From the NCBI GenBank assembly GCA_965248695.1, contig CBDFKD010000002.1:320001-384000 (forward strand): 64,000 bases of DNA. The letters are read 5' to 3'. Shown one piece after another: positions 1 through 64,000 of the stretch (position 1 is its first letter; each line of letters opens with the position of its first letter). The stretch is from Acidobacteriota bacterium (GTDB lineage: Bacteria > Acidobacteriota > UBA890 > WLXD01). The notes under the pieces were generated by a model, which had not been told where the DNA came from, searched no databases, and saw only the letters and a list, made by a program, of their open reading frames with translations. The translations under genes and the position numbers were made by a program.

Positions 1-199
1 AAGCCATTGTGTGAGTAATCACACATTATGCTACACACCCATTCTGTACAGAGACAACCCTGGGCTGGCCCGCTGAGCGAACCGGCAATAATGTAACGGC
101 CACGACTCCAGACCGCCTCGGATTCCCGCGGAAAGTCGGCCGGAGTGTCGACACTCCGTGGTCCCCTTGCTACGTTGGTAATTCCGAAATGATCAATCT

Positions 200-217
200 G
201 TTCATTATTAACTGAAC
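200..217. promoter_or_regulatory. Putative operator palindrome GTTCA-N8-TGAAC upstream of the GbsR/MarR regulator
   Basis: GTTCA (200-204) and TGAAC (213-217) in an AT-rich patch 25 bp upstream of the TTG start at 242; autoregulation is inferred. Confidence 0.4.
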
Positions 218-241
218 TAATCAGACCAGATAGATTTAGCC

Positions 242-721
242 TTGACTAAAAACAAGCTGTCGGCCAAGCTGGACACGTTCGTCGAACAGGTCGGCGAAAT
301 CTTCGCGAGCGCTGGACACCAGCGCATCGCCGGTCGGTTGTTCGGTTGGCTGTTGATTTGCGATCCGCCGCACCAGTCCGCGGCCGAGATACTGGAGGCG
401 ACGGGAGCGAGTAAGGCCTCGGTGAGCACCAACTTGAGGCTGCTGCAGGCAGCGGGGCTGGTGAAGCGCATCGGCGTTGCGGGTGAGCGCCGCGCTTACT
501 ACCAGATGAACATCGAGGCCTGGAGCAAGGATCTCGAGGGGCGAGTCGCCGAGATCTCCGCCATGCGGAGGGTTGCCGAAAGCGGGCTGGAGGCATTGGA
601 AAGCGCACCGGTCGAGCGCCGCGAGCGGCTCGAAGCCATGCGCGCCTTCTACACCTTCTTCGAGAAGGAGATGCCGATGCTGCTCGAGCGCTGGGAGCAG
701 GAGCTCGAGAGCAAGCGCTAG
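242..721 (+). CDS. GbsR/MarR-family winged-helix transcriptional regulator
   Basis: 159 aa; G..RIAGRLFGWLLICDPP.QSAAEI...GASKASVSTNLRLL...G.RRAYY pattern typical of the family; directly upstream of an ABC permease. Confidence 0.8.
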   Translation: MTKNKLSAKLDTFVEQVGEIFASAGHQRIAGRLFGWLLICDPPHQSAAEILEATGASKASVSTNLRLLQAAGLVKRIGVAGERRAYYQMNIEAWSKDLEGRVAEISAMRRVAESGLEALESAPVERRERLEAMRAFYTFFEKEMPMLLERWEQELESKR

Positions 722-773
722 CACGCTCGGGTGACCTGGCGCCCGGCGGACGAGCTCCGTCGGAAACGACGTC

Positions 774-3182
774 ATGGCGACAGTAGGACACGACATCAGA
801 GTCGGGCTGCGGGGGCTGCGCCGCGACTGGCTGGTCAACCTGATCGCGGGAGCATCGCTGGCAATCGCGCTGGCCGCCAACACCGCTGTCTTCTCGCTGG
901 TCAACGCCATTCTGTATCGACCGCTCCCCTACCCGGCGCCGGAGCGCATCGTCCTGATGGGCGAGCGCGAAGTCGGGGCGCCGCAGACGCTCACCGCCTC
1001 GGCGGCCAACTTCCGGGACTTGGATGAGCGCAACCGCGCCTTCGGCGACCTGGCCGGGTTCCAGCCGGGCCAGGCGACGATCGGCCTTGGCGATCGCCCG
1101 GTCACCGCACCTTCGGCGCGCGTGTCGCCCGCCTTCCTCGAGATCCTCGGCGCTACCCCGCGACAGGGGCGTACCTTCACCAGCCAGGAAGGCGCCCTGG
1201 GCGCGCATCGGGTAGCCCTGGTGACCGACGAGCTGATCGCTACTCGCCTACCTGAGCTCACGGATCCGGTCGGCGCCCAGGTGCTCATCAACAACGAGCA
1301 GCACACCATCGTCGGGGTGCTGCCCAAGGACTTCGAGTTCCTCCTGCCCGGCATTCAGATCTGGCTGCCGCTGGCCCTCGACCCTGCAGCCATCTCGCGC
1401 GACGAGCGCACCATGTTCGTTCTCGGCCGCCTGCGCGACGAGATCACCATGGAGCAGGCGAAGGAGGACATGCAGCGCGTCTGGGACGAGCTCGTCGCCG
1501 AGTACCCCGAGTCCAACCAGGGCTACATGATCGACGTGCTCAACTTCCGCCACGAGATTCCCAACGCGCAGGGGCGCCAGCTCTTCGCCCTCATGCAAGG
1601 GGCGGTGTTTTTCGTGTTGCTGATCGCCTGCGTCAACATCGCCAACTTGCTGTCGGCGCGCGGCTATCGACGCCAGCGCGAGGTGGCGCTGCGTGTGGTG
1701 CTCGGGGCGGGCAAGTTTCATATTCTGCGCCAGCTGCTGGTGGAGAGCTCCATGCTCGCCGCGCTCGCCGGCGGATTCGGGTTGGCGCTGGCAATCGCCA
1801 GCGTACGGCTCATGGGTACCGCCTTCGCCGGCGTGACTCCGGGTGCCTACATTCCGGTGGTAGACGCGACCGTGCTGATCTTCTCGCTGGGCGTCACGGT
1901 GGCGGCCGGCCTGCTGTTCGGGCTCATCCCGGCAACCCAGACGCTGCGCTTCGATCTCGCGGCGACAATGAAGGAAGGCGGTTGGGGCACCGCGGGCAAC
2001 GTACGCAAGAAGTTCCTGTCGCGGGGCCTGGTGGTGACGGAGATCGCGCTCTCGATGGTGCTCCTCGCCGGCGCCAGCATGATGGTGGAGGGCTTCGTGG
2101 GACTGCGCGACGCCGATCCGGGCTTCGACAAGACCAACCTCCTGACCGTGCCGATCAGCCTGCCGATCGACGGTGTCGAGCCGCGCCTCAACATGGTTCG
2201 CGAGCTGCAGGCGACCGCTGCCGGTACGCCCGGTGTGCGCGAGGCGACCGTGGCCAGCGCGTTGCCGCTGAACATGTTCGCCGCCAGCGACGCCTTCCTG
2301 CTCGAGGGACGGCCGGTCGACCCGGGCCAGTCGCGACCACGCGCGCTGTGGGCGGCGACGCCGCCCGACTATCTCGACCGGCTCCGAATACCGCTGGTGC
2401 GGGGCCGGTTCTTCAACGACGCCGATCGAATGGACTCAACTCCGGTGGCGGTCGTCAACGAGACACTGGCCGGCCGGTTCTGGCCCGATGGCGGGGCGCT
2501 CGGGGCACGCATCGAGTTCCGTGGCGAAACGCGCGAGATCGTCGGCGTCGTGGGCGATACGCGGCAATCACTGATTGCCACCGATGCCGCCACACCGGGG
2601 GCCGAGAGCGTCATCTTCATGCCGCTGGCGCAGCGCATCGGCGGCAGCGTCTTCCTGGTGGTGCGCACGATCGACGATGGCCACACTGCGGACACCGAGT
2701 TGCGGCAGGCGCTGCAGGCGGTTCACTCACAGCTCGGCGTCGGACGCATGGAGACGCTCGATGAGATCCTCGACCGGGCGTTCGTCGGCATCGACTTCAT
2801 GAACGGCCTTTTCTCGGGCTTCGGCTATCTGGCGCTACTACTCGCGGCGATCGGTACCTATGGCGTGCTGGCGTATAACGTGGCGCAGCGCGGCCAGGAG
2901 ATCGGCCTGCGGGTGGCGATCGGGGCGCGCGAGGCCGACGTCGTTCGCATGATCACCCGTCAAGGCGTCACGCTCGCCCTCATCGGCGTGCTCATCGGCG
3001 CCCCGTTCATCTTCATGCTCATCCAGGTGCTGAACTCCGTGCTTCAGGATCTGGGCACTGTGGACCCGATGACCGGTGCATTCGTGGGACTCGTATTGCT
3101 CGCCACCACCGCCGTCGCCAGCCTGATTCCGGCGCTGCGAGCCGCAAAGATGGACCCGGTGAACGCCCTGCGTCTCGACTGA
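774..3182 (+). CDS. ABC transporter permease, duplicated MacB/FtsX (ADOP-type)
   Basis: 802 aa; ANTAVFSLVNAILYRPLPY, LLIACVNIANLL, two FtsX repeats, C-terminal PALRAAKMDPVNALRLD. Confidence 0.92.
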   Translation: MATVGHDIRVGLRGLRRDWLVNLIAGASLAIALAANTAVFSLVNAILYRPLPYPAPERIVLMGEREVGAPQTLTASAANFRDLDERNRAFGDLAGFQPGQATIGLGDRPVTAPSARVSPAFLEILGATPRQGRTFTSQEGALGAHRVALVTDELIATRLPELTDPVGAQVLINNEQHTIVGVLPKDFEFLLPGIQIWLPLALDPAAISRDERTMFVLGRLRDEITMEQAKEDMQRVWDELVAEYPESNQGYMIDVLNFRHEIPNAQGRQLFALMQGAVFFVLLIACVNIANLLSARGYRRQREVALRVVLGAGKFHILRQLLVESSMLAALAGGFGLALAIASVRLMGTAFAGVTPGAYIPVVDATVLIFSLGVTVAAGLLFGLIPATQTLRFDLAATMKEGGWGTAGNVRKKFLSRGLVVTEIALSMVLLAGASMMVEGFVGLRDADPGFDKTNLLTVPISLPIDGVEPRLNMVRELQATAAGTPGVREATVASALPLNMFAASDAFLLEGRPVDPGQSRPRALWAATPPDYLDRLRIPLVRGRFFNDADRMDSTPVAVVNETLAGRFWPDGGALGARIEFRGETREIVGVVGDTRQSLIATDAATPGAESVIFMPLAQRIGGSVFLVVRTIDDGHTADTELRQALQAVHSQLGVGRMETLDEILDRAFVGIDFMNGLFSGFGYLALLLAAIGTYGVLAYNVAQRGQEIGLRVAIGAREADVVRMITRQGVTLALIGVLIGAPFIFMLIQVLNSVLQDLGTVDPMTGAFVGLVLLATTAVASLIPALRAAKMDPVNALRLD

Positions 3183-3200
3183 CAGCGGGCTATCAGCGAA

Positions 3201-4316
3201 TCAGGAGCCGTCCAGCACACCGGGAAGCGGAGGCGCTGCCGCCGGAACCTCGGCGCCGTAGTCGGCACCCAGGAGTGCGGCGACCGTGGCCGCTACCTGC
3301 CCCTGGCTCACCGTCTCGATGTCGGCTCGCTGTCCGAGTGACGGAGTATCCGGGCCGAGCACGGCAATCCAAACGAACTCGGCGCCGACCACATCGACAC
3401 CGTGGGCTCGCCAACCGTCGGGAGCTCCACCGCGTCCATGGTCGGTGGTCACCACCAGCGAGGTCTTGCCGGCGTAGGCGGGCATCGACTGCAGCGTCTC
3501 CCACAGGCGACGCAAGAGCTCGTCCGACCGGTGCGCGGCGTTTAGGTAGTCGTCGTAGCGACGGGCATGCGCCGCCGCGTCGGTCTCGTCGAATGAGATG
3601 TACAGAACACGGGGCTGACGCTTGACCAGGTGCTCCATAGCAGCATGAAACGTGAACCCGTCCAGACGGACATCGGTCGGATGGGGCGTGACGGCCATCA
3701 GATCATTGAGCATCTGCTCGCGCGCCGTCAACGGGTGATCGTCGAGCGGCTCCCAGCCGGAGTTCACCGGGATCCCCGAGCGCTCCTCGTTGAGGATGTA
3801 GGGGAACACCTCCCAGGCAGTGAACGCCGCCACGCGGCCGCGCAGCCCGGCACGGCCGGCGAGCCATTCGAGCACCGTCACGTTCGGATTGGGGACCTTG
3901 TCATTGCTGTCGATGCGATCGTCCGGGAAACCGGTGAGCATCTCGTTGTAGCCCGGGTACGAGAAGACCATTCCGTTGGTCACCACGGCGTCGCTGCCGA
4001 GGTGCCGGTTTCCGAACACCTGTCCGTCCGCGGCAACGACGCTCCAGAAGAACGGCATCAGCGATTGCCGCCGGGCCTCGGGGGTGTCGCGCCAGAACGC
4101 CTGCCGCAGCCCCCCGAGCGCAGTGACCCCACCGGCACGCTCGTCCATCAGCGCCTCGTCGGCCCCGCTGAAGACCTCTTCCCAACGCAGTCCGTCGAGA
4201 GAGACGAGGATCACGTTCTCCGTGTGCGTCTGATTCTGGGCCAGGGCAATGGCGGCGCAGACGCCTATCAGGACAACAGAGGCAACGAGGCTTCGATGGA
4301 CTGTAGTCGTAGTCAT
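3201..4316 (-). CDS. Secreted alkaline phosphatase-superfamily protein
   Basis: Signal peptide; NVILVSLDGLRWEEVF, SYPGYNEMLTG, ETDAAAH, VTTDHGRG metal-binding motifs. Confidence 0.8.
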   Translation of the reverse strand: MTTTTVHRSLVASVVLIGVCAAIALAQNQTHTENVILVSLDGLRWEEVFSGADEALMDERAGGVTALGGLRQAFWRDTPEARRQSLMPFFWSVVAADGQVFGNRHLGSDAVVTNGMVFSYPGYNEMLTGFPDDRIDSNDKVPNPNVTVLEWLAGRAGLRGRVAAFTAWEVFPYILNEERSGIPVNSGWEPLDDHPLTAREQMLNDLMAVTPHPTDVRLDGFTFHAAMEHLVKRQPRVLYISFDETDAAAHARRYDDYLNAAHRSDELLRRLWETLQSMPAYAGKTSLVVTTDHGRGGAPDGWRAHGVDVVGAEFVWIAVLGPDTPSLGQRADIETVSQGQVAATVAALLGADYGAEVPAAAPPLPGVLDGS

Positions 4317-4510
4317 GGGTCCAGGACTCGCTGGGATCGGGGCGGCGCATCAGACCGGCAACAGCAGCCGTTCAAGAGCGGCAGCCTGTCCGACGCGACC
4401 CGCAGAGTCAAAGGCAGTGTTTCAGGCTCGCTGGAGAGGACCCGGGGGCCGAGATACGATGCAGCCGGCACGAGCACAGCAGCCTTTCTTCGGATGCAGG
4501 GAGCGCGACA

Positions 4511-5581
4511 ATGCGACGACGTACGAGCTGGGCACGTCGCTCAGGCACCGCGATTGTGGTCCTTATCCTGACGTTGATCACCACCACCGGCGATGCGCAG
4601 GATGCTTTTCCTGCCGATCCCGGGATGCGCGACGCGGCGCGCGGACTGCTCAGCGCATCGGAGGGCGACCGGCGTGGCTGGGGCATCACCGGGTTCCAGG
4701 ACGAGGAACGCTTCAACTGGGCCTACACCCCGGTGCCGCGCCAGGGGTTCCCGCTGCGGGAGATGACCGAGGCAGAGCGCGAATTCACCTGGGAGCTGGT
4801 CGCCGCGGGGCTCGGCGAGCGCGGCTTGCAGCAGGCCCAGGACATCATCCGGCTCGAGGAGGTGCTGTACGAGCGCTCCGAGCAGTCGGATTTCCGCGAC
4901 CCCGAGAACTACCTGATCTCGGTGTTCGGCGGTCCCGGGAGCCTCGGCACCTGGGGCTGGCGGTTCGAGGGACATCATCTGTCGATCAACTTCACGCTGC
5001 TCGATGGTCGGGTGATCGGAACCACCCCGGCGTTCTTCGGCGGCAACCCGGGCTACGTCGGTGAAGGGCTGCATTCAGGATTGAGACCGTTCGCCGAGGA
5101 GGAGGATCGCGCTCGGTTGTTTCTCCAAAACCTCGACGCGGCACAACGGCGGACGGCGGTTTTCTCCGACACGGCACCGGAGGACGTGCTCACCAGCAAC
5201 TCCAAGCTCGCCAGCCGCCCGACCAGCGCAGGCATCCAGCACGATCAGCTCACCAAGCCGCAGCAGGAAGCGCTCTGGAGCTTGCTGGAGTTGTACGCCG
5301 CGCGACTGGAGACATCGCTGGCAGCCAGCGAGCTGGCGGAAGTGCGCGCCGGCGGGCTCGACGAGCTGCGATTCGCATGGGCCGGCGGCGGCGAGGCGGG
5401 TGAGCCGCACTACTACCGCATTCAAGGTCCGACGTTCGTGGTCGAGTACGACAACACCCAGAACGACGCCAACCACGTCCACACGGTATGGCGGAACTTC
5501 GAGCGCGACTTCGGACGCGACCCGCTGCGGGAACACCTCGCTGCGGCGCATCAGGCTGGCAACCCACACACGCATCGCTGA
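4511..5581 (+). CDS. DUF3500 domain protein (secreted)
   Basis: Signal-like N-terminus; WGWRFEGHHLSINFT, TPAFFGGNP, HYYRIQGPTFVVEYDNTQNDANHVHTVWR. Confidence 0.8.
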   Translation: MRRRTSWARRSGTAIVVLILTLITTTGDAQDAFPADPGMRDAARGLLSASEGDRRGWGITGFQDEERFNWAYTPVPRQGFPLREMTEAEREFTWELVAAGLGERGLQQAQDIIRLEEVLYERSEQSDFRDPENYLISVFGGPGSLGTWGWRFEGHHLSINFTLLDGRVIGTTPAFFGGNPGYVGEGLHSGLRPFAEEEDRARLFLQNLDAAQRRTAVFSDTAPEDVLTSNSKLASRPTSAGIQHDQLTKPQQEALWSLLELYAARLETSLAASELAEVRAGGLDELRFAWAGGGEAGEPHYYRIQGPTFVVEYDNTQNDANHVHTVWRNFERDFGRDPLREHLAAAHQAGNPHTHR

Positions 5582-7007
5582 TCGCGGCCGCGTGCAGATC
5601 ACGCGGCCCGAAACCGATCGGTAGCGGGGCCGTAGGAACCTACGAGCGCTAGACTGGTGTCACCCCCCGTGCGCTCCCTGGAGTGGACCATGGAACGGCT
5701 CTGGAAGGACATCAATTTCGGCCTCCGCATGCTCGTCAAGAGCCCCGGGCTAACGCTGGCCGCGATCGGCTCGTTGGCGCTCGGCATCGGCGCCAACACC
5801 GCGATCTTCACGGTGGTGAACGGCATCTTCTTCCCGCCGCTGCCGATCGAGGACGCATCAGGCGTCTTCAGCTTGTTCACGCTCGACGAGAAGAACCCGG
5901 GGTTCCACGGCGTCTCCTACCCCAACTTCGAGGACTACCGCGATCGGCAGACGGCGCTCGACGAGATTGCCGCCTACCAGTTCGCGCCCATGAGCTACCG
6001 CCGCGAGGACGGCGGCGGCGACGCCACCATCGGGCTGTTAGTCACCGGCAACTACTTCGATCTGTTACGCGTACAGATGCTCCAGGGGCGGTCCTTCGTG
6101 CCGGAGGAAGACCGCACGCCGGGGTCCCATCCCGTCGCCGTAGTGAGCCACGGGTTTTGGCAGCGGCGTACGGCCGGCGATCCGGATCTACTCGGCAAGA
6201 CGATCTTCATCAACCGCGTCGCGTTGACCGTTATCGGCATCGCACCGCCGGATTTCACAGGCACCGACATCGGCATCGCTCCCGAGATCTGGATGCCGAT
6301 GATGATGTACGAGCGCATCTCGACGCAGCCCGGATGGATCGACCTGCGGCGCGGCTTGATCAACAGCGTTCTCGGTCGCCTGGAGACCGGCACCACGCTC
6401 GCCAGCGCCCAGGAGGAGTTCGACGCGATATCGGCGCATCTCGCGTCGGAGCACCCGAACGACAACGCGGGACGGCGCCTGACCCTGATCCCTACGCTGC
6501 AGGCACGCGTGAACCCCAATGTGCGCGACAACTTCGTCCAGGCGCTCGGTTTGATGGTCTTCGTCGTCGGCCTGGTGCTGCTGATCGCCTGCGCCAACGT
6601 CGCCAACCTGTTGCTGTCACGCGCCACCGGTCGCCGTCAGAAGGTGGCGATCAAGCTGGCACTGGGCTCCAGCACCGGCCGTCTGGTGCGTCAACTGCTG
6701 ACCGAGAGCGTTCTGTTGGCGCTCGTGGGTGCCGCATTCGGCCTGCTGGTGGCACGGTGGACCACGGGGCTGCTGGTGCGGTCCATTCCGCCTACCCCGT
6801 TCCCGATCGCGCTGTCGTTCGATCTGAATGGATCGGTGCTCCTCATCACGCTCGGCATCGCCGTCGCTACGGGCCTCGTCTTCGGATTGGCACCGGCGCT
6901 GCAGGCGATGCGGGCCGATGTTCTGGGCGCGCTCAAGAACGAGACTTCCGGCTCGATGGAGCGCCGACCGCCGCTTCGGCCTGCGCAATCTTTTGGCGGT
7001 TATGCAC

Positions 7008-7036
7008 TTGACAAAGGTACCACGAGGGCCTAGTAT
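7008..7036 (+). promoter_or_regulatory. Sigma70-type promoter TTGACA-17 bp-TAGTAT for the transposase/R-M operon; the -35 lies inside IRL
   Basis: TTGACA at 7008-7013, 17-bp spacer, TAGTAT at 7031-7036, ATG at 7046. Confidence 0.7.
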
Positions 7037-7045
7037 GTCCTCATC

Positions 7046-8036
7046 ATGAGCAAGAAAACAACTTCAAAGCACGCGACGCCGAAGACACCACAGGATCTGA
7101 CGCTTGAGCAGATCATTCAGCACTTCTCTACCGACGCCCGAGCCAGGGAGTACCTGGAGGCCGTTCGGTGGCCCGAAGGCCCCTTCTGTCCACATTGCGG
7201 CAACGCCGACTCGGATCGCGTCTACCCGATCAAGGCAAACCCCGAAAAGAAGGTCAGGCCGGGCCTGTACGAGTGCGCCGAGTGCAAGAAGCAGTTCACG
7301 GTTACGGTAGGCACTGTTTTCGAGCGGTCCAAGGTTCCGCTGCGCAAGTGGCTCGTTGCTTGGTACCTTCTCTGTTCGTCCAAGAAAGGGTACTCTGCCG
7401 CCCAACTCCAGCGAGCCCTAGAGCTAGGTAGCTACCGGACTGCATGGTTCATGCTTCATCGGATCAGGTATGCCTTGCGGCACCCCGTGTTCGCCGACAA
7501 GCTCGGCGGGCGTGGCGATGGTGGCGTTGTAGAGGCTGACGAAACCTGGATCGGCGGAGTAAGGCGCGGCAAGGGGCGCGCTTACACCGGCAACAAGACA
7601 GCGGTTGTCAGCGTCGTCGAGCGCGGCGGACGAGTACGGTCATTCCCGGTCAAGCGGGTGACGGGCGAGAACCTGAGCCGCACACTTCACGGGCAGGTTC
7701 ATCCACAAGCCACTCTAATCACCGACGAGCATCGCGGCTACATTGCCCCAGGTCGGCAGTTCCGTGCGCACCAGACCGTCAATCACTCGCAGCGAGAGTA
7801 CGTTCGCGGATCAGTGCACACGAATACGGTTGAGGGGTTCTTTGGCAACCTCAAGCGCGGGATCAACGGTATCTATCACCATGTCGGCAGCCACTATCTG
7901 GCGCAGTATCTAGGTGAGTTCGACTTCCGCTACAACACCAGGCGGCTGACTGACGGAACAGCGCACGATAGCCGGGCTCCAGCAAGTCGACGGCAAGCGA
8001 CTGATGCTCCGGCCGCCGAAGGCCGCCCGCGGCTAG
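7046..8036 (+). CDS. IS1595-family (ISXO2-like DDE) transposase with an apparent +1 frameshift near 7957
   Basis: Zn ribbon CPHC...CAEC; VEADETWIGG, LITDE, VNHS..EYVRG.VHTNTVEGFF, YL.EFDFRYN. The natural-looking C-terminus QRTIAGLQQVDGKRLMLRPPKAARG* is in the +1 frame and ends at TAG 8034-8036. Confidence 0.88.
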
Positions 8037-8867
8037 ATGCCAGCCCGCGAAGTCACCGCCCTGATCGTCCCCCAGGGCAAGATTCTCGACTTCATAGACG
8101 GCAAGCTCCGCAAGGAAACCCCGGAAGAGTACGTCCGCCAAGAGATCGAGAAGTCTCTGGTCCGCGAATACAAGTACCCGCGAGACGAGATCGCGGTGGA
8201 GTTCCGCGTTCGTCTGGGTCGCGCTCCGAAGCGCGCCGACCTCGCAGTGTTTCCAGAGGGCGAGCCGCACAAGCAAGAGAACGTGTTCGCCATCGTCGAA
8301 TGCAAAGCGGCGAACATTTCTCCGAACCATCGCAAGGAAGGCGTCGATCAGCTCAAGAGCTATCTTGCCGCCTGCGTCAACGCTGTCTTCGGGATGTGGA
8401 CGAACGGGCAGGAGAGGTTCTGCTATCGCAAGATCCAGGAAGACAGCAAGATAGCTTTCGCCGAGATTCCAGACATACCGGTCAAAGGCAAATCCATAGA
8501 CGAGGTCGAAAGACCAACTTTCGACGCGCTACGCCCCGCCACCAGCGATTCTCTCCTGTTCACGTTCCGACGATGCCACAATTATATTGCCGGCAACCAA
8601 GGACTCCAGAAGCCCGAAGCCTTCTGGGAGCTGTTGAAGCTGATCTTCTGCAAGATCGAAGACGAACGCTCCAGCGAGATCGACTTTTACACGAGCACTC
8701 CGGGGCGTCAGAGCCTCAACGGCCAACTAAAGGTGAAGGCACGTATCGAGAAGATATTCGCGCGCGTCCGCACGAAATACTCGACGATCTTCAAGCCACA
8801 CTGACCTGACCCCCGAAAACGGATCCGGATGTAATCTCACGATCTGGGTCAAGAACGGGAGGTCAGA

Positions 8868-9146
8868 ATGCCGAGTAAGAGGCACAGCGCCGAGCAGATC
8901 GTACGCAAGCTCCGGGAGGCTGAGGTGGAGCTGGCTCGAGGGGCGACGGTCAAGGATGCCTGCCGCAAGCTAGCAATCACCGAGCACACCTACTACCGGT
9001 GGCGGCGAGAGTACGGCGGACTGAAGCTCAACCAGGCCAGAAAGCTCAAGCAACTGGAGAAGGAGAATGCCCGGCTCAAGAGGCTGGTGGCGGAAAAGGA
9101 ACTCGACCTGTCGATCCTGAAGGAAGTGGCGGAGGGAAACTTCTGA
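8868..9146 (+). CDS. IS3 transposase OrfA (HTH plus leucine zipper)
   Basis: KRHSAEQIVRKLREAE...TYYRWRREYGG...LEKENARLKRLVA; ends ...EGNF. Confidence 0.92.
   Translation: MPSKRHSAEQIVRKLREAEVELARGATVKDACRKLAITEHTYYRWRREYGGLKLNQARKLKQLEKENARLKRLVAEKELDLSILKEVAEGNF
9134..9140 (+). other. Programmed -1 frameshift heptamer G GGA AAC joining OrfA to OrfB
   Basis: X XXY YYZ motif at the orfA/orfB overlap, as expected for IS3-family elements. Confidence 0.75.
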
Positions 9147-10027
9147 GCCCAGCTCGGCGGCGAGAGGCGGTGGCACATGTACGGGGGCGGCTGGGCGTCT
9201 CGGAGAGGCGGGCGTGTCGGGTACTGAAACAACCACGCACGACACACCGGTACGTGCCAAGAGAGCCGCAACAGGAGCAGATTTTGACGGAGCGGATCGT
9301 GGATTTAGCCCGACAGTACGGGCGCTACGGATATCGGAGGGTGACAGCGTTGCTGCGCATGGAGGGCTGGTCCGTGAACCACAAACGAGTGCAGCGTATC
9401 TGGCGGCGCGAAGGGCTGAAAGTACCGAGAAAACAGCCCAAACGAGCACGGCTGTGGCTGAGCGATGGCTCCTGCATCCGGCTGCGCCCACAGCACCGGG
9501 ATCATGTCTGGGCGTATGACTTCCTGCACCACCGGACGCACGACGGTCGGGCTATGAGGCTGCTGACGATCGTCGATGAGTACACACGAGAAAGCCTGGC
9601 GATCCATGTAGCACGGAAGCTCAACTCTGAGGACGTGCTGGAGCAGCTCGGGAGGTTGTTCGTACACCGGGGCATACCTGAGCACATCCGGTCGGATAAC
9701 GGACCAGAGTTCACCGCCGAGGCGGTTCGCGACTGGCTGGGCCGGTTGGGCGTGGGGACGCTGTTCATCGAGCCGGGCTCGCCGTGGGAGAACGGTTACG
9801 TGGAGAGCTTCAACGGCAAGCTACGCGACGAGCTGCTGGATGGAGAGATCTTCTACACGCTCAAGGAGGCAAAGGTTCTGATCGAGAGATGGCGTCAGCA
9901 CTACAACCGCATGCGACCGCACAGCTCGCTGAGCTATCGGCCGCCCGCACCCGAAGCGACGTTGTTGAAGCCGGCTGCGCTCCGCTTCGCCGGCCTCAAC
10001 AACCTCTTGTCAGCACCGAGTTACTGA
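9134..10027 (+). CDS. IS3 transposase OrfB (DDE integrase core), expressed by frameshifting
   Basis: RYGYRR, VWAYDF, IVDEYTRE, IRSDNGPEF, PGSPWENGYVESFNGKLRDE, YN..RPHSSL. Confidence 0.92.
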   Translation, partial: GKLLSPARRREAVAHVRGRLGVSERRACRVLKQPRTTHRYVPREPQQEQILTERIVDLARQYGRYGYRRVTALLRMEGWSVNHKRVQRIWRREGLKVPRKQPKRARLWLSDGSCIRLRPQHRDHVWAYDFLHHRTHDGRAMRLLTIVDEYTRESLAIHVARKLNSEDVLEQLGRLFVHRGIPEHIRSDNGPEFTAEAVRDWLGRLGVGTLFIEPGSPWENGYVESFNGKLRDELLDGEIFYTLKEAKVLIERWRQHYNRMRPHSSLSYRPPAPEATLLKPAALRFAGLNNLLSAPSY

Positions 10028-11189
10028 GATAAGACATGGTACTAACCGCGGGGTCAGGTCAACACGACGAGATCGAGCTCGAGCCTCGGGTACTGGCATA
10101 CATCGTCTCGCAGTTGCAGCCCTGGTCGCTACTTAACAGCGACGTAGATGTAAAGGGCAAAGCCTACGAAGAGATCGTTGGGTCCAATCTTCGCGGCGAT
10201 CGCGGCGAGTTCTTCACCCCCCGCAACATCTGTCAGATGGCGGTTGGGATGCTGGACCCTGGTCCTGCTGACATTGTCCTCGACCCCGCATGCGGCACTG
10301 GCGGTTTTCTGACCATTGCGATGAACCATGTCATTGAGAAGCTCCGCGATGGCGACCGGGGAAAATGGCGCAACGCGGATCGGCCCACAGATCGCGAACA
10401 ACAGGAGCTATATCGAAAGATCCACGAGTACGCTAATGAGCGTATCGTCGGAATCGACATCAACCCCAACCTTGTTAAGGCCGCGAAAATGAACATGGTC
10501 ATGAACAACGATGGTTCAGGTGGTCTGTTTCAGGGCAATGCTCTCGAACATCCCATCACGTGGGGCGAAGCACTCCGGGCTCGTGACTTGATTGGCAATG
10601 TGGATCTGGTCTTCACGAACCCGCCATTCGGATCGAAGATCCCAGTCGACGATCCCGCGATCCTCGAACAATTTGAACTAGCTCACGTGTGGGATTACGA
10701 CGAACCACAGGACACCTACTCGATTCGAGAGCCACGCCAGCTCCAAAAGTCACAGCCGCCAGAGATTCTGTTTGTTGAACGCTGCATCCAGTTCCTGAAG
10801 CCCGGGGGCGGGCGAATGGCGATCGTCTTGCCCGATGGGATACTCGGCGCGCCCGGGTTGGCTTACGTGCGTGAATGGATCTTGGCACAGACGCGCGTGC
10901 TGGCCAGTGTTGACTTGCATCCAGATGCGTTTCAGCCGAAGAACAGCACGCAAACAAGCGTGCTGGTACTGGAGCAGAAGCGTTTCGATGAGATCGAATT
11001 AGAGAGTGCCGTTGGTAAGAAAAACACCTATGACGTATTCATGGCGCTTGCGAACCATGTGGGCCATGACAAGCGCGGAAACACTACCTATGTCCGCGAC
11101 GAAGATGGCAACGAGATCGTCGAGGCCACGAAGGAGAAGGTCCAAGAGGTTCACGAAGGCGTCCCCTGTCTATACAACTGTCGAGACGG

Positions 11190-12593
11190 GAGTTATTTGC
11201 AAATGTTGTGGATCGGTGGATTTGTTCAGGCGGCGTCTTCGCTAGCGATCAGGTGAACTCCATCGACGAATGTGGCGCCCTCGAGTACGAGGGCAGTGAG
11301 GTGAGGAGCGTTGATGCGGCGCCATCGTTGCTGTGCCATCTCCAGGAGCTTGAATGCCATCGTCAGCGCCTTGGTGCGTGAGCCGGCGCCCTTGGTGACG
11401 CGTTGTCTCAGGCGTACGGTGGCGAACGCCGACTCGATCGGGTTGGCCGTGCGCAGATGAACCCAGTGGTCGGCGGGGAAGTCGTAGAACGTCAGCAGCT
11501 TGTCGGAGTCGCGTTGCAACGACGCCACGGCCTTGGAGTACTTGGCGCCGTAGTCGGCTGCGAACCGCGCCATGCCCTCCTGAGCATCCTCGCGCGTTGG
11601 CGCACCGATGATCTCGTGCAGCGCGCGCTTGGCTTTGGCCTGCAGCCGCCTCGGTAGCTTGTCGAGCACGTTGCCAAGCCGATGCACCCAGCATCGTTGC
11701 TCTCGAGTCTGGGGCCATACATCCCGCACCGCCGCCCAGAACCCCAGCGCCCCATCACCCACTGCCACGAGCGGCGCCCGCATGCCTCGACGCTTCAGCT
11801 CCCGGAGCACGAACGCCCAGCTCTCGGTGCTCTCTCGATACCCGTCCTCGACCGCGATGAGCTCCTTGGTTCCGTCCGGCAAAACGCCCAGGATCACCAG
11901 CGTGCACAGCCGATCATCCTCGAGTCGAATGTTGAAGTGCACACCGTCCGCCCACACGTATACGTACTGCTTGGTGGACAGATCCAGCTTCCGGAATGCC
12001 TCGTACTCCGTGCTCCAGGCGTTCGTCAGCCGGCAGATCGCCGATGCCGACAGCCCGCTGGCTTCCTGTCCCAGTAAGATCGGCAGCGCCTCCTTGAAGT
12101 CGCCCGTCGACAGGCCCCGCAGGTACAGCACCGGCAGCACCTCCGCCACCTTCGGCGAGCGCCGCATGTAGGGCGGCAGGATCCGACTGCTGAACCGCTG
12201 CCTCAGTCCCTGCTCGTCGAGCCGCTTGTCGTTGACCCGTGGCGCGGCTACTTGCACCGTCCCGCACCCCAACGTGATCTTGCGTGCGCGAGCCCGACCG
12301 TTGCGTACCACTTGCCGACGGCCGGCTTCATCCAGTTGCCCGGCGTGGCTCTGGATATACTCCTGAACCTCCCACTCCAGTGCTGTTGCCAGCATCTGCA
12401 GCGCGCCCTGCCGGGCGAGCTCATCGACGTCCAGTGTCAGCTGTCCTTCCTCCGCGTCCGATCCACCGATAATCTTGAGCACGGGTGGCGTCTCCTTCCC
12501 GGCCTCCACAGCCGGCTGCTGGTTGTTGATGATCCCAGCGAAGGTTACGCCGCCTTTCTTTTTCCTCCCATCCACAACTTCCGGTTATATCTC
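11190..12593 (-). mobile_element. IS256-family insertion sequence, 1404 bp
   Basis: Imperfect 24-bp IRs (GAGTTATTTGCAAATGTTGTGGAT vs GAGATATAACCGGAAGTTGTGGAT, 17/24); 9-bp TSD TCGAGACGG at 11181-11189 and 12594-12602. Confidence 0.93.
11226..12575 (-). CDS. IS256-family (Mutator-type) transposase
   Basis: VVRNG, LYLRGLSTGDF, YVWADGVH, GDGALGFW, QRCWVH, LRTANPIESAFATVRLR. Confidence 0.93.
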   Translation of the reverse strand: MDGRKKKGGVTFAGIINNQQPAVEAGKETPPVLKIIGGSDAEEGQLTLDVDELARQGALQMLATALEWEVQEYIQSHAGQLDEAGRRQVVRNGRARARKITLGCGTVQVAAPRVNDKRLDEQGLRQRFSSRILPPYMRRSPKVAEVLPVLYLRGLSTGDFKEALPILLGQEASGLSASAICRLTNAWSTEYEAFRKLDLSTKQYVYVWADGVHFNIRLEDDRLCTLVILGVLPDGTKELIAVEDGYRESTESWAFVLRELKRRGMRAPLVAVGDGALGFWAAVRDVWPQTREQRCWVHRLGNVLDKLPRRLQAKAKRALHEIIGAPTREDAQEGMARFAADYGAKYSKAVASLQRDSDKLLTFYDFPADHWVHLRTANPIESAFATVRLRQRVTKGAGSRTKALTMAFKLLEMAQQRWRRINAPHLTALVLEGATFVDGVHLIASEDAA

Positions 12594-12672
12594 TCGAGAC
12601 GGCACAGAAGGTCGTAGACGACAACACCGGACGCATCACAGGAGCGTTCCGTGCTTGGTTAACTGAACAAGA

Positions 12673-14190
12673 ATGACACCTGCATCTACTCCTGAGAGAT
12701 CCGTCCGAGAACGCCTCGCGCCCGAGTGCTTGGCGCTCCCGATCGAGGAGATATGCGGCGGCGCGAGGCGGCTTGACGCCGAGGTGTATCTCACGCCCGG
12801 TTTTCTTGTTCGTCAAGACATCGCGCATGCCAGTCTGCAAGTGACGACCCTCGGAGAATTGGCTTCGATCTGGCAGCCAAGTCGCCTCACTGGAGTCACG
12901 GTTGCGCCCGAACATGGGGAACCGTTCCTGACTGCCACGCAGGTGTTCGACATTTGGCCCAGGCCGCGAAAGTGGCTGGCGGCCAGTCGCACACCGAAGA
13001 TTGAGACGCGATACGTAGAGCCCGGATGGATACTCGTGACCTGTTCCGGTACCGTCGGCAGTTCAATCGTCACGTATTCAGCGCACGCTGGGCTGGTGAT
13101 CTCTCATGACATCCTGCGCGTGCAGCCACGCGACGCCCGGCTTCGTGGGTACATATACGCCTTCCTACGGACGCGGTTCGGCCTCGCGATGATGCGGTCT
13201 AGCCGCTATGGGAACATCATCAAACATCTTGAGGTTGAGCACCTTGATGATCTGCCTATCCCGATACTCGACAACCTGATTGACGACACCGATGCGGACA
13301 TTGGTCGGACGTTTGAAATGCGTGATGAGGCGCACAAGCTTGATCGGTTCGCCTGCGAGCGTTTTGGCCAAGAGGTAGGCGCGCCGGAGCCACCATCGGA
13401 AGAGGGATTCTCCGTGTCCTCGAGCGAGCTGTTTGAATACAGCCGGCGTCTTGATGCTTACACATACAATCCTCAAGCAGAATCGGCGCTTGCCGCACTA
13501 GGGCAAAGTGGGTACGAGACTCAGCCGCTGCGCTCGCTTACTGAAGCTGTTTTCGGCGTCCCGCGTTTCAAGCACGTCTACTTGGATCGAGGCATCCCGT
13601 ATCTTGACAGCGAGCCGTTGTTCAAGATAAATCCGGAGCTTCGCAAGTTCATTCCACCAAGGGCAAAATCCAATGCGGAACGTTACTTCGTAAAGAGCGG
13701 CTGGCTGATGATGGCGTGCTCGGGACAGATCTATGGCCTTAACGGCGGTGTTGTCCTGGCAACCGAACAGCACGAGAATGCGATCATCTCAAACTACGTA
13801 GTGCGGATCATTCCGAATGGCGTTCGGCCAGGTTATCTGTCCGCTGTCCTCAATCACCCTGGACTTGGCCAGCCCTTGCTGCTCCGGTGGGCCTTCGGGA
13901 CAGAGGTTCCGGAAATCGCTCCCGAGGACGTGGCGCTGTTTCCGGTTCTGCGCCTACCAGACGAGGTTGAGAGTGAGATCGCGAATGCAGCAGAACGAGC
14001 GAGCGAGCTACGCATGAAGGCCGACGAGAAAGAGAACGGTGCGGTCGCTCGTCTGGAAGAGGCGCTAGACGCCGAGCTGGAGAAGTCCAAGGGCAAAAAG
14101 AAACATGGACCTCTCCACATCCCTCTCGACTTCGACGAGGCGATGAAGCGCGCCGTCCAAGTACCGGCACCAGACGAGGCCGAAGGCTAA
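12673..14190 (+). CDS. Restriction-modification specificity subunit (HsdS/BcgIB-like, two TRDs) with an extra C-terminal tail
   Basis: Two repeats, each opening with RRLDA and containing GWILVTCSG / GWLMMACSG, then G..I..I....L....IP and a helical spacer; ATGA-coupled to the R-M gene. Confidence 0.8.
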   Translation: MTPASTPERSVRERLAPECLALPIEEICGGARRLDAEVYLTPGFLVRQDIAHASLQVTTLGELASIWQPSRLTGVTVAPEHGEPFLTATQVFDIWPRPRKWLAASRTPKIETRYVEPGWILVTCSGTVGSSIVTYSAHAGLVISHDILRVQPRDARLRGYIYAFLRTRFGLAMMRSSRYGNIIKHLEVEHLDDLPIPILDNLIDDTDADIGRTFEMRDEAHKLDRFACERFGQEVGAPEPPSEEGFSVSSSELFEYSRRLDAYTYNPQAESALAALGQSGYETQPLRSLTEAVFGVPRFKHVYLDRGIPYLDSEPLFKINPELRKFIPPRAKSNAERYFVKSGWLMMACSGQIYGLNGGVVLATEQHENAIISNYVVRIIPNGVRPGYLSAVLNHPGLGQPLLLRWAFGTEVPEIAPEDVALFPVLRLPDEVESEIANAAERASELRMKADEKENGAVARLEEALDAELEKSKGKKKHGPLHIPLDFDEAMKRAVQVPAPDEAEG

Positions 14191-14922
14191 GCAGGGGTCG
14201 TACGGCTCTGTGCTGGTCAAGGATTCGCCCAGCCATACCCTTTGTCAAGTGCATAATCGCCAATCTTTTGGTCATCGGGCAGGTCGCCGTCTCGCTGATG
14301 CTGCTGGTCGGCGCCGGACTGTTCATCCGTAGCATGCAGTCGGCGCGGACCATAGACCCGGGGTTCGATGTCGAGGGCGGGCTGGTCGCCACCATGAACC
14401 TGGGACTCGAGGGCTACAGCGAGGACGACGGCAAGGCGTTCCTGCGGCAGCTTGGCGAGCGTGTCGCTGCGATTCCGGGCGTGCGTGCAGCGACGGTGGC
14501 GCAATCTTTGCCGCTGAGCCTGTTCGGCGCCGGGCTGACCCGCACCACCTTCATCGAAGGCGACGCGGCAGCCGACGAGGAGGACGGGGTGCTCATCGGG
14601 GTCACCAGCATCGGGCTGGGGTTCTTCGACGCTCTCGGTATCAGCATCGTTGACGGGCGCCCGTTCGATGTGCGTATTTCGGTGATGCCGATCGGTTGTT
14701 TCGGTCATCGCGATCACTCGTTTCGGGTGATCGCGATCAGGGCATCGGAGCGAAGCGACGTTGTGTTGGGATGTTAGCGGATCACCTTGGGTGAGTCAGA
14801 AGTAGTAGTAGAGGCGGTGGAGGCTGTGGGGGACGCGAAGCGTCCTCCAAGGAGCGGTGGGAAACGGATGTTTTCCATGGCTCCGGCAGGATCCACAGGT
14901 TGCCGGAGCAGCGCGAGGATGC

Positions 14923-15684
14923 TCATGTGGCTTTGTCCGCATCGCGCAGCTTGGCGGCGGCGGCCGCCTTGCGCAGCGACCGGCCGGTGAGCTTGATCTT
15001 GTAGGCAGCGTGGATGAGCCGGTCGCAGATGGAGTCGGCCACGGTGGCCTCCCCGAGTGCCTGATGCCAGGCAGAGATGGGCAACTGACTGGCGATCAGA
15101 GTCGAGGCGCGTTCATGGCGATCTTCGATCACCTCGAGGATGTCGCGCCGTTCCATGTCGTTGAGCGGCGTAAGCAACCAGTCATCGATCACCAACAAGT
15201 TGGTTCTGGCGAGTCGGTTCATCAGACGGGTGTAGGAGCCGTCGCCACGGGCGACGGCGAGTTGGTGAGGGAACCGGGCGGCGCGCACGTACAATGCCGT
15301 GAACCCAGATCGGCACGCCCTGTGCGCCAGTGCGCAGGCCAGGAACGTCTTGCCGGTGCCGGTGGGTCCGGTGATCAGCAGGTTCAGGTTCTGGCGCAAC
15401 CACTCACACGATCCCAGCGACAGCACCACCTGCCGGTCCAGCCCGCGGGATGCCTTGAAGTCGACATCTTCCATGCAAGCGGCGACGCGGAGTTTGGCGC
15501 GTTGGAGCCGGCGAGTGAGCTTACGCCGCTCGCGTGCGGTGTACTCGGCCTCGATCATCATGCCGACCCGATCCTCGAACGGTAGATCGGCGTACTGGCT
15601 CGTGGACAGCTGCAACTCGAACAGCTCGGCCATCGCCCCCATCTTCATGGCCAGCATCTTGTCGATCGTCGGTTGCCTCAGCAT
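14923..15684 (-). CDS. istB: IS21 helper ATPase IstB
   Basis: Walker A GPTGTGKT, LLVIDDW, LIASQLP, ADSICDRL; overlaps the istA stop. Confidence 0.95.
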   Translation of the reverse strand: MLRQPTIDKMLAMKMGAMAELFELQLSTSQYADLPFEDRVGMMIEAEYTARERRKLTRRLQRAKLRVAACMEDVDFKASRGLDRQVVLSLGSCEWLRQNLNLLITGPTGTGKTFLACALAHRACRSGFTALYVRAARFPHQLAVARGDGSYTRLMNRLARTNLLVIDDWLLTPLNDMERRDILEVIEDRHERASTLIASQLPISAWHQALGEATVADSICDRLIHAAYKIKLTGRSLRKAAAAAKLRDADKAT

Positions 15685-17225
15685 GAGCTGGACTCGGCGT
15701 AGTAATCAGCACCGCGGATGTTCTCGTGGACTGGCACTGCGGGAGTTCGGTGCTGTTGCGCGGGCTGCCGATCCAGGCCCGAGGAGAGGATGTTCTTGAT
15801 CGTGCCGTAACGGCACGATCCGAGGGTCTCGGCGCGCGCGCTCGCTGCCTCCAGTCGTTCCGATCCGTAGCGCTTGCTCAAGCGCATGATCCCCAAACAG
15901 GAGCGATACCCCTGTTCCGGATGAGGGAAGGTGGCCATGATCTGCGCCACCACCCGAGCGGTGGCAGGACCGGTGCGCCCGGCCCAGCCGATCAGACGCG
16001 ACGGGGTGCATTGCGCATGCGCCCGATGCGAAGCGGGCATGTGCTCGGCACAAGTGGAGTGGCTGCCTTTGCCCACGAGACGGCGGTGGCCGCCAACTCG
16101 GTTGCCCTTGAAGTACAGCTCCACGGTCAGAGCGGTGAAGCGTGCCTCCACCTGCTGATGAACCAACTGATAGGGCACCGAGTACCAGTTGCCGTCAACC
16201 TGCACGTGGTAGTCGATGTTGACCGTGCAGCGGAGCCACTCGGCCATCTCATAGGCGGCTGACGGCAACGGCTGCAGCAGTGGCCGGTCCAGACGCTCGT
16301 ACAACTGTCGTCGGGATGCGCCGAGCTGCTGCATGGGCTTGTCGTTGATGATCTCGAGTTGCTCGCGGATCGCACCGTTCAGCTCGGCCAAGCTGAAGAA
16401 GGTGCGGTTGCGCAATACGGCCAGGATCCAACGCTGCGCCAGTAGCACGGAGCTCTCCACCTTGGCCTTGTCGCGAGGCTTGCCGGCGCGCGTCGGGATC
16501 ACCGCCGCACCGTAGTGCTCGGCCATCTCGGCGTAGCTGCGGTTCACGGTCGGCTCATACCGGCAGGCCCGAGTAACGCCGCTCTTGAGGTTGTCCGGAA
16601 CGAGGATCTCAGCACTCCCGCCGAAGTACTCCAACATCCGCACATGCGATCCGATCCACGAGGCCAGATCCTGGCCAGCGCTTGCCTCGGCGTACACGTA
16701 GGAGCTGGCGCCGAGCACCCCGACGAACAACTCGACGGTACGGGCATCACCGCTGTGGCGGTCAACGACGCTCGGTCGCTTGCCGGAGTAGTCCACGAAG
16801 ATCTTGTGGCCGGCGCGGTGCACCTGCCGCATCGATGGGGACAGCTTGCGCCGGAAGCGTCGGTATCGCTCGCAGAACTGCGTGTAGCGATATCCGTCAG
16901 GGTGATCCTCCAGGTACTCGTGCCACAGCAGTTGTAGCGTCACCCCGGGGCGCCGCAGCTCCCGGTGAACCCAGGCCACATCCGGCGACGGGCGCGGGTT
17001 GCTCGGTGGCGCCGGCGCTCTGAACAGCTTCCCCTCCAGCGCGATGTCATCAAGCTCTGCCGGCAGCGGCCAGCTCAGCCCGGCCGCCGCGGCGCGCTGC
17101 AGGTAGTCGCTCACGGTCGAACTGCTCACGCCACACGCGCGGGCGATCTGGCGGTGCGGTAGCCCTTGGAACTTCAGCCGCAGGATCTGTCGAACTTGTC
17201 TCATCGGTAGCCTCTTGGTTGCCAT
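15678..17225 (-). CDS. istA: IS21 transposase IstA
   Basis: N-terminal HTH, FVDYSG, VPDNLKSGV, PRDKAKVE, YSVPY, HENIRGADYY. Confidence 0.95.
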   Translation of the reverse strand: MATKRLPMRQVRQILRLKFQGLPHRQIARACGVSSSTVSDYLQRAAAAGLSWPLPAELDDIALEGKLFRAPAPPSNPRPSPDVAWVHRELRRPGVTLQLLWHEYLEDHPDGYRYTQFCERYRRFRRKLSPSMRQVHRAGHKIFVDYSGKRPSVVDRHSGDARTVELFVGVLGASSYVYAEASAGQDLASWIGSHVRMLEYFGGSAEILVPDNLKSGVTRACRYEPTVNRSYAEMAEHYGAAVIPTRAGKPRDKAKVESSVLLAQRWILAVLRNRTFFSLAELNGAIREQLEIINDKPMQQLGASRRQLYERLDRPLLQPLPSAAYEMAEWLRCTVNIDYHVQVDGNWYSVPYQLVHQQVEARFTALTVELYFKGNRVGGHRRLVGKGSHSTCAEHMPASHRAHAQCTPSRLIGWAGRTGPATARVVAQIMATFPHPEQGYRSCLGIMRLSKRYGSERLEAASARAETLGSCRYGTIKNILSSGLDRQPAQQHRTPAVPVHENIRGADYYAESSSC

Positions 17226-18350
17226 CCATCGCTCCTCCTGGCGTTAGGAGGCGCCATGGTGCCGCACTTGCTACCGATGGATCCCTGCTCTCAGATCCTC
17301 GCGATCGGCTCCGAAATGAGCGATCGCGATGGTCCGAAACCAGTGATCGGCATCAACCGAAATCCGTGATCGCGATAAACCGAAACGGGCGATCGGGATG
17401 CTCCGAAATACGCAGATGTCACGGACAACCCCGACAGTGTGCGCGCGGCGATCATCAACGAGGTGATGGCCGACACTTTCTGGCCCGGCGAGAGCCCGAT
17501 CGGGCAGCGGTTCATGTTCCACGGCCAGATCGATCGGCCGCTTACCGTCGTCGGCGTGGCCAGCTACGCGAAGGTGTCGACGCTGGGCGAGGACCCCACG
17601 CCGCTGGTGTACATGCCCATCGAGCAGGAGTACTCCGGCACGATGTTGCTGATGTCCCGCACCGAGGGCGACCCGCTGGCGCTCGCCGATGCCGTGCGGC
17701 GTGAGATCCGCGCTCTCGATCCGGAGATGCCGATCTTCGGGATCACGACGCTCGGCGATCAGGTGGACGCGTCGCTCTTCCCCACCCGTATCGGCGCGGG
17801 CATGCTCGGGGTGTTCGGTGCGCTCGGCCTGACGCTCGCGGCGATCGGCCTGTACGGGGTAATGAACTACTCGGTGGCTCGGCGCACCCGCGAGATCGGC
17901 ATTCGCATGGCACTCGGTGCCAACTCGACCGGGGTAATGCGGTTGGTGGTCCAGCACGCGCTGCTGCTGGTGGCCGTCGGCTTGATCGTCGGGATCGGCC
18001 TGGCGGCTTTGATGGGTCGGCAGATGGCAAGCATGCTGTACGGCATCAGCGGCACCGACCTGTTCGCCTTCGGCGGCACCTCGCTGATGTTGTTGCTGGT
18101 CGCCAGCGTCGCCAGTCTCGTGCCGGCGTTGCGCGCCACGCGCGTCGATCCGGTCCGCGCCCTGAAGTTCGAGTAGCCGGCCTACGTTTTCCTGACGTAT
18201 CGCATCTTTTACGATGCTAAGAACGGTCATAGAGTGCTGCTGAGGCCGCAATTGGCCGCAGCTGACCGAAAAGTGTTGCTTCGTATCTCCGCGCTTCCCT
18301 AGACTCGATTCTGGCTGGTTGAGCCGGCCGCGAGCGCCTCCCCATGCGCA

Positions 18351-19169
18351 GTGAGATATGTGAAGCACGCCTGTCTGGCACTCGTTGCCATGCTTACGAT
18401 CGGCTGCGCCCACGGCGCGGCCGTCCGTCCGAACCGACGTCCTACGACCACAGTGAACGACGCGGCCGCACCCGCAGCGCGTCCGAGCCGGGACGCCTCT
18501 GCCGCGCGGAACAACCCGCCCACGGCAGCAACCGGTCGGAGTCCACGCCCTTCAACCACGGCGAGCAGCCCGTCCGCGCCGCCAACGCCTCCAAACCGAC
18601 GCGCGACGGCCGCGGCGACGCCACCGAATCGACGCCCGCCCGTCGCAACGCCCGGCGAACCCCTGTTCATGCCGGAGTGCTACGAACCGCCGCCGGCGGT
18701 CCCGGCGGTGGAAAGGGCTGACTCCCGAGACTGGCAGCTTCCCGTCGCTCGCGTTGGCAACGACACCGTTCTCAGCTTCTTCGGCGACCCGCGAGATCGC
18801 GGTGCCCGACAACACGCCGGCATCGACATCGGGGCGCCACGTGGTACGCCGGTGCACGCCCCGGTCGACGCGAAGGTCATCGCGTCGCGCCAGGGTAGCA
18901 GGGGCGGACACACGATCGTTCTCTTGGACGTGGCCGAGAAGATTCAGTTCGTCTTCACGCACCTCGACTCGCGCGCCGTGCAGGCTGGTCAGTACGTGCT
19001 CGCCGGTCACCCGCTCGGCACGGTCGGCAATACCGGCAACGCCGCCGGCGGCGTCACCCACCTGCACTTCGAAGTGCATGATTTCGCCGGCCCGATCGAT
19101 CCGTGTCCGCTGTTGAACCGGGCACCCGGCGCCAGCGTCAGCTGCCCAAGCGAGCTCGCCGCCCGATAG
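18351..19169 (+). CDS. M23-family metallopeptidase, probable lipoprotein with a Pro/Ala-rich linker
   Basis: Lipobox-like LTIGC; HAGIDI...GTPV, GNTGNA...HLHFE. Confidence 0.85.
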   Translation: MRYVKHACLALVAMLTIGCAHGAAVRPNRRPTTTVNDAAAPAARPSRDASAARNNPPTAATGRSPRPSTTASSPSAPPTPPNRRATAAATPPNRRPPVATPGEPLFMPECYEPPPAVPAVERADSRDWQLPVARVGNDTVLSFFGDPRDRGARQHAGIDIGAPRGTPVHAPVDAKVIASRQGSRGGHTIVLLDVAEKIQFVFTHLDSRAVQAGQYVLAGHPLGTVGNTGNAAGGVTHLHFEVHDFAGPIDPCPLLNRAPGASVSCPSELAAR

Positions 19170-19178
19170 ACTGGCGGC

Positions 19179-19847
19179 ATGAGCTTGAAAGCCGCTCGCG
19201 CGCTGCCCCGAGTCGTGTTGCTGCTCGCCGCTGGCATCGCGACAACAGCGTGCGCCGGCGATGCGCAGCCTCCGGCTCCAGCTCGTGCGGATGCTGCAGA
19301 GGCGAGCGTAGCGCCCGCCGGCGTGATGGACGGATCCCTGCCGGACATGGGCGGTCGGGCCTTCGTAGCGCTGCAACCCGAGTCGGCTCATACTTCCCCG
19401 CCGCCGGGCAAACCGGGGGTCATCGATCAGTTCGGCTACACCTTCGAACCGTCGTTGCTCATCGCGCAGCAGGACCAGACGGTTCGAATCGGCAACAGCG
19501 AGGACGTCGACCACAACGTACGGGTGACAAACGTCGAGACTCGGGCGGTAGTGGTGAACGCCAATCTGGTTATGGGTGAGACCGTCGAGCACCGGTTCGA
19601 CCGCACCGGACCTTACACAGTGCGTTGCGACATCCACCCGGCGATGACGGCGCTCATCCTCGTGGTGTCGCACCCGTACGCGGCGATAACCGACACTCGC
19701 GGCGCGTTCCGGATCGAGAACATCCCGCCGGGCGCCTACGCGCTGACGACGTGGAGCGCCGCCGGCGAGCGGATCCTACAACGCGCCGTAACCGTCACCG
19801 AGGACGCGGACGGCCAACTCGAGATGACGTCGGGTGCCACGGAGTAG
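19179..19847 (+). CDS. Lipoprotein with cupredoxin-like and carboxypeptidase-regulatory-like domains
   Basis: Lipobox-like TTAC; N.EDVDHNV, RCDIHPAM, then G.FRIENIPPG.Y.L. Confidence 0.65.
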   Translation: MSLKAARALPRVVLLLAAGIATTACAGDAQPPAPARADAAEASVAPAGVMDGSLPDMGGRAFVALQPESAHTSPPPGKPGVIDQFGYTFEPSLLIAQQDQTVRIGNSEDVDHNVRVTNVETRAVVVNANLVMGETVEHRFDRTGPYTVRCDIHPAMTALILVVSHPYAAITDTRGAFRIENIPPGAYALTTWSAAGERILQRAVTVTEDADGQLEMTSGATE

Positions 19848-19889
19848 CACGCCACCGGACCACGACTCGCGAGTCGGGAGATCGACGCG

Positions 19890-20735
19890 ATGAACAAGCG
19901 CGAATTCGGTCACACGGGCATAGGCGTATCGGTCATCGGCCAGGGCACCTGGCGGATGGAGCTGTCTGACCGAGCTACCGCGACCGCGGCACTACAACGT
20001 GGTCTCGACCGCGGGGCGACGCATATCGACACCGCCGAGATGTATGGCAACGGCGCCGCCGAAGAGCTCGTCGGCAAGGCCATGGATGGGCGACGCGACG
20101 AGGTGTTCCTGGTGAGCAAGGTGCTGCCCTCGAACGCCTCGCGGGAGGGCACCGTCGCCGCGTGCGAGCGATCGCTGAGACGCCTGCGCACCGACCGGCT
20201 CGATTGCTACCTGCTGCACTGGGAAGGAGCCCACCCGATCGAGGAGACCGTCGCCGGGTTCGAACAGTTGGCAAGCGACGGCAAGATCCGCGCGTGGGGC
20301 GTTAGCAACTTCGATGAGCGCGCCTTGGACGAGGTGGTCGCGCTCGCGGGCGCCGAGCACGTCACCTGTAATCAGGTCTGCTACCACCTCCAGGAACGAG
20401 CCATCGAGCACGCTGTGGTGCCCTACTGCCACAAGCACGGGATCGCGGTGGTCGCCTACAGCCCGTTCGGATCAGGCTCCTTCCCTTCCGAGGATTCCCA
20501 CCGCGGGCGAATCCTGACCGACATCGGGGCACGGTACGGTGTCAGCGCTTTCCAGATTGCCCTGGCGTTCCTTTGCCGGCGCGAGGGGCAGTTCGCGATT
20601 CCCAAGAGCGCATTGCCGGCCCATGTCGAAGACAACGCCGCCGCCGGCGACGTCGTGCTCGCGGATACGGACCTCGAGCAGATCGACGCTGCTTTTCCAC
20701 TCGGTCGACCGCGACCCGGCGTTCCGGTGATCTGA
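19890..20735 (+). CDS. Aldo/keto reductase
   Basis: IGQGTW, IDTAEMYG, LRTDRLDCYLLHW, GVSNF, AYSP, AIPKS. Confidence 0.92.
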   Translation: MNKREFGHTGIGVSVIGQGTWRMELSDRATATAALQRGLDRGATHIDTAEMYGNGAAEELVGKAMDGRRDEVFLVSKVLPSNASREGTVAACERSLRRLRTDRLDCYLLHWEGAHPIEETVAGFEQLASDGKIRAWGVSNFDERALDEVVALAGAEHVTCNQVCYHLQERAIEHAVVPYCHKHGIAVVAYSPFGSGSFPSEDSHRGRILTDIGARYGVSAFQIALAFLCRREGQFAIPKSALPAHVEDNAAAGDVVLADTDLEQIDAAFPLGRPRPGVPVI

Positions 20736-20911
20736 TTGCAACCCTGGACGCCGTCGCTCACGTTTCGTGCACCCCTCGGACAGCGACGGCCAACCGTCAG
20801 AACGAACTCGGTTGAGCCACTCACAGTCCGTTGAGAAACCCCAACGCTTGTGGTCGAATGCCGCCAGATTTCTGACTCTAAGAGCCACACTACCCGCAGA
20901 GGAGACTCGAC

Positions 20912-22972
20912 ATGACGACCCGGCTGTCCACACGCTACGGACTGATCTGCGCCATGCTCACCGTTGGGCTTGCAGCGAGCGCGATACACCCCGGCAGCGC
21001 CATCGCGCAACGTCCGGTGCTCACCATCGACGACCAGTTCCTGCTCGAGCGCGTAGGCTCGCCGCGGATTAGCCCGGACGGCGTACGGATTGCCTACACC
21101 ATCGGCACCACCGACTACGACACCAACAGCTCCGAGACGCGGATCTGGGTTGTCGATCGCGATGGCGGTGCCCCGATCCCGATGACCGGCACCGGGAGCT
21201 CGGCCTCGAGCCCGCGATGGAGCCCCGACGGGCAGCGGCTGTCGTTCCTGTCCGCACGTGATGGAGGCAACACGCAGGTTTGGGCGCTCGATCTCACCAC
21301 CGGCGGCGAGGCGGTACAGCTCACCCAAATCGAAGACGGCGTGTCGGGATACGAATGGGCGCCGGACGGACGGCGGCTGGTGCTGACTATCAGAGACGCG
21401 GCCCCGGAGAAGAACCCGGCGGCCAAGACGAAGAGCGGTGCCGATATCCCCGAGCCGTGGGTCGTCGACCGATTGCAGTTCAAGCGCGACTACGTCGGCT
21501 ACCTGGACCGGCGTCGAGAGCATCTCTACACCTTCGATCTGGGTAGCAAGGCGACGGTCCAGATCACCTCCGGCGATCACGATGATTCACAGCCGGTGTG
21601 GTCCCCGGACGGCACCACGATCGCGTTCGTCAGCAACCGCACGGTCGACGCCGACGCCAACTTCAACACCAACATCTGGCTCGTCGACGCAGCCAACACC
21701 GACATGGGGGCGAGCCTGACGCAGGTCACCAGCAACCCGGGCTCCGACGGGTCCCCGGCGTTCAGCCCTGACGGCGCCCGCATCGCTCACATCACCGAGA
21801 CCGATATCGATCACTCACCCTACGACATCGCCAAAGTTGCCGTGATCGAACCGGGCGGGGAGGCGATGATCCTCACCGAGGGCCTCGACCGCGGCGCCCG
21901 TCGGCCGATGTTCAGCGCCGACGGTAGTTCCGTTTACTTCCAGGTCGACGACAGCGGTGAGCGCCACCTGGCCATGATCTCGGCGGCCGGCGGCGAGGTC
22001 GTGCGGGTCATCGACGGACCCCGCAGCGTCAACGCGGTGACGATCTCCGACGACGGCACCATCGTGGCGCTCATCAGCGAGCCCCACGAGCCTGGCAACC
22101 TCTACGTGCGCGAAAACGACGGCGGTCTGCGCAAACTGACACGTAACAACGACGAGCTGCTCACCGGAATCGACCTCGCCGATGTCGAGAATGTGCATTT
22201 CCCGAGCGCCGACGGCACCGAGATCGAAGGCTTCATCTTCAAGCCGCTGGATTTCCAGGAGGGCGTCCGCTACCCGACGATCCTGCGAATCCACGGCGGG
22301 CCGGTGTCGCAGTACACCTACGGCTGGAACTACGAGGCACAGCTGTTCGCCGCCAACGGCTATCTGGTGGTGACCACGAACCCGCGCGGATCATCGGGCT
22401 ACGGCAAAGCCTTTCAGATGGGGATCTGGCAGTCCTGGGGCGACAAAGACACCCAGGACGTGATCGCCGGAGTCGACCACGCGATCAAGCTCGGCTGGGC
22501 CGATCCGGACCGACTCGGAGTCGGGGGCTGGTCGTATGGCGGGATTCTGACCAACTACGTCATCACCCAGACGCAGCGATTCGGCGCCGCGATAGCCGGC
22601 GCGTCGGGAGCGCACTGGATCAGCAGCTACGGCCACGATCACTACCAGCGCTGGTATCGCCTCGAGTTCGGCGACCCCTGGGAACCCGACGCACGGGCAA
22701 TCTACGAGAAGCTGTCGTCGTACAACGACGTCGACAAGATCACCACGCCGACCATGTGGGTGGGTGGCAAGGAAGACTGGAACGTGCCGATCATCCACGC
22801 CGAGATGATGTACCAGGCGGTCAAGAGCCGCGGCCTGGACGCGCTCTTGGTCGTGTACCCGAACATGCACCACGGTATCAACCTCCCCTACTACCGTAAG
22901 GACCTGCACCAGCGTTACTTGGCCTGGTACGCGAAATACCTCAAGCCGGAGACGGCAGTAATGGACGAGTAG
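20912..22972 (+). CDS. S9-family peptidase (acylaminoacyl/dipeptidyl peptidase-like), secreted
   Basis: Signal peptide, PD40-like WSPDG repeats, IHGGP, NPRGSSGYG, catalytic GWSYGG, D.NVP, H. Confidence 0.92.
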   Translation: MTTRLSTRYGLICAMLTVGLAASAIHPGSAIAQRPVLTIDDQFLLERVGSPRISPDGVRIAYTIGTTDYDTNSSETRIWVVDRDGGAPIPMTGTGSSASSPRWSPDGQRLSFLSARDGGNTQVWALDLTTGGEAVQLTQIEDGVSGYEWAPDGRRLVLTIRDAAPEKNPAAKTKSGADIPEPWVVDRLQFKRDYVGYLDRRREHLYTFDLGSKATVQITSGDHDDSQPVWSPDGTTIAFVSNRTVDADANFNTNIWLVDAANTDMGASLTQVTSNPGSDGSPAFSPDGARIAHITETDIDHSPYDIAKVAVIEPGGEAMILTEGLDRGARRPMFSADGSSVYFQVDDSGERHLAMISAAGGEVVRVIDGPRSVNAVTISDDGTIVALISEPHEPGNLYVRENDGGLRKLTRNNDELLTGIDLADVENVHFPSADGTEIEGFIFKPLDFQEGVRYPTILRIHGGPVSQYTYGWNYEAQLFAANGYLVVTTNPRGSSGYGKAFQMGIWQSWGDKDTQDVIAGVDHAIKLGWADPDRLGVGGWSYGGILTNYVITQTQRFGAAIAGASGAHWISSYGHDHYQRWYRLEFGDPWEPDARAIYEKLSSYNDVDKITTPTMWVGGKEDWNVPIIHAEMMYQAVKSRGLDALLVVYPNMHHGINLPYYRKDLHQRYLAWYAKYLKPETAVMDE

Positions 22973-22990
22973 GAGGCGTAACGTCGCCTG

Positions 22991-24586
22991 CTAACGGAGC
23001 TGGTACTTCTTCAGCTTCCGGTACACGGTCGCACGACCGAGCCCGAGCTCAACGCCGACCTTGCTCACGTTGCCGCCGTTTCGATACATCGCATCAGCGA
23101 TCATGTCGCGCTCGATCTCCATCATCGTGCCGTACCCCGTCGGTCGCGAGCGGCTAGGGCGATCAATGTGCACGACCTTGGCGCCGCCTCTGCCTTCTTC
23201 CGCAGTCAAGTCGGCTGGTCGACCGAGCAGACGGGGTGGCAGGTCGGACGGACGGATGACCTTGCAGTCGTCGCTAGCGACGACCGCGCGCTGAATCGTG
23301 TTTTGCAGTTCCCGCACATTGCCCGGCCAGTCGTGTTGCGCCAGCACCGCCATCGCCGCCGCATCGATCCGCCAGCCGTCTTCCCCGTCCGGGGCGTATT
23401 GAGCGATGAATCGCTCCACCAGTAGCTCGATGTCGGAGCCGCGCTCGCGCAGCGACGGCAGTCGGAGCTCGAACACGGCGATGCGATAGAACAGATCCTC
23501 GCGGAAACTACCGACCTCCATCTCATGGGCGAGCTCCTTGTTAGTAGCCGCGATGATACGGAAGTCCGAAGAGATCGGTGTCTCACCTCCGAGACGATGA
23601 AACGATCGCTCCTGTAGCGCCCTCAGCATCTTGGCCTGCAGCGGAAGCGACAGCTCCGCCACCTCGTCCAGGAACAATGTGCCGCCGTCAGCGCACTCGA
23701 ACTTGCCGGCGTGGCGCCGGACCGCGCCCGTAAACGAACCCTTCTCATGGCCGAAGAGCTCTGACTCTTGAAGGGTTTCCGGGATCGCGGCGCAGTTAAC
23801 CGTCACCCACGGACCATCGCTCCGGGAGCTGCGGTGACACAGAGCCTGGGCGGCCAGTTCCTTGCCGGTGCCGCTCTCGCCGGTGATCAACACGCTCACA
23901 TCGCTCGATCCGATGCTATCGAGGTCGCGGAACAACGCTTGCATCGGCGGCGATTGACCGATGATCGCCGGATAGTCAGGGGAACGAGTCTTGCTCGCTG
24001 TTCGCGCCAGGCGCGCCCGCGCACGATGCCGGTCAACAGCACTCTCGACGACCGCCATCAGCTTCGCACGCTCCAGCGGCTTGATCACACACTCGTACGC
24101 CCCGAGCTCGATGGCAGCAAGAAGGCTCTCCACCGATGAATCGCTGGTCATCATCACGACCGGTACCGAACGATGGCGCCGCTTGATCTGCCTGAGCGCC
24201 TCCAGACTTCCCATACCCGGGACGGTGAAATCGAGGCAGATGACATCCGGCAGAACATCTCCGAGCGCCTGGATACACTTCTCAGGCTCCGAGAACACTC
24301 GCGAGGCGAAACCTGCCCTTTCGAGCCAATTGGAGGTGAGGTCGGTGACCTCGGCGGCAGCATCAACGACGAAGACCATCGGGCGTCGGGAGTCGCCGGC
24401 GATCGCATCCGCGCCCGCTCGCTCGCGCGTCCCCGGTGCCACTGCGCCTGGAAAGCGCCGGCCGATCCTTGCTGGCGCCGAGCTCATCGGACGGCTCGGG
24501 CCCGGTGCGGTAGCCTCATCTGGCGTCGAGACGTCCACCGTGTCTTTGACATATTCGCTGTCCTTGGGCTTTCTTTTAATGGTCAA
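22991..24586 (-). CDS. Sigma54-dependent response regulator (NtrC family: REC-AAA+-Fis HTH)
   Basis: [46 protein letters not shown]-terminal HTH; the start may lie further downstream. Confidence 0.92.
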
Positions 24587-24768
24587 TCGAGGTCATTACT
24601 ATGTATAACTAGGTATAACAGTTGATTACATACTTTCACAAGTATGAAATTAACTTCGAGGAGCTTTCCCGGTCTCGTCCCTAGTATTCAAAGGTATAGC
24701 TATTTCTGATGGGAATTACTTGCTTGTGCAATCATGTAGGTATCCTGTATAGCTAGTAGAGGACGCTC

Positions 24769-25182
24769 TTGGACACACCGGTCCTTGCGAGACATCGACT
24801 AATGTTCAAAGACAAACTGGAGACATGCGGGCTCGCCGCCGCCGTGCCCATGCTGATCGGCGGCGCGTGGCTATGGTCCCAGCCCTTGGCTAGATTCGAT
24901 CAGTCAGTCAATACACTGCGGCGCCCGGCAGTAGAGCGCCCGGTCGGAGCAACGACCGAGTGCCGTTCGCGGGTCGCCAAGGCGTTGGACTCGCGCCGAG
25001 AGCTCGTCTTCGGCTCCGAGCTCGACTCCGTCACCGTGCGCCGTCACGGTGTGTATCAGGTCAGCGGCAACGCGCAAAGTGAAAGCTCGGCCGGCCACCG
25101 CGTCGCTCTGGACTACACTTGCACGTTCGATGCGCGCTCGTCCGATCCGGTCAAGGTCGAGATCGTCGAGCACTCCTTGTAG
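24769..25182 (+). CDS. Hypothetical membrane-anchored/exported small protein
   Basis: 137-aa ORF with one hydrophobic segment and a Cys pair; divergent from the sigma54 activator; start uncertain. Confidence 0.5.
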   Translation: MDTPVLARHRLMFKDKLETCGLAAAVPMLIGGAWLWSQPLARFDQSVNTLRRPAVERPVGATTECRSRVAKALDSRRELVFGSELDSVTVRRHGVYQVSGNAQSESSAGHRVALDYTCTFDARSSDPVKVEIVEHSL

Positions 25183-25535
25183 GCACCGCTGCTACTCGCT
25201 GGCCACATCCCGCGCCACTGGGATCGCCATCGACGGTATCGGCAACGCAAAAGATCTCCGCCTCAAATCTCGCCGGCCTCGTCGGTCATCGACATCGCCC
25301 CCGCAGTCGCTGTGTAGCGTAGCGACTCGCCGCCGACCGCTACCTTGTGCGGCGGCGCTACCGGGTCTGGCAACATCGGTCGCGGAGCCGTGTCCTCCTG
25401 CGCAGAAGCGGAGCCGCTGTTGATTCGCTGCGCGATCGTGGAGCGCGCTGCGGGCGTCGCCCTGCTGTCCGTTGTGGTCTACTTGCGCCACGATCCACTT
25501 GGCTATCCGACACGATCTCGCCGACGGAGAGCACG

Positions 25536-26075
25536 ATGACCCAGACGCCGAACCTCCTCTCCGACGGTAGTGAGCCGGCGACCTACGAGGACCTCTTGAG
25601 CCGCCTGACCAACCTCGGAATCGAGGTTCAGACAATCGAGCACGAGCCGGTCTTCACGGTCGAGGAGGCGCAGGCTCACCGCGGGAAGCTGCAGGGAGCC
25701 CACACTAAGAACCTCTTCCTGCGCGACAAGAAGAAGCGCATGTGGCTGGTGGTGTGCCGCGAGGATCGCAGCGTCGACCTCAAGAAGCTGCCGTCGGTGA
25801 TCGGCAGCGGGCGTCTGTCTTTCGGTAGCCCGCAGCGGTTGATGCAGAACCTAGGCGTGATCCCCGGGGCCGTGACGCCGTTCGCGGTGCTGAACGATCA
25901 CGAGCTGAACGTGCGGGTCGCTGTCGAGCGCAGCCTGCTCGACGAGGCGCCATGGAACTTCCATCCGCTCGACAACGCCAGGACGACGTCGATCCAACCG
26001 CAGGACATGCTCCGATTTCTCGAAGAACAGGAGCACGCCCCGCAGCTCGTCGACCTGGGTTCCGCCACCCGGTAG
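25536..26075 (+). CDS. YbaK/ProX-type aminoacyl-tRNA deacylase (prolyl-tRNA editing domain protein)
   Basis: EH.PVFTVEE, HTKNLFLRDKKK, RLSFGS, LGVIPGAVTPF, NFHPLDN; GGAG RBS before ATG 25536. Confidence 0.88.
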   Translation: MTQTPNLLSDGSEPATYEDLLSRLTNLGIEVQTIEHEPVFTVEEAQAHRGKLQGAHTKNLFLRDKKKRMWLVVCREDRSVDLKKLPSVIGSGRLSFGSPQRLMQNLGVIPGAVTPFAVLNDHELNVRVAVERSLLDEAPWNFHPLDNARTTSIQPQDMLRFLEEQEHAPQLVDLGSATR

Positions 26076-26103
26076 CGCCGAGAGCGGCTGTCCGCTGCCT
26101 AGG

Positions 26104-26279
26104 AGGCCGTGGTGAAAGTGTGGTGGGTCTGGCGACAGGGTTTTGCGAGGCGCAGGCCAGAGAGAGGAGGAGGCGATGGTTGCCCCATCGTTGACGACAA
26201 ACGACGCAGCATCCGCGCGCAACCCCCAGTCGCCCGAAGGGTTGCGGCAACCAGACCCACCACACTTTCACCACGGCCT
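26104..26279. repeat. MITE-like non-autonomous element with perfect 29-bp terminal inverted repeats
   Basis: AGGCCGTGGTGAAAGTGTGGTGGGTCTGG (26104-26132) is exactly inverted at 26251-26279; CTAG/CTGG one base outside each end; internal hairpins. Confidence 0.75.
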
Positions 26280-26331
26280 GCTGGACTGCGGCAGCCAACT
26301 CGGCTGAATGCGTACTTTCGGTTGCGGCGCG

Positions 26332-26991
26332 TTACTTCGGCTGTGGCACGACGCGGATGTACGGCAGGGGCTGCTGCCAGCCGTCGGGATACTTTTCCCG
26401 CGCCTGCTCGTCCGACACCGCCGGCGAGATGATCACGTCATCGCCCTGCTGCCAGTTGGCCGGCGTCGCCACCTGCTGGTAGGCGGTGAGCTGACACGAG
26501 TCGAGCAACCGCAGAATCTCCGCGAAGTTTCGCCCGGTGCTCATGGGATAGGTAAGCGTCGCCTTGATCGTCTTGTCCGGCCCGATGACGAACACTGAGC
26601 GCGCCGTCGCGTTGTCGGCGGGCGTACGGCCGTCAGAAGTATCCCCGGCACCGCCCGGCAGCATGTCGTAGGCCTTTACGACCTCCAGCCGGGGGTCGCC
26701 GATCAGCGGGTACGTCACGGCGTGGCCCTGCGAGGACTCGATGTCCTTCGACCAGGCCTCGTGATCGCTGACTCCGTCCACGCTGATACCGATGAGCTTG
26801 CAGTTGCGGGCGGCAAACTCGTCCTTCAGGCCGGCGGCGGCGCCAAGCTCGGTCGTGCAGACCGGTGTGAAGTCCTTCGGGTGCGAGAACATCACCACCC
26901 AGCTGTCGCCGATCCACTCGTGAAAGTTGATGCTCCCCTGCGTGGTCTCGGCCGTAAAGTCAGGGGCGACGTCGTTGATCCGTAGTGTCAT
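26332..26991 (-). CDS. 1-Cys peroxiredoxin (Prx6)
   Basis: FSHPKDFTPVCTTE, YPMSTGRNF, ATPANW. Confidence 0.95.
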   Translation of the reverse strand: MTLRINDVAPDFTAETTQGSINFHEWIGDSWVVMFSHPKDFTPVCTTELGAAAGLKDEFAARNCKLIGISVDGVSDHEAWSKDIESSQGHAVTYPLIGDPRLEVVKAYDMLPGGAGDTSDGRTPADNATARSVFVIGPDKTIKATLTYPMSTGRNFAEILRLLDSCQLTAYQQVATPANWQQGDDVIISPAVSDEQAREKYPDGWQQPLPYIRVVPQPK

Positions 26992-27063
26992 GTGTTTCCT
27001 CCTCGAGTTTTTGACCGCTGCGCATTTTAGACGCTGGGCCCTCCCAGGTCACGGCCGGACCGC

Positions 27064-27672
27064 CTAGAGCACCAGCGTGGCTAGCCCGGTGAGCACCAGA
27101 GCGGCTGCCCAGATCATGTCGAGGTTGATCCACGCCCGGCGCAGGAACAGCACCCCGAAATACTCGTAGACGATCACCGCCACCAGCCCGGTGACCAGCA
27201 GGTAGCCTGCGGTGTGTACCAGGGACGCCATGAGGCCGACGGCGAATCCCGCCGTCGCCGGCATGGGCGTGCCGGCATACACCCTTGTCTCCAACAACAG
27301 CGGCGCCACCATGAGTCCGGCACCGTGTGCGGACGCCATTAGGAAGGACCACACCGCCAGGTTCCAAAGCGACATCTTCATGCCGCCGTAGCGCGGATGT
27401 CGCGAGCGCACGAGCTTGTAGCCGCCGAAGCCGATGAGCAACGCGGCGACAACCAACTTCAATGCCGCACCGGGCAGCACGATGCCTAGCGCAGCCGCCA
27501 CCATCAACGCCACCGCTACCGCGACGGCGTGGCCGATGGCCAGTGGCAGGAGCGTCCGCCACACCGCACCGCGGCGCTGCTCCTGCATACCCAAAGCAAC
27601 GGCAAACAGCCAGCCCATCCCCGGATTGACACCGTGAAACGCACCGAGGGCGAACAGCGTCACCCAGAACAC
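27064..27672 (-). CDS. Multi-pass membrane protein with intramembrane His residues, adjacent to SBP56
   Basis: LGAFHGVNPGMGWLFAVALG, AIGHA, MASAHGAG, LVHT; about 6 TM segments; 17 bp from the SBP56 stop. Confidence 0.7.
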   Translation of the reverse strand: MFWVTLFALGAFHGVNPGMGWLFAVALGMQEQRRGAVWRTLLPLAIGHAVAVAVALMVAAALGIVLPGAALKLVVAALLIGFGGYKLVRSRHPRYGGMKMSLWNLAVWSFLMASAHGAGLMVAPLLLETRVYAGTPMPATAGFAVGLMASLVHTAGYLLVTGLVAVIVYEYFGVLFLRRAWINLDMIWAAALVLTGLATLVL

Positions 27673-27689
27673 GCCGCGGTCCTATCCGG

Positions 27690-29096
27690 CTAGCTGAAGC
27701 AGTAGGCGTCCGAAGAGGCGTCGCCTCCCTCTAGCCTCACCTGATGGACTCGCAAGCCGCCGGTCTCGATGAAGAAGTTCGGATCGAGCTCCATCCCACC
27801 CTCAGGGTTGGCATCGAGCTTTACCATCCACCCCTGCACACCGTCTGGATAGAACTGGTCGTCCCACGGCGAGTACAGCGAGTTGGTGAAGTAGACGCGC
27901 TTGCCGTCGCGGCTCACTTCGACCATCTGCGGTGCACCGTTGAGCGGCTGGTCCGGCTTTGCCGGATGCGCCGTCTTGTTGACGATGCCGCCCAGTTTGA
28001 TGTTGCCTGTCAGCTTGGGATTGTCGGGATCGCTGACGTCGTACTGGTGAAACTCCCCGATGCCCCAGCACGAGACGTAGAGGAACTTGTCGTCGACCGA
28101 CAGGTCAATGTCGGTGACCAGAGGCGGTACGGCCCCAAAGCCCTTGAGCAGCTCGGGGAGGTCATCCGGATCGGCCGGCTGTGCCGGGATGGTCACCACC
28201 TTCTTGACGCTCCAGGCGGCATCGCCATTCCCCTCGCCCTTGCGCCACAGCCAGATCGACGCCGAGAGATCCTCGAGCGACACCACCACGCCCACGAAGC
28301 CGTAGGCGTGAGCCGGATCGTGCGCCGGTCGCACCTCCAGCACCATTTGCTGCTCGGCGCCGAGGTCCAGGGCCTGAACGTGCGAGCGCGTCTTCAGGTC
28401 CCAAACATGCAGACCGTGACCGTACTTGCCGGCCAGCAGGAGCTCGGGGTTGAGCCCACTGGTCACCATGTTGGGCGTACCCCACTCGCTGGTGACGATC
28501 GCGTCCTGGCCGAGATGCCAGCCGAAATCGTAAGCAAGCTCCTGCGGGCCACGGTCGACCTCCCACTGACCACCGAGCTCGAAGGTCTCGTGATCCATGG
28601 TGAAGATTCCACCGGGGCCCTCACCATCAGCGTTACCGAGCGCGCTGACGTAGATACCGTCCGGGCCGCAATGCACCGTGTGCGGGGCAGCGTAGCCGGT
28701 CTTCTCAGCAAGCTCATCGGCCTCGATCACCTTGATGATCTTCGGGTCACGCGGATCCGGCTGCGTGTCGAGGATATAGATGCGCGAGGAGTGGATCCCA
28801 GGCACCACGAGGTAGCGCCGCCGGACGTGCGGATGTGGCGCGTACGGACTCAGGCAGGAGCTACAGGCATTCCATCCGAAGTGGTGCAGCTCGTCGCCCA
28901 CATGCGGCATTTCGACCTTGTTGATCAGCTTGCCGTAGTCCGGGGAGGCAGGATCTACATCGACGACGCCAATGGCATCGGGCTTGCCGTCGTCGTTGCA
29001 ATTCAGCATCGAGACATAGGCGATCCCCTCTGGATCAGCCTTCGCAGCATCCTTGGGCGACGGGTAGAAGCTGGGGTCGGGCGTGAGAGAAGCCAT
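27690..29096 (-). CDS. Selenium-binding protein SBP56 family (methanethiol oxidase-like)
   Basis: GDELHHFGWNACSS, PHTVHC, TSEWG, PQMVEVSRDGKRVYFTNSLYSPWDDQFYP, GGDASSD. Confidence 0.92.
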   Translation of the reverse strand: MASLTPDPSFYPSPKDAAKADPEGIAYVSMLNCNDDGKPDAIGVVDVDPASPDYGKLINKVEMPHVGDELHHFGWNACSSCLSPYAPHPHVRRRYLVVPGIHSSRIYILDTQPDPRDPKIIKVIEADELAEKTGYAAPHTVHCGPDGIYVSALGNADGEGPGGIFTMDHETFELGGQWEVDRGPQELAYDFGWHLGQDAIVTSEWGTPNMVTSGLNPELLLAGKYGHGLHVWDLKTRSHVQALDLGAEQQMVLEVRPAHDPAHAYGFVGVVVSLEDLSASIWLWRKGEGNGDAAWSVKKVVTIPAQPADPDDLPELLKGFGAVPPLVTDIDLSVDDKFLYVSCWGIGEFHQYDVSDPDNPKLTGNIKLGGIVNKTAHPAKPDQPLNGAPQMVEVSRDGKRVYFTNSLYSPWDDQFYPDGVQGWMVKLDANPEGGMELDPNFFIETGGLRVHQVRLEGGDASSDAYCFS

Positions 29097-29231
29097 AGGT
29101 GCTGCCTCCTGCTTTTGCGGGTGGATCTCGTCTTGAATTCAGGGAGTCGCTTTTCGGCGGACCGACACTATCAGCTTCGCCGATCCTGTGAAACAGGGCC
29201 TGCTGCCGAGTCGAATGCCATCCGGCCAGGC

Positions 29232-31697
29232 TCACTGACCGATGCTGCCCTGAATCCGTGTGAGGGCGTCCTCGAGATGGATACGGCTCATCCGGTCATC
29301 GACACCGGCCGTGAGAGCCGCCTCGATCTCGCTGCGCAACAGCGTTAGCTGATCGCGTACTAGCGGACGGATATCGGACTGGGCGATGTGAAGATCGGCG
29401 TTTAAGGGTGGATCGTCGTTGCGTCCGACACGTAGGTTGCCAGAGCTCGGCGGCGTCCAGTGCTCGGACTCCGCTTCATGCAGCAGGAAGTGAGCCTGCT
29501 GGAGATAGGCGCGTTGTTGGTTGCGACGGAACGTATCGATCGAGCGCTCCTCTCCCAGCTCACGCCAGACGATTCGCCGCGCGTCGTCGAGCATTTCGGT
29601 TGGCCTGTAAGTATCGTCCCCCAGGAACGCCTCGTGCTCGATCATGCGAGCCAGCCGTGCGTGGTTCAGCAGTCGCTGAATGGCAAGCTCCTGGTAGGCG
29701 CGGATGCGCTCGACGACGCCGGCGTGTTCCAGACGTCGAAGCTGATTGAGGTCCAGCGCCCAGACCGGCGTCTGCAGCACGTACTGGTCCAGGAAATCCA
29801 TCGCCTTGCGCTGATACTCGGGCTCGACGGGTGTGTACACCCATCCCTCCTCCCCGAAGCGCTTGTGGTGCGTCCAGGAGCCACCGACCGCCGCCGCGGC
29901 ATGCTCAGCGTACCGATTCCACTGGGTGAGCAGCTGCAGGTGATGTGTTTCGAGCTCGTAGTAGTCATCACCTTCTTCGAGCACCCACTCCAACAGGCTC
30001 TCCGAGGCCCCCTGCAGGTTGCGCATCCCGTAGACCGCCGCTTGTACGGGGTCGTCCGAGATGCCCTCCGTCATCCGGTGCGGGTCCCACTCGATATCCA
30101 TACCGAACAACGCAGCGCCGAACCGATACCAGGGCTCGTCGGCGCGCTCGACGATCCACTGGTTGAGGGTAGCGAGCTCGCCCTCCGGGCTCGTTGCCCC
30201 CGGAATCGGTCGGTATCCCCACATCACCGCGAACTTGTCCCACACGCCGATGCGGCGCTCGGGAGGCACGCCGTCGCCCGCCTGCGCCACGTAGTTGAAG
30301 CGCGTGCGTCCGACCGATGAGGCCGAGTGACCGCGCTCGCGCACGAACGCGGGATCTCGAAGCGACTCGACGGGATAGACAAAGTTGGCCCGCTGGTTGT
30401 GCGGCAGCCCCACCGCGTGGGCGATCTCGTGAGACACCACATAACGGATTGCCTCGCCGAGATCCTCGGGCGAGAGCTCGTCGGTGCGAAACTGCGGGTT
30501 GGCAGACGCCACCTGCGAGATCAGCTGCCACCGCATGCGCTCCGCAAGCCCGTGGTAGATGTTCATGTGGGCTCGTATCGCCTCGCCGGAGCGCGGGTCC
30601 ACCACGTCCGCCCCGGCGTTCGCCGACCGGATCGGCGATGCGTTGTAGCGCACCACCGAGTAGCGCGCGTCGAGGAGCGAGAACTCCGGGTCTTCCGTCT
30701 CGGCCGGCGCCAAGCGTACCTGGATCACGTTCTTGAAGCCGGCGAGCTCGAACGCCTCGTTCCACTCCAGCAGTCCCGCGCGGATGTACGGCACGAGCTC
30801 CGGAGGCGTGGCCGGATCGATGTGCCACACCCACGGCTTCAACGGATCCACGAGCTCGCCGCGCTCGAAGGCCTCGGGGTCGGCGGGCTCGAGACGGTAT
30901 CGGATCAGATAGCGTTGACCTCGCACCCCCTGAAAGGACCGCGAGTAGTCGGTCACACCCATCGAGATGAGCCCGGTGCGCTCGTCGTACAGGCGCGGCA
31001 TCATCGGCTCTTCGGGCAAGAGCACCATCGAGTGGTTGACCTCGTACGACACCGTCTCGCCGCGAGAGTTGGAGGGCGCGTCGCTCGCCGAGTAGGTGTT
31101 CACGGCTCGCACTTCGACGTTGGTCGGGAAGGCCCGCGCCCATTCCAGCCAGCTGCGATCCGGGTAGTGGCTGCGAATCTCCAGCTGCTGTCGACGCGCG
31201 CGCGGTAGCGAGAATGGTGGCGTGTCGTCGAGGTACAGGTCGGTGACCTCGATAACCGAAGTCCCGTCGCCGCGCGCCTCGATGTCGAACGACGACAGTA
31301 CCGGCGGGAAATTGGAGTACTCCACGGCCATGGCAACCGCGGAGCCGTCCTCAGCGACGTTCTGGTGCGAGACGGCGCGCAAGAGGATGCGATCGCCCCG
31401 ACGCTCCCAGCGTACGACGATGTTGTTGCGCGCCAGGTTCGAGCCGCCCGTTGCCAGCCCCTGCTGCGCCGCGCCGAAGCGACTCATGACGATCATCTCG
31501 CGCCCGAGCATCGCGTCGGGAATCTCGAAGAGCAGGTCGTCTTCGAGCTGGTGAACACTGAACAGCCCGTGACTGCTGGTCGCCGAGGCCAACACCACGT
31601 CTTCGTAGTCGTCCATCTGGGCGTCGACCGGCGCGGCGAGCGCCAACTCGAGCGCCAGCGCCAGGAACAGGGTCGCGAACAGAGTGAATCGCCTCAT
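29232..31697 (-). CDS. Secreted zinc-dependent metalloprotease (DUF5117/DUF4953, EcxA-like)
   Basis: Signal peptide MRRFTLFATLFLALAL; zincin HEIAHAVGLPHN; WNEAFE.AGF, DARYS, DPRSGE. Confidence 0.88.
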   Translation of the reverse strand: MRRFTLFATLFLALALELALAAPVDAQMDDYEDVVLASATSSHGLFSVHQLEDDLLFEIPDAMLGREMIVMSRFGAAQQGLATGGSNLARNNIVVRWERRGDRILLRAVSHQNVAEDGSAVAMAVEYSNFPPVLSSFDIEARGDGTSVIEVTDLYLDDTPPFSLPRARRQQLEIRSHYPDRSWLEWARAFPTNVEVRAVNTYSASDAPSNSRGETVSYEVNHSMVLLPEEPMMPRLYDERTGLISMGVTDYSRSFQGVRGQRYLIRYRLEPADPEAFERGELVDPLKPWVWHIDPATPPELVPYIRAGLLEWNEAFELAGFKNVIQVRLAPAETEDPEFSLLDARYSVVRYNASPIRSANAGADVVDPRSGEAIRAHMNIYHGLAERMRWQLISQVASANPQFRTDELSPEDLGEAIRYVVSHEIAHAVGLPHNQRANFVYPVESLRDPAFVRERGHSASSVGRTRFNYVAQAGDGVPPERRIGVWDKFAVMWGYRPIPGATSPEGELATLNQWIVERADEPWYRFGAALFGMDIEWDPHRMTEGISDDPVQAAVYGMRNLQGASESLLEWVLEEGDDYYELETHHLQLLTQWNRYAEHAAAAVGGSWTHHKRFGEEGWVYTPVEPEYQRKAMDFLDQYVLQTPVWALDLNQLRRLEHAGVVERIRAYQELAIQRLLNHARLARMIEHEAFLGDDTYRPTEMLDDARRIVWRELGEERSIDTFRRNQQRAYLQQAHFLLHEAESEHWTPPSSGNLRVGRNDDPPLNADLHIAQSDIRPLVRDQLTLLRSEIEAALTAGVDDRMSRIHLEDALTRIQGSIGQ

Positions 31698-31918
31698 CAA
31701 TAGACACTCCTGTCTTGCCAACGCCTCGCAGCGCGAGACGAGCGAGCATGATCGGAACTTCCACGCCACCGTGCGGCTATCGAACCCGGTTCGGTGGGCC
31801 GCCACAGCGCTGCATGGTAGGCGCGGCCCGGGGTTGAGGTGCATTCCAGCACCCGCCTCGCTGCTCTTCCACTGGGAGGCTCCCAGTGCGCGGCCAACGG
31901 ATCATCCAGGGCTGCCGC

Positions 31919-31943
31919 CTAGTGTCCTGTAACAGGCCACTAG
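31919..31943. repeat. CTAG-(17-bp palindrome)-CTAG mini-element overlapping a stop codon
   Basis: CTAG TGTCCTGTAACAGGCCA CTAG; related copies at 35629-35653 and 44604-44617. Confidence 0.55.
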
Positions 31944-33328
31944 CGTCGCCGGACCCGATGAAACCCTCGGCTCGAGCCCGAGAACCGCGGGTTGACCACG
32001 CTGTTGAAGATCGAGCCGAAGGTGTAGTTCACCCCGAAGCCGACGCGATAGCGGAAGTCCGTCTCGACAGCGCGCCGCTCGAGGAGAATCTCCTCGTCGG
32101 TGATGCCGCCGGCGGGCAGGAAGATCTGGTCGCGCACCAGCGACGCGCTACCGGAAACGCTAAGCCGCAGTCCGCGACTGACCCGGAAGTCGAGCTCGCC
32201 GCGCATCTCCGCTCGGTGCTTTCCGGGGTCGCTGATGAAGTGCGCCGCCTCGAGCGTGAAGCCGGCCTCGCCCCACGGCCGATTCAGCTCCAGCCCTACG
32301 AGCACCCCGTGGTCGGCCAGCGTCTGTTCCGTACGTCCGAAGATCGTGAGCTCGCGAAAATCGTAGCGTGTCACGCCGGCGAAGTAAGTGAGGGTCAGCA
32401 GCTTCTGCGATGACTCGTCGTACGGAAACAGGTTGTGCTCGAGGGCCGCCGACACCCGGGTCGACAGATCGAGGTTGGAGAACGTCGATGACGCACCTGC
32501 CACCCCGACGCCGATACCCCAGCGCGGTCCGAGCGTCTTGATTGCCTGCCCGCCGAAGCCGAACTCACGTCCGACGCTCTTGAGCCGCTCGCCGTCATCG
32601 AACTCGAAGTTGCGCTCGTCGTATTCCCCGTCGACGCCGACAAAGACTTTCCAGCCGTCGGTTATTCGACGTGCGCTGATGTCGCCTTCGATCTCACGTG
32701 ACGACTGCCGCTCTTCACCCCGCAGCGAGGTATCGAGGTCGACCCTGAAAACCCAGAAGTTCCATGGATCCTCGCCGGGGGTCGCGCCCACCGGGCGCGG
32801 CGCCGATGGAGCCTGATGGCGGCTACGCATCTGCGTCGCCTGCGGGGTGCGCAGGAGATAGGGCGCCAACCCAAGCGACAGCACGCTCCCGAGCGCTTGT
32901 CGAACCTCGTCGTCTGTATCCGTGTCCGACGTCGTGAACACGTGAGTGTCGACCTCGTCGGCGAACTCGTCGAGGCCGATGAACTCGAGGCTGTACTCGT
33001 TTCCAGCGCCAGCGCGTCGGTTCGTCACCAGCACGTGCACGTCGGCGTCGCGGCGATCGAGCACATAGTCGACGAAGGACACCTCGCGCCGCAGATAGTC
33101 GAAATCGCAGCGACGCTCACAGTCGAGAAAAATGCGCAGCGCCGCCGGCGAAGAGGAGCCGGCCTCGGAAGGCTCCTGTGCACCGGGCGGTGCGGCCCAG
33201 ACGGGAACGTCCGCCGCCACCCAGATCACCAGGGCCAGCGTCGCCAACACGCGCCTTCGCCCACCCGATGTACGGTCCGCGTTCGCTCTCACCGACTCTC
33301 CGCGGGACGTTTTCGGGGCGAGGGGCAT
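31940..33328 (-). CDS. Hypothetical exported protein, probable outer-membrane beta-barrel
   Basis: Signal region, IFLDC..CDFDYLR, DPWNFWVF, alternating beta-strand pattern, YTFGSIFNSVVNPRF near the C-terminus; start uncertain. Confidence 0.65.
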   Translation of the reverse strand: MPLAPKTSRGESVRANADRTSGGRRRVLATLALVIWVAADVPVWAAPPGAQEPSEAGSSSPAALRIFLDCERRCDFDYLRREVSFVDYVLDRRDADVHVLVTNRRAGAGNEYSLEFIGLDEFADEVDTHVFTTSDTDTDDEVRQALGSVLSLGLAPYLLRTPQATQMRSRHQAPSAPRPVGATPGEDPWNFWVFRVDLDTSLRGEERQSSREIEGDISARRITDGWKVFVGVDGEYDERNFEFDDGERLKSVGREFGFGGQAIKTLGPRWGIGVGVAGASSTFSNLDLSTRVSAALEHNLFPYDESSQKLLTLTYFAGVTRYDFRELTIFGRTEQTLADHGVLVGLELNRPWGEAGFTLEAAHFISDPGKHRAEMRGELDFRVSRGLRLSVSGSASLVRDQIFLPAGGITDEEILLERRAVETDFRYRVGFGVNYTFGSIFNSVVNPRFSGSSRGFHRVRRR

Positions 33329-33401
33329 TCCCGGAGCACCTCGGAGCTTTTGTATTCTCGATACTGTATACAGTCCGCTACAGAGGCGACGTCCGCGGCA
33401 G

Positions 33402-34682
33402 CTAGGCGAAGCGGCCCGGCGCGAGCAAGTCCAGCGCCAGCGCCGGAGCTTCGTCGGACACCAGGCTCGCAACCAGCTTCCCGGTAATCGGCGCCAGCGC
33501 CAGCCCGAGCGTGCCGTGGCCAGTTGCAACCGTCAGGTTCGGCACACTTCCCACCCTGCCGATGATCGGCAACCCGTCGGGGCTGCAGGGGCGAAACCCC
33601 GACCAGACGCGTGGGCCGGCGGAATCGCGGCCCGTAGCAGCGAGGATCGCATCGGTATCCGTTTCCGGCAGATAGGCCGAGACTTGCTCGAAGATCCGTC
33701 TGAGCCGCCGCGGATCGATCGAGCGATCAAGACCCGTGAGCTCCAGAGCCCCGGTGAAGCGTAGCCGGTCGCCCATCGGCGTGACCGTGGCGCGCGCTTC
33801 GTGCAGCAGCAACGGAATGCGCAGGCTGCAGCTGCCGCGCGGGAGGGTCAGGCTGTAACCCCTGCCCGGTTGAACCGGGATCCGCACCCCGAGTTTGGCG
33901 GCAAGCGCCTGGCTGAAAGCGCCGGCCGCGAGTACGAACGACTCTGCGCTGATCCGGTCGCCGCCCGCGTGCACCGAGTGCAATCGTCCGCCACGCCGCT
34001 CGAAGCCCTCGACCTCGGTCGACGAAAGGAAGCGGACCCCTCGACCCCGGACATATGCCGTCAGAGTCCGCACGAAGCTCGATGGATCGACATGGCAGTC
34101 CTGACGGAAGTACACGCCACCGATCGCGCTCGTGCGCAGTGCCGGCTCGAGCTCGTGCAACGCCTGCGCGCCGAGCACCTCGACCTGCAGACCGGCCGTG
34201 CTCAGGATCTCGGCATGCTCGGCACCGTGGTGCGCGCCGGACTTCGAGTCGTACAGCATGAGGATGCCCTCCTCATGCATGTGCGGCTCAACGCCGTCGA
34301 GACGGGACAGCTCGCGGAAGAGATCGACACTCGCAAGCAACAGATCGCGAAGCAACGGCACAGCGCGGCGCACGTGGGCGTCCGTGCACGAGGCGCGAAA
34401 CCGCCAGAGCCACCGCAGCAGTTCCACGTCGAGACGAGGACGGATGTATAGCGGGCTGTCCGACTTGAACAGCCAGCGCAGCCCCTGCCCGATCACACCC
34501 GGTGCCGCAAGCGGTACGACGTGGCTGGGAACGAGCATGCCGGCATTGCCGTGCGAAGCACCGTCGTTGCCGTCTCCGCGCTCGATCAGCGTGACCCGGC
34601 AACCGGCGCGGTTCAGGAAGTAAGCGCAACAAACGCCGACGGCGCCGCCACCGACAACGACGACGTCACGCGAACCGTTCAT
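33402..34682 (-). CDS. FAD-dependent D-amino acid dehydrogenase (DadA-like)
   Basis: VVGGGAVG, ASHGNAG, GRGYS, WSGFRPCSPDGLPIIG, ATGHG.LG; ATGA overlap with the epimerase. Confidence 0.9.
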   Translation of the reverse strand: MNGSRDVVVVGGGAVGVCCAYFLNRAGCRVTLIERGDGNDGASHGNAGMLVPSHVVPLAAPGVIGQGLRWLFKSDSPLYIRPRLDVELLRWLWRFRASCTDAHVRRAVPLLRDLLLASVDLFRELSRLDGVEPHMHEEGILMLYDSKSGAHHGAEHAEILSTAGLQVEVLGAQALHELEPALRTSAIGGVYFRQDCHVDPSSFVRTLTAYVRGRGVRFLSSTEVEGFERRGGRLHSVHAGGDRISAESFVLAAGAFSQALAAKLGVRIPVQPGRGYSLTLPRGSCSLRIPLLLHEARATVTPMGDRLRFTGALELTGLDRSIDPRRLRRIFEQVSAYLPETDTDAILAATGRDSAGPRVWSGFRPCSPDGLPIIGRVGSVPNLTVATGHGTLGLALAPITGKLVASLVSDEAPALALDLLAPGRFA

Positions 34683-35629
34683 GGAGCAGTGACGCGAATC
34701 CCGGCTCCGAACGGGTCTTCATCGCCGACAACGAGCCTGCTTTCCGACGTCACCCAAGCATCTCCAACGATGGTCGGCAGGACGCCGCCCTCGGTTTCCT
34801 CGATGCTGCCCACGAAGCAGCTCCCCACGATGCTCTCCTGCATCCACGCCTGTCCCGGCAGCAACTTGCCGTCGGCCCACAGGCACGCCATCTTCGCGCT
34901 CGTGCCGGTGCCGCAGGGCGATCGATCGTACTCACGCCCCGGACACAGGACGAAGTTCTTGCTGTCCGCTCCGTCGGCGCTCGGCGGCCCGAAGAGCTCT
35001 ATGTGGTCGACCTCGGAACCATCGTCGCCGACGACGTTCGCCTCTCGCAGCGCCTCGCGAATGGTCCAGCAGTAGGTGGTCAGCGCCGCCACGTTGTCTG
35101 ACTCGAGGCGCTGCCCGTGCTGTTCCGCCAAAAAGAACCAGTTGCCACCCCACGCCACGTCGCCACGCACTTTGCCGAGCTCACCGAGAGTGAGCTCGAC
35201 GCCGCTCGCAACGCGGTAGCTGACGACGTTCTGCACCGCGACCCGGCCATCTTGACGCAGCTCCACCCCGACGACGCCGACAGGCGTCTCGAATCGGTGC
35301 GCGCCGGGCGCCAGCTCGCCGAGTGACGCCAGCGTCACGGCGACCCCGATGGTGCCGTGCACGCACATTCCCAGGTAGCCAACGTTGTTGAAGAAGATCA
35401 CCTGCGCGGCGAAATCGACCGATGACGGCGTACACAGCAACGCACCGACCATCGCGCCGAACCCGCGCGGCTCGTTCACCACAGTCGACCGAAAGTCGTC
35501 GTGATGGTCGCGAAGCCGCGCCAGCCGGTCGGCCGCGGAGCCGGTCCCGAGGTCAGGGGCACCTTCGAGAACCAGGCGGGTCGGCTCGCCGCCGGTGTGT
35601 GAATCGATGACTCGAATCGATCGCGACAC
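34679..35629 (-). CDS. Proline racemase family protein, probably 4-hydroxyproline 2-epimerase
   Basis: IDSHTGGEPTR, GMCVHG, AWGGNWF, DRSPCGTGTSA (two catalytic Cys); GTG start at 35629 inferred. Confidence 0.88.
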   Translation of the reverse strand: MSRSIRVIDSHTGGEPTRLVLEGAPDLGTGSAADRLARLRDHHDDFRSTVVNEPRGFGAMVGALLCTPSSVDFAAQVIFFNNVGYLGMCVHGTIGVAVTLASLGELAPGAHRFETPVGVVGVELRQDGRVAVQNVVSYRVASGVELTLGELGKVRGDVAWGGNWFFLAEQHGQRLESDNVAALTTYCWTIREALREANVVGDDGSEVDHIELFGPPSADGADSKNFVLCPGREYDRSPCGTGTSAKMACLWADGKLLPGQAWMQESIVGSCFVGSIEETEGGVLPTIVGDAWVTSESRLVVGDEDPFGAGIRVTAP

Positions 35630-35653
35630 TAGCCCCCTATTGCAGGCCACTAG
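35629..35653. repeat. Second CTAG-(17 bp)-CTAG mini-element, forming the whole DsbA/epimerase intergenic gap
   Basis: CTAG CCCCCTATTGCAGGCCA CTAG; same spacing and right half as 31919-31943. Confidence 0.5.
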
Positions 35654-36759
35654 TATCCGGCTCGGTCGAGCTCCTCATCGATCACCTTGGCGATCGCCTC
35701 GAACGGTACGGCTCCGCCGGGAACCGGCCGGCCATTGACGAACAACGCTGGCGTTCCGTCGACGCCGAGACGCTGGCCGGCGCGTACGTCCGCTTGCACG
35801 CTGTCCACATAGCGGCCCGAATCCAGACAAGCAGCAAAGGCCTCGTTGTCCATTCCGAGTCGTTCCGCCTTGCCCTTGAGCTCCTCGACCGTGAGGGCGT
35901 CCTGCTCGGCAAACATCAGATCGTGCAGCTCCCAGAACTTTCCCTGCTCTTCGGCGCACAGCGACGCTTCCGCGGCTTTCTGTGCATTCGGGTGGATCTC
36001 CCGCAGCGGGAACTGGCGATACACCAGCCTTACCTGGCCGGCATAGACCTCCTTGACCTGCTCCACCGTCGGCATGAAGCGCCCGCAGAAGGGGCATTCG
36101 AAATCCGAGAACTCGACCAGCGTGATCGGCGCATCGCCGGGACCAAGAGCCGGGTAGCCTTCGGTTTCGATGTTGGCGCGAACCGGCTCGAGGGTCATTG
36201 CAACGTCGCGATCGGCCGCCAGTTCAGCGGTGAACGCCACGATGCCAGCTTCTTGCTCTTGTTCGAACAGGAACTGTTCGATCGCTGGGCGCAAAGCGTC
36301 CAGCGGACGTCCCTGGAGGCGGCCCTGGTTGGCTTCATGCCAGGCGTTCACCTCGGCGGCCGTCACCTGAATCCCGGAGTTGACCTCAGCCTGCAGCATT
36401 TCTTCGGTGGTGGTGCCACGCTGGGACGCCTCGGCATCGAGCAACCGGCGCCTTACGGCATCTCTGACCCCCGCATCGAGGAGCTGAAATCGCTGTGTGT
36501 CGTATTCGAACGCCAGCGTTGCCAGTCGATCGTTGACAGCCTCGCCCAAATCGGCCAACCGAATCGGATCGCCATCGATCGTAGCCAGCACTCCATCGGC
36601 ATCAGGCCCACCGGATGGAGCACTCGCTGTCGCAGACGGCTCCTGGGAAGTTACTTCGCGGGCGCACCCCGCCGCCGGCAGCAGTGCCAGCGGAACAACG
36701 GCCAGGGTCGCGATAACGGTTGTACGGCCGGGTCGGGATCGAACGATTCGGTTGATCAT
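35650..36759 (-). CDS. DsbA/thioredoxin-domain lipoprotein
   Basis: Lipobox-like AAGC; EFSDFECPFC, RQFPL, GVDGTPALFVNG. Confidence 0.9.
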   Translation of the reverse strand: MINRIVRSRPGRTTVIATLAVVPLALLPAAGCAREVTSQEPSATASAPSGGPDADGVLATIDGDPIRLADLGEAVNDRLATLAFEYDTQRFQLLDAGVRDAVRRRLLDAEASQRGTTTEEMLQAEVNSGIQVTAAEVNAWHEANQGRLQGRPLDALRPAIEQFLFEQEQEAGIVAFTAELAADRDVAMTLEPVRANIETEGYPALGPGDAPITLVEFSDFECPFCGRFMPTVEQVKEVYAGQVRLVYRQFPLREIHPNAQKAAEASLCAEEQGKFWELHDLMFAEQDALTVEELKGKAERLGMDNEAFAACLDSGRYVDSVQADVRAGQRLGVDGTPALFVNGRPVPGGAVPFEAIAKVIDEELDRAGY

Positions 36760-36923
36760 GGGGCGCGCTCCTGCCCAGTCAATGGGCGGGTCGGATCGGC
36801 TTGCATCGGAACACCGGGCCCGGCGAGCGACCCGTCGTCAACTAGGTTACCGGCTCGCGTCGGCGCCAGCATGCACCGGCGCGATGTTTCTGCGTCGACG
36901 CCCACAGGAGCCTGTCGGCAGGG

Positions 36924-38342
36924 CTACGACGCGCTGAATCTACGGCGTTCCATCCGGCCCCACCCGGTCTTGCCGGTAAGCGCGTCAAGAAGCCCTTTGG
37001 CACGCCAGACCGTCATCACCTGACGATAGCCCAGGTTCTCGAACACGGCGCCGAACAGCAACCAGAGCACGTCCCTTGGCGACGGGTAGCGACGCGCGGT
37101 GTGCTCCTCGAGCAGTACAGCGCCCATCGACAACGTGATCGAGAAGAGCACCGACACAACGAAGAACAGCACCGCGATCTCGAGGCTGAGCACCCCCATG
37201 AGGAAGCCGACGATGGTGAGCACGTAGCCGGCGAGCTCCACCGCCGGGCCGGCCATCTCGAAGAGCGCAAAGTACGGAAACCCGAACAACCCGAGAGCGC
37301 CGTAGCGAATGTTTCCGAACAGCGATCGATGCGCGAGGATGCTCTCGACGGTGCCCCGTTGCCAGCGGTTGCGCTGACGGTAAAGCGTCCGCATGTCGGC
37401 AGGCGCCTGCGTCCAGCACACCGGATCGGGTACGAAGACGATGCGGGCGCGTTCGCCGCCCGGGCGCCGTCGATGCAAACGCACGGTGATCTCCATGTCC
37501 TCGCCCACGGTTGTCTTCGAGAAACCGCCGACCGCGACCAGGGCGGTACGGTCGAACAGACCGAATGCCCCGGAGATGACCAGCAGCGAGTTCATGAAGC
37601 TGAAGGCAACACGGCCACCGAGAAACGCTCGCAGGTACTCCACCGTCTGCATCAGCGGCAAGATTGCCCGCGGCGCTCCAACGCTCTCGATCTGCCCCTT
37701 TCGCACGGTGCAACCATCGACGATGCGTACGATCCCGCCGGCCGCAACGGTGCGCTCGTCCTCGAGGAAAGGCTTGAGCACGCTCAGCAGTGCGTCGGGC
37801 TCGAGCAGGGAATCCGCGTCGACGACCGCTACGAGCTCACCGCGAGCCGCCGACAGGCCGGCGTTGAGGGCGTCGGCTTTGCCCCCCTGCGGCTTGTCGA
37901 TGACGACGACCGGAGTCGGGTCACGAGACTCGTAGACGGCGCCCACCGGTTCGGACTCCACGACATCGTAGACGCGTCGACTCGAGCGATATAGACGAAA
38001 GCGGTCGATGAGCCGCGACAGCGTCCGGTCGGTCGAGCCGTCGTTGATCACCACCACCTCGTGGCGCGGGTAGTTGAGCGCCAGGATGGACTTGACACTG
38101 TCGCAAATCGTCAGCTCCTCGTTGAACGCCGGCACCAGGACAGAGACCTTGGGCACCAGAGAGGAGCGCACGAGGGATTGGCGCTCCGAGGCGGTCAACG
38201 GATGATGTGCGTGCTTCAAGACGAAGTAGCCCAGAAGCATCATTACGAAGTAGATGGTGTTGATCGTCAGCACGTAGGCCACGATTCCGTACTCGGTGAC
38301 CACAATCGCAGTACGTAGCCATTCAGGCGCCGCGCCGATCAT
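36924..38342 (-). CDS. Processive glycosyltransferase family 2 (PgaC/IcaA-like), membrane-bound
   Basis: VPAFNEE, NDGSTD, GKADALN, VDADS, GED, QRNRW (QxxRW); N- and C-terminal TM helices. Confidence 0.9.
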   Translation of the reverse strand: MIGAAPEWLRTAIVVTEYGIVAYVLTINTIYFVMMLLGYFVLKHAHHPLTASERQSLVRSSLVPKVSVLVPAFNEELTICDSVKSILALNYPRHEVVVINDGSTDRTLSRLIDRFRLYRSSRRVYDVVESEPVGAVYESRDPTPVVVIDKPQGGKADALNAGLSAARGELVAVVDADSLLEPDALLSVLKPFLEDERTVAAGGIVRIVDGCTVRKGQIESVGAPRAILPLMQTVEYLRAFLGGRVAFSFMNSLLVISGAFGLFDRTALVAVGGFSKTTVGEDMEITVRLHRRRPGGERARIVFVPDPVCWTQAPADMRTLYRQRNRWQRGTVESILAHRSLFGNIRYGALGLFGFPYFALFEMAGPAVELAGYVLTIVGFLMGVLSLEIAVLFFVVSVLFSITLSMGAVLLEEHTARRYPSPRDVLWLLFGAVFENLGYRQVMTVWRAKGLLDALTGKTGWGRMERRRFSAS

Positions 38343-39556
38343 GCCGCCACCCGCAAGTGAGCTACACGCCATCGTTCCAGCGCCTCGAGCGCGGCACCTG
38401 CCGCGACGCGATCGGCACCGACGACAGCATCGTCGAGCTGCGCGCGCCCGGGCTCGCCGAGCTGGGCAAGCGCTTGTGCCGCCTCATGAGCGACTTGGGG
38501 GTCCTCGCCGCGCAGCAGGCGCGACAGACGGCCGGCCGCCTCGTACATGTGCATGCGGCCGACGCACTCGATCGCGGCACTACGTACCGAGCCGTCCTTC
38601 GACATCACTGCCGTGAGCACATGCCCCTTCAGTCGATCGCGCTCTGCGGCACAGGGCAGCACACGCAACGCCAGAGCGACGAGGTCGCGCTCCGGGCGTT
38701 GCAGGATCGATTCGAGCAACTCGCACGACACCCACACGCGCCAGGACGCCAGCAGTCGCAAAGCCTCGCGCAGCCGGCGGTGGTAGCCGTGCTCCAGGAG
38801 GCGCGGCATGACCTCGTTGGCGAGAATGGAGGCGTGCACCTTCAGATCGTCGGAGAGCACGGCGCGGACAAGCGGCGTTTCGGCAAGCATGAAGTCGAAG
38901 ACCTCGACGTACTCGAAGGTCTCGACCGTGCCGTCCCGCTCGCCGATACCGAGCAGTGCTTTCGCCGCTTCGACGCGTACGGAACGCGACTGATCTGCGA
39001 GCGCGGTAAGCAGCTCGTCGCGTGCTGAGCCGCCGGCAACCAGGGACAAGTTAGTGATCGCAGCACGCCGAGCGATCTGCGATCCGGTACGGTACTCGTC
39101 GAGCCAGCGCTGCACGAACCCGAGACGGTTGGCGAGCCGGACGAGCTTGGCGCGTTGACCGCCGCGAAGAGCCGGCAGGAACTCGAGGATGCAGAACTCC
39201 AGCTCGCTCGGACAGCGCTCTAGTAGCCGCTCCACCGTTGAGCTGTTCTCGTGGCCGGCGACGTAGGCGGCCAGCTTCTCTTGAAACAGGGGCCGCTGCC
39301 GGGCGATACGCCGTTGCCGCAGCAACCGCCGCGTCTTGCCGAACAGGACCTGCAGGGTAATCACGCAGACGAGGCCGCACTGGGCCAGCAGGGCGGCGAA
39401 TCCAGCGGAAAGGAGATCAGAATCGAACAGGTCCGCGGTGAATCCCACATGAGCCCACGCCACCAGAGCCACGAACATGACGACGAATTTGATCGTCCGG
39501 ATTACGGCGGTTCTACGTCCGCGCTCCTCGAGCGTCAGCTGGCGGCGCGCTGGCAT
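38339..39556 (-). CDS. Membrane-anchored HEAT-repeat protein
   Basis: Two N-terminal TM segments, then repeats such as D.SRSVRVEAAKAL, SVRSAAIEC, PQVAHEAAQALAQLG; overlaps both neighbours. Confidence 0.78.
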   Translation of the reverse strand: MPARRQLTLEERGRRTAVIRTIKFVVMFVALVAWAHVGFTADLFDSDLLSAGFAALLAQCGLVCVITLQVLFGKTRRLLRQRRIARQRPLFQEKLAAYVAGHENSSTVERLLERCPSELEFCILEFLPALRGGQRAKLVRLANRLGFVQRWLDEYRTGSQIARRAAITNLSLVAGGSARDELLTALADQSRSVRVEAAKALLGIGERDGTVETFEYVEVFDFMLAETPLVRAVLSDDLKVHASILANEVMPRLLEHGYHRRLREALRLLASWRVWVSCELLESILQRPERDLVALALRVLPCAAERDRLKGHVLTAVMSKDGSVRSAAIECVGRMHMYEAAGRLSRLLRGEDPQVAHEAAQALAQLGEPGRAQLDDAVVGADRVAAGAALEALERWRVAHLRVAA

Positions 39557-41226
39557 GCGTCCTGATCCTTCGGGAGCGCGCGCAGCAGCCGTTCCAACCT
39601 GGCGGACAGCTCCATCGGGTTGAACGGCTTGGACACATAGTCGTGCGCGCCGAGGCGGAAGCCACGAACCACATCAGCCTCCTGACGCAGGGCGGTCAGC
39701 ATGATTACCGGTAGGTCACGCGTGTCGGCGTTGTTGCGGATCTCCGCCAGAACTTCGAACCCGTCCAGTTGCGGCATATTGACGTCGAGCACGGCGGCGC
39801 TCGGCCGCACCTCGCGGATCAGTTCGAGGGCATCCTCTCCGCCGTGGGCAATGTGACACTCCACGTTCACCTCACGGAGGGTCGCAGCAACAAGCGTCGT
39901 GATCGTCGCGTCGTCGTCGGCGAGAACGACCTGGTGCTTATGCCCTGGTCCGTGATCCGGCTCGGTGGCTGCCTCGGGCGGCGTGGCCGCGCGGATCAGC
40001 TGGTAACAGCGCAGCAGCAGTTCCTCGTCAGACCACGGACGAACCAGCAACTCACAGCCGCGCCGGTGTCGCTTGGCGTCGATCAAGTTACGCGCTGATC
40101 CTGCGCACAGCACGCCGATGCCACGACGCGCCAACGAGCTCGCCTGCTGCCAAGCCTCAGCGCTGTCGCCGTCATCGACGTCGACCACCGCCAGATCAAT
40201 GCCGTGCAGCGCCAGGTCGATCTCCAACTGTGAGCGTGAGCGAACGTGCGTCGTAGCCCCCGCAGCATCGAACACACGCTGCATGTCCTCGGCCCCGGCG
40301 GCGTCGAACCCGACGAGCCATATCGCTCGATGGCAGATCTCGTCGCGGACCTCTGCCGGCACGTCGCACGAGATTGCGGCCTTCGGCGGGGCAGCGGACG
40401 GCGGCGACTCAGGATCGTCGGATACCCGCTCCGGCGCGCTTTCAGAAGCGTCCGCGAGCACGGGCGCCGCCTCCGCATCGGCATCATCAACGTCGCGCGT
40501 GCTCTGGTTCAACTCGTTCCATCGATCATCGCGCTCTGCCTGTTGGAACGCTGCGTGGACGGCGCGGAGCGCCTCGGCGACGGCACTGGAATCGATCTCG
40601 TCGACACCGAGCCAGCCTTCCAGCGCCGCGGCCGCGTCGCTGATGCCAGGGTGTCCCAACGTGCCCCCACGGCCGAGCCACAGGTGAGCGATGCGGCGCG
40701 CCGCGTCGATGTCGAGTCCCGATCCCACGGAGTCCAGCAACTGCGCCGACTGCTTCAGTCCCCGTTCGATGAAACTGGCTCGCAAGCGATCAAGAGAGCC
40801 ACCGGCCAGCATGGCGCAGGATTCGCCCGCGGGCTCAACAGGATGTTTGCCCTCAGGCTCGGGAAGATCCAGTAGCGAGCGGATCCGATCGGCCAGTTGC
40901 TCCGGATCGAACGGCTTGGGTATCAGGCCCTGAGCGCCGAACCGTTTGTAGTCGAGGCCGCTGGCCGTATCCTTGCCGGTTAGAAACACCACCGGTATGT
41001 CGCTCAGGTCATCGTCCTTGCGGATCTCGTACAGAACGTCTTCGCCGAGCATGTCGGGCATCATCTGGTCGAGAAGGATGAGGTCCGGCCGCGCGCTGCG
41101 GGCATAGAACAGGCCTTGCTGACCCGTCCGCGCAAAGGTGATCTTGAAGCTGCCCGCACGCTGCAGCGCGGCGCTCGCGATCAGGTGGATGGCCGAATCG
41201 TCGTCGACGATGAGAACCTTGATCAT
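39535..41226 (-). CDS. Multi-domain response regulator: REC, Hpt-like, degenerate REC, REC; no DNA-binding output
   Basis: LIVDDD...LLDQMMP...KPF; AHLWLGRGGTLG (Hpt-like); LADDD...VLDVNMP...KPFNP. Confidence 0.8.
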   Translation of the reverse strand: MIKVLIVDDDSAIHLIASAALQRAGSFKITFARTGQQGLFYARSARPDLILLDQMMPDMLGEDVLYEIRKDDDLSDIPVVFLTGKDTASGLDYKRFGAQGLIPKPFDPEQLADRIRSLLDLPEPEGKHPVEPAGESCAMLAGGSLDRLRASFIERGLKQSAQLLDSVGSGLDIDAARRIAHLWLGRGGTLGHPGISDAAAALEGWLGVDEIDSSAVAEALRAVHAAFQQAERDDRWNELNQSTRDVDDADAEAAPVLADASESAPERVSDDPESPPSAAPPKAAISCDVPAEVRDEICHRAIWLVGFDAAGAEDMQRVFDAAGATTHVRSRSQLEIDLALHGIDLAVVDVDDGDSAEAWQQASSLARRGIGVLCAGSARNLIDAKRHRRGCELLVRPWSDEELLLRCYQLIRAATPPEAATEPDHGPGHKHQVVLADDDATITTLVAATLREVNVECHIAHGGEDALELIREVRPSAAVLDVNMPQLDGFEVLAEIRNNADTRDLPVIMLTALRQEADVVRGFRLGAHDYVSKPFNPMELSARLERLLRALPKDQDACQRAAS

Positions 41227-43340
41227 TAGCTTCCGCCCGCCACGGCCTCACCAGCCTCACTGGCCTTCCCGGCCTCGTATTCGCCTAGCGCCCGGTTGAG
41301 CGCGCCGAACAGCTCCTCACGTTCGAGTGGTTTGTTGAGCACCTCGGCCGCCGCGGACAGGCTGTGCTCGTTCTCGCGTCCGACGATGCTAGCGATGACC
41401 ACCGGAATCGCCCGTAACTCCGCGTCCGCCTTCAGCCGTCCCAAGACCTGCCAACCGTCCATCTCGGGCATCATCAGGTCGAGCACGATCAGATCAGGTC
41501 GATGCTGCCTCGCGAGCTCGATTCCCTCTTCGCCCGATCCGCAAATCAACACGCGGCAGCCAGTCTCCTCGGCGTAGTGACGAAAGAGAGTCTGGCAGTC
41601 GCGGTTGTCATCGATGATCAGCACCAGGTGCCCGACGAGAGCTTCGGCTGGGTCTACGTGCTCGTCGTGGAGCGGTTGGACGCCGCAGAAAACCTCGGCC
41701 GGTCGCGCGACGTGATCACCATGGCGCGGCGCCGGAGCATCCTCCGTAAGCAGGATGCTGAACGTCGACCCTTCATCGATCTGGCTGTCGGCGACCAGGT
41801 CGTGGGCCATCTCGCGGCACAACGCCCGCGAGATGGTCAGGCCCAGACCTGTCCCCTCGTACTTTCGGTCGGTACCGCTTTCCGCCTGTGTAAAGCAATC
41901 GAACACCGCATCGAGGCGGTCGGTCGGGATACCGACCCCCGTATCGACGACATCGATTCTGACCGGCCGTCGCGACGCTTCGGCGAGCTGTACCCTGACA
42001 GTGACGCTGCCGGAGTCGGTGAACTTGACGGCGTTGCCGATGAGGTTGACGAGCACCTGTACGAGCCGAGCCTCGTCGGCGCGGATCGCACGCAAGGGGC
42101 GCGGAACATCCAGTCGTAGCTGCACGCCCGTATCCTTGACCAGCGATTCGAACTTGCTCAGGACCTGCGGCACCAAATCAACCAACTGCACATCGGTGAT
42201 CTGTAGCTCTACCTTGCCGGCCTCGATCTTCGACAGGTCTAAGACGTCGTTGATCAGACCGAGCAAGTGCTTGCCGTTGTCGAGCACTCGCTCGAGGTAA
42301 TAGAGCTGCTTCTCTTGCAGCGTGCCGGACTTGTTCTTGCGGAGAATGTTGGCGAAGCCGATGACCGAGTTGAGCGGTGTCCGCAACTCGTGGCTCATGT
42401 TCGCCAGGAACTGTGACTTCGCGTGGTTGGCGGCTTCGGCCTCGTCCCTGGCAACCCTCAGGTCCTGCTCACGCCGCTCACGCTCTACCATCTCGGCGCG
42501 CAGCATCCCGTTCGCACGGCGCATCTTGGCGGCAGCCGTATCAACACGGCGATAGGTCCGGTGAACGCTGAGCATGAGGCCGGTCAACGCCGTGCCATAT
42601 CCAGCCAGCTTGAGCACATGCGCAGCGTCGAACATCGCGTCAAAGGCACGTTCGGACAGCGACATGAACATCAGGTGGCTGCCGATCCCGACAAGTAGCG
42701 AGGCCATGAACCAGAAATCGAATCCGGTGATGGACTTGTACTGCTTGCGCTGGTAGCCGGCGAAGGCGAGGAGGAATAGCGCCGCGGGAAGCATCTCGAG
42801 CGGTCGGTTGAAGACGCCGGCAGCTTCGACAGGCGGCACCGGGACGGTGGCGATGATCACGAAGCCAGAGAGGATCAACAGACAGACCGCCCAGTACAGG
42901 CGCCGTTCGTTGATGCGACCGTCTTGTCCCGCGATGCTCTCGCGTCGCCAGGCCCAGAACGCCAGACAGGCGACTAGCCCCAGAAACAGTCGCGATGCCA
43001 GCCAGCTCCAGCCGATGATCGACGCTGGCGCCGAAGGCAGGCTGGCGGCAAACCACTCGGAGGTCGCCAGGAGGTGGTAGCCGTCCAGAAGGGCAGTACC
43101 GAGGAAGCCGGCGCCGATCACCTGATAGGGGGTGATCCGGCTGCTGTAGTAACGCACCAACGACAGGGTGCCGACCCAAAGCGCCAGCAGGGCCGAGCAA
43201 GCTTCGAGCGTGCTGTGCAGTCCCGGGCCGCTCGTCCAGGTCGCGCCGCGTAGCAAGGCCATGAGGACCGCAAGGCCCAGAAAGACTACCGCCAGCACGA
43301 ACGTCCGACGGCGAATTATTCCCGATCGCGTGTACAACAC
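41226..43340 (-). CDS. Hybrid sensor histidine kinase (MASE3-like membrane sensor, HisKA, HATPase, REC)
   Basis: About 8 TM segments with LHSTLE / GAGFLGTALLDGYH; FLANMSHELRTPL, NLIGNAVKFT, DTGVGI, GTGLGL; C-terminal LDLMMP; GTG start inferred. Confidence 0.9.
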   Translation of the reverse strand: MLYTRSGIIRRRTFVLAVVFLGLAVLMALLRGATWTSGPGLHSTLEACSALLALWVGTLSLVRYYSSRITPYQVIGAGFLGTALLDGYHLLATSEWFAASLPSAPASIIGWSWLASRLFLGLVACLAFWAWRRESIAGQDGRINERRLYWAVCLLILSGFVIIATVPVPPVEAAGVFNRPLEMLPAALFLLAFAGYQRKQYKSITGFDFWFMASLLVGIGSHLMFMSLSERAFDAMFDAAHVLKLAGYGTALTGLMLSVHRTYRRVDTAAAKMRRANGMLRAEMVERERREQDLRVARDEAEAANHAKSQFLANMSHELRTPLNSVIGFANILRKNKSGTLQEKQLYYLERVLDNGKHLLGLINDVLDLSKIEAGKVELQITDVQLVDLVPQVLSKFESLVKDTGVQLRLDVPRPLRAIRADEARLVQVLVNLIGNAVKFTDSGSVTVRVQLAEASRRPVRIDVVDTGVGIPTDRLDAVFDCFTQAESGTDRKYEGTGLGLTISRALCREMAHDLVADSQIDEGSTFSILLTEDAPAPRHGDHVARPAEVFCGVQPLHDEHVDPAEALVGHLVLIIDDNRDCQTLFRHYAEETGCRVLICGSGEEGIELARQHRPDLIVLDLMMPEMDGWQVLGRLKADAELRAIPVVIASIVGRENEHSLSAAAEVLNKPLEREELFGALNRALGEYEAGKASEAGEAVAGGS

Positions 43341-43344
43341 GGTG

Positions 43345-43734
43345 CTAGCCTCCCGCCGCTGCCTGACGTGGACCGTCGATGAGTTCGGCGATCGTGTCGA
43401 GCAAGACGTCCTCGTCCACCAGCGGCTTGGTGACGTAGGCATCGAAACCCAGGCTCAAGAAGCGCTCGCGATCGCCGCTCATGGCGTGGGCGGTCAGCGC
43501 GACGACCGGCAACGAGGCGAGCCGCGCGTCCTGGCGCATCTCGGCCAGGACCTGAACGCCGTCCATTCCCGGAAGCGAGATGTCGAGCAGAACCACGTCT
43601 GGGGCCAGCTCTGGCAGTGCTGCCAGAGCATCGGGACCGTTGTCGAACGAGACCAGATCGAACAGATCTTCGAGAATGGCCTCCACCAACAGTTGGTTGT
43701 CCGGGTTGTCTTCAACCATCACGATTCGTGGCAT
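43345..43734 (-). CDS. Single-domain response regulator (DivK-like)
   Basis: VEDN, LLDISLPGMDG, ALTAHAM, YVTKP. Confidence 0.9.
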   Translation of the reverse strand: MPRIVMVEDNPDNQLLVEAILEDLFDLVSFDNGPDALAALPELAPDVVLLDISLPGMDGVQVLAEMRQDARLASLPVVALTAHAMSGDRERFLSLGFDAYVTKPLVDEDVLLDTIAELIDGPRQAAAGG

Positions 43735-44201
43735 CGCATGTCCTCCAGACGTCGTCGAAGCCGCTCTACAACCGAGGCATACTCACTCGTCAGCAGCTGT
43801 GTGAACTCGGTGTACGGCGATCTGAAGAACCCTTCCGACGCCATCGTCTCGAGGTTCTGGCAGATCGCCCACATCCGCATGGCTCCGAGGTTGCCGGCGC
43901 TGGACTTCAACGTGTGCGCCGCCATTTGGGCGTCATCGCGCCCGTCAGCAGAAGCGGCGCAAATCGCACCGATACGCTGGGGGGCTGCTTCGACAAAGAG
44001 ATCGATCAACTGGCCGAGTAGCTTCACCCCACCCAAGTCGACGAGCTTGTCGACCGTCTCGAGACGAAACGAAGGGTGGTCTCCGGGGGCCGGCAGTTGG
44101 GGGCGCCACGCCGGGATTCCGCCTGCCGCAGCGGCATGGCCGCTGGGCGCCGAGTTGGGTCCCGGATCCCGTTGCCGAGCGCTGCCGTCGTGATGGGCCA
44201 T
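43719..44201 (-). CDS. Hpt (histidine phosphotransfer) domain protein
   Basis: AAHTLKSSAGNLGA. Confidence 0.85.
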   Translation of the reverse strand: MAHHDGSARQRDPGPNSAPSGHAAAAGGIPAWRPQLPAPGDHPSFRLETVDKLVDLGGVKLLGQLIDLFVEAAPQRIGAICAASADGRDDAQMAAHTLKSSAGNLGAMRMWAICQNLETMASEGFFRSPYTEFTQLLTSEYASVVERLRRRLEDMRCHES

Positions 44202-44448
44202 GCTGTATCTCCCGACGATGCGTGCCGTTGTACTGATTCGGCTATTAAATGCTCTTGTTGGACGCTCCTGGCCTGCAATCTAGTATTAAGAGATAAGTAA
44301 ACGCAAACAAAATATATTAATAGTCATAAATTAATGTTAAAAATTAGTATTAGATAGTTAAAGACAGCTCCGCTTCTTTGACTCAGACCAAGAAACCCGC
44401 GCCGTCGCCTCGGGCGCCGGCAGGGACCGCGTCCATGACCGTAGGGTA

Positions 44449-44617
44449 GGGGCCGCTTCCTGGTCGATGTTGGTGCATCTCCGAGGAGGAGCAACAGAGC
44501 AAGCGGCCCCATTTCGCCACTGTTGCTCTGGTCGGTCATCGCCATCCTCGCCGCGCCTTGATCTCGCCCGCAAATCCCATCTGCGGCGCTATCGATTCAT
44601 CGGTTACAGGCCACTAG
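44449..44617. repeat. Partial MITE/REP-like structured element ending in TTACAGGCCACTAG
   Basis: Inverted pairs GGGGCCGCTT/AAGCGGCCCC (44449-44510) and GAGCAACAG/CTGTTGCTC (44489-44528); the right end matches the mini-elements; no matching left end found. Confidence 0.4.
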
Positions 44618-45399
44618 GTGTCTGACTCGACGCGCGGACGCCAGATCGCGTCGAGCGAGACGACGTCGCTCCGCAGTTGCGGATAGTGCTCGAGCTGTCC
44701 GAGCATGATCTCCATGGTGGCCCTAACATCCGCTCCGGCGGCATGGGCAGCTTCGAGCTCGGCGGCGCAATAGAACCTATACGCCGCTGCCAGGTCTCGA
44801 CGCTCCATGCGCTTGAACACCGCGCAGGCGTCGACGACTCGAATCGTCGCCCAATCGATGTCCCGGCCGGCCCGCTCGAGCTCGGCCTGCAGCATCGGCA
44901 GGTCGAAGCGAGCCACGTTGTAGCCTCCGATATCGGATCCGGCGAGCCAGGTCCACATCGTATCGGCCACATCGACGAACGTCGGTGCATCGACGACGTC
45001 ATCGTTGGTTATGCCGTGCACCTCGGCCGCAGCCGCGGGAATCGACACCTCCGGATTGATCAACGTCGTGAAGCTGCGTGCCGACCCGGCGGGCTCGATG
45101 CGAACCATGGCCACCTCGACGATGCGATCCGTGAGGACATCGAGACCGGTCGTCTCCAGGTCGACGAACGTCAGCGCCTGCTGCAGCTGCAATCCTGACG
45201 CCAGCCGGGCGGCCAGCGCCTGCAGCTCGCCGGACCTCAGGCCCGCCTGCCGCCGCGCATGGGACCCGAGGGCGCCCGGGCCTCCGGATCGAGAACCAGA
45301 ATCGACCATCGGCACGATCTTGCGTCGCAGCGGCCACGACATCAAACCTCGCGCGCCGTGCCCACACCGGTCATAGCCGGCCAATATTATGCAAAACAA
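44614..45399 (-). CDS. DEDDh 3'-5' exonuclease (DnaQ/epsilon-like)
   Basis: FVDLETTG, VHGIT, GYNVARFD, AHAAGADV; the true start is probably downstream of 45399 (near 45309). Confidence 0.85.
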   Translation of the reverse strand: MFCIILAGYDRCGHGARGLMSWPLRRKIVPMVDSGSRSGGPGALGSHARRQAGLRSGELQALAARLASGLQLQQALTFVDLETTGLDVLTDRIVEVAMVRIEPAGSARSFTTLINPEVSIPAAAAEVHGITNDDVVDAPTFVDVADTMWTWLAGSDIGGYNVARFDLPMLQAELERAGRDIDWATIRVVDACAVFKRMERRDLAAAYRFYCAAELEAAHAAGADVRATMEIMLGQLEHYPQLRSDVVSLDAIWRPRVESDT

Positions 45400-45504
45400 A
45401 TCAACTCTGTTTATTTCTATCTACTAAAAGGGTTGAGCAGGCTTGAAAATCTTCATTACTCTTGTGACATCGTCATCAGATCACGAGACGCCGGATTCAA
45501 TACC

Positions 45505-48270
45505 ATGTTTGCTCGCAGCTCAGCTTCGAGGACCGCAAGCCCGCCGGACGACGGCGTGAGCTCCGCCCCTGCCGTATCGCTGAGCTGGAGAGCGGCACTA
45601 CTCCGAGACCCCCTGGTGCTCTGCACCCTGGCCGTGTTCGCCGGGTTCATCGGTATCTACACGCTGCCGTTCGTCGCGTACACCACACTGGTGAGCTTCG
45701 TTGTCGATTGGGCCGATCCCATCCTGATCTGTCTGGCGGTGGTGGCGTTCCTTTCGGGCATCCGACACCTGCACCCGGAGGAGCGCCAGTTCTGGTTGCT
45801 GATGACGGTGGCATTCGTATGCTCCACCGGCGGTACCTGGCTGCGCCTGACGATCCCGGCCGCCGAGTGGGAGGCAGTTGGACGGTTCGCCGAGGACTTC
45901 GTCTTCCTGCTGCAGTTCATCCTCATGTTCCTGGCGATCTCGCTGAACCCACACACCGACGAGCGTCGCTGGAGCGTCAACAGCATTCGGTTCCGGCTCG
46001 AGTCGATCGGCACGATCAGCTTCGCCAGCCTGATCTTCTTCTACTTCGTGATCCTGCCGACCTACTACGGCGACGGAGCCAACAACTTCGCCCTGCCGAA
46101 GTCGATGCACATCGCACTCGGCACGATGTTGATCTTCTCCTTCTTCTATATCGCCTCGTTCTCGGCCAGCCGGCGCTGGACCACCATCTATCGACTCTTC
46201 GGCGTTTCACTGATGCTGTGGCTGGCAGCGGATGTCGTCGAGCTAATGCTGGTGACCGGTCGACTGGACATCCCCGGCGGCATTCCGTACGGCACGATCT
46301 ACGACTTCCTCGGCTTCGTACCCTTCGGGCTGGCAGCGGTCGCGGCACGCATCGGGCGGGCCGGAATCGGTCAAGCCGAGGAGCCAGCGCCGGGCTTGCC
46401 GGCGCGCAACCCACGCCAGATCCGCTACCTGTTCGGCCCCCTGGCGGTCTATACGACTTCGCTACCGCTCATCCATTTCGCGCTCTCATCGCTCGGGTTG
46501 CTCGAGAACGCTGCCCGGACCGCACGTGAGACCTGCGTGTTCTTCGGGCTGGTGCTGCTGGGCGCACTCACGCTGGTGAACGAAAAGCTCATCGAGCGGC
46601 AACGCCGCAACACCGAGCGGGAGAACAAGCGTCTCGCCGCCTTCCCGCTCAAGAACCCGAACCCGTTCATGACCTTCGCCGCCGACGGCGCCGTCAAGTT
46701 CCTCAACCCGGCAGCAAAGCGCGTCCTTGTCGAGCTCGGTATCGATGCGATCGAGGCCTTTCTGCCAACCAAGCACGCTGACATCGTGGCCGACTGCGTG
46801 CAGACACGCGGCGGCTTCCGCGACATCGAAGTCACCGTCGACGATCGCGTGTTCTCGTTCGGCTACTACTCAGATCCGAGCGGCGACGACGTGTTCGTCT
46901 ACGTGATGGACATCACCGAGCGTAAGCGTGCTGAGGGGAAGCTCAAGTACGACGCCCTACACGACACACTGACCGGGTTGCCGAATCGAACGATGGTGAT
47001 GGAGATGCTGTCGCGCTCGATCGAGAAGGCGCGCTGCAACCCGCGCTATCGGTTCGCGCTGGTGTTCCTCGACCTCAACCGATTCAAGATGGTCAACGAC
47101 AGCCTTGGCCACCTGGCCGGCGACCGCTTCCTGGTCGAGATCGGCAGACGGCTCGCCCTGTGTCTGCGCGGCAACGACGTCATCGGACGATTTGGTGGCG
47201 ATGAGTTCGTGGTCATCGTCGACGACATCAAGAATGTGAAGGAAGCGACGCGCACCGCGGAACGAATCCAGAACGCGCTCGGCCAGCCGTTGACGATCGA
47301 TGGGCAGGAGATCGTCACCTCCGCCTGCATGGGCATCGCCATGAGCGACCCCGGCCGATCCCGGCCGGAGGACTACCTGCGGGACGCCGATACGGCCATG
47401 TATCGGGCCAAGCAGCACGACCTGGCCGGCTTCGAGGTCTTCGATCAGCGCATGCACAAGCACGCCATCGCGCAGCTGAAGCTCGAGAACATGCTGCGCC
47501 GAGCCATCGCCGCCGACGAGCTGATCCTGTACTACCAGCCGTTCGTCTCGCTCAACGACGGGTGCATGATCGGATGCGAGGGATTGATTCGCTGGCGGCA
47601 CCCTGAGATCGGTCTGGTGTCGCCAGGTGATTTTATTCCCGTTGCCGAGGATACCGGGCTGATCATTCCGATCGGTTGGTGGGTGATCGAGCAGGCGTGC
47701 CAGCAGCTTCAGGATTGGGCGCCGCTCATCGGCGACCGCGACTTCAAGCTCAGCGTCAACGTCTCGAACAAGCAGCTCGGCGAACCCCAGTTCGTCGAGA
47801 AGCTGGAGCGTCGACTGTCGCGCTACGACATCGACCGCCGGCGCCTCTGCCTGGAGATCACCGAGAGCGTCATGACCGACCTCGGCGATCGTGTGATCGG
47901 ACTCCTGCACGAGATCAAGAAACTCGGCGTCGGCTTGGCGATCGACGACTTCGGCACCGGCTACTCGTCGCTGAGCTACCTGCGCGAATTCCCGGTCGAT
48001 GTGCTCAAGATCGATCGCGCCTTCGTCAACTCGCTGCAGGAAAACAAGAAGGATCGGGCGATTGTGCGGGCGATCACGACCCTTGCCGAGAGGCTCGAGC
48101 TCACTGTCATTGCGGAGGGCGTGGAGACACTGCAACAGGCCAACCGTCTGCGTGACCTGGGGTGCTCGCTCGCCCAGGGATTCCTGTTCTCGATGCCTGT
48201 CGAGGCGTGGAAAGCCGAGGAGCTACTTCACGAGGAGACGCTCACCGCCACCGACTACGTGGCTGCCTAG
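45505..48270 (+). CDS. Membrane-bound PAS-GGDEF-EAL diguanylate cyclase/phosphodiesterase
   Basis: About 10 TM segments, PAS-like region, HDTLTGLPNR, RFGGDEF, EGLIRW, LEITES, DDFGTGYSSL, AEGVE, QGFLFS. Confidence 0.93.
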   Translation: MFARSSASRTASPPDDGVSSAPAVSLSWRAALLRDPLVLCTLAVFAGFIGIYTLPFVAYTTLVSFVVDWADPILICLAVVAFLSGIRHLHPEERQFWLLMTVAFVCSTGGTWLRLTIPAAEWEAVGRFAEDFVFLLQFILMFLAISLNPHTDERRWSVNSIRFRLESIGTISFASLIFFYFVILPTYYGDGANNFALPKSMHIALGTMLIFSFFYIASFSASRRWTTIYRLFGVSLMLWLAADVVELMLVTGRLDIPGGIPYGTIYDFLGFVPFGLAAVAARIGRAGIGQAEEPAPGLPARNPRQIRYLFGPLAVYTTSLPLIHFALSSLGLLENAARTARETCVFFGLVLLGALTLVNEKLIERQRRNTERENKRLAAFPLKNPNPFMTFAADGAVKFLNPAAKRVLVELGIDAIEAFLPTKHADIVADCVQTRGGFRDIEVTVDDRVFSFGYYSDPSGDDVFVYVMDITERKRAEGKLKYDALHDTLTGLPNRTMVMEMLSRSIEKARCNPRYRFALVFLDLNRFKMVNDSLGHLAGDRFLVEIGRRLALCLRGNDVIGRFGGDEFVVIVDDIKNVKEATRTAERIQNALGQPLTIDGQEIVTSACMGIAMSDPGRSRPEDYLRDADTAMYRAKQHDLAGFEVFDQRMHKHAIAQLKLENMLRRAIAADELILYYQPFVSLNDGCMIGCEGLIRWRHPEIGLVSPGDFIPVAEDTGLIIPIGWWVIEQACQQLQDWAPLIGDRDFKLSVNVSNKQLGEPQFVEKLERRLSRYDIDRRRLCLEITESVMTDLGDRVIGLLHEIKKLGVGLAIDDFGTGYSSLSYLREFPVDVLKIDRAFVNSLQENKKDRAIVRAITTLAERLELTVIAEGVETLQQANRLRDLGCSLAQGFLFSMPVEAWKAEELLHEETLTATDYVAA

Positions 48271-49811
48271 CGGATGACCCGAAACCAGCCCCGCAGCAGC
48301 CGCTTGGTCAGCGGGGTGAGCCCGGTGCGGCGAAACGCGTCGCCGACCTTGCGGATTACCTCGGCCTGCGTGGGGTAAGGGTGGATTGTCCCCGAGATCT
48401 GCGACAGGCTCACACCTGCCGTGATCGCCAGGGCCAGCTCACCGATCATGTCGCCGGCGTGCTCTGCGACCATCGTGGCGCCGAGGATGCGACCCTTCTC
48501 GTGGTGAACCCGTAGGAACCCCGAGTCTTCGGCATCGAGGACAGCGCGATCAACATCGGCGAGCGGAATCGTGATCGTCTTCACCTCGTGGCCCGCGGCG
48601 CGCGCATCGGCCTCGTACATCCCCACGTGAGCGATTTCGGGACTGGTGTAGGTACACCAGGGAACGACCAGCTTGCTGGCTCTGGCACGGCTGTAGAACA
48701 GCGCGTTCTGGATGACAATCCGCGCCTGGGCGTCGGCCGTGTGCGTGAACTGGTACCACGATGCCACGTCGCCGCAAGCATAGATGCGACGGTTGCTGGT
48801 GCGCAGGAAATCGTCGACCTCGATACCTCGCGCCCCGTAGCGCACCCCGGCAGCATCCAGGCCGAGGTCTTCGACGTTGGGCTTCCTGCCCACAGCGACC
48901 AGCAGGGCATCGACCTCGACCCGGAGCGCAACCCCGTCGTCGAGCTCGAAGCTCACCAGCGTGCCACTGTCGGTAGCCGCGACCTCCGTGATCCGTACTC
49001 CGACCCGCAGCTCGACGCCATCGCTGACCATGCTGGCTTCCACAACCGCCGCGGCGTCCGGATCCTCGCGCGGAAGCACGTGATCGGCCATGTCCAGCAG
49101 CGTGACCTGGCTGCCGAAGCGAGCCCACGACTGCGCCATCTCGCAGCCGATCGGGCCAGCTCCGATCACCGCCAGCCGCGCCGGCAGCTCGGTTAGGGAG
49201 AACACCGTCTCGTTGGTCAAGTAGTCGACCTGGTCGAGGCCCGGGATCGGCGGCGCCACAGCACGCCCTCCGGTGGCGATCACCGCTCGACGGAACCTCA
49301 GCTGGCGATCACCAACCTCGATGGTGTCCCGTCCGGTAAACCGCGCCTCACCGAGATAGACGTCAACACCGAGGTTGGCGAACCGTTCGACGCTGTCGTG
49401 CTCGCTGATTCCCGCGCGCAGCCGCCGCATTCGTTCCATCGCGGCGCCAAAGTCAGCATCGTCTCTGCAGCTCGGCCCGCCGAACTCGGTGCTCGCTCGT
49501 CGCGCTGCATTCCAGGCGCGCGCCGCACTGATGACGCCCTTGGAGGGGACACAGCCGACATTGAGGCAATCACCACCCATCAGGTCCCGTTCGATCAGCG
49601 CGGCGCGGGCGCCAAGCCCGGCAGCACCTGCGGCAGAGACCAACCCGGCCGTTCCGCCGCCGATGGCGACGATGTGGTAGCGGCCGGCGGGTTCCGGGTT
49701 GACCCAGTCGGGCGGATGCACGTTGGCCACAAGCGCCTGGTTGTGAACGTCGGCGGGGCGCAGGCGCGGAGACGAGTCCGTGCCAACGCTTGCAGCGGTC
49801 GATTCAGGCAT
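48267..49811 (-). CDS. Pyridine nucleotide-disulfide oxidoreductase (mercuric reductase-like/LpdA family)
   Basis: GGGTAG, GGDCLNVGCVPSK, GAGPIGCE, HPYPT; lacks the MerA C-terminal Cys pair. Confidence 0.88.
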   Translation of the reverse strand: MPESTAASVGTDSSPRLRPADVHNQALVANVHPPDWVNPEPAGRYHIVAIGGGTAGLVSAAGAAGLGARAALIERDLMGGDCLNVGCVPSKGVISAARAWNAARRASTEFGGPSCRDDADFGAAMERMRRLRAGISEHDSVERFANLGVDVYLGEARFTGRDTIEVGDRQLRFRRAVIATGGRAVAPPIPGLDQVDYLTNETVFSLTELPARLAVIGAGPIGCEMAQSWARFGSQVTLLDMADHVLPREDPDAAAVVEASMVSDGVELRVGVRITEVAATDSGTLVSFELDDGVALRVEVDALLVAVGRKPNVEDLGLDAAGVRYGARGIEVDDFLRTSNRRIYACGDVASWYQFTHTADAQARIVIQNALFYSRARASKLVVPWCTYTSPEIAHVGMYEADARAAGHEVKTITIPLADVDRAVLDAEDSGFLRVHHEKGRILGATMVAEHAGDMIGELALAITAGVSLSQISGTIHPYPTQAEVIRKVGDAFRRTGLTPLTKRLLRGWFRVIR

Positions 49812-50547
49812 CGGTTATCCCGCTGAGCGCTTGCCGCGCCGTGCGAGTCACAACGGTCGTCACGACCACGGTGGCCACCAGCCCCAGACCGGCGATAACC
49901 CAGTAGGCAGCGCCGCGCTCCGTGGCGGCTCCGCCGGCAAGCGACGCCACGTCACCCACCACCTTGCCCGTGTACACGTACAGAAGGGTTCCGGGGAGCA
50001 TCCCGAGGCAGGCGAGAACGTAATCACGCGGCCGCACACGCGTCAGACCGAGCGCATAGTTCAGCATGTTGAAGGGAAACACCGGCGACAACCTCAGCAG
50101 GGTGACGATCTTCAACCCCTGGCGACCGACCGCACGATCGATGGCGGCGAACCGGGCGTTGCCCCCGAGTCTTTGTTCGATCGGCTTGCGTGCAACTGTG
50201 CGCGCCAGGAAGAACGCCGCCGTGGCACCAAGCGAGGCGCCGATGAACACGACCAGCAGTCCCTGTGGGATCCCGAAGATGGCGCCGGCGGCCAACGTTA
50301 GAAGCGAGCCGGGAACGAACGCCACGGTGGCGATCGCGTAGCCGAGCATGAAGGCGACCGGGCCCCAGACTCCGAGCCCGTCGACCCATTCGGCAAAGCG
50401 CGGCACCGAACCAGCGAGCTCGCGACCGAACGTCACCAGCAGCCCGATGCCTACGATGCCGAGAGTGAACCGCAACCAGGCCACTCGCGACCGGACGCCG
50501 TGAGCACCCTCCGACGCTTGACTGGGCTGTGGCTCGGAATGCGGCAT
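49804..50547 (-). CDS. TVP38/TMEM64 (DedA-superfamily) membrane protein
   Basis: PGSLLTLAAGAIFG, LLRLSPVFPFNMLNYALG, GMLPGT; CAGGAG RBS; overlaps the oxidoreductase start. Confidence 0.9.
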   Translation of the reverse strand: MPHSEPQPSQASEGAHGVRSRVAWLRFTLGIVGIGLLVTFGRELAGSVPRFAEWVDGLGVWGPVAFMLGYAIATVAFVPGSLLTLAAGAIFGIPQGLLVVFIGASLGATAAFFLARTVARKPIEQRLGGNARFAAIDRAVGRQGLKIVTLLRLSPVFPFNMLNYALGLTRVRPRDYVLACLGMLPGTLLYVYTGKVVGDVASLAGGAATERGAAYWVIAGLGLVATVVVTTVVTRTARQALSGITDA

Positions 50548-50719
50548 GATCTGCTCCTGCATGGATGTCCTCGCGTACGGTAGTCGCCGGCCGACGGCGG
50601 CGGAAGGGCGTCCGGGACGATCGCCTTGTCTGGGCTCGTCCTGGTGACTTTGCTGCACCGTAGCACCGAGTTTCTTCCGAAAACCGGCTTGCTGGACGCG
50701 CCATCCTGGCTGGCCCACA

Positions 50720-51370
50720 ATGCGCCTGATGACCATTGACGACTTCGTCTTCGACGGCGCCCCGGGAGTTGCAACGGTGGTACTCGCCCACGGGGCTGGT
50801 GCCGGCATGGACTCGGCATGGATGAACCAGTTCGCCGCCGGCCTTGCGGCACGCGGACTGCGGGTGGCCCGATTCGAGTTTCCCTATATGCAACGCCGAC
50901 GCGAAACCGGAAAGCGCGGCGGGCCAGACCGACCAGCCAAGCTTCTCGCTGCGTGGCGGGAGGCGATCGACGCTCTCGGTGGCGGCGGTGAGTTGGTCAT
51001 CGGCGGCAAGTCCATGGGCGGCCGCATCGCCAGCATGGTGGCCGACACCGCCGGGGCGCGCGGGCTGTTGTGCCTCGGCTACCCGTTCCACCCACCAGGC
51101 CAAGCCGACAAGCTTCGCACCGAGCACCTGGCCGAACTGCGCACCCCCACACTTGTGCTCCAGGGCACGCGCGACCCCTTCGGCACGCCGGCCGAGGTGT
51201 CGCACTACGGCCTGTCGGCGGCGGTCTCGGTGCACTGGCTGGAGGACGGCGACCACTCGTTCAAGCCGCGAGTGAAGTCGGGGCGCACGCTGCCGCAGAA
51301 TCTCGACGAGGCCCTCGACGCCGCGGCCGCGTTCGTGAACTCGCTAGGCAGTGCCGGAAGGTCCGTCTGA
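50720..51370 (+). CDS. Alpha/beta-fold hydrolase (KANL3/Tex30-like)
   Basis: LAHGAGA, RFEFPYM, GGKSMGGR, LGYPFHPPG, QGTRDPFG, DGDHSF. Confidence 0.88.
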   Translation: MRLMTIDDFVFDGAPGVATVVLAHGAGAGMDSAWMNQFAAGLAARGLRVARFEFPYMQRRRETGKRGGPDRPAKLLAAWREAIDALGGGGELVIGGKSMGGRIASMVADTAGARGLLCLGYPFHPPGQADKLRTEHLAELRTPTLVLQGTRDPFGTPAEVSHYGLSAAVSVHWLEDGDHSFKPRVKSGRTLPQNLDEALDAAAAFVNSLGSAGRSV

Positions 51371-51407
51371 TCCCGGTCGCTGACAGGCCTCCGCCGAGCC
51401 ACGCCAC

Positions 51408-53981
51408 TCAGTCGGCTTTCTCGAGCTCCGACAAGAGCTGTAACGCGCCGAGCAGATCTGGGACATCCCCCAGCACGGCGCGCATCGGCTCCTGCTTCAT
51501 GCGTCGGAGGCGGGCGGGCACCGTCTTGATCGTGAAGCGATGCATGTCGAGCTTGCCGTTCACTTCCCGCCAGCGCAGCGGCGTCGACACGGTCGCGCCG
51601 CGGAACGGCCGCACGCACAGCGGTGACACCAGCAGCCGGCCGGCGCCGTTCTGCACGGCGTCGATATAGACGCGGCCGCCCCGCGCATGCAGCGAACGGT
51701 TCACCGTAGCGACCTCCGGGTATCGCCTCGAAACGATGAGCGCCAGTAAGTCGGCAAGCATTCGCCCGTGCTCATAGGTGACCTGACGACCCAGCGGTAC
51801 GAGGACGTGCATTCCGGTCTTCCCCGAGGTCTTGGGATAGGCGTTCAGACCGATCTGCCGGCAAAGCTCGTGGATACCGCGAGCCACCTGTACCACGCTG
51901 CCGAACGAGGCCTCTTTGGGGTCGAGATCGAGAATCGCCCAGTCGGGCTTGTCGATGGTCGAGGTCCGACTGGACCATATGTGCAGGGGGATCGCCGCGG
52001 AGTTGGCCATGTAGACGAGACCTTCGAGGCTGTCGACCACGAAGTAGTCGATGTCGCGCTCGCCGGACCCGGAGTGGATCGTCACCGTGCGCACCCAGTC
52101 GGGAGTGAAGTGGGGCGCGTGCTTCTGGAAGAACGACTTGCCAGCGACGCCGTCGGGAAACCGATCGAGCACCAGCGGTCTGTCTTCCAGATAGGGCAAG
52201 AGCCAGTCCGCCACCGCGCGGTAGTAGTCGATCAGATCGCCCTTCGTATAGCCCTCGTCGGGCCAGAACACTTTCTCCGGGCGGGTGATCACAGTCTTGT
52301 CGGCGGTCGACGTCGCGGGCGCGTCCGGCGGACGATCGTCGTCACGGCCGCAGAAGAACTCGGCGTGCGCCAGCGACGTCTGGTCGGTGTCGCAATCCGC
52401 CGGACGCTTGTCGCCGTGGAGGCGCACGAAAACCGGGTGGCGCAGCAGGCCGTCGGGGGTGACCTCCTTGAACCGCACCTCGCAGACGAGCTCAGGCTGC
52501 ACCCACACGGTGTCCTCGGGCTTCGGGATGTTGGCGTGGCGCTGGGTCCCTGACTCCGGTAGCTGAACCGGAGGCGGCGCGGAATCGATACGCAACTCGA
52601 GGAGCTGTCGATGGAGGTCCTTGACCTCGCGCTCGCGCAGGCCGCTACCGACGCGGCCCAGATACACGAGCTCGCCCTGGTGATGTACCGCCACCAGCAA
52701 CGCGCCGAGCGATGTGCGCGACCCCTTGCCGTGAGCGAACCCGACGATCACCAGATCGGCATTGCGATCGGCGCGGATCTTCAACCAGTGATCGGAGCGG
52801 CCGGCACGGTACTTGGCATCGCCGCGTTTCGCCATCAGCCCCTCGAGACCCATTCTTCGTACCTGCTCGAAAAGCTCGGTGCCCTGGCGCTCGATGTGCT
52901 CGGCGTAGCGCACCGGTCCCCGTGGCGGCACCACGCGGCTCAGGATCCCCTTGCGCTCGGACAACGGCAGGCCGCGCAGGTCGTAGCCGTCTAGCTCGAG
53001 GAGATCGAAGACGAAGTACGTCGCCGGGTGTTGCAACATCGCCGTCCGTATCTCTGGTGCACGCGACAGGCGCGCCCGTTTGGTCAACCGGCTGAAGCTC
53101 GGACGACCGTCCTCGGCGAGCACCACCACCTCACCATCGAGCACCAGCGATCGATAGGGTAGCGAGGCAAGGGCGGGCACCAGGTCGGGGTAAATCTCGG
53201 TGGCGTCGCCCCCGTTCCGGTAGCGAAGCAGGGCCTGTCCATCGTCCAGCCCGACAACCATTCGATAGCCGTCGTACTTGAGCTCGAACAGCCATCCGTC
53301 GCGCGAGAACGGTGCGTCCGCAGTTCGCGCAAGCATGAGATCCAGGCTCGAAGCGTTGACCCGATTCCGCGGCACGGCGGCGCCGTCGAGCTCCTGACGA
53401 AGCCCTTCGCCGGGATCGTCACCCTCGCCGAGCTGTTCTACGGTGAGCCCCGAGTACACCGACTCCTCGGGTAACTCGGCGTCGGCACCGCTGCGGGCGA
53501 ACCCGTCCGCCTTCTTGATCAGCAACCATTCCTTGGGATCCCGTTTGGTGCGTACAAGCGTCCAACGGCCCCGGAGTTTGTGGCCATACAGGTCGAACAG
53601 CAGCTTGTTCTCACCGGTCTGGTCGTCCTCGCGCTGCACCCAGCGGCCTCGATCCCAGACGATCATCGCGCCGGCACCGTAGTTGCCCTCCGGGATCACG
53701 TCCTCGAAATCGAGGTACTCCACCGGATGGTCCTCGGTTTGCACCGCCAGCCGCTTGTCGGCGGTATCGAGCGACGGACCGTTCGGCACCGCCCAGCTGC
53801 GCAAGACCCCGCCCACTTCGAGGCGCAAATCGTAGTGGCGGCGGCGCGCCGCATGCAGGTGGATCACGAACTCCCCGGGCCGGTTCTCGCCGCTCGTGAA
53901 CGGCTCCGGGGTGTCCTGCTGGCGCCGCTTGTCCCTGTATTCTGCTAGGCGCGAGTGTGCGTTCTTGTCGTTACCTGGCAT
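51408..53981 (-). CDS. ligD: NHEJ DNA ligase D (phosphoesterase-ligase-polymerase order)
   Basis: HAARRRHYDLRLE...SWAVP.GPS (PE); ELKYDGYR, EGLMAK (LIG); YTKGDLIDYY, RFPDG, DLDP, KTSGKTGMH (POL). Confidence 0.95.
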   Translation of the reverse strand: MPGNDKNAHSRLAEYRDKRRQQDTPEPFTSGENRPGEFVIHLHAARRRHYDLRLEVGGVLRSWAVPNGPSLDTADKRLAVQTEDHPVEYLDFEDVIPEGNYGAGAMIVWDRGRWVQREDDQTGENKLLFDLYGHKLRGRWTLVRTKRDPKEWLLIKKADGFARSGADAELPEESVYSGLTVEQLGEGDDPGEGLRQELDGAAVPRNRVNASSLDLMLARTADAPFSRDGWLFELKYDGYRMVVGLDDGQALLRYRNGGDATEIYPDLVPALASLPYRSLVLDGEVVVLAEDGRPSFSRLTKRARLSRAPEIRTAMLQHPATYFVFDLLELDGYDLRGLPLSERKGILSRVVPPRGPVRYAEHIERQGTELFEQVRRMGLEGLMAKRGDAKYRAGRSDHWLKIRADRNADLVIVGFAHGKGSRTSLGALLVAVHHQGELVYLGRVGSGLREREVKDLHRQLLELRIDSAPPPVQLPESGTQRHANIPKPEDTVWVQPELVCEVRFKEVTPDGLLRHPVFVRLHGDKRPADCDTDQTSLAHAEFFCGRDDDRPPDAPATSTADKTVITRPEKVFWPDEGYTKGDLIDYYRAVADWLLPYLEDRPLVLDRFPDGVAGKSFFQKHAPHFTPDWVRTVTIHSGSGERDIDYFVVDSLEGLVYMANSAAIPLHIWSSRTSTIDKPDWAILDLDPKEASFGSVVQVARGIHELCRQIGLNAYPKTSGKTGMHVLVPLGRQVTYEHGRMLADLLALIVSRRYPEVATVNRSLHARGGRVYIDAVQNGAGRLLVSPLCVRPFRGATVSTPLRWREVNGKLDMHRFTIKTVPARLRRMKQEPMRAVLGDVPDLLGALQLLSELEKAD

Positions 53982-54007
53982 CGCGTGTCGAATGCTATAG
54001 TACTCGT
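53982..54007. promoter_or_regulatory. 26-bp divergent ligD/ku intergenic region with overlapping -10 elements
   Basis: On +, TG-C-TATAGT (53993-54001) lies 6 nt before the ku ATG; on -, TACTAT/TAGCAT lie 10-15 nt before the ligD ATG; no Shine-Dalgarno on either side. Confidence 0.5.
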
Positions 54008-54892
54008 ATGGCTGCGCGCGCTATGGCTACAGCAACAATCTCGTTCGGCCTCGTGTCGATTCCGGTAAAGCTGTATTCAAGCACGGTGACCGCCGCCAAG
54101 ATCGGTCTCAACTGGATCAACCCGACGACCGGATCGCGGGTCCGCATGCGCTTCTGGGATCCGACCAGCGACCAACTGGTGGAGCGCGAAGATCTGGTGA
54201 AAGGCTACGAGTTCGCCAAGGGTCAATACGTCACCTTCAGCGACGAAGAGCTCGAAGAGATCATCTTCAAGGCGACGCACGCCATCGAGATCAAGGAGTT
54301 CGTTCCGCTCGAGCAGGTCGACCCGATCCACTACGAGAAGGCGTACTACCTAGGCTCGAACATCGGTGGCGAGCGACCGTACCACTTGCTGGCTCAGGTC
54401 ATGCGGGAGAAGAGCCGTGCCGCCGTGGCCATGTACGCGGCGCGGGGCAAGAACTATCTGGTGCTGTTGCGGCCGTTCAAGGACGGTCTGGTCATGCAGC
54501 AGCTGCGCTACGCAACCGAGATCCGCGCCTACGAAGACATCGAGATCGGTGAGGCCGAGATCGACGACGGCGAGCTGCAGCTTGCCAAGCAGATCGTCGA
54601 TCAAATCTCCAACGACGATTTCCAGCCGGAGCAATACCGCAACACGGCGACCGAGCGACTCGAGAAGATCATTGCGGAGAAGGTCGAAGGCAAGGAGATC
54701 ATGGCGGCTCCAGAGGAGGAACCGGAGGGCCAGATCATCGACCTGATGGAAGCGCTCAAGAGCAGCCTGGCCACCTCCGCCGCCGAAAAGGGGGCCCCGA
54801 CAACCGGTCGCAAAGCAGCCAGGCGGAAAGCCTCGCCACGTAAGAAAGCCACCAAGGCGAAAGCCGCAACGAAGCGGGCAAGAAAGAAATAG
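54008..54892 (+). CDS. ku: NHEJ DNA end-binding protein Ku
   Basis: ISFGLVSIPVKLY, LVKGYEF, EIKEFV, IIDLMEALKSS, basic Lys/Ala-rich tail. Confidence 0.95.
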   Translation: MAARAMATATISFGLVSIPVKLYSSTVTAAKIGLNWINPTTGSRVRMRFWDPTSDQLVEREDLVKGYEFAKGQYVTFSDEELEEIIFKATHAIEIKEFVPLEQVDPIHYEKAYYLGSNIGGERPYHLLAQVMREKSRAAVAMYAARGKNYLVLLRPFKDGLVMQQLRYATEIRAYEDIEIGEAEIDDGELQLAKQIVDQISNDDFQPEQYRNTATERLEKIIAEKVEGKEIMAAPEEEPEGQIIDLMEALKSSLATSAAEKGAPTTGRKAARRKASPRKKATKAKAATKRARKK

Positions 54893-55773
54893 CCACCTGC
54901 GAGCCGATAACCCAAAGCGGCTACGGCACCACTGATGTAGCCCGCGTGCTCGACCTCGCGCCGCGCCGGGTGCGAGCGCTGGCGCGTGCCGGTCTGGTGA
55001 ATCCGCGGCGTGGAGTGCGGCACGAGTACCGGTTTTCTTTTACCGACCTCGTGGTTATCCGCACAGCCCGCGATCTGCTGGCCGCCGGGGTGCCCTTCGC
55101 TCGCGTCCGCCGTTCGCTCGCCAACCTCAAGGACCAGCTGCCGGAAGGGCGCTCGCTCACCGGCGTCCGCGTACAGGCTGACGGCAGGCGCGTGACCGTG
55201 CGGCACGACGGCGAGCTCTGGGATCCCGAGTCCAACCAGTCGCTGCTCGACTTCGATGTCGCCGAGCTCGCCCGGCAGGTCGCGCCCCTGGCGCGCGACG
55301 CGGCTGCCCGAGCCGATGGCAGCGAGCCGGCTTTGCTGTCGCGTGACTGGTTCGAGATCGGTTGCGACCTCGAGATGACCTGCCCCGACGAGGCTCGCGA
55401 CGCCTACCGGCAGGCGCTCGAGGCCAACCCCGAGTCGGCCAACGCCCACGTCAATCTGGGTCGCCTGCTGCACGAGTCAGGCGATGTAAGAGCTGCCGAG
55501 CAGCACTATCGCGAGGCCCTGGCGGTGCGTCGCACCGACCTGACGGCATTGTTCAACCTCGGCGTCGCGCTCGAGGATCTGGGGCGGCTCAAGGAGGCGC
55601 GCGCCGCATACCGAGAGACGCTACTGGCTGATCCCGACCACGCGGACGCGCACTTCAACCTCGCCGGTGTTCTCGAGCGCATGGGCCGCAAGCCCGATGC
55701 GCTCAAGCATCTGAAAGCGTACCGGCAGCTAATCGCCCAACGTGGTTGGAACAGCGACGATCTCAGCGTCTGA
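54889..55773 (+). CDS. MerR-type HTH plus tetratricopeptide-repeat protein; start uncertain (GTG 54946 or upstream ATA)
   Basis: GYGTTDVARVL...GLV.P...YRFSFTDLVVIR, central WDPESNQSLLDF, C-terminal TPRs (AHVNLGRLLHE, ALFNLGVALED, AHFNLA). Confidence 0.8.
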   Translation: MATCEPITQSGYGTTDVARVLDLAPRRVRALARAGLVNPRRGVRHEYRFSFTDLVVIRTARDLLAAGVPFARVRRSLANLKDQLPEGRSLTGVRVQADGRRVTVRHDGELWDPESNQSLLDFDVAELARQVAPLARDAAARADGSEPALLSRDWFEIGCDLEMTCPDEARDAYRQALEANPESANAHVNLGRLLHESGDVRAAEQHYREALAVRRTDLTALFNLGVALEDLGRLKEARAAYRETLLADPDHADAHFNLAGVLERMGRKPDALKHLKAYRQLIAQRGWNSDDLSV

Positions 55774-55812
55774 TCAGCGAGGCGTCCGCGCCGCGCCGTG
55801 CGGCGATCACCG

Positions 55813-58800
55813 CTAGCGCGAGCCCTCTTCGGCCAGGGCACGGAAGTACTCCTCGACCAGACTGCGATACTCCTCCGGTACGCGATCCGAGCCGGCGAGC
55901 TGCGGCCGCACACCAGCCTCGGCCTGGGTGACGCGCCGGAGCCAGAACTCGAACAGCTTCAGGCCGTCGATGACGTCGCTGCTGAGCTCATCGAGCCCCC
56001 GCGTCGTGCCCTGGAACTCTTCCTCGAAGTCACGCATCGCACGTACGACCGCGTCGAGATCTGTCGTTTGCATACCTTCGCCCGCGAGTCGATCCCGCAA
56101 CTCCTCGGCGTCGCCGACTCGCTCGCGAAACTCGCGCGCGAACTGTCGAGCCCCAGGCGGCCCCGAATTCGACCCACCGAGCGCGCCTCCGCGGCGGGCT
56201 CCTTCGCGCGCGGCGATCCCTTCCTGTCGACCTGCGTCACCGGGCTCGCCCTGCTGGCCCGCCTGGCTTTGCCCGCTCTGCTGACCCTGCTCGACCTGCT
56301 GACCCGCCTGACCCTGCTGGTCTTCTTCCACTGAGTCGCGCACTCGGTCCTCGAACGACTCCAGTCGCCGGATCAGATCGCGTGTATCGTCGACCGCGTC
56401 GGCAAGCCGCTCACCGGGGGACTGCTCGACGCTACCTGCCGCCGTGTCGATGAGCCCTTCGAGGCTCGCGAGGTCATCGCTGATCTCCTGCTCGAAGCCG
56501 AGGGCGTATCGCGGATCCCGCTCCTGCACGACGCCTTTCGAGTAGCGGACCTTGTCGGCCAGCTTCTCATCGCGTACCCATTCGGCAGCCTCCTGGAGCG
56601 CGCGCGAAGCGGCCATCTGTTCGCTACGCGACTCCCTGGCCATGTCGTCGAGGTTGCGCTCCAGGCCACGGATCTCGTCCGTCAGGCGATCCTTGCGCTC
56701 CAACAGGTCGTCGACACGCTCCTGCGTGCGCCCGCCCGCCCCACCGAGCGCATCGACTTGCCGCTCGATCGCAGCCTGGTTCTCGCGCATCTCGGCGATG
56801 CGCTGCTGCGCGTCGCGCAGGTCGCGGTTCAGGCGGCCCTCGCGGTTACGGTCGAGGAGGCGACGCGCGTTCTGCAAATCGTTCAGCGCCCGGGCACTCT
56901 CGGATGCGCTCGCGTCGCCGCCGCTCGCTGCCGATCGACGCATGGCGTCGGCGGCTTCGCGCAATCGGTTAGCAGCGTCGGTCAGGTCACGCTGCGAGTT
57001 ACGGCGACCCAACCTTTCGAGCTCGCGCGCGAGCTCCTCGGCCTGCTCGGCGATTTCGCGTTGCTGGGCGCTGCCGCCACCGCCCTGGTTGTTGCTCCGG
57101 GCCCCCTGCGCCCGCTGACGCTCGATCTCCTGCTGCTGGCGCCGGGCGAGCTCGGTAAGCCGCTGCATCGCTTCATCGACCGTGGTGTCGACCTCGTTCT
57201 GGCGTTCGCGGCGTACTGACTCGTACTGGTTGTCGAGCTCGTCCAGCTGACCTTCGAACATCTCCTCGAGCTCGGCCATATCTCCGGCTGAGCCGCCGCC
57301 ACCGCCACCCTGGTTCTGCGAGATCTGCATGTCGAGGAACAACGCCTCGAAGCGCTGGAGATACTGCAGCGCCCGCTGTTCCGGTTGCAGCGCGCCATCG
57401 GCGTCGTGATCCACAAGCTCGCCGGAGGCTTCACCAAGGGCTTTCGAAGCTTCGGCAAGATAGTCGATGCCACGCAGCGATTCCTCGTCGCTCCCGAGCC
57501 CCCCGAACTGCCCCTGCGCCTGCTGTACCTGCGCTCGAAGATCGTCCTCGACGCCAGCAAGGAACTCCAGGTCGTTCCCCTTCTCCTCATCGCTGAGGCT
57601 GTCCGCATCGCGCGCGATCTTGAACGTCGCCGACACCACCTCGCGCTGACGCCGGGCCAGTCCGAGTCCGCCTCCCTGACCGCCGCCTCCGCCGCCTCCT
57701 CCACCGGCGTCGGCCTGCCGGTAACGGCGATCGAACGGCTGAACCTCCATGAAGTACAGGTCCGTGCTCGTCGACTGGGCCTCGCCGGTAACCCGATTGT
57801 CCTCGGCGCGGGCGAAATAGACGATGAAATCTCCGGGCTCGAGCTCCTCGTCCTCCAAATAGAAGGTGTGCGCCGCGGTCAGATCGCGCCGATCACCGGA
57901 GGAGCCTCGCATCAACGGCACGGTCTGCCTTTCGTCACCGTTGATGGAGTAGATCAGATCGACACGTGCCAGCCCGTAGTCGTCCTCCGCCGTTACCTCC
58001 GTGAAGACCTCCTCGATCGACGTCACGCGCACGTCTCGGGCAGGTGTGTCGAAGGCGACCGTGGGCGGCTGATCGTCGAGCGCTTCGATCAGATACTCCG
58101 ACGATGCCTCGTGCACCACACCGCCGAAGTCGCTCAGCTCGACGCGGTAGTAACCCGACCGTTGCACCACGAGCTCGGCGCGCAGTCCGGATTCGCCGGC
58201 CCCCGACGAGGCCACTGCGGGCGGCCCTGTCTCGAGCGGCACGGTCTCGACCAGGACCTCGCCGCCATCGCCGTCGGCGAGCCACTCGATTTTCAGGCTA
58301 CCGGCGGGAACGTCGACCGTAGGCGTGATGCGGAGTCGCGCCCGGGTACCGACGAGCGCAGCGATATCGCCGCCGTCCTCGATGGTTTGAGGTGACAGGC
58401 CACTGTAGTCCGGGAATACGAGCTCGACATCGATGCGCTCCACGTAGGGGACATCGACGACCTCCAGCCGATACACCGCCGACCGCACGCCGCTGGCCTC
58501 GACGAAGTACTCGGCGTCGCCGGCCAGGCGGAACATCATGAACTGATGGGCACCGGTGCTGGCATCTGCCGTCATCGACTGTCTGTCCCACTCGCCATCG
58601 CCGATCCGGAACGAGATCTCGACCTCGTCTGAGTCGAAACCGAACAGCAACGCCGCAACGAGCTGATTGCCACCGCGCGCCACCTGACGATCTCCGGGCG
58701 TTACCTCGATCGTGTACGGCGTCCCCGCTGCGGCTCGCGCAAACGGCGTCAGCAGTCGTCTCGCACCATCAAGCAGGAACGCGGGGTTCATCAACGCTAC

Positions 58801-59358
58801 CGCCACGACGGCCATGGAAGCGGCCCCGAGCACGCCCGACACACGCCGCAGCTCGCTGGTCTCCACGCTCTTGCCGAAGTCGATCTCGGGTCCTCGGTGC
58901 ACTGCCTGCTCGACCAGCTTCTCGACGAACTGCGGAGATACGTTGTCGTTGGGGTGGTGCTGTCCGGGTGATCCGAACTCGACTGCCGACACCAGCGCCG
59001 CGTCAACGTCGCTGTGCTCCTGGACGTACAGTGCAACCTGTTCGTCGGTCAGCCGGCGCCACAGAGGGCGCACCAGAAAACGGTAGAGACCGTAGGCCAG
59101 CACCGAGTACGTCGCACCGCTCAGAGCAATGACCGCCCAGGGCCGGTATCGGAACGCGTCCAATCCCCACGCCGCCAGCACGACCGTGACCAGCGCGGTT
59201 ACAAGGACAACCGCCAGGCCGCGCAGCAATACCCGCAGGCGCCATCGATTCCGCACTCGGCGGATGATGCCGAGCAGTCGCCGATACTCGACCGACTCGA
59301 ACGTCGTCAGCTTGCGAACGACCCGTCGCTCCGTCGGCGTCCTTCCGGTGTCACTCAC
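55813..59358 (-). CDS. Large membrane-anchored coiled-coil protein (DUF4175-like) of the MoxR cluster
   Basis: N-terminal TM segments, Ig-like region with A.DDYGL, Gly/Gln-rich coiled coils, C-terminal VPEEYRSLVEEYFRALA. Confidence 0.75.
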   Translation of the reverse strand: MSDTGRTPTERRVVRKLTTFESVEYRRLLGIIRRVRNRWRLRVLLRGLAVVLVTALVTVVLAAWGLDAFRYRPWAVIALSGATYSVLAYGLYRFLVRPLWRRLTDEQVALYVQEHSDVDAALVSAVEFGSPGQHHPNDNVSPQFVEKLVEQAVHRGPEIDFGKSVETSELRRVSGVLGAASMAVVAVALMNPAFLLDGARRLLTPFARAAAGTPYTIEVTPGDRQVARGGNQLVAALLFGFDSDEVEISFRIGDGEWDRQSMTADASTGAHQFMMFRLAGDAEYFVEASGVRSAVYRLEVVDVPYVERIDVELVFPDYSGLSPQTIEDGGDIAALVGTRARLRITPTVDVPAGSLKIEWLADGDGGEVLVETVPLETGPPAVASSGAGESGLRAELVVQRSGYYRVELSDFGGVVHEASSEYLIEALDDQPPTVAFDTPARDVRVTSIEEVFTEVTAEDDYGLARVDLIYSINGDERQTVPLMRGSSGDRRDLTAAHTFYLEDEELEPGDFIVYFARAEDNRVTGEAQSTSTDLYFMEVQPFDRRYRQADAGGGGGGGGGQGGGLGLARRQREVVSATFKIARDADSLSDEEKGNDLEFLAGVEDDLRAQVQQAQGQFGGLGSDEESLRGIDYLAEASKALGEASGELVDHDADGALQPEQRALQYLQRFEALFLDMQISQNQGGGGGGSAGDMAELEEMFEGQLDELDNQYESVRRERQNEVDTTVDEAMQRLTELARRQQQEIERQRAQGARSNNQGGGGSAQQREIAEQAEELARELERLGRRNSQRDLTDAANRLREAADAMRRSAASGGDASASESARALNDLQNARRLLDRNREGRLNRDLRDAQQRIAEMRENQAAIERQVDALGGAGGRTQERVDDLLERKDRLTDEIRGLERNLDDMARESRSEQMAASRALQEAAEWVRDEKLADKVRYSKGVVQERDPRYALGFEQEISDDLASLEGLIDTAAGSVEQSPGERLADAVDDTRDLIRRLESFEDRVRDSVEEDQQGQAGQQVEQGQQSGQSQAGQQGEPGDAGRQEGIAAREGARRGGALGGSNSGPPGARQFAREFRERVGDAEELRDRLAGEGMQTTDLDAVVRAMRDFEEEFQGTTRGLDELSSDVIDGLKLFEFWLRRVTQAEAGVRPQLAGSDRVPEEYRSLVEEYFRALAEEGSR

Positions 59359-59410
59359 AGACAGGGTTCACTCAAGACAGATATCACTTAAGACATGCAT
59401 CACTAAGACG
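59351..59410. repeat. Four degenerate ~16-bp tandem repeats (TCACT(C/T)AAGACA core) across an intergenic junction
   Basis: TCACTCACAGACA at 59351, TCACTCAAGACA at 59368, TCACTTAAGACA at 59384, TCACTAAGACG at 59400. Confidence 0.65.
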
Positions 59411-61508
59411 CTGGGGAATCGTGTGTCATGCCCACTCTCACACCAGCCCGCGGCGACAGGCGATTGGACAGCACGGTCTCTGCGACCAATACGAGCGCCG
59501 CCGCCACCAGCAGGTACCACCACAGCGATTGGCGTCCCTCGAGTTGGGTAGCCGTCGCCTGCTGTGGCCTGTTCGAGTCTACCTCGCCGCCTGTATCCCA
59601 AACGACTGCGGACGCCAGCTCCTCCTCGTCGAGCGCTCCCAGGTCGGCTTCCGAACGATCCAGGTTCACCGCCAGACTGCCAACACCGCCCGTCCAGGAG
59701 ACGCGGTGGAACCCTGGTCGGAGCCGCAGGCGATCGCCGGCGAGGCGCTCGACCGGCGCACCGGTCACCGAGACCACCTCGAGGCCATCGAGCGATTCAG
59801 CCGCGCGACCACCGCGCGCCGCTGTGGCGAGCTCCGCCAGGCTGAGTCCGCGGCCAGCGGTCAACCAGGCGTCCGTTTCGCGATACCCGGCCGCGTGCTT
59901 CGAGACCTCGTACAGCAACGGCAGAAACACCGGCTGCAACGGCAGGTCGGTCCAGAAAGTATCCAGAGAGCTGGTCCACACGAGCACCCGCCCTTCCCCG
60001 ATGCGCACCTCGACAAGCGCCGGCGAACCGTCGTCGTAGCGCGCCAAGACACCCTCGCCAGGCACCGGGTCGAGCAACCGATAACGGTAGAAGCGCGCCG
60101 CCGCCAGGTCGGCGCTGTCGGCGGATCGGAACACCTCGAAGATCGGATGATCGGAGTCGACGTACGCCAGCGTGGCGCCGAGATCACGGCTGCGATCGGC
60201 TTCCTCGCCCGACCCGAACGACAGCCATCCGATGCGTGTCGTCCCGCTCAGCTCTGCCAGGCCGAGCAAAACGCCGCCGCCGGCGCTGACGTACTCCTGC
60301 AGCGCGGCAACAGACCCGTTGTCGAGATCGCCAACGTCGTTCAGGATCACCAGGTCGTGGCGGTCAAGGCTCGTCGCCTGCAGGTCGCGAAGGGTCGCGC
60401 GCTCGACGCTGAACGGCGGCCGCGAGCCGATCCGTAAGGCGCGCTCGACATAGATCGCATCCGACTCGCTTGACGAGGCGTTCTGCACCAGCAACACCGA
60501 CAACGCTTGCGTCGGCGACGAGACGAAGTGGAACTCGTCGTCGCCCGCCAAGCCGTCGGACTCCACCCTCACGGTGCCGCGCAGCGTCTCCCCACCGTCA
60601 CCGAGCGCCTCGAACGCTACCCGTGCGGCGCCGCTTGGCGGCAAGCTGATCGTCTGCTCCTGCCGCTCGATGCCGTCCACCAGCAGCGAGACCGTTATCT
60701 CGCTCTCCGCCTCTCCACCTTGCCGAGTGATCCTGGCCGTCACCACCACACCATCGCGACCAGTACCGGCGTCAGCATCAGCATCCAGCCGTCGGCGCTC
60801 CAGCCCGATGCCGGCAACACCGATGTTGTGCGACGGAGCGTCGCTCAGGCTGATCGGGCGCAGCACCGTTCCCTGCGGCAGGTCGACGTCATCGTCCTCA
60901 CTCCACCCGACGCGTTGAAAGTCGCTGATCAACACAACCTCCCGGCCGGGCAGCGTGCTCGTGGCCAGGAGGCGCGCCGCGGCCCGTAATCCGGCCACGA
61001 TCCGCGTCGTCGATACCCCCGGCTGCGCACCCTGCAAGGCCGCCGTGATGGCGGCTCGATCGGGTGTCGATTCGACCGCGACTTCCGCGGTCTCGTCAAA
61101 GAACACCAGCGAGGCCAAATCACCTGCGACGAGACCTGCAGCCTCCCCGGCGACCGCGTCAAGTGCCCGCTCCCAGCGATCCTCATAGCCCATGCTCCAG
61201 CTCCGATCCAGCAAGATCACGATCTCGCGATCGCCGCGCGAGGCCGCCCCTGCGAGATCGACCCCGCCGAGAAAGGGCCGCGCGAACGCCAGAGCCAGGA
61301 GCAACAGGGCAGCGCAACGGGCGGCGAAGAGCAATCGGTGTCGCAGCTGCTGCCGCTGGACCGATCGGTACGGCACCCGCTCCAGGAACATCAGCGATGG
61401 GAACTCGACCGTGTCCGTTTTGGTGCGATTGCGGAGATGAACCCAGATCGGTATGGCGATCGCCGCCAGGCCGGCCAGAAAGGCGGGAACCAGAAAGGAC
61501 AGACCCAT
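59403..61508 (-). CDS. BatA N-terminal plus vWA domain membrane protein
   Basis: FL.P.FLAGL..IAIPIWVHL...FPSLMFL, ALAFARP, MIDAS DRSWSM, LISDFQ, C-terminal TM. Confidence 0.88.
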   Translation of the reverse strand: MGLSFLVPAFLAGLAAIAIPIWVHLRNRTKTDTVEFPSLMFLERVPYRSVQRQQLRHRLLFAARCAALLLLALAFARPFLGGVDLAGAASRGDREIVILLDRSWSMGYEDRWERALDAVAGEAAGLVAGDLASLVFFDETAEVAVESTPDRAAITAALQGAQPGVSTTRIVAGLRAAARLLATSTLPGREVVLISDFQRVGWSEDDDVDLPQGTVLRPISLSDAPSHNIGVAGIGLERRRLDADADAGTGRDGVVVTARITRQGGEAESEITVSLLVDGIERQEQTISLPPSGAARVAFEALGDGGETLRGTVRVESDGLAGDDEFHFVSSPTQALSVLLVQNASSSESDAIYVERALRIGSRPPFSVERATLRDLQATSLDRHDLVILNDVGDLDNGSVAALQEYVSAGGGVLLGLAELSGTTRIGWLSFGSGEEADRSRDLGATLAYVDSDHPIFEVFRSADSADLAAARFYRYRLLDPVPGEGVLARYDDGSPALVEVRIGEGRVLVWTSSLDTFWTDLPLQPVFLPLLYEVSKHAAGYRETDAWLTAGRGLSLAELATAARGGRAAESLDGLEVVSVTGAPVERLAGDRLRLRPGFHRVSWTGGVGSLAVNLDRSEADLGALDEEELASAVVWDTGGEVDSNRPQQATATQLEGRQSLWWYLLVAAALVLVAETVLSNRLSPRAGVRVGMTHDSPAS

Positions 61509-62437
61509 CAGCGGTTCCGCGTCAGGTGATGGCGCATCGTCAGGTAGCTGAACAGCGCGTGATCGAGCGGTTGGCTGGTATCGAGCAGCGCGTAGTCGAT
61601 GCGGCGCTGGCCGAGGCTATTTCGCAACGCGCCGATATGCTCCGCCACCAGCTCACGGTAGCGCTCCCGCAGCCGATCCGGGATGACCGGCAGGCTCTCG
61701 CCGGTTTCCATGTCGACGTAGTTGGCCGACTCCTCGAATGGGAACTCGATCTCGGCTCGGTCGAGAACGTGGAACACGAGCATGTCGTTGCCCTTGTAGC
61801 CGAGGCGCTGAATGCTGTCGAGCACGGCTGCCGGGTCTTCGTACAGGTCGGAGATCAGCACGACGATGCCGCGCCGAGGCGACGCTTCGGCGAGCTTCCA
61901 CATTGGCCTCTCGAGCCCGCTGGCGCCGCCAGGCTCGAGCCCGGCGATGGTATGCAATATCAGATCCAGATGCTTGGCGGCCGGCGGAACATAGTCCACC
62001 ACATCGTCGTTGAAGCTCAGAAAGCCAACGCGATCCCGCTGCTTGCCGGCGAAATACAACAGGCAGGCAGCCAAATAGCGCCCGTAGTCGAGCTTGCTGA
62101 GTCCGGACTGGGAGAAACCCATCGAGCGCGACACATCGAGCATGACGGTGAAGTTGGCGTTCGAATCCGCTTCGAACTGCTTGATATAGAAACGATCCGT
62201 ACGGCCGTAGACGCGCCAGTCGATCATGCGAATGTCATCGCCGGGCATGTACTGGCGGTGCTCGGCAAAATCGACCGACAGCCCGCGGTAGGGCGAGCGG
62301 TGGAAGCCACCGATGAAGCCTTCGACGACCGTACGCGCCAGCAACGCGAGGTTATTGATACGTCCCAGCACCAGCGGATCGATGAAACTCGATCCCGGCC
62401 GCGCGTGGCTACGCGTATCGTTGGCCATGGCCCGCAC
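61508..62437 (-). CDS. DUF58 (vWA-like) protein
   Basis: GFHRSPYRG.SVDFAEHRQYMPGDDIRMIDW, LDVSRSM, LISDL. Confidence 0.92.
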   Translation of the reverse strand: MRAMANDTRSHARPGSSFIDPLVLGRINNLALLARTVVEGFIGGFHRSPYRGLSVDFAEHRQYMPGDDIRMIDWRVYGRTDRFYIKQFEADSNANFTVMLDVSRSMGFSQSGLSKLDYGRYLAACLLYFAGKQRDRVGFLSFNDDVVDYVPPAAKHLDLILHTIAGLEPGGASGLERPMWKLAEASPRRGIVVLISDLYEDPAAVLDSIQRLGYKGNDMLVFHVLDRAEIEFPFEESANYVDMETGESLPVIPDRLRERYRELVAEHIGALRNSLGQRRIDYALLDTSQPLDHALFSYLTMRHHLTRNR

Positions 62438-62479
62438 TGTGAGGATTCTGCAGCACTCGTGTCTGCCTCGCTGTTGCAG

Positions 62480-63583
62480 CTACATGCTCGACCCGGGGAC
62501 CGGCACGGCGTCGAGCAGCTGTTCGACGATGTCGCCCGAGCCCACGCGCTCCGACTCGGCGTGGAAGTTGGTCAGGATACGGTGCCGCAGAACCGGCTTG
62601 GCGAGAGCGCGGATGTCGTCGAAGTCGACCGCATAGCGGCCGGTCATCAACGCCCGGGCCTTGCCACCGAGGATCAGATACTGGGCGGCGCGGACGCTGG
62701 CGCCGTAATCCACCCACTTACGGATGAACTCAGGTCCGTCGTCGGAGGGACGGCTAGCGCGCACCAGGTCGACGGCGTATCGCATGACGGCTTCGGCGAC
62801 CGGCACGCGGCGAACCAGCCGTTGGAAGGCGACGATCTCGGCTCCACTGACAACGGGCTCGAGCTCGATGTCCTGCTGCGAAGTCGTCGCCAGCACCACC
62901 TGCAGCTCTTCGTCGAGCGGCAGGTGCTCAATGATGATGTCGAACATGAAACGGTCCAGCTGAGCTTCTGGGAGTGGATAGGTGCCCTCTAGCTCGATCG
63001 GATTCTGCGTCGCGAAGACGAAAAAGGGCTCCTCCAGCTCGTACGTGGTCCCCTGGACGGTGACGCGATGCTCTTGCATCGCCTCCAGCAGCGCCGCCTG
63101 GGTCTTGGGAGGCGTCCGGTTGATCTCGTCAGCCAGGACGATGTTGGCGAAGATGGGCCCGGGAGCAAAAACGAGCGTGCGGCGCCCGGTCTCCGGGTCC
63201 TCCTGCACCAGGTCGGTACCGGTGATATCGGACGGCATCAGATCAGGAGTGAACTGGACGCGCGAGAACTTGAGATCCAGCACGTCGGCGATGGTCTGCA
63301 CGAGCAGGGTCTTTGCGAGCCCCGGGACACCAGTGATGATGCTGTTGCCGCCCACGAGCAGCGACATCAACACCTGCTCGACCACGGCGTCTTGCCCGAT
63401 GATCACCTTGCGCAGCTGATCGAGCACCTGCAAACGAGCCTCCCGCAGGCGATCTGCCAGAGCGATGTCGTCGGCCGCTGATAGCTCGTTTGTCGGGTCG
63501 CTGCTTTTCGACTCCGGTTCGACGTCGATCTCCGGGTCGACGACGATAGGCGCGGATTCCGCGACTTCTTCGGGTTCGCTCAT
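62480..63583 (-). CDS. moxR: MoxR-family AAA+ ATPase
   Basis: GVPGLAKT, RVQFTPDLMPSDITG, LADEINRTPPKTQAALLEAMQE, ATQNPIELEGTYPLPEAQLDRF. Confidence 0.95.
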   Translation of the reverse strand: MSEPEEVAESAPIVVDPEIDVEPESKSSDPTNELSAADDIALADRLREARLQVLDQLRKVIIGQDAVVEQVLMSLLVGGNSIITGVPGLAKTLLVQTIADVLDLKFSRVQFTPDLMPSDITGTDLVQEDPETGRRTLVFAPGPIFANIVLADEINRTPPKTQAALLEAMQEHRVTVQGTTYELEEPFFVFATQNPIELEGTYPLPEAQLDRFMFDIIIEHLPLDEELQVVLATTSQQDIELEPVVSGAEIVAFQRLVRRVPVAEAVMRYAVDLVRASRPSDDGPEFIRKWVDYGASVRAAQYLILGGKARALMTGRYAVDFDDIRALAKPVLRHRILTNFHAESERVGSGDIVEQLLDAVPVPGSSM

Positions 63584-63597
63584 GAATTTTCCTGTTC

Positions 63598-64000
63598 TCA
63601 GTGGAGCATTGAGTACATGACGTAGTTGACGCCCAGCTTGAACGCGTCGTTCGTCAAGTCGATCTCGAGATAGGGGCTTCCGGCAAACTCCCAGTACTCG
63701 CCGATGTCGTTGTCGTAGTTGACGATCATCATCAGGCGCTTGTCCGGGTCGTTGTCTTCGAAAAGCCCGAAGTAGCGTGGCGAACCGCCACCCTGGTACC
63801 CGGAGTACTGGCCACCGCCGAAATACAGGTCGTCGATATCGAAGAAGGCGTGGAAGACCGGATGGCTGGCGGCGAGCTCGACGAAGTCGCCCCCGGGAAT
63901 CACCTTCTGCATCTCGTCCTGAAAGTTGTACCAGTGGTAGCCAACGAAGTCGTCGACCACCACGAAGCCTCCCTTGAGCATGTAGTTGCGCAGGTTCTCG
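63598..64000 (-). CDS. DUF4159 domain protein (5' part beyond the window edge)
   Basis: NLRNYMLKGGFVVVDDF, HPVFH.FFDI, NDIGEYWE, AFKLGVNYVMY. Confidence 0.8.
   Translation of the reverse strand, partial: ENLRNYMLKGGFVVVDDFVGYHWYNFQDEMQKVIPGGDFVELAASHPVFHAFFDIDDLYFGGGQYSGYQGGGSPRYFGLFEDNDPDKRLMMIVNYDNDIGEYWEFAGSPYLEIDLTNDAFKLGVNYVMYSMLH

Follow-up and report, generated by a model that had tools for sequence, protein, structure and literature searches.

Known systems resembling the locus

Passenger-carrying elements of the IS1595 family have already been published, with inverted repeats (IRs) of about 25 bp and an 8-bp target site duplication (TSD) (PMC5704250). The examples described there, tISCpe8 and MTnSag1/tISSag10, resemble the element of our window (the whole stretch of 64,000 nucleotides of an Acidobacteriota contig analysed here) in having an IS1595 DDE transposase, IRs of similar length, an 8-bp duplication and internal passengers. 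However, they carry a single resistance gene, whereas the window element carries a 3.5-kb restriction-modification (R-M) pair; within its lineage, R-M types are exchanged, and a C-terminal tail together with a RelE-type gene is often present as well. Another counterpart, likened to ours by its description, is the unit of Neisseria gonorrhoeae NCCP11945 (Furuta, Abe and Kobayashi 2010, PMC2853133, Fig. 11b). Bounded by 26-bp IRs and an 8-bp TSD, it holds genes for a Type IIG RM protein, for S and for a transposase-like protein, and a relative has the corresponding site empty; IRs, TSD, empty site and RM+S are all shared with the window element. As presented in that figure, its RM gene is N-terminally truncated and its transposase is decayed and assigned to no family; in our case, the mobiliser can be named (IS1595) and full-length, intact sisters exist. 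In the introduction of the same article, the 2009 paper on IS1595 is listed with others that describe IS-flanked R-M or solitary M genes. With both a passenger-carrying IS1595 group (PMC5704250) and an IR/TSD-bounded IIG unit (PMC2853133) on record, the view taken in the preliminary description of this DNA, that the locus is the best candidate for an undescribed system, is not supported.

As for the cargo, BsaXI and BcgI have the same organization: a fused nuclease-methyltransferase, a separate TRD1-CR1-TRD2-CR2 subunit and no ATP motor. The similarity to BsaXI is distant (17–20% identity, TM 0.39–0.49), and BsaXI RM has 916 aa against the 652 aa of the cargo RM. MADS is an eight-gene operon, mad1–8, whose methylation falls on the two strands of a bipartite motif; in the MADS system tested, defence needs mad2–4 and mad6–8 (bioRxiv 10.1101/2023.03.30.534895). 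MAD2 and MAD5 are the closest full-length profiles of our RM and S, both scoring below the family cut-offs, but the cargo consists of two adjacent genes with an intact nuclease motif and has no mad1, 3, 4, 6, 7 or 8. R-M guardians such as PrrC and PARIS cause arrest upon R-M inhibition (PMC12707154). Sister elements of the window element recall these guardians and RelBE, having a RelE-family gene directly 3' of the R-M genes (the window element is without one). They differ in that the R-M protein itself would carry the presumed antitoxin at its C-terminus, a layout that a coarse literature search did not return. Finally, R-M and toxin-antitoxin modules are frequent cargo of Tn7-like transposons (PMC8649781); those are multi-protein and far larger, while the lineage described here has one transposase and stays below 5.4 kb.

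An IS1595-family transposon inserted in a permease gene

We consider it highly probable that the locus is, as a whole, a passenger-carrying IS1595 transposon (tIS) with RM+S cargo, which inserted in a permease gene and is now dead. Its terminal repeats, IRL (6995..7017, plus strand) and IRR (14239..14261, minus strand, located by inverted-repeat comparison), agree in 22 of 23 bases and rank as the sole near-perfect long inverted repeat within 5500–15800. They are directly abutted by two identical copies of AATCTTTT (6987..6994 and 14262..14269); among the lengths from 6 to 11 that were tried, only 8 gave a match. Excision of two nested insertion sequences (ISs), along with one duplication of each, leaves an element of 4,590 bp, about 97% of which is coding. 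A promoter, TTGACA-17-TAGTAT, begins within IRL and points inward (−35 box at 7008–7013, −10 ending at 7036); the motif scan found one such match with 0.3 expected. The ends, the unit length, the promoter and the near absence of spare DNA given in the preliminary description were thus all reproduced.

The first gene, on the plus strand (7046..8036), encodes an IS1595-family DDE transposase with a Zn ribbon. It scores 201.5 bits against NF033547 (cut-off 75), also matches PF12762 and PF12760, and contains the residues D165, D227 and E263, invariant across 43 aligned homologues. The family assignment proposed earlier therefore holds, the IRs and the 8-bp TSD being in accord with it; the ends of the element may resemble those of the ISNwi1 group. 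Neither further IR copies (with up to 5 mismatches allowed) nor other copies of the element or MITEs were found in the 5.9-Mb genome, and a strict finder detected no IR plus TSD around its four more distant IS1595 transposases.

The target is a MacB/FtsX-type ABC permease gene (5' part at 5690..6994, plus strand), which resumes at 14262–14671 and 17415–18177. It has a frameshift of its own near 6958 and is interrupted again by an IS21 element at about 14672–17414. In four relatives the permease is empty and open, and the G003 allele, 97–98% identical, contains a single copy of the 8-mer. In addition, genome G007 from another genus carries an intact 4,587-bp sister at an unrelated site, with its own TSD, GAAGAAAC, and the same TAG/ATG junction; identity to the window element is 86% for the transposase, 82–86% for RM and 61% for S. 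Two more complete RM+S elements with exact TSDs are found at loci L103 and L165.

These data bear directly on a reading in which the R-M genes form a resident island beside a solitary IS, the IRs and the 8-bp repeat being coincidental. Although 76 of the 82 RM+S homologues do occur without IS1595, the empty alleles with one 8-mer copy, and the same gene set between IRs but with different TSDs in G007, L103 and L165, refute the resident island and make the whole reading virtually inconceivable. Of the things that the preliminary description proposed to look for, both an empty allele in related genomes and further IR-bounded elements with this gene set turned up, with swapped cargo elsewhere in the lineage, and the combination of empty alleles and a second insertion site supports delivery of one unit in a single DDE transposition. 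A tight RM–S operon behind the IRL promoter thus lies, together with a single DDE transposase gene, between 23-bp IRs flanked by an 8-bp duplication, and this unit entered the permease gene. Among 26 genomes of the class, a close transposase occurs only in G000 and G007, and the element is single-copy in both.

The restriction-modification cargo

Two cargo genes lie between the IRs, and the R-M pair is indeed the only cargo; there is neither space nor an open reading frame for an ATP-dependent motor subunit. The RM gene now lies in three parts on the plus strand. The first (8037..8801) encodes an HSDR_N_2 PD-(D/E)xK nuclease domain and a helical connector, the second (10062..11188) an N6-adenine methyltransferase with motifs I and IV (NPPF), and the third (12594..12676) the 3' end, where, in the original frame, the stop codon and the start of S share the bases ATGA. 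Profile search recovered HSDR_N_2 and N6_Mtase in one chain of an intact homologue of 652 aa. The nuclease residues E30, D68, E88 and K90 together with the QxxxY motif are invariant in 62 of 62 RM homologues and present in the window copy as well (with Q105 and Y109); they match the catalytic E/D/ExK set of BsaXI, E73/D90/E105/K107 (PMC11997821). By both sequence and fold, the best PDB match of RM is BsaXI RM (fold search E 6.5e-26), while its best full-length profile match is MAD2, with a score of 652.5 bits, which is below the cut-off of 720 (NCBIfam, PADLOC).

The specificity subunit S (12673..14190, plus strand) is an intact protein of 505 aa with a TRD1-helix-TRD2-helix arrangement supported by profile and fold. 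Its AlphaFold model (pLDDT 88) has long helices at 200–235 and 430–473; the top fold match is BsaXI S (E 8e-16), followed by Type I HsdS, and the best full-length profile is MAD5, with a score of 283.9 bits, which is below the cut-off of 400. The C-terminal ~31 residues of S (14095..14190) correspond to the small terminal ORF of these IS1595 elements, fused in frame to S, a feature conserved in G007, where 15 of 27 compared codons are the same, 10 differ synonymously and 2 non-synonymously.

The nuclease, methyltransferase and TRD matches bear out the BcgI/BsaXI layout named in the preliminary description. We therefore provisionally place the cargo in the Type IIB RM+S group of BcgI and BsaXI, a group whose formal definition is biochemical; cleavage on the two sides of the site is what distinguishes IIB from IIG, and either may apply. 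Homology and fold suggest that RM and S would assemble as (RM)2S, like BsaXI, that the two TRDs would recognize a bipartite site whose adenines are methylated on both strands in a SAM-dependent manner, and that unmethylated DNA would be cut near the site with no need for ATP. If so, a single jump would impose a new pattern of methylation on the host and raise a barrier against foreign DNA.

An alternative is that the cargo is a methylase module only, like MAD2 and MAD5 within MADS, and changes the methylome with no restriction unless further genes are supplied. The best full-length matches of the two proteins are MAD2 and MAD5, and in MADS defence does depend on six further genes (bioRxiv 10.1101/2023.03.30.534895). 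On the other hand, the nuclease set is complete in every homologue, while the only MAD2 proteins seen above the cut-off, two from a single locus (L208), are without the catalytic Glu; moreover, the element is devoid of mad3/4/6/7/8-like genes, and S directly follows RM. We thus regard a methylase-only cargo as decidedly unlikely and continue to favour a restricting RM+S pair. The intact G007 copy, with two genes and an unbroken nuclease motif, makes a relative of the MADS core available for study and so bears on the origin of MADS.

The gene pair itself is more widespread than the element. S directly follows RM in 74 of 82 RM loci, the other 8 loci ending within ~180 bases. A transposase is present in 6 of the 82, a lower bound given that many contigs are short, which indicates that the RM+S pair is not an IS-specific system. 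RM matches with E<=1e-100 occur in 4 of 401 genomes of the phylum, and a plasmid collection yielded 8 RM relatives below 60% identity and 13 RelE relatives below 45%. At 4.6 kb and with one transposase, the element might represent a minimal route by which BsaXI- or MADS-core-like specificities cross genera and phyla.

Nested insertions and frameshifts

The window copy has been interrupted twice: by an IS3-family element of 1,260 bp (8802..10061, plus strand, 4-bp duplication) and by an IS256-family element of 1,405 bp (11189..12593, minus strand, 8-bp duplication). Both nested ISs are real, as had been proposed, each having its own duplication and, respectively, 42 and 16 full-length genome copies at >=99%. 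Two contig joints leading from the IS3 end to the IS256 start were also encountered; they are short-sided and most simply represent other copies of these repeats.

Two frameshifts in the element, both missed in the preliminary description, complicate the picture. The one near 7958 cuts off the conserved C-terminal ~26 residues of the transposase, placing them and the TAG/ATG junction in another frame; this frame is intact in G007. The second, near 11155–11160 in RM, means that the ATGA overlap with S is present only in the original frame. The gene layout described earlier is hence correct for the original frames and not for the DNA as it now reads. Likewise, the "complete" R-M cassette fits the ancestral unit and not the window copy with its two ISs and shifted RM, and the minimal self-mobile cassette did move as a whole unit, although its transposase and RM are broken here.

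It could be argued that both frameshifts are assembly errors, with the transposase intact and the unit still mobile. The shifts in the transposase, RM and permease are each one extra base at or beside a short run, which is typical of long-read error, and the sequencing runs compared may be the source sample itself. Against this, 0 gaps were seen at the transposase shift (contigs of X1, X2 and X3) and at the RM shift (X1 and X3), all from one sample of one study, and disrupted genes and IS copies abound throughout the genome. We find such errors unlikely. Judged from its sequence, the window copy is dead and non-functional, and two host ISs and two frameshifts would have inactivated it after its arrival.

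A lineage with exchangeable cargo and a putative guard module

Among GTDB loci of the transposase lineage, an IR pair was found in 53 of 80, and 43 of these 53 have an exact 8-bp TSD; the elements span 1.8–5.4 kb and their cargo varies. Four R-M types have been exchanged through one cargo slot, while the ends and a terminal micro-ORF were kept. Many sisters share the order IRL, transposase, R-M with a C-terminal tail, RelE, micro-ORF, IRR. The conserved tail of ~40 aa lies immediately 5' of a RelE-type toxin gene in 22 loci and, with the exception of L199, where it stands alone, extends the last R-M protein (21 of 22). Its carriers include S of RM+S pairs, an ~810-aa single chain, R-M-S fusions of 888 and 933 aa, and subunits of 324–366 aa; the fusion thus occurs on unrelated R-M cargoes and in two separate branches of one RM+S family.

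The RelE-type proteins exceed the PF05016 cut-off in 6 of 6 cases tested, and all 8 PDB matches are RelE-type or toxin-like. Neither RelB profiles nor solved antitoxins matched the tail significantly, and among 148 there was one weak Unstab_antitox match. None of its start codons is conserved in 20 ORFs, and in L188 it has none whatever. The micro-ORF matched nothing in Pfam, NCBIfam or PDB and is disfavoured as an antitoxin because 11 loci have it but no RelE, and 4 tail+RelE loci have no micro-ORF match.

By its position directly 5' of RelE, the tail is a candidate tethered antitoxin, or the toxin-neutralising part of one, in a putative "guarded R-M" of the sister elements. The RelE toxin would be kept in check only while synthesis and folding of the R-M protein proceed and the protein is undisturbed; phage anti-restriction proteins, proteolysis or cassette loss would release it. 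If the tail is an antitoxin, covalent tethering would link R-M to abortive infection or addiction in the sisters, which would be a new way of doing so. It is tempting, if speculative, to see in the window element a stripped-down representative of an IS1595 lineage so far undescribed, which would serve as a self-mobile chassis of this kind, a view that we advance as possible and not as probable. In a midpoint-rooted FastTree tree of transposases, the window element and G007, both without tail and RelE, fall inside a 25-row clade with support 99, in which 14 rows have tail and RelE, with L020 as sister. Such a topology suggests that the window/G007 branch might have lost both, leaving S of the window element fused to the micro-ORF.

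The R-M genes, and RelE in the cousins, might also serve the element mainly as an addiction load, with anti-phage benefit secondary. RelE-type genes in the 22 tail-bearing loci would suit such a role, as would other toxin-antitoxin parts common in the same slot (PIN in 5 elements, MazF, SocA). Yet the host lineage survived the loss of RM to two ISs in the window copy, the window/G007 branch manages without RelE, and PD-Lambda-5, a defence-only cargo, occupies the same slot. Moreover, in a fused RM, cutting and marking are lost together, which would weaken post-segregational killing. Addiction as the main role thus appears doubtful to us, and we retain delivery of an R-M specificity as the preferred reading.

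What is newly found, at the level of sequence comparison, is the R-M-swapping IS1595 lineage with the tail/RelE module of its sister elements. A coarse literature search, with subscription journals outside it, returned no paper on IS1595 with R-M/antitoxin fusions. This module is the less ordinary part compared with the R-M pair, which is mostly found outside IS1595. The cargo slot might also be a source of candidate defence genes, as 96 of the 116 cargo ORFs scanned in the lineage belong to no Pfam family.

Structure and decay of the window element

The anatomy given in the preliminary description stood up well. Terminal inverted repeats (IRs) at 6995–7017 (IRL) and 14239–14261 (IRR) share 22 of 23 bases, the same 8-mer flanks both, and among duplication lengths of 6–11 bp only 8 matches. 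These ends may resemble those of the ISNwi1 group. Two nested insertions, an IS3-family element at 8802–10061 (4-bp duplication; 42 full-length copies in the genome) and an IS256-family element at 11189–12593 (8-bp duplication; 16 full-length copies), leave on in silico excision a 4590-bp unit with 51 non-coding bases at its left end and 71 at its right. A sigma-70-like promoter begins inside IRL, and the element is single-copy in its genome, G000. The announced complete restriction–modification (R-M) system does comprise two genes, a fused nuclease/N6-methyltransferase (RM) and a specificity subunit with two TRDs (S), but frameshifts had gone unnoticed in the transposase (near 7958), RM (near 11155–11160) and the target permease (near 6958). 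Those in the transposase and RM both recur, with zero gaps, in contigs from public runs, all of a single sample that may be the assembly's own source. Because of the frameshifts and nested insertions, the copy in the window can no longer restrict and has probably also lost the ability to move itself. It is well supported that we are dealing with an IS1595 passenger-carrying element (tIS) bearing a Type IIB-like RM+S cargo, the window copy being a fossil.

G000 shows a strong recent IS expansion, its 42 IS3 and 16 IS256 full-length copies standing at no less than 99% and many being mutually nested. On G000:C2 there are four more distant IS1595 transposases (1583809–1584684, 2291099–2291920, and from 1395072 and 2735161), of which two are broken by an IS256 or IS3 insertion; the first two may be followed by small cargo ORFs.

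As a class, such an element is ordinary. Passenger-carrying IS1595 elements, their IRs 25 bp and their TSDs 8 bp long, have already been described (PMC5704250), and R-M is a common cargo of Tn7-like elements (PMC8649781). Furuta 2010 (PMC2853133) presents an IR-bounded unit with an 8-bp TSD in which a truncated IIG RM and an S gene accompany a transposase in decay; for R-M or M genes flanked by ISs it cites a 2009 paper on IS1595. Like ours, that unit has terminal IRs, an 8-bp TSD and RM plus S; it differs in its truncated RM and decayed transposase. The suggestion of an undescribed system is not supported. Among the papers listed by literature searches, none dealt with this IS1595 lineage or with R-M/antitoxin fusions; what rises above the ordinary is an intact, testable sister element, the connection with the MADS core and the way tail and RelE are arranged in the lineage.

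Evidence of movement

The element moved as a transposon. The permease is open across the insertion site in four relatives, and in the related genome G003 it is 97–98% identical, with an 833-codon frame and a single copy of the 8-mer; the proposed search for an empty allele was thus successful. The same kind of unit was also found, as had been envisaged, in G007, a genome of the same family and another genus. There an intact element of 4587 bp lies within another IS at an unrelated site; its IRs are near-identical, it has an 8-bp TSD of its own, and the TAG/ATG junction is the same. Its RM is 652 aa long and its S 509 aa. Identity to the window element is 86% for the transposase, 86% and 82% for the RM parts and 61% for S (TRD1 71%, TRD2 54%), and so, judging from sequence, the two enzymes may have different recognition sites.

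The window holds two adjacent MacB/FtsX-type ABC permease genes (774–3182 and 5690–18177), the first apparently intact. An IS21-family element at about 14672–17414 (istA/istB, minus strand) breaks the second gene once more, the gene continuing at about 17415–18177. Both permeases have many paralogues: of 40 candidates scored in the genome, 35 matched.

The transposase lineage and its cargo slot

An IR pair was found at 53 of 80 GTDB transposase loci, with an exact 8-bp TSD in 43 of the 53 and sizes of 1.8–5.4 kb. Cargo ORFs were scanned with Pfam (116 of 138, 22 likely spurious ones being dropped) and PADLOC (63), and 20 of the 116 matched. N6-methyltransferase R-M proteins occur in the slot in L020, L021, L023 and L045; other matches include PD-Lambda-5 (L057), a weak DpnI match, PIN toxins (five elements), MazF and SocA. 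The lineage thus swaps its cargo.

Some individual loci deserve comment. In the IS1595 element at L057:7951-11822, which has an exact TSD, PD-Lambda-5 is complete, both A and B being present. In L030, L034, L054, L077 and L089, an unannotated 130–310-aa ORF accompanies a PIN-domain gene, making these candidate toxin–antitoxin or defence pairs. L045:7913-13265 is a 5.35-kb IS1595 element with a TSD; the terminal micro-ORF described below directly follows its transposase, and its cargo, an R-M-S fusion of 867 aa, is encoded on the other strand. Finally, a transposase on a 152-kb contig (P0001) is 92% identical to that of the window and hence nearer than G007.

The R-M pair itself is not tied to IS1595. 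RM was found in 82 loci (80 metagenomic, two genomes), with S directly behind in 74, the other eight ending there. An IS1595 transposase is present at at least six of the 82, a lower bound because contigs are short, and one further locus has IRR alone; L103 (4995 bp) and L165 (5249 bp) are complete elements with exact TSDs. Integrases, resolvases and plasmid Rep genes are also among the genes next to the pair, as is an IS1-family transposase in the case of L100. IS1595-borne RM copies occupy five separate places in an 85-row tree, and a forced grouping of tail-bearing copies was rejected (p-AU 2e-6; 19 hand-picked rows, the group being named after the first tree). In L100 (43-900, minus; 1007-4536, plus), the pair lies beside a divergent IS1-family transposase and S reads into an IS1-type basic micro-ORF, which suggests IS1-family carriers as well.

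Relationship of the cargo to BsaXI and MADS

RM carries HSDR_N_2 and N6_Mtase domains. E30, D68, E88, K90, Q105, Y109 and NPPF are invariant in all 62 aligned homologues (picked from 120 listed), and the window RM retains the nuclease residues. The top PDB sequence match is RM.BsaXI (E 2e-23), and AlphaFold models of RM and S best match BsaXI RM (E 6.5e-26) and BsaXI S (E 8e-16), S forming two domains with a long helix after each. These fold matches stand at only 17–20% identity. The nuclease residues are of the type that BsaXI uses (E73, D90, E105 and K107; PMC11997821). The BcgI-like layout initially proposed, a fused nuclease–methyltransferase with a separate two-TRD subunit, is supported.

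The best profile matches, full-length and below cut-off, are MAD2 (RM) and MAD5 (S), the methyltransferase and specificity subunit of the defence system MADS. The latter has eight genes, of which mad2-4 and mad6-8 are required, and methylates TCAGN4TCC on both strands (bioRxiv 10.1101/2023.03.30.534895), whereas our cargo has two genes and an intact nuclease motif. Two MAD2 proteins above cut-off, from the single locus L208, are without the catalytic Glu. We read the cargo as a two-gene relative of the MADS core that has kept its nuclease, is putatively self-sufficient and would work like a Type IIB/IIG enzyme, and we consider it likely to restrict.

At L208:4706-10193 (G786:C136), the two tandem MAD2-like genes, with degenerate nuclease motifs, precede a single S gene, and the three may form a heterodimeric M1M2S module.

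The tail/RelE layout of sister elements

In L020, L021 and L023 (single-chain R-M of about 815 aa) and in L103, L105, L164 and L165 (RM+S), a conserved tail of about 40 residues, an acidic helix, forms the C-terminus of the final R-M protein. Behind it come a RelE/ParE-family gene, a micro-ORF of about 50 codons and IRR. A toxin-anchored scan yielded 21 virus-classified contigs, in 14 of which the ORF directly upstream is a tail-bearing R-M protein of one of four types (about 810 aa, nine; 888/933 aa, two; RM+S, one; 324–366 aa, two). Exact TSDs occur in four of the eight scan contigs having both IRs. The tail forms a separate ORF of 68 aa in L199. For three distant toxins among the 21, the upstream partner is of the usual kind, and two of these partners weakly match RelB profiles. 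Across 185 loci, with profiles built partly from these loci and the viral set selected on RelE, tail and RelE co-occur in 22, the tail stands alone in two (once at a contig end, once beside a broken RelE), RelE lacks the tail in four and the micro-ORF is alone in 11.

The window element has neither tail nor RelE. Its transposase nests (FastTree) in a 25-row clade with 14 tail+RelE elements, beside L020, and deletion of both in the window branch is the simplest reading, one towards which we lean. In the window and G007, S continues in frame into the micro-ORF (27 codons: 10 synonymous versus two non-synonymous changes). The micro-ORF gave no database match; with low confidence, it might be an element-level regulator or a dimerising peptide.

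Does the layout represent a true guarded R-M? The tail may resemble RelB C-termini. Its profile gave 294 matches among 1.84 billion representatives; of the best 150, 96 are of 110 aa or less, several end S or methyltransferase domains and one weakly matches Unstab_antitox. Comparison of the tail with known antitoxins gave no significant match, and no conserved internal start codon for it was found in tail-bearing ORFs. Among the 120 nearest S homologues listed, eight end in the tail and five in the micro-ORF (window and G007 included); judged by eye, five more end in an IS1-type micro-ORF. In compact elements S is thus often fused to the next reading frame, whatever that may be, and the tail fusion could be a by-product of packing; a guarded system seems to us rather unlikely. 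In four elements, L188, L189, L191 and L196, the RelE-type toxin itself runs in frame into the terminal micro-ORF.
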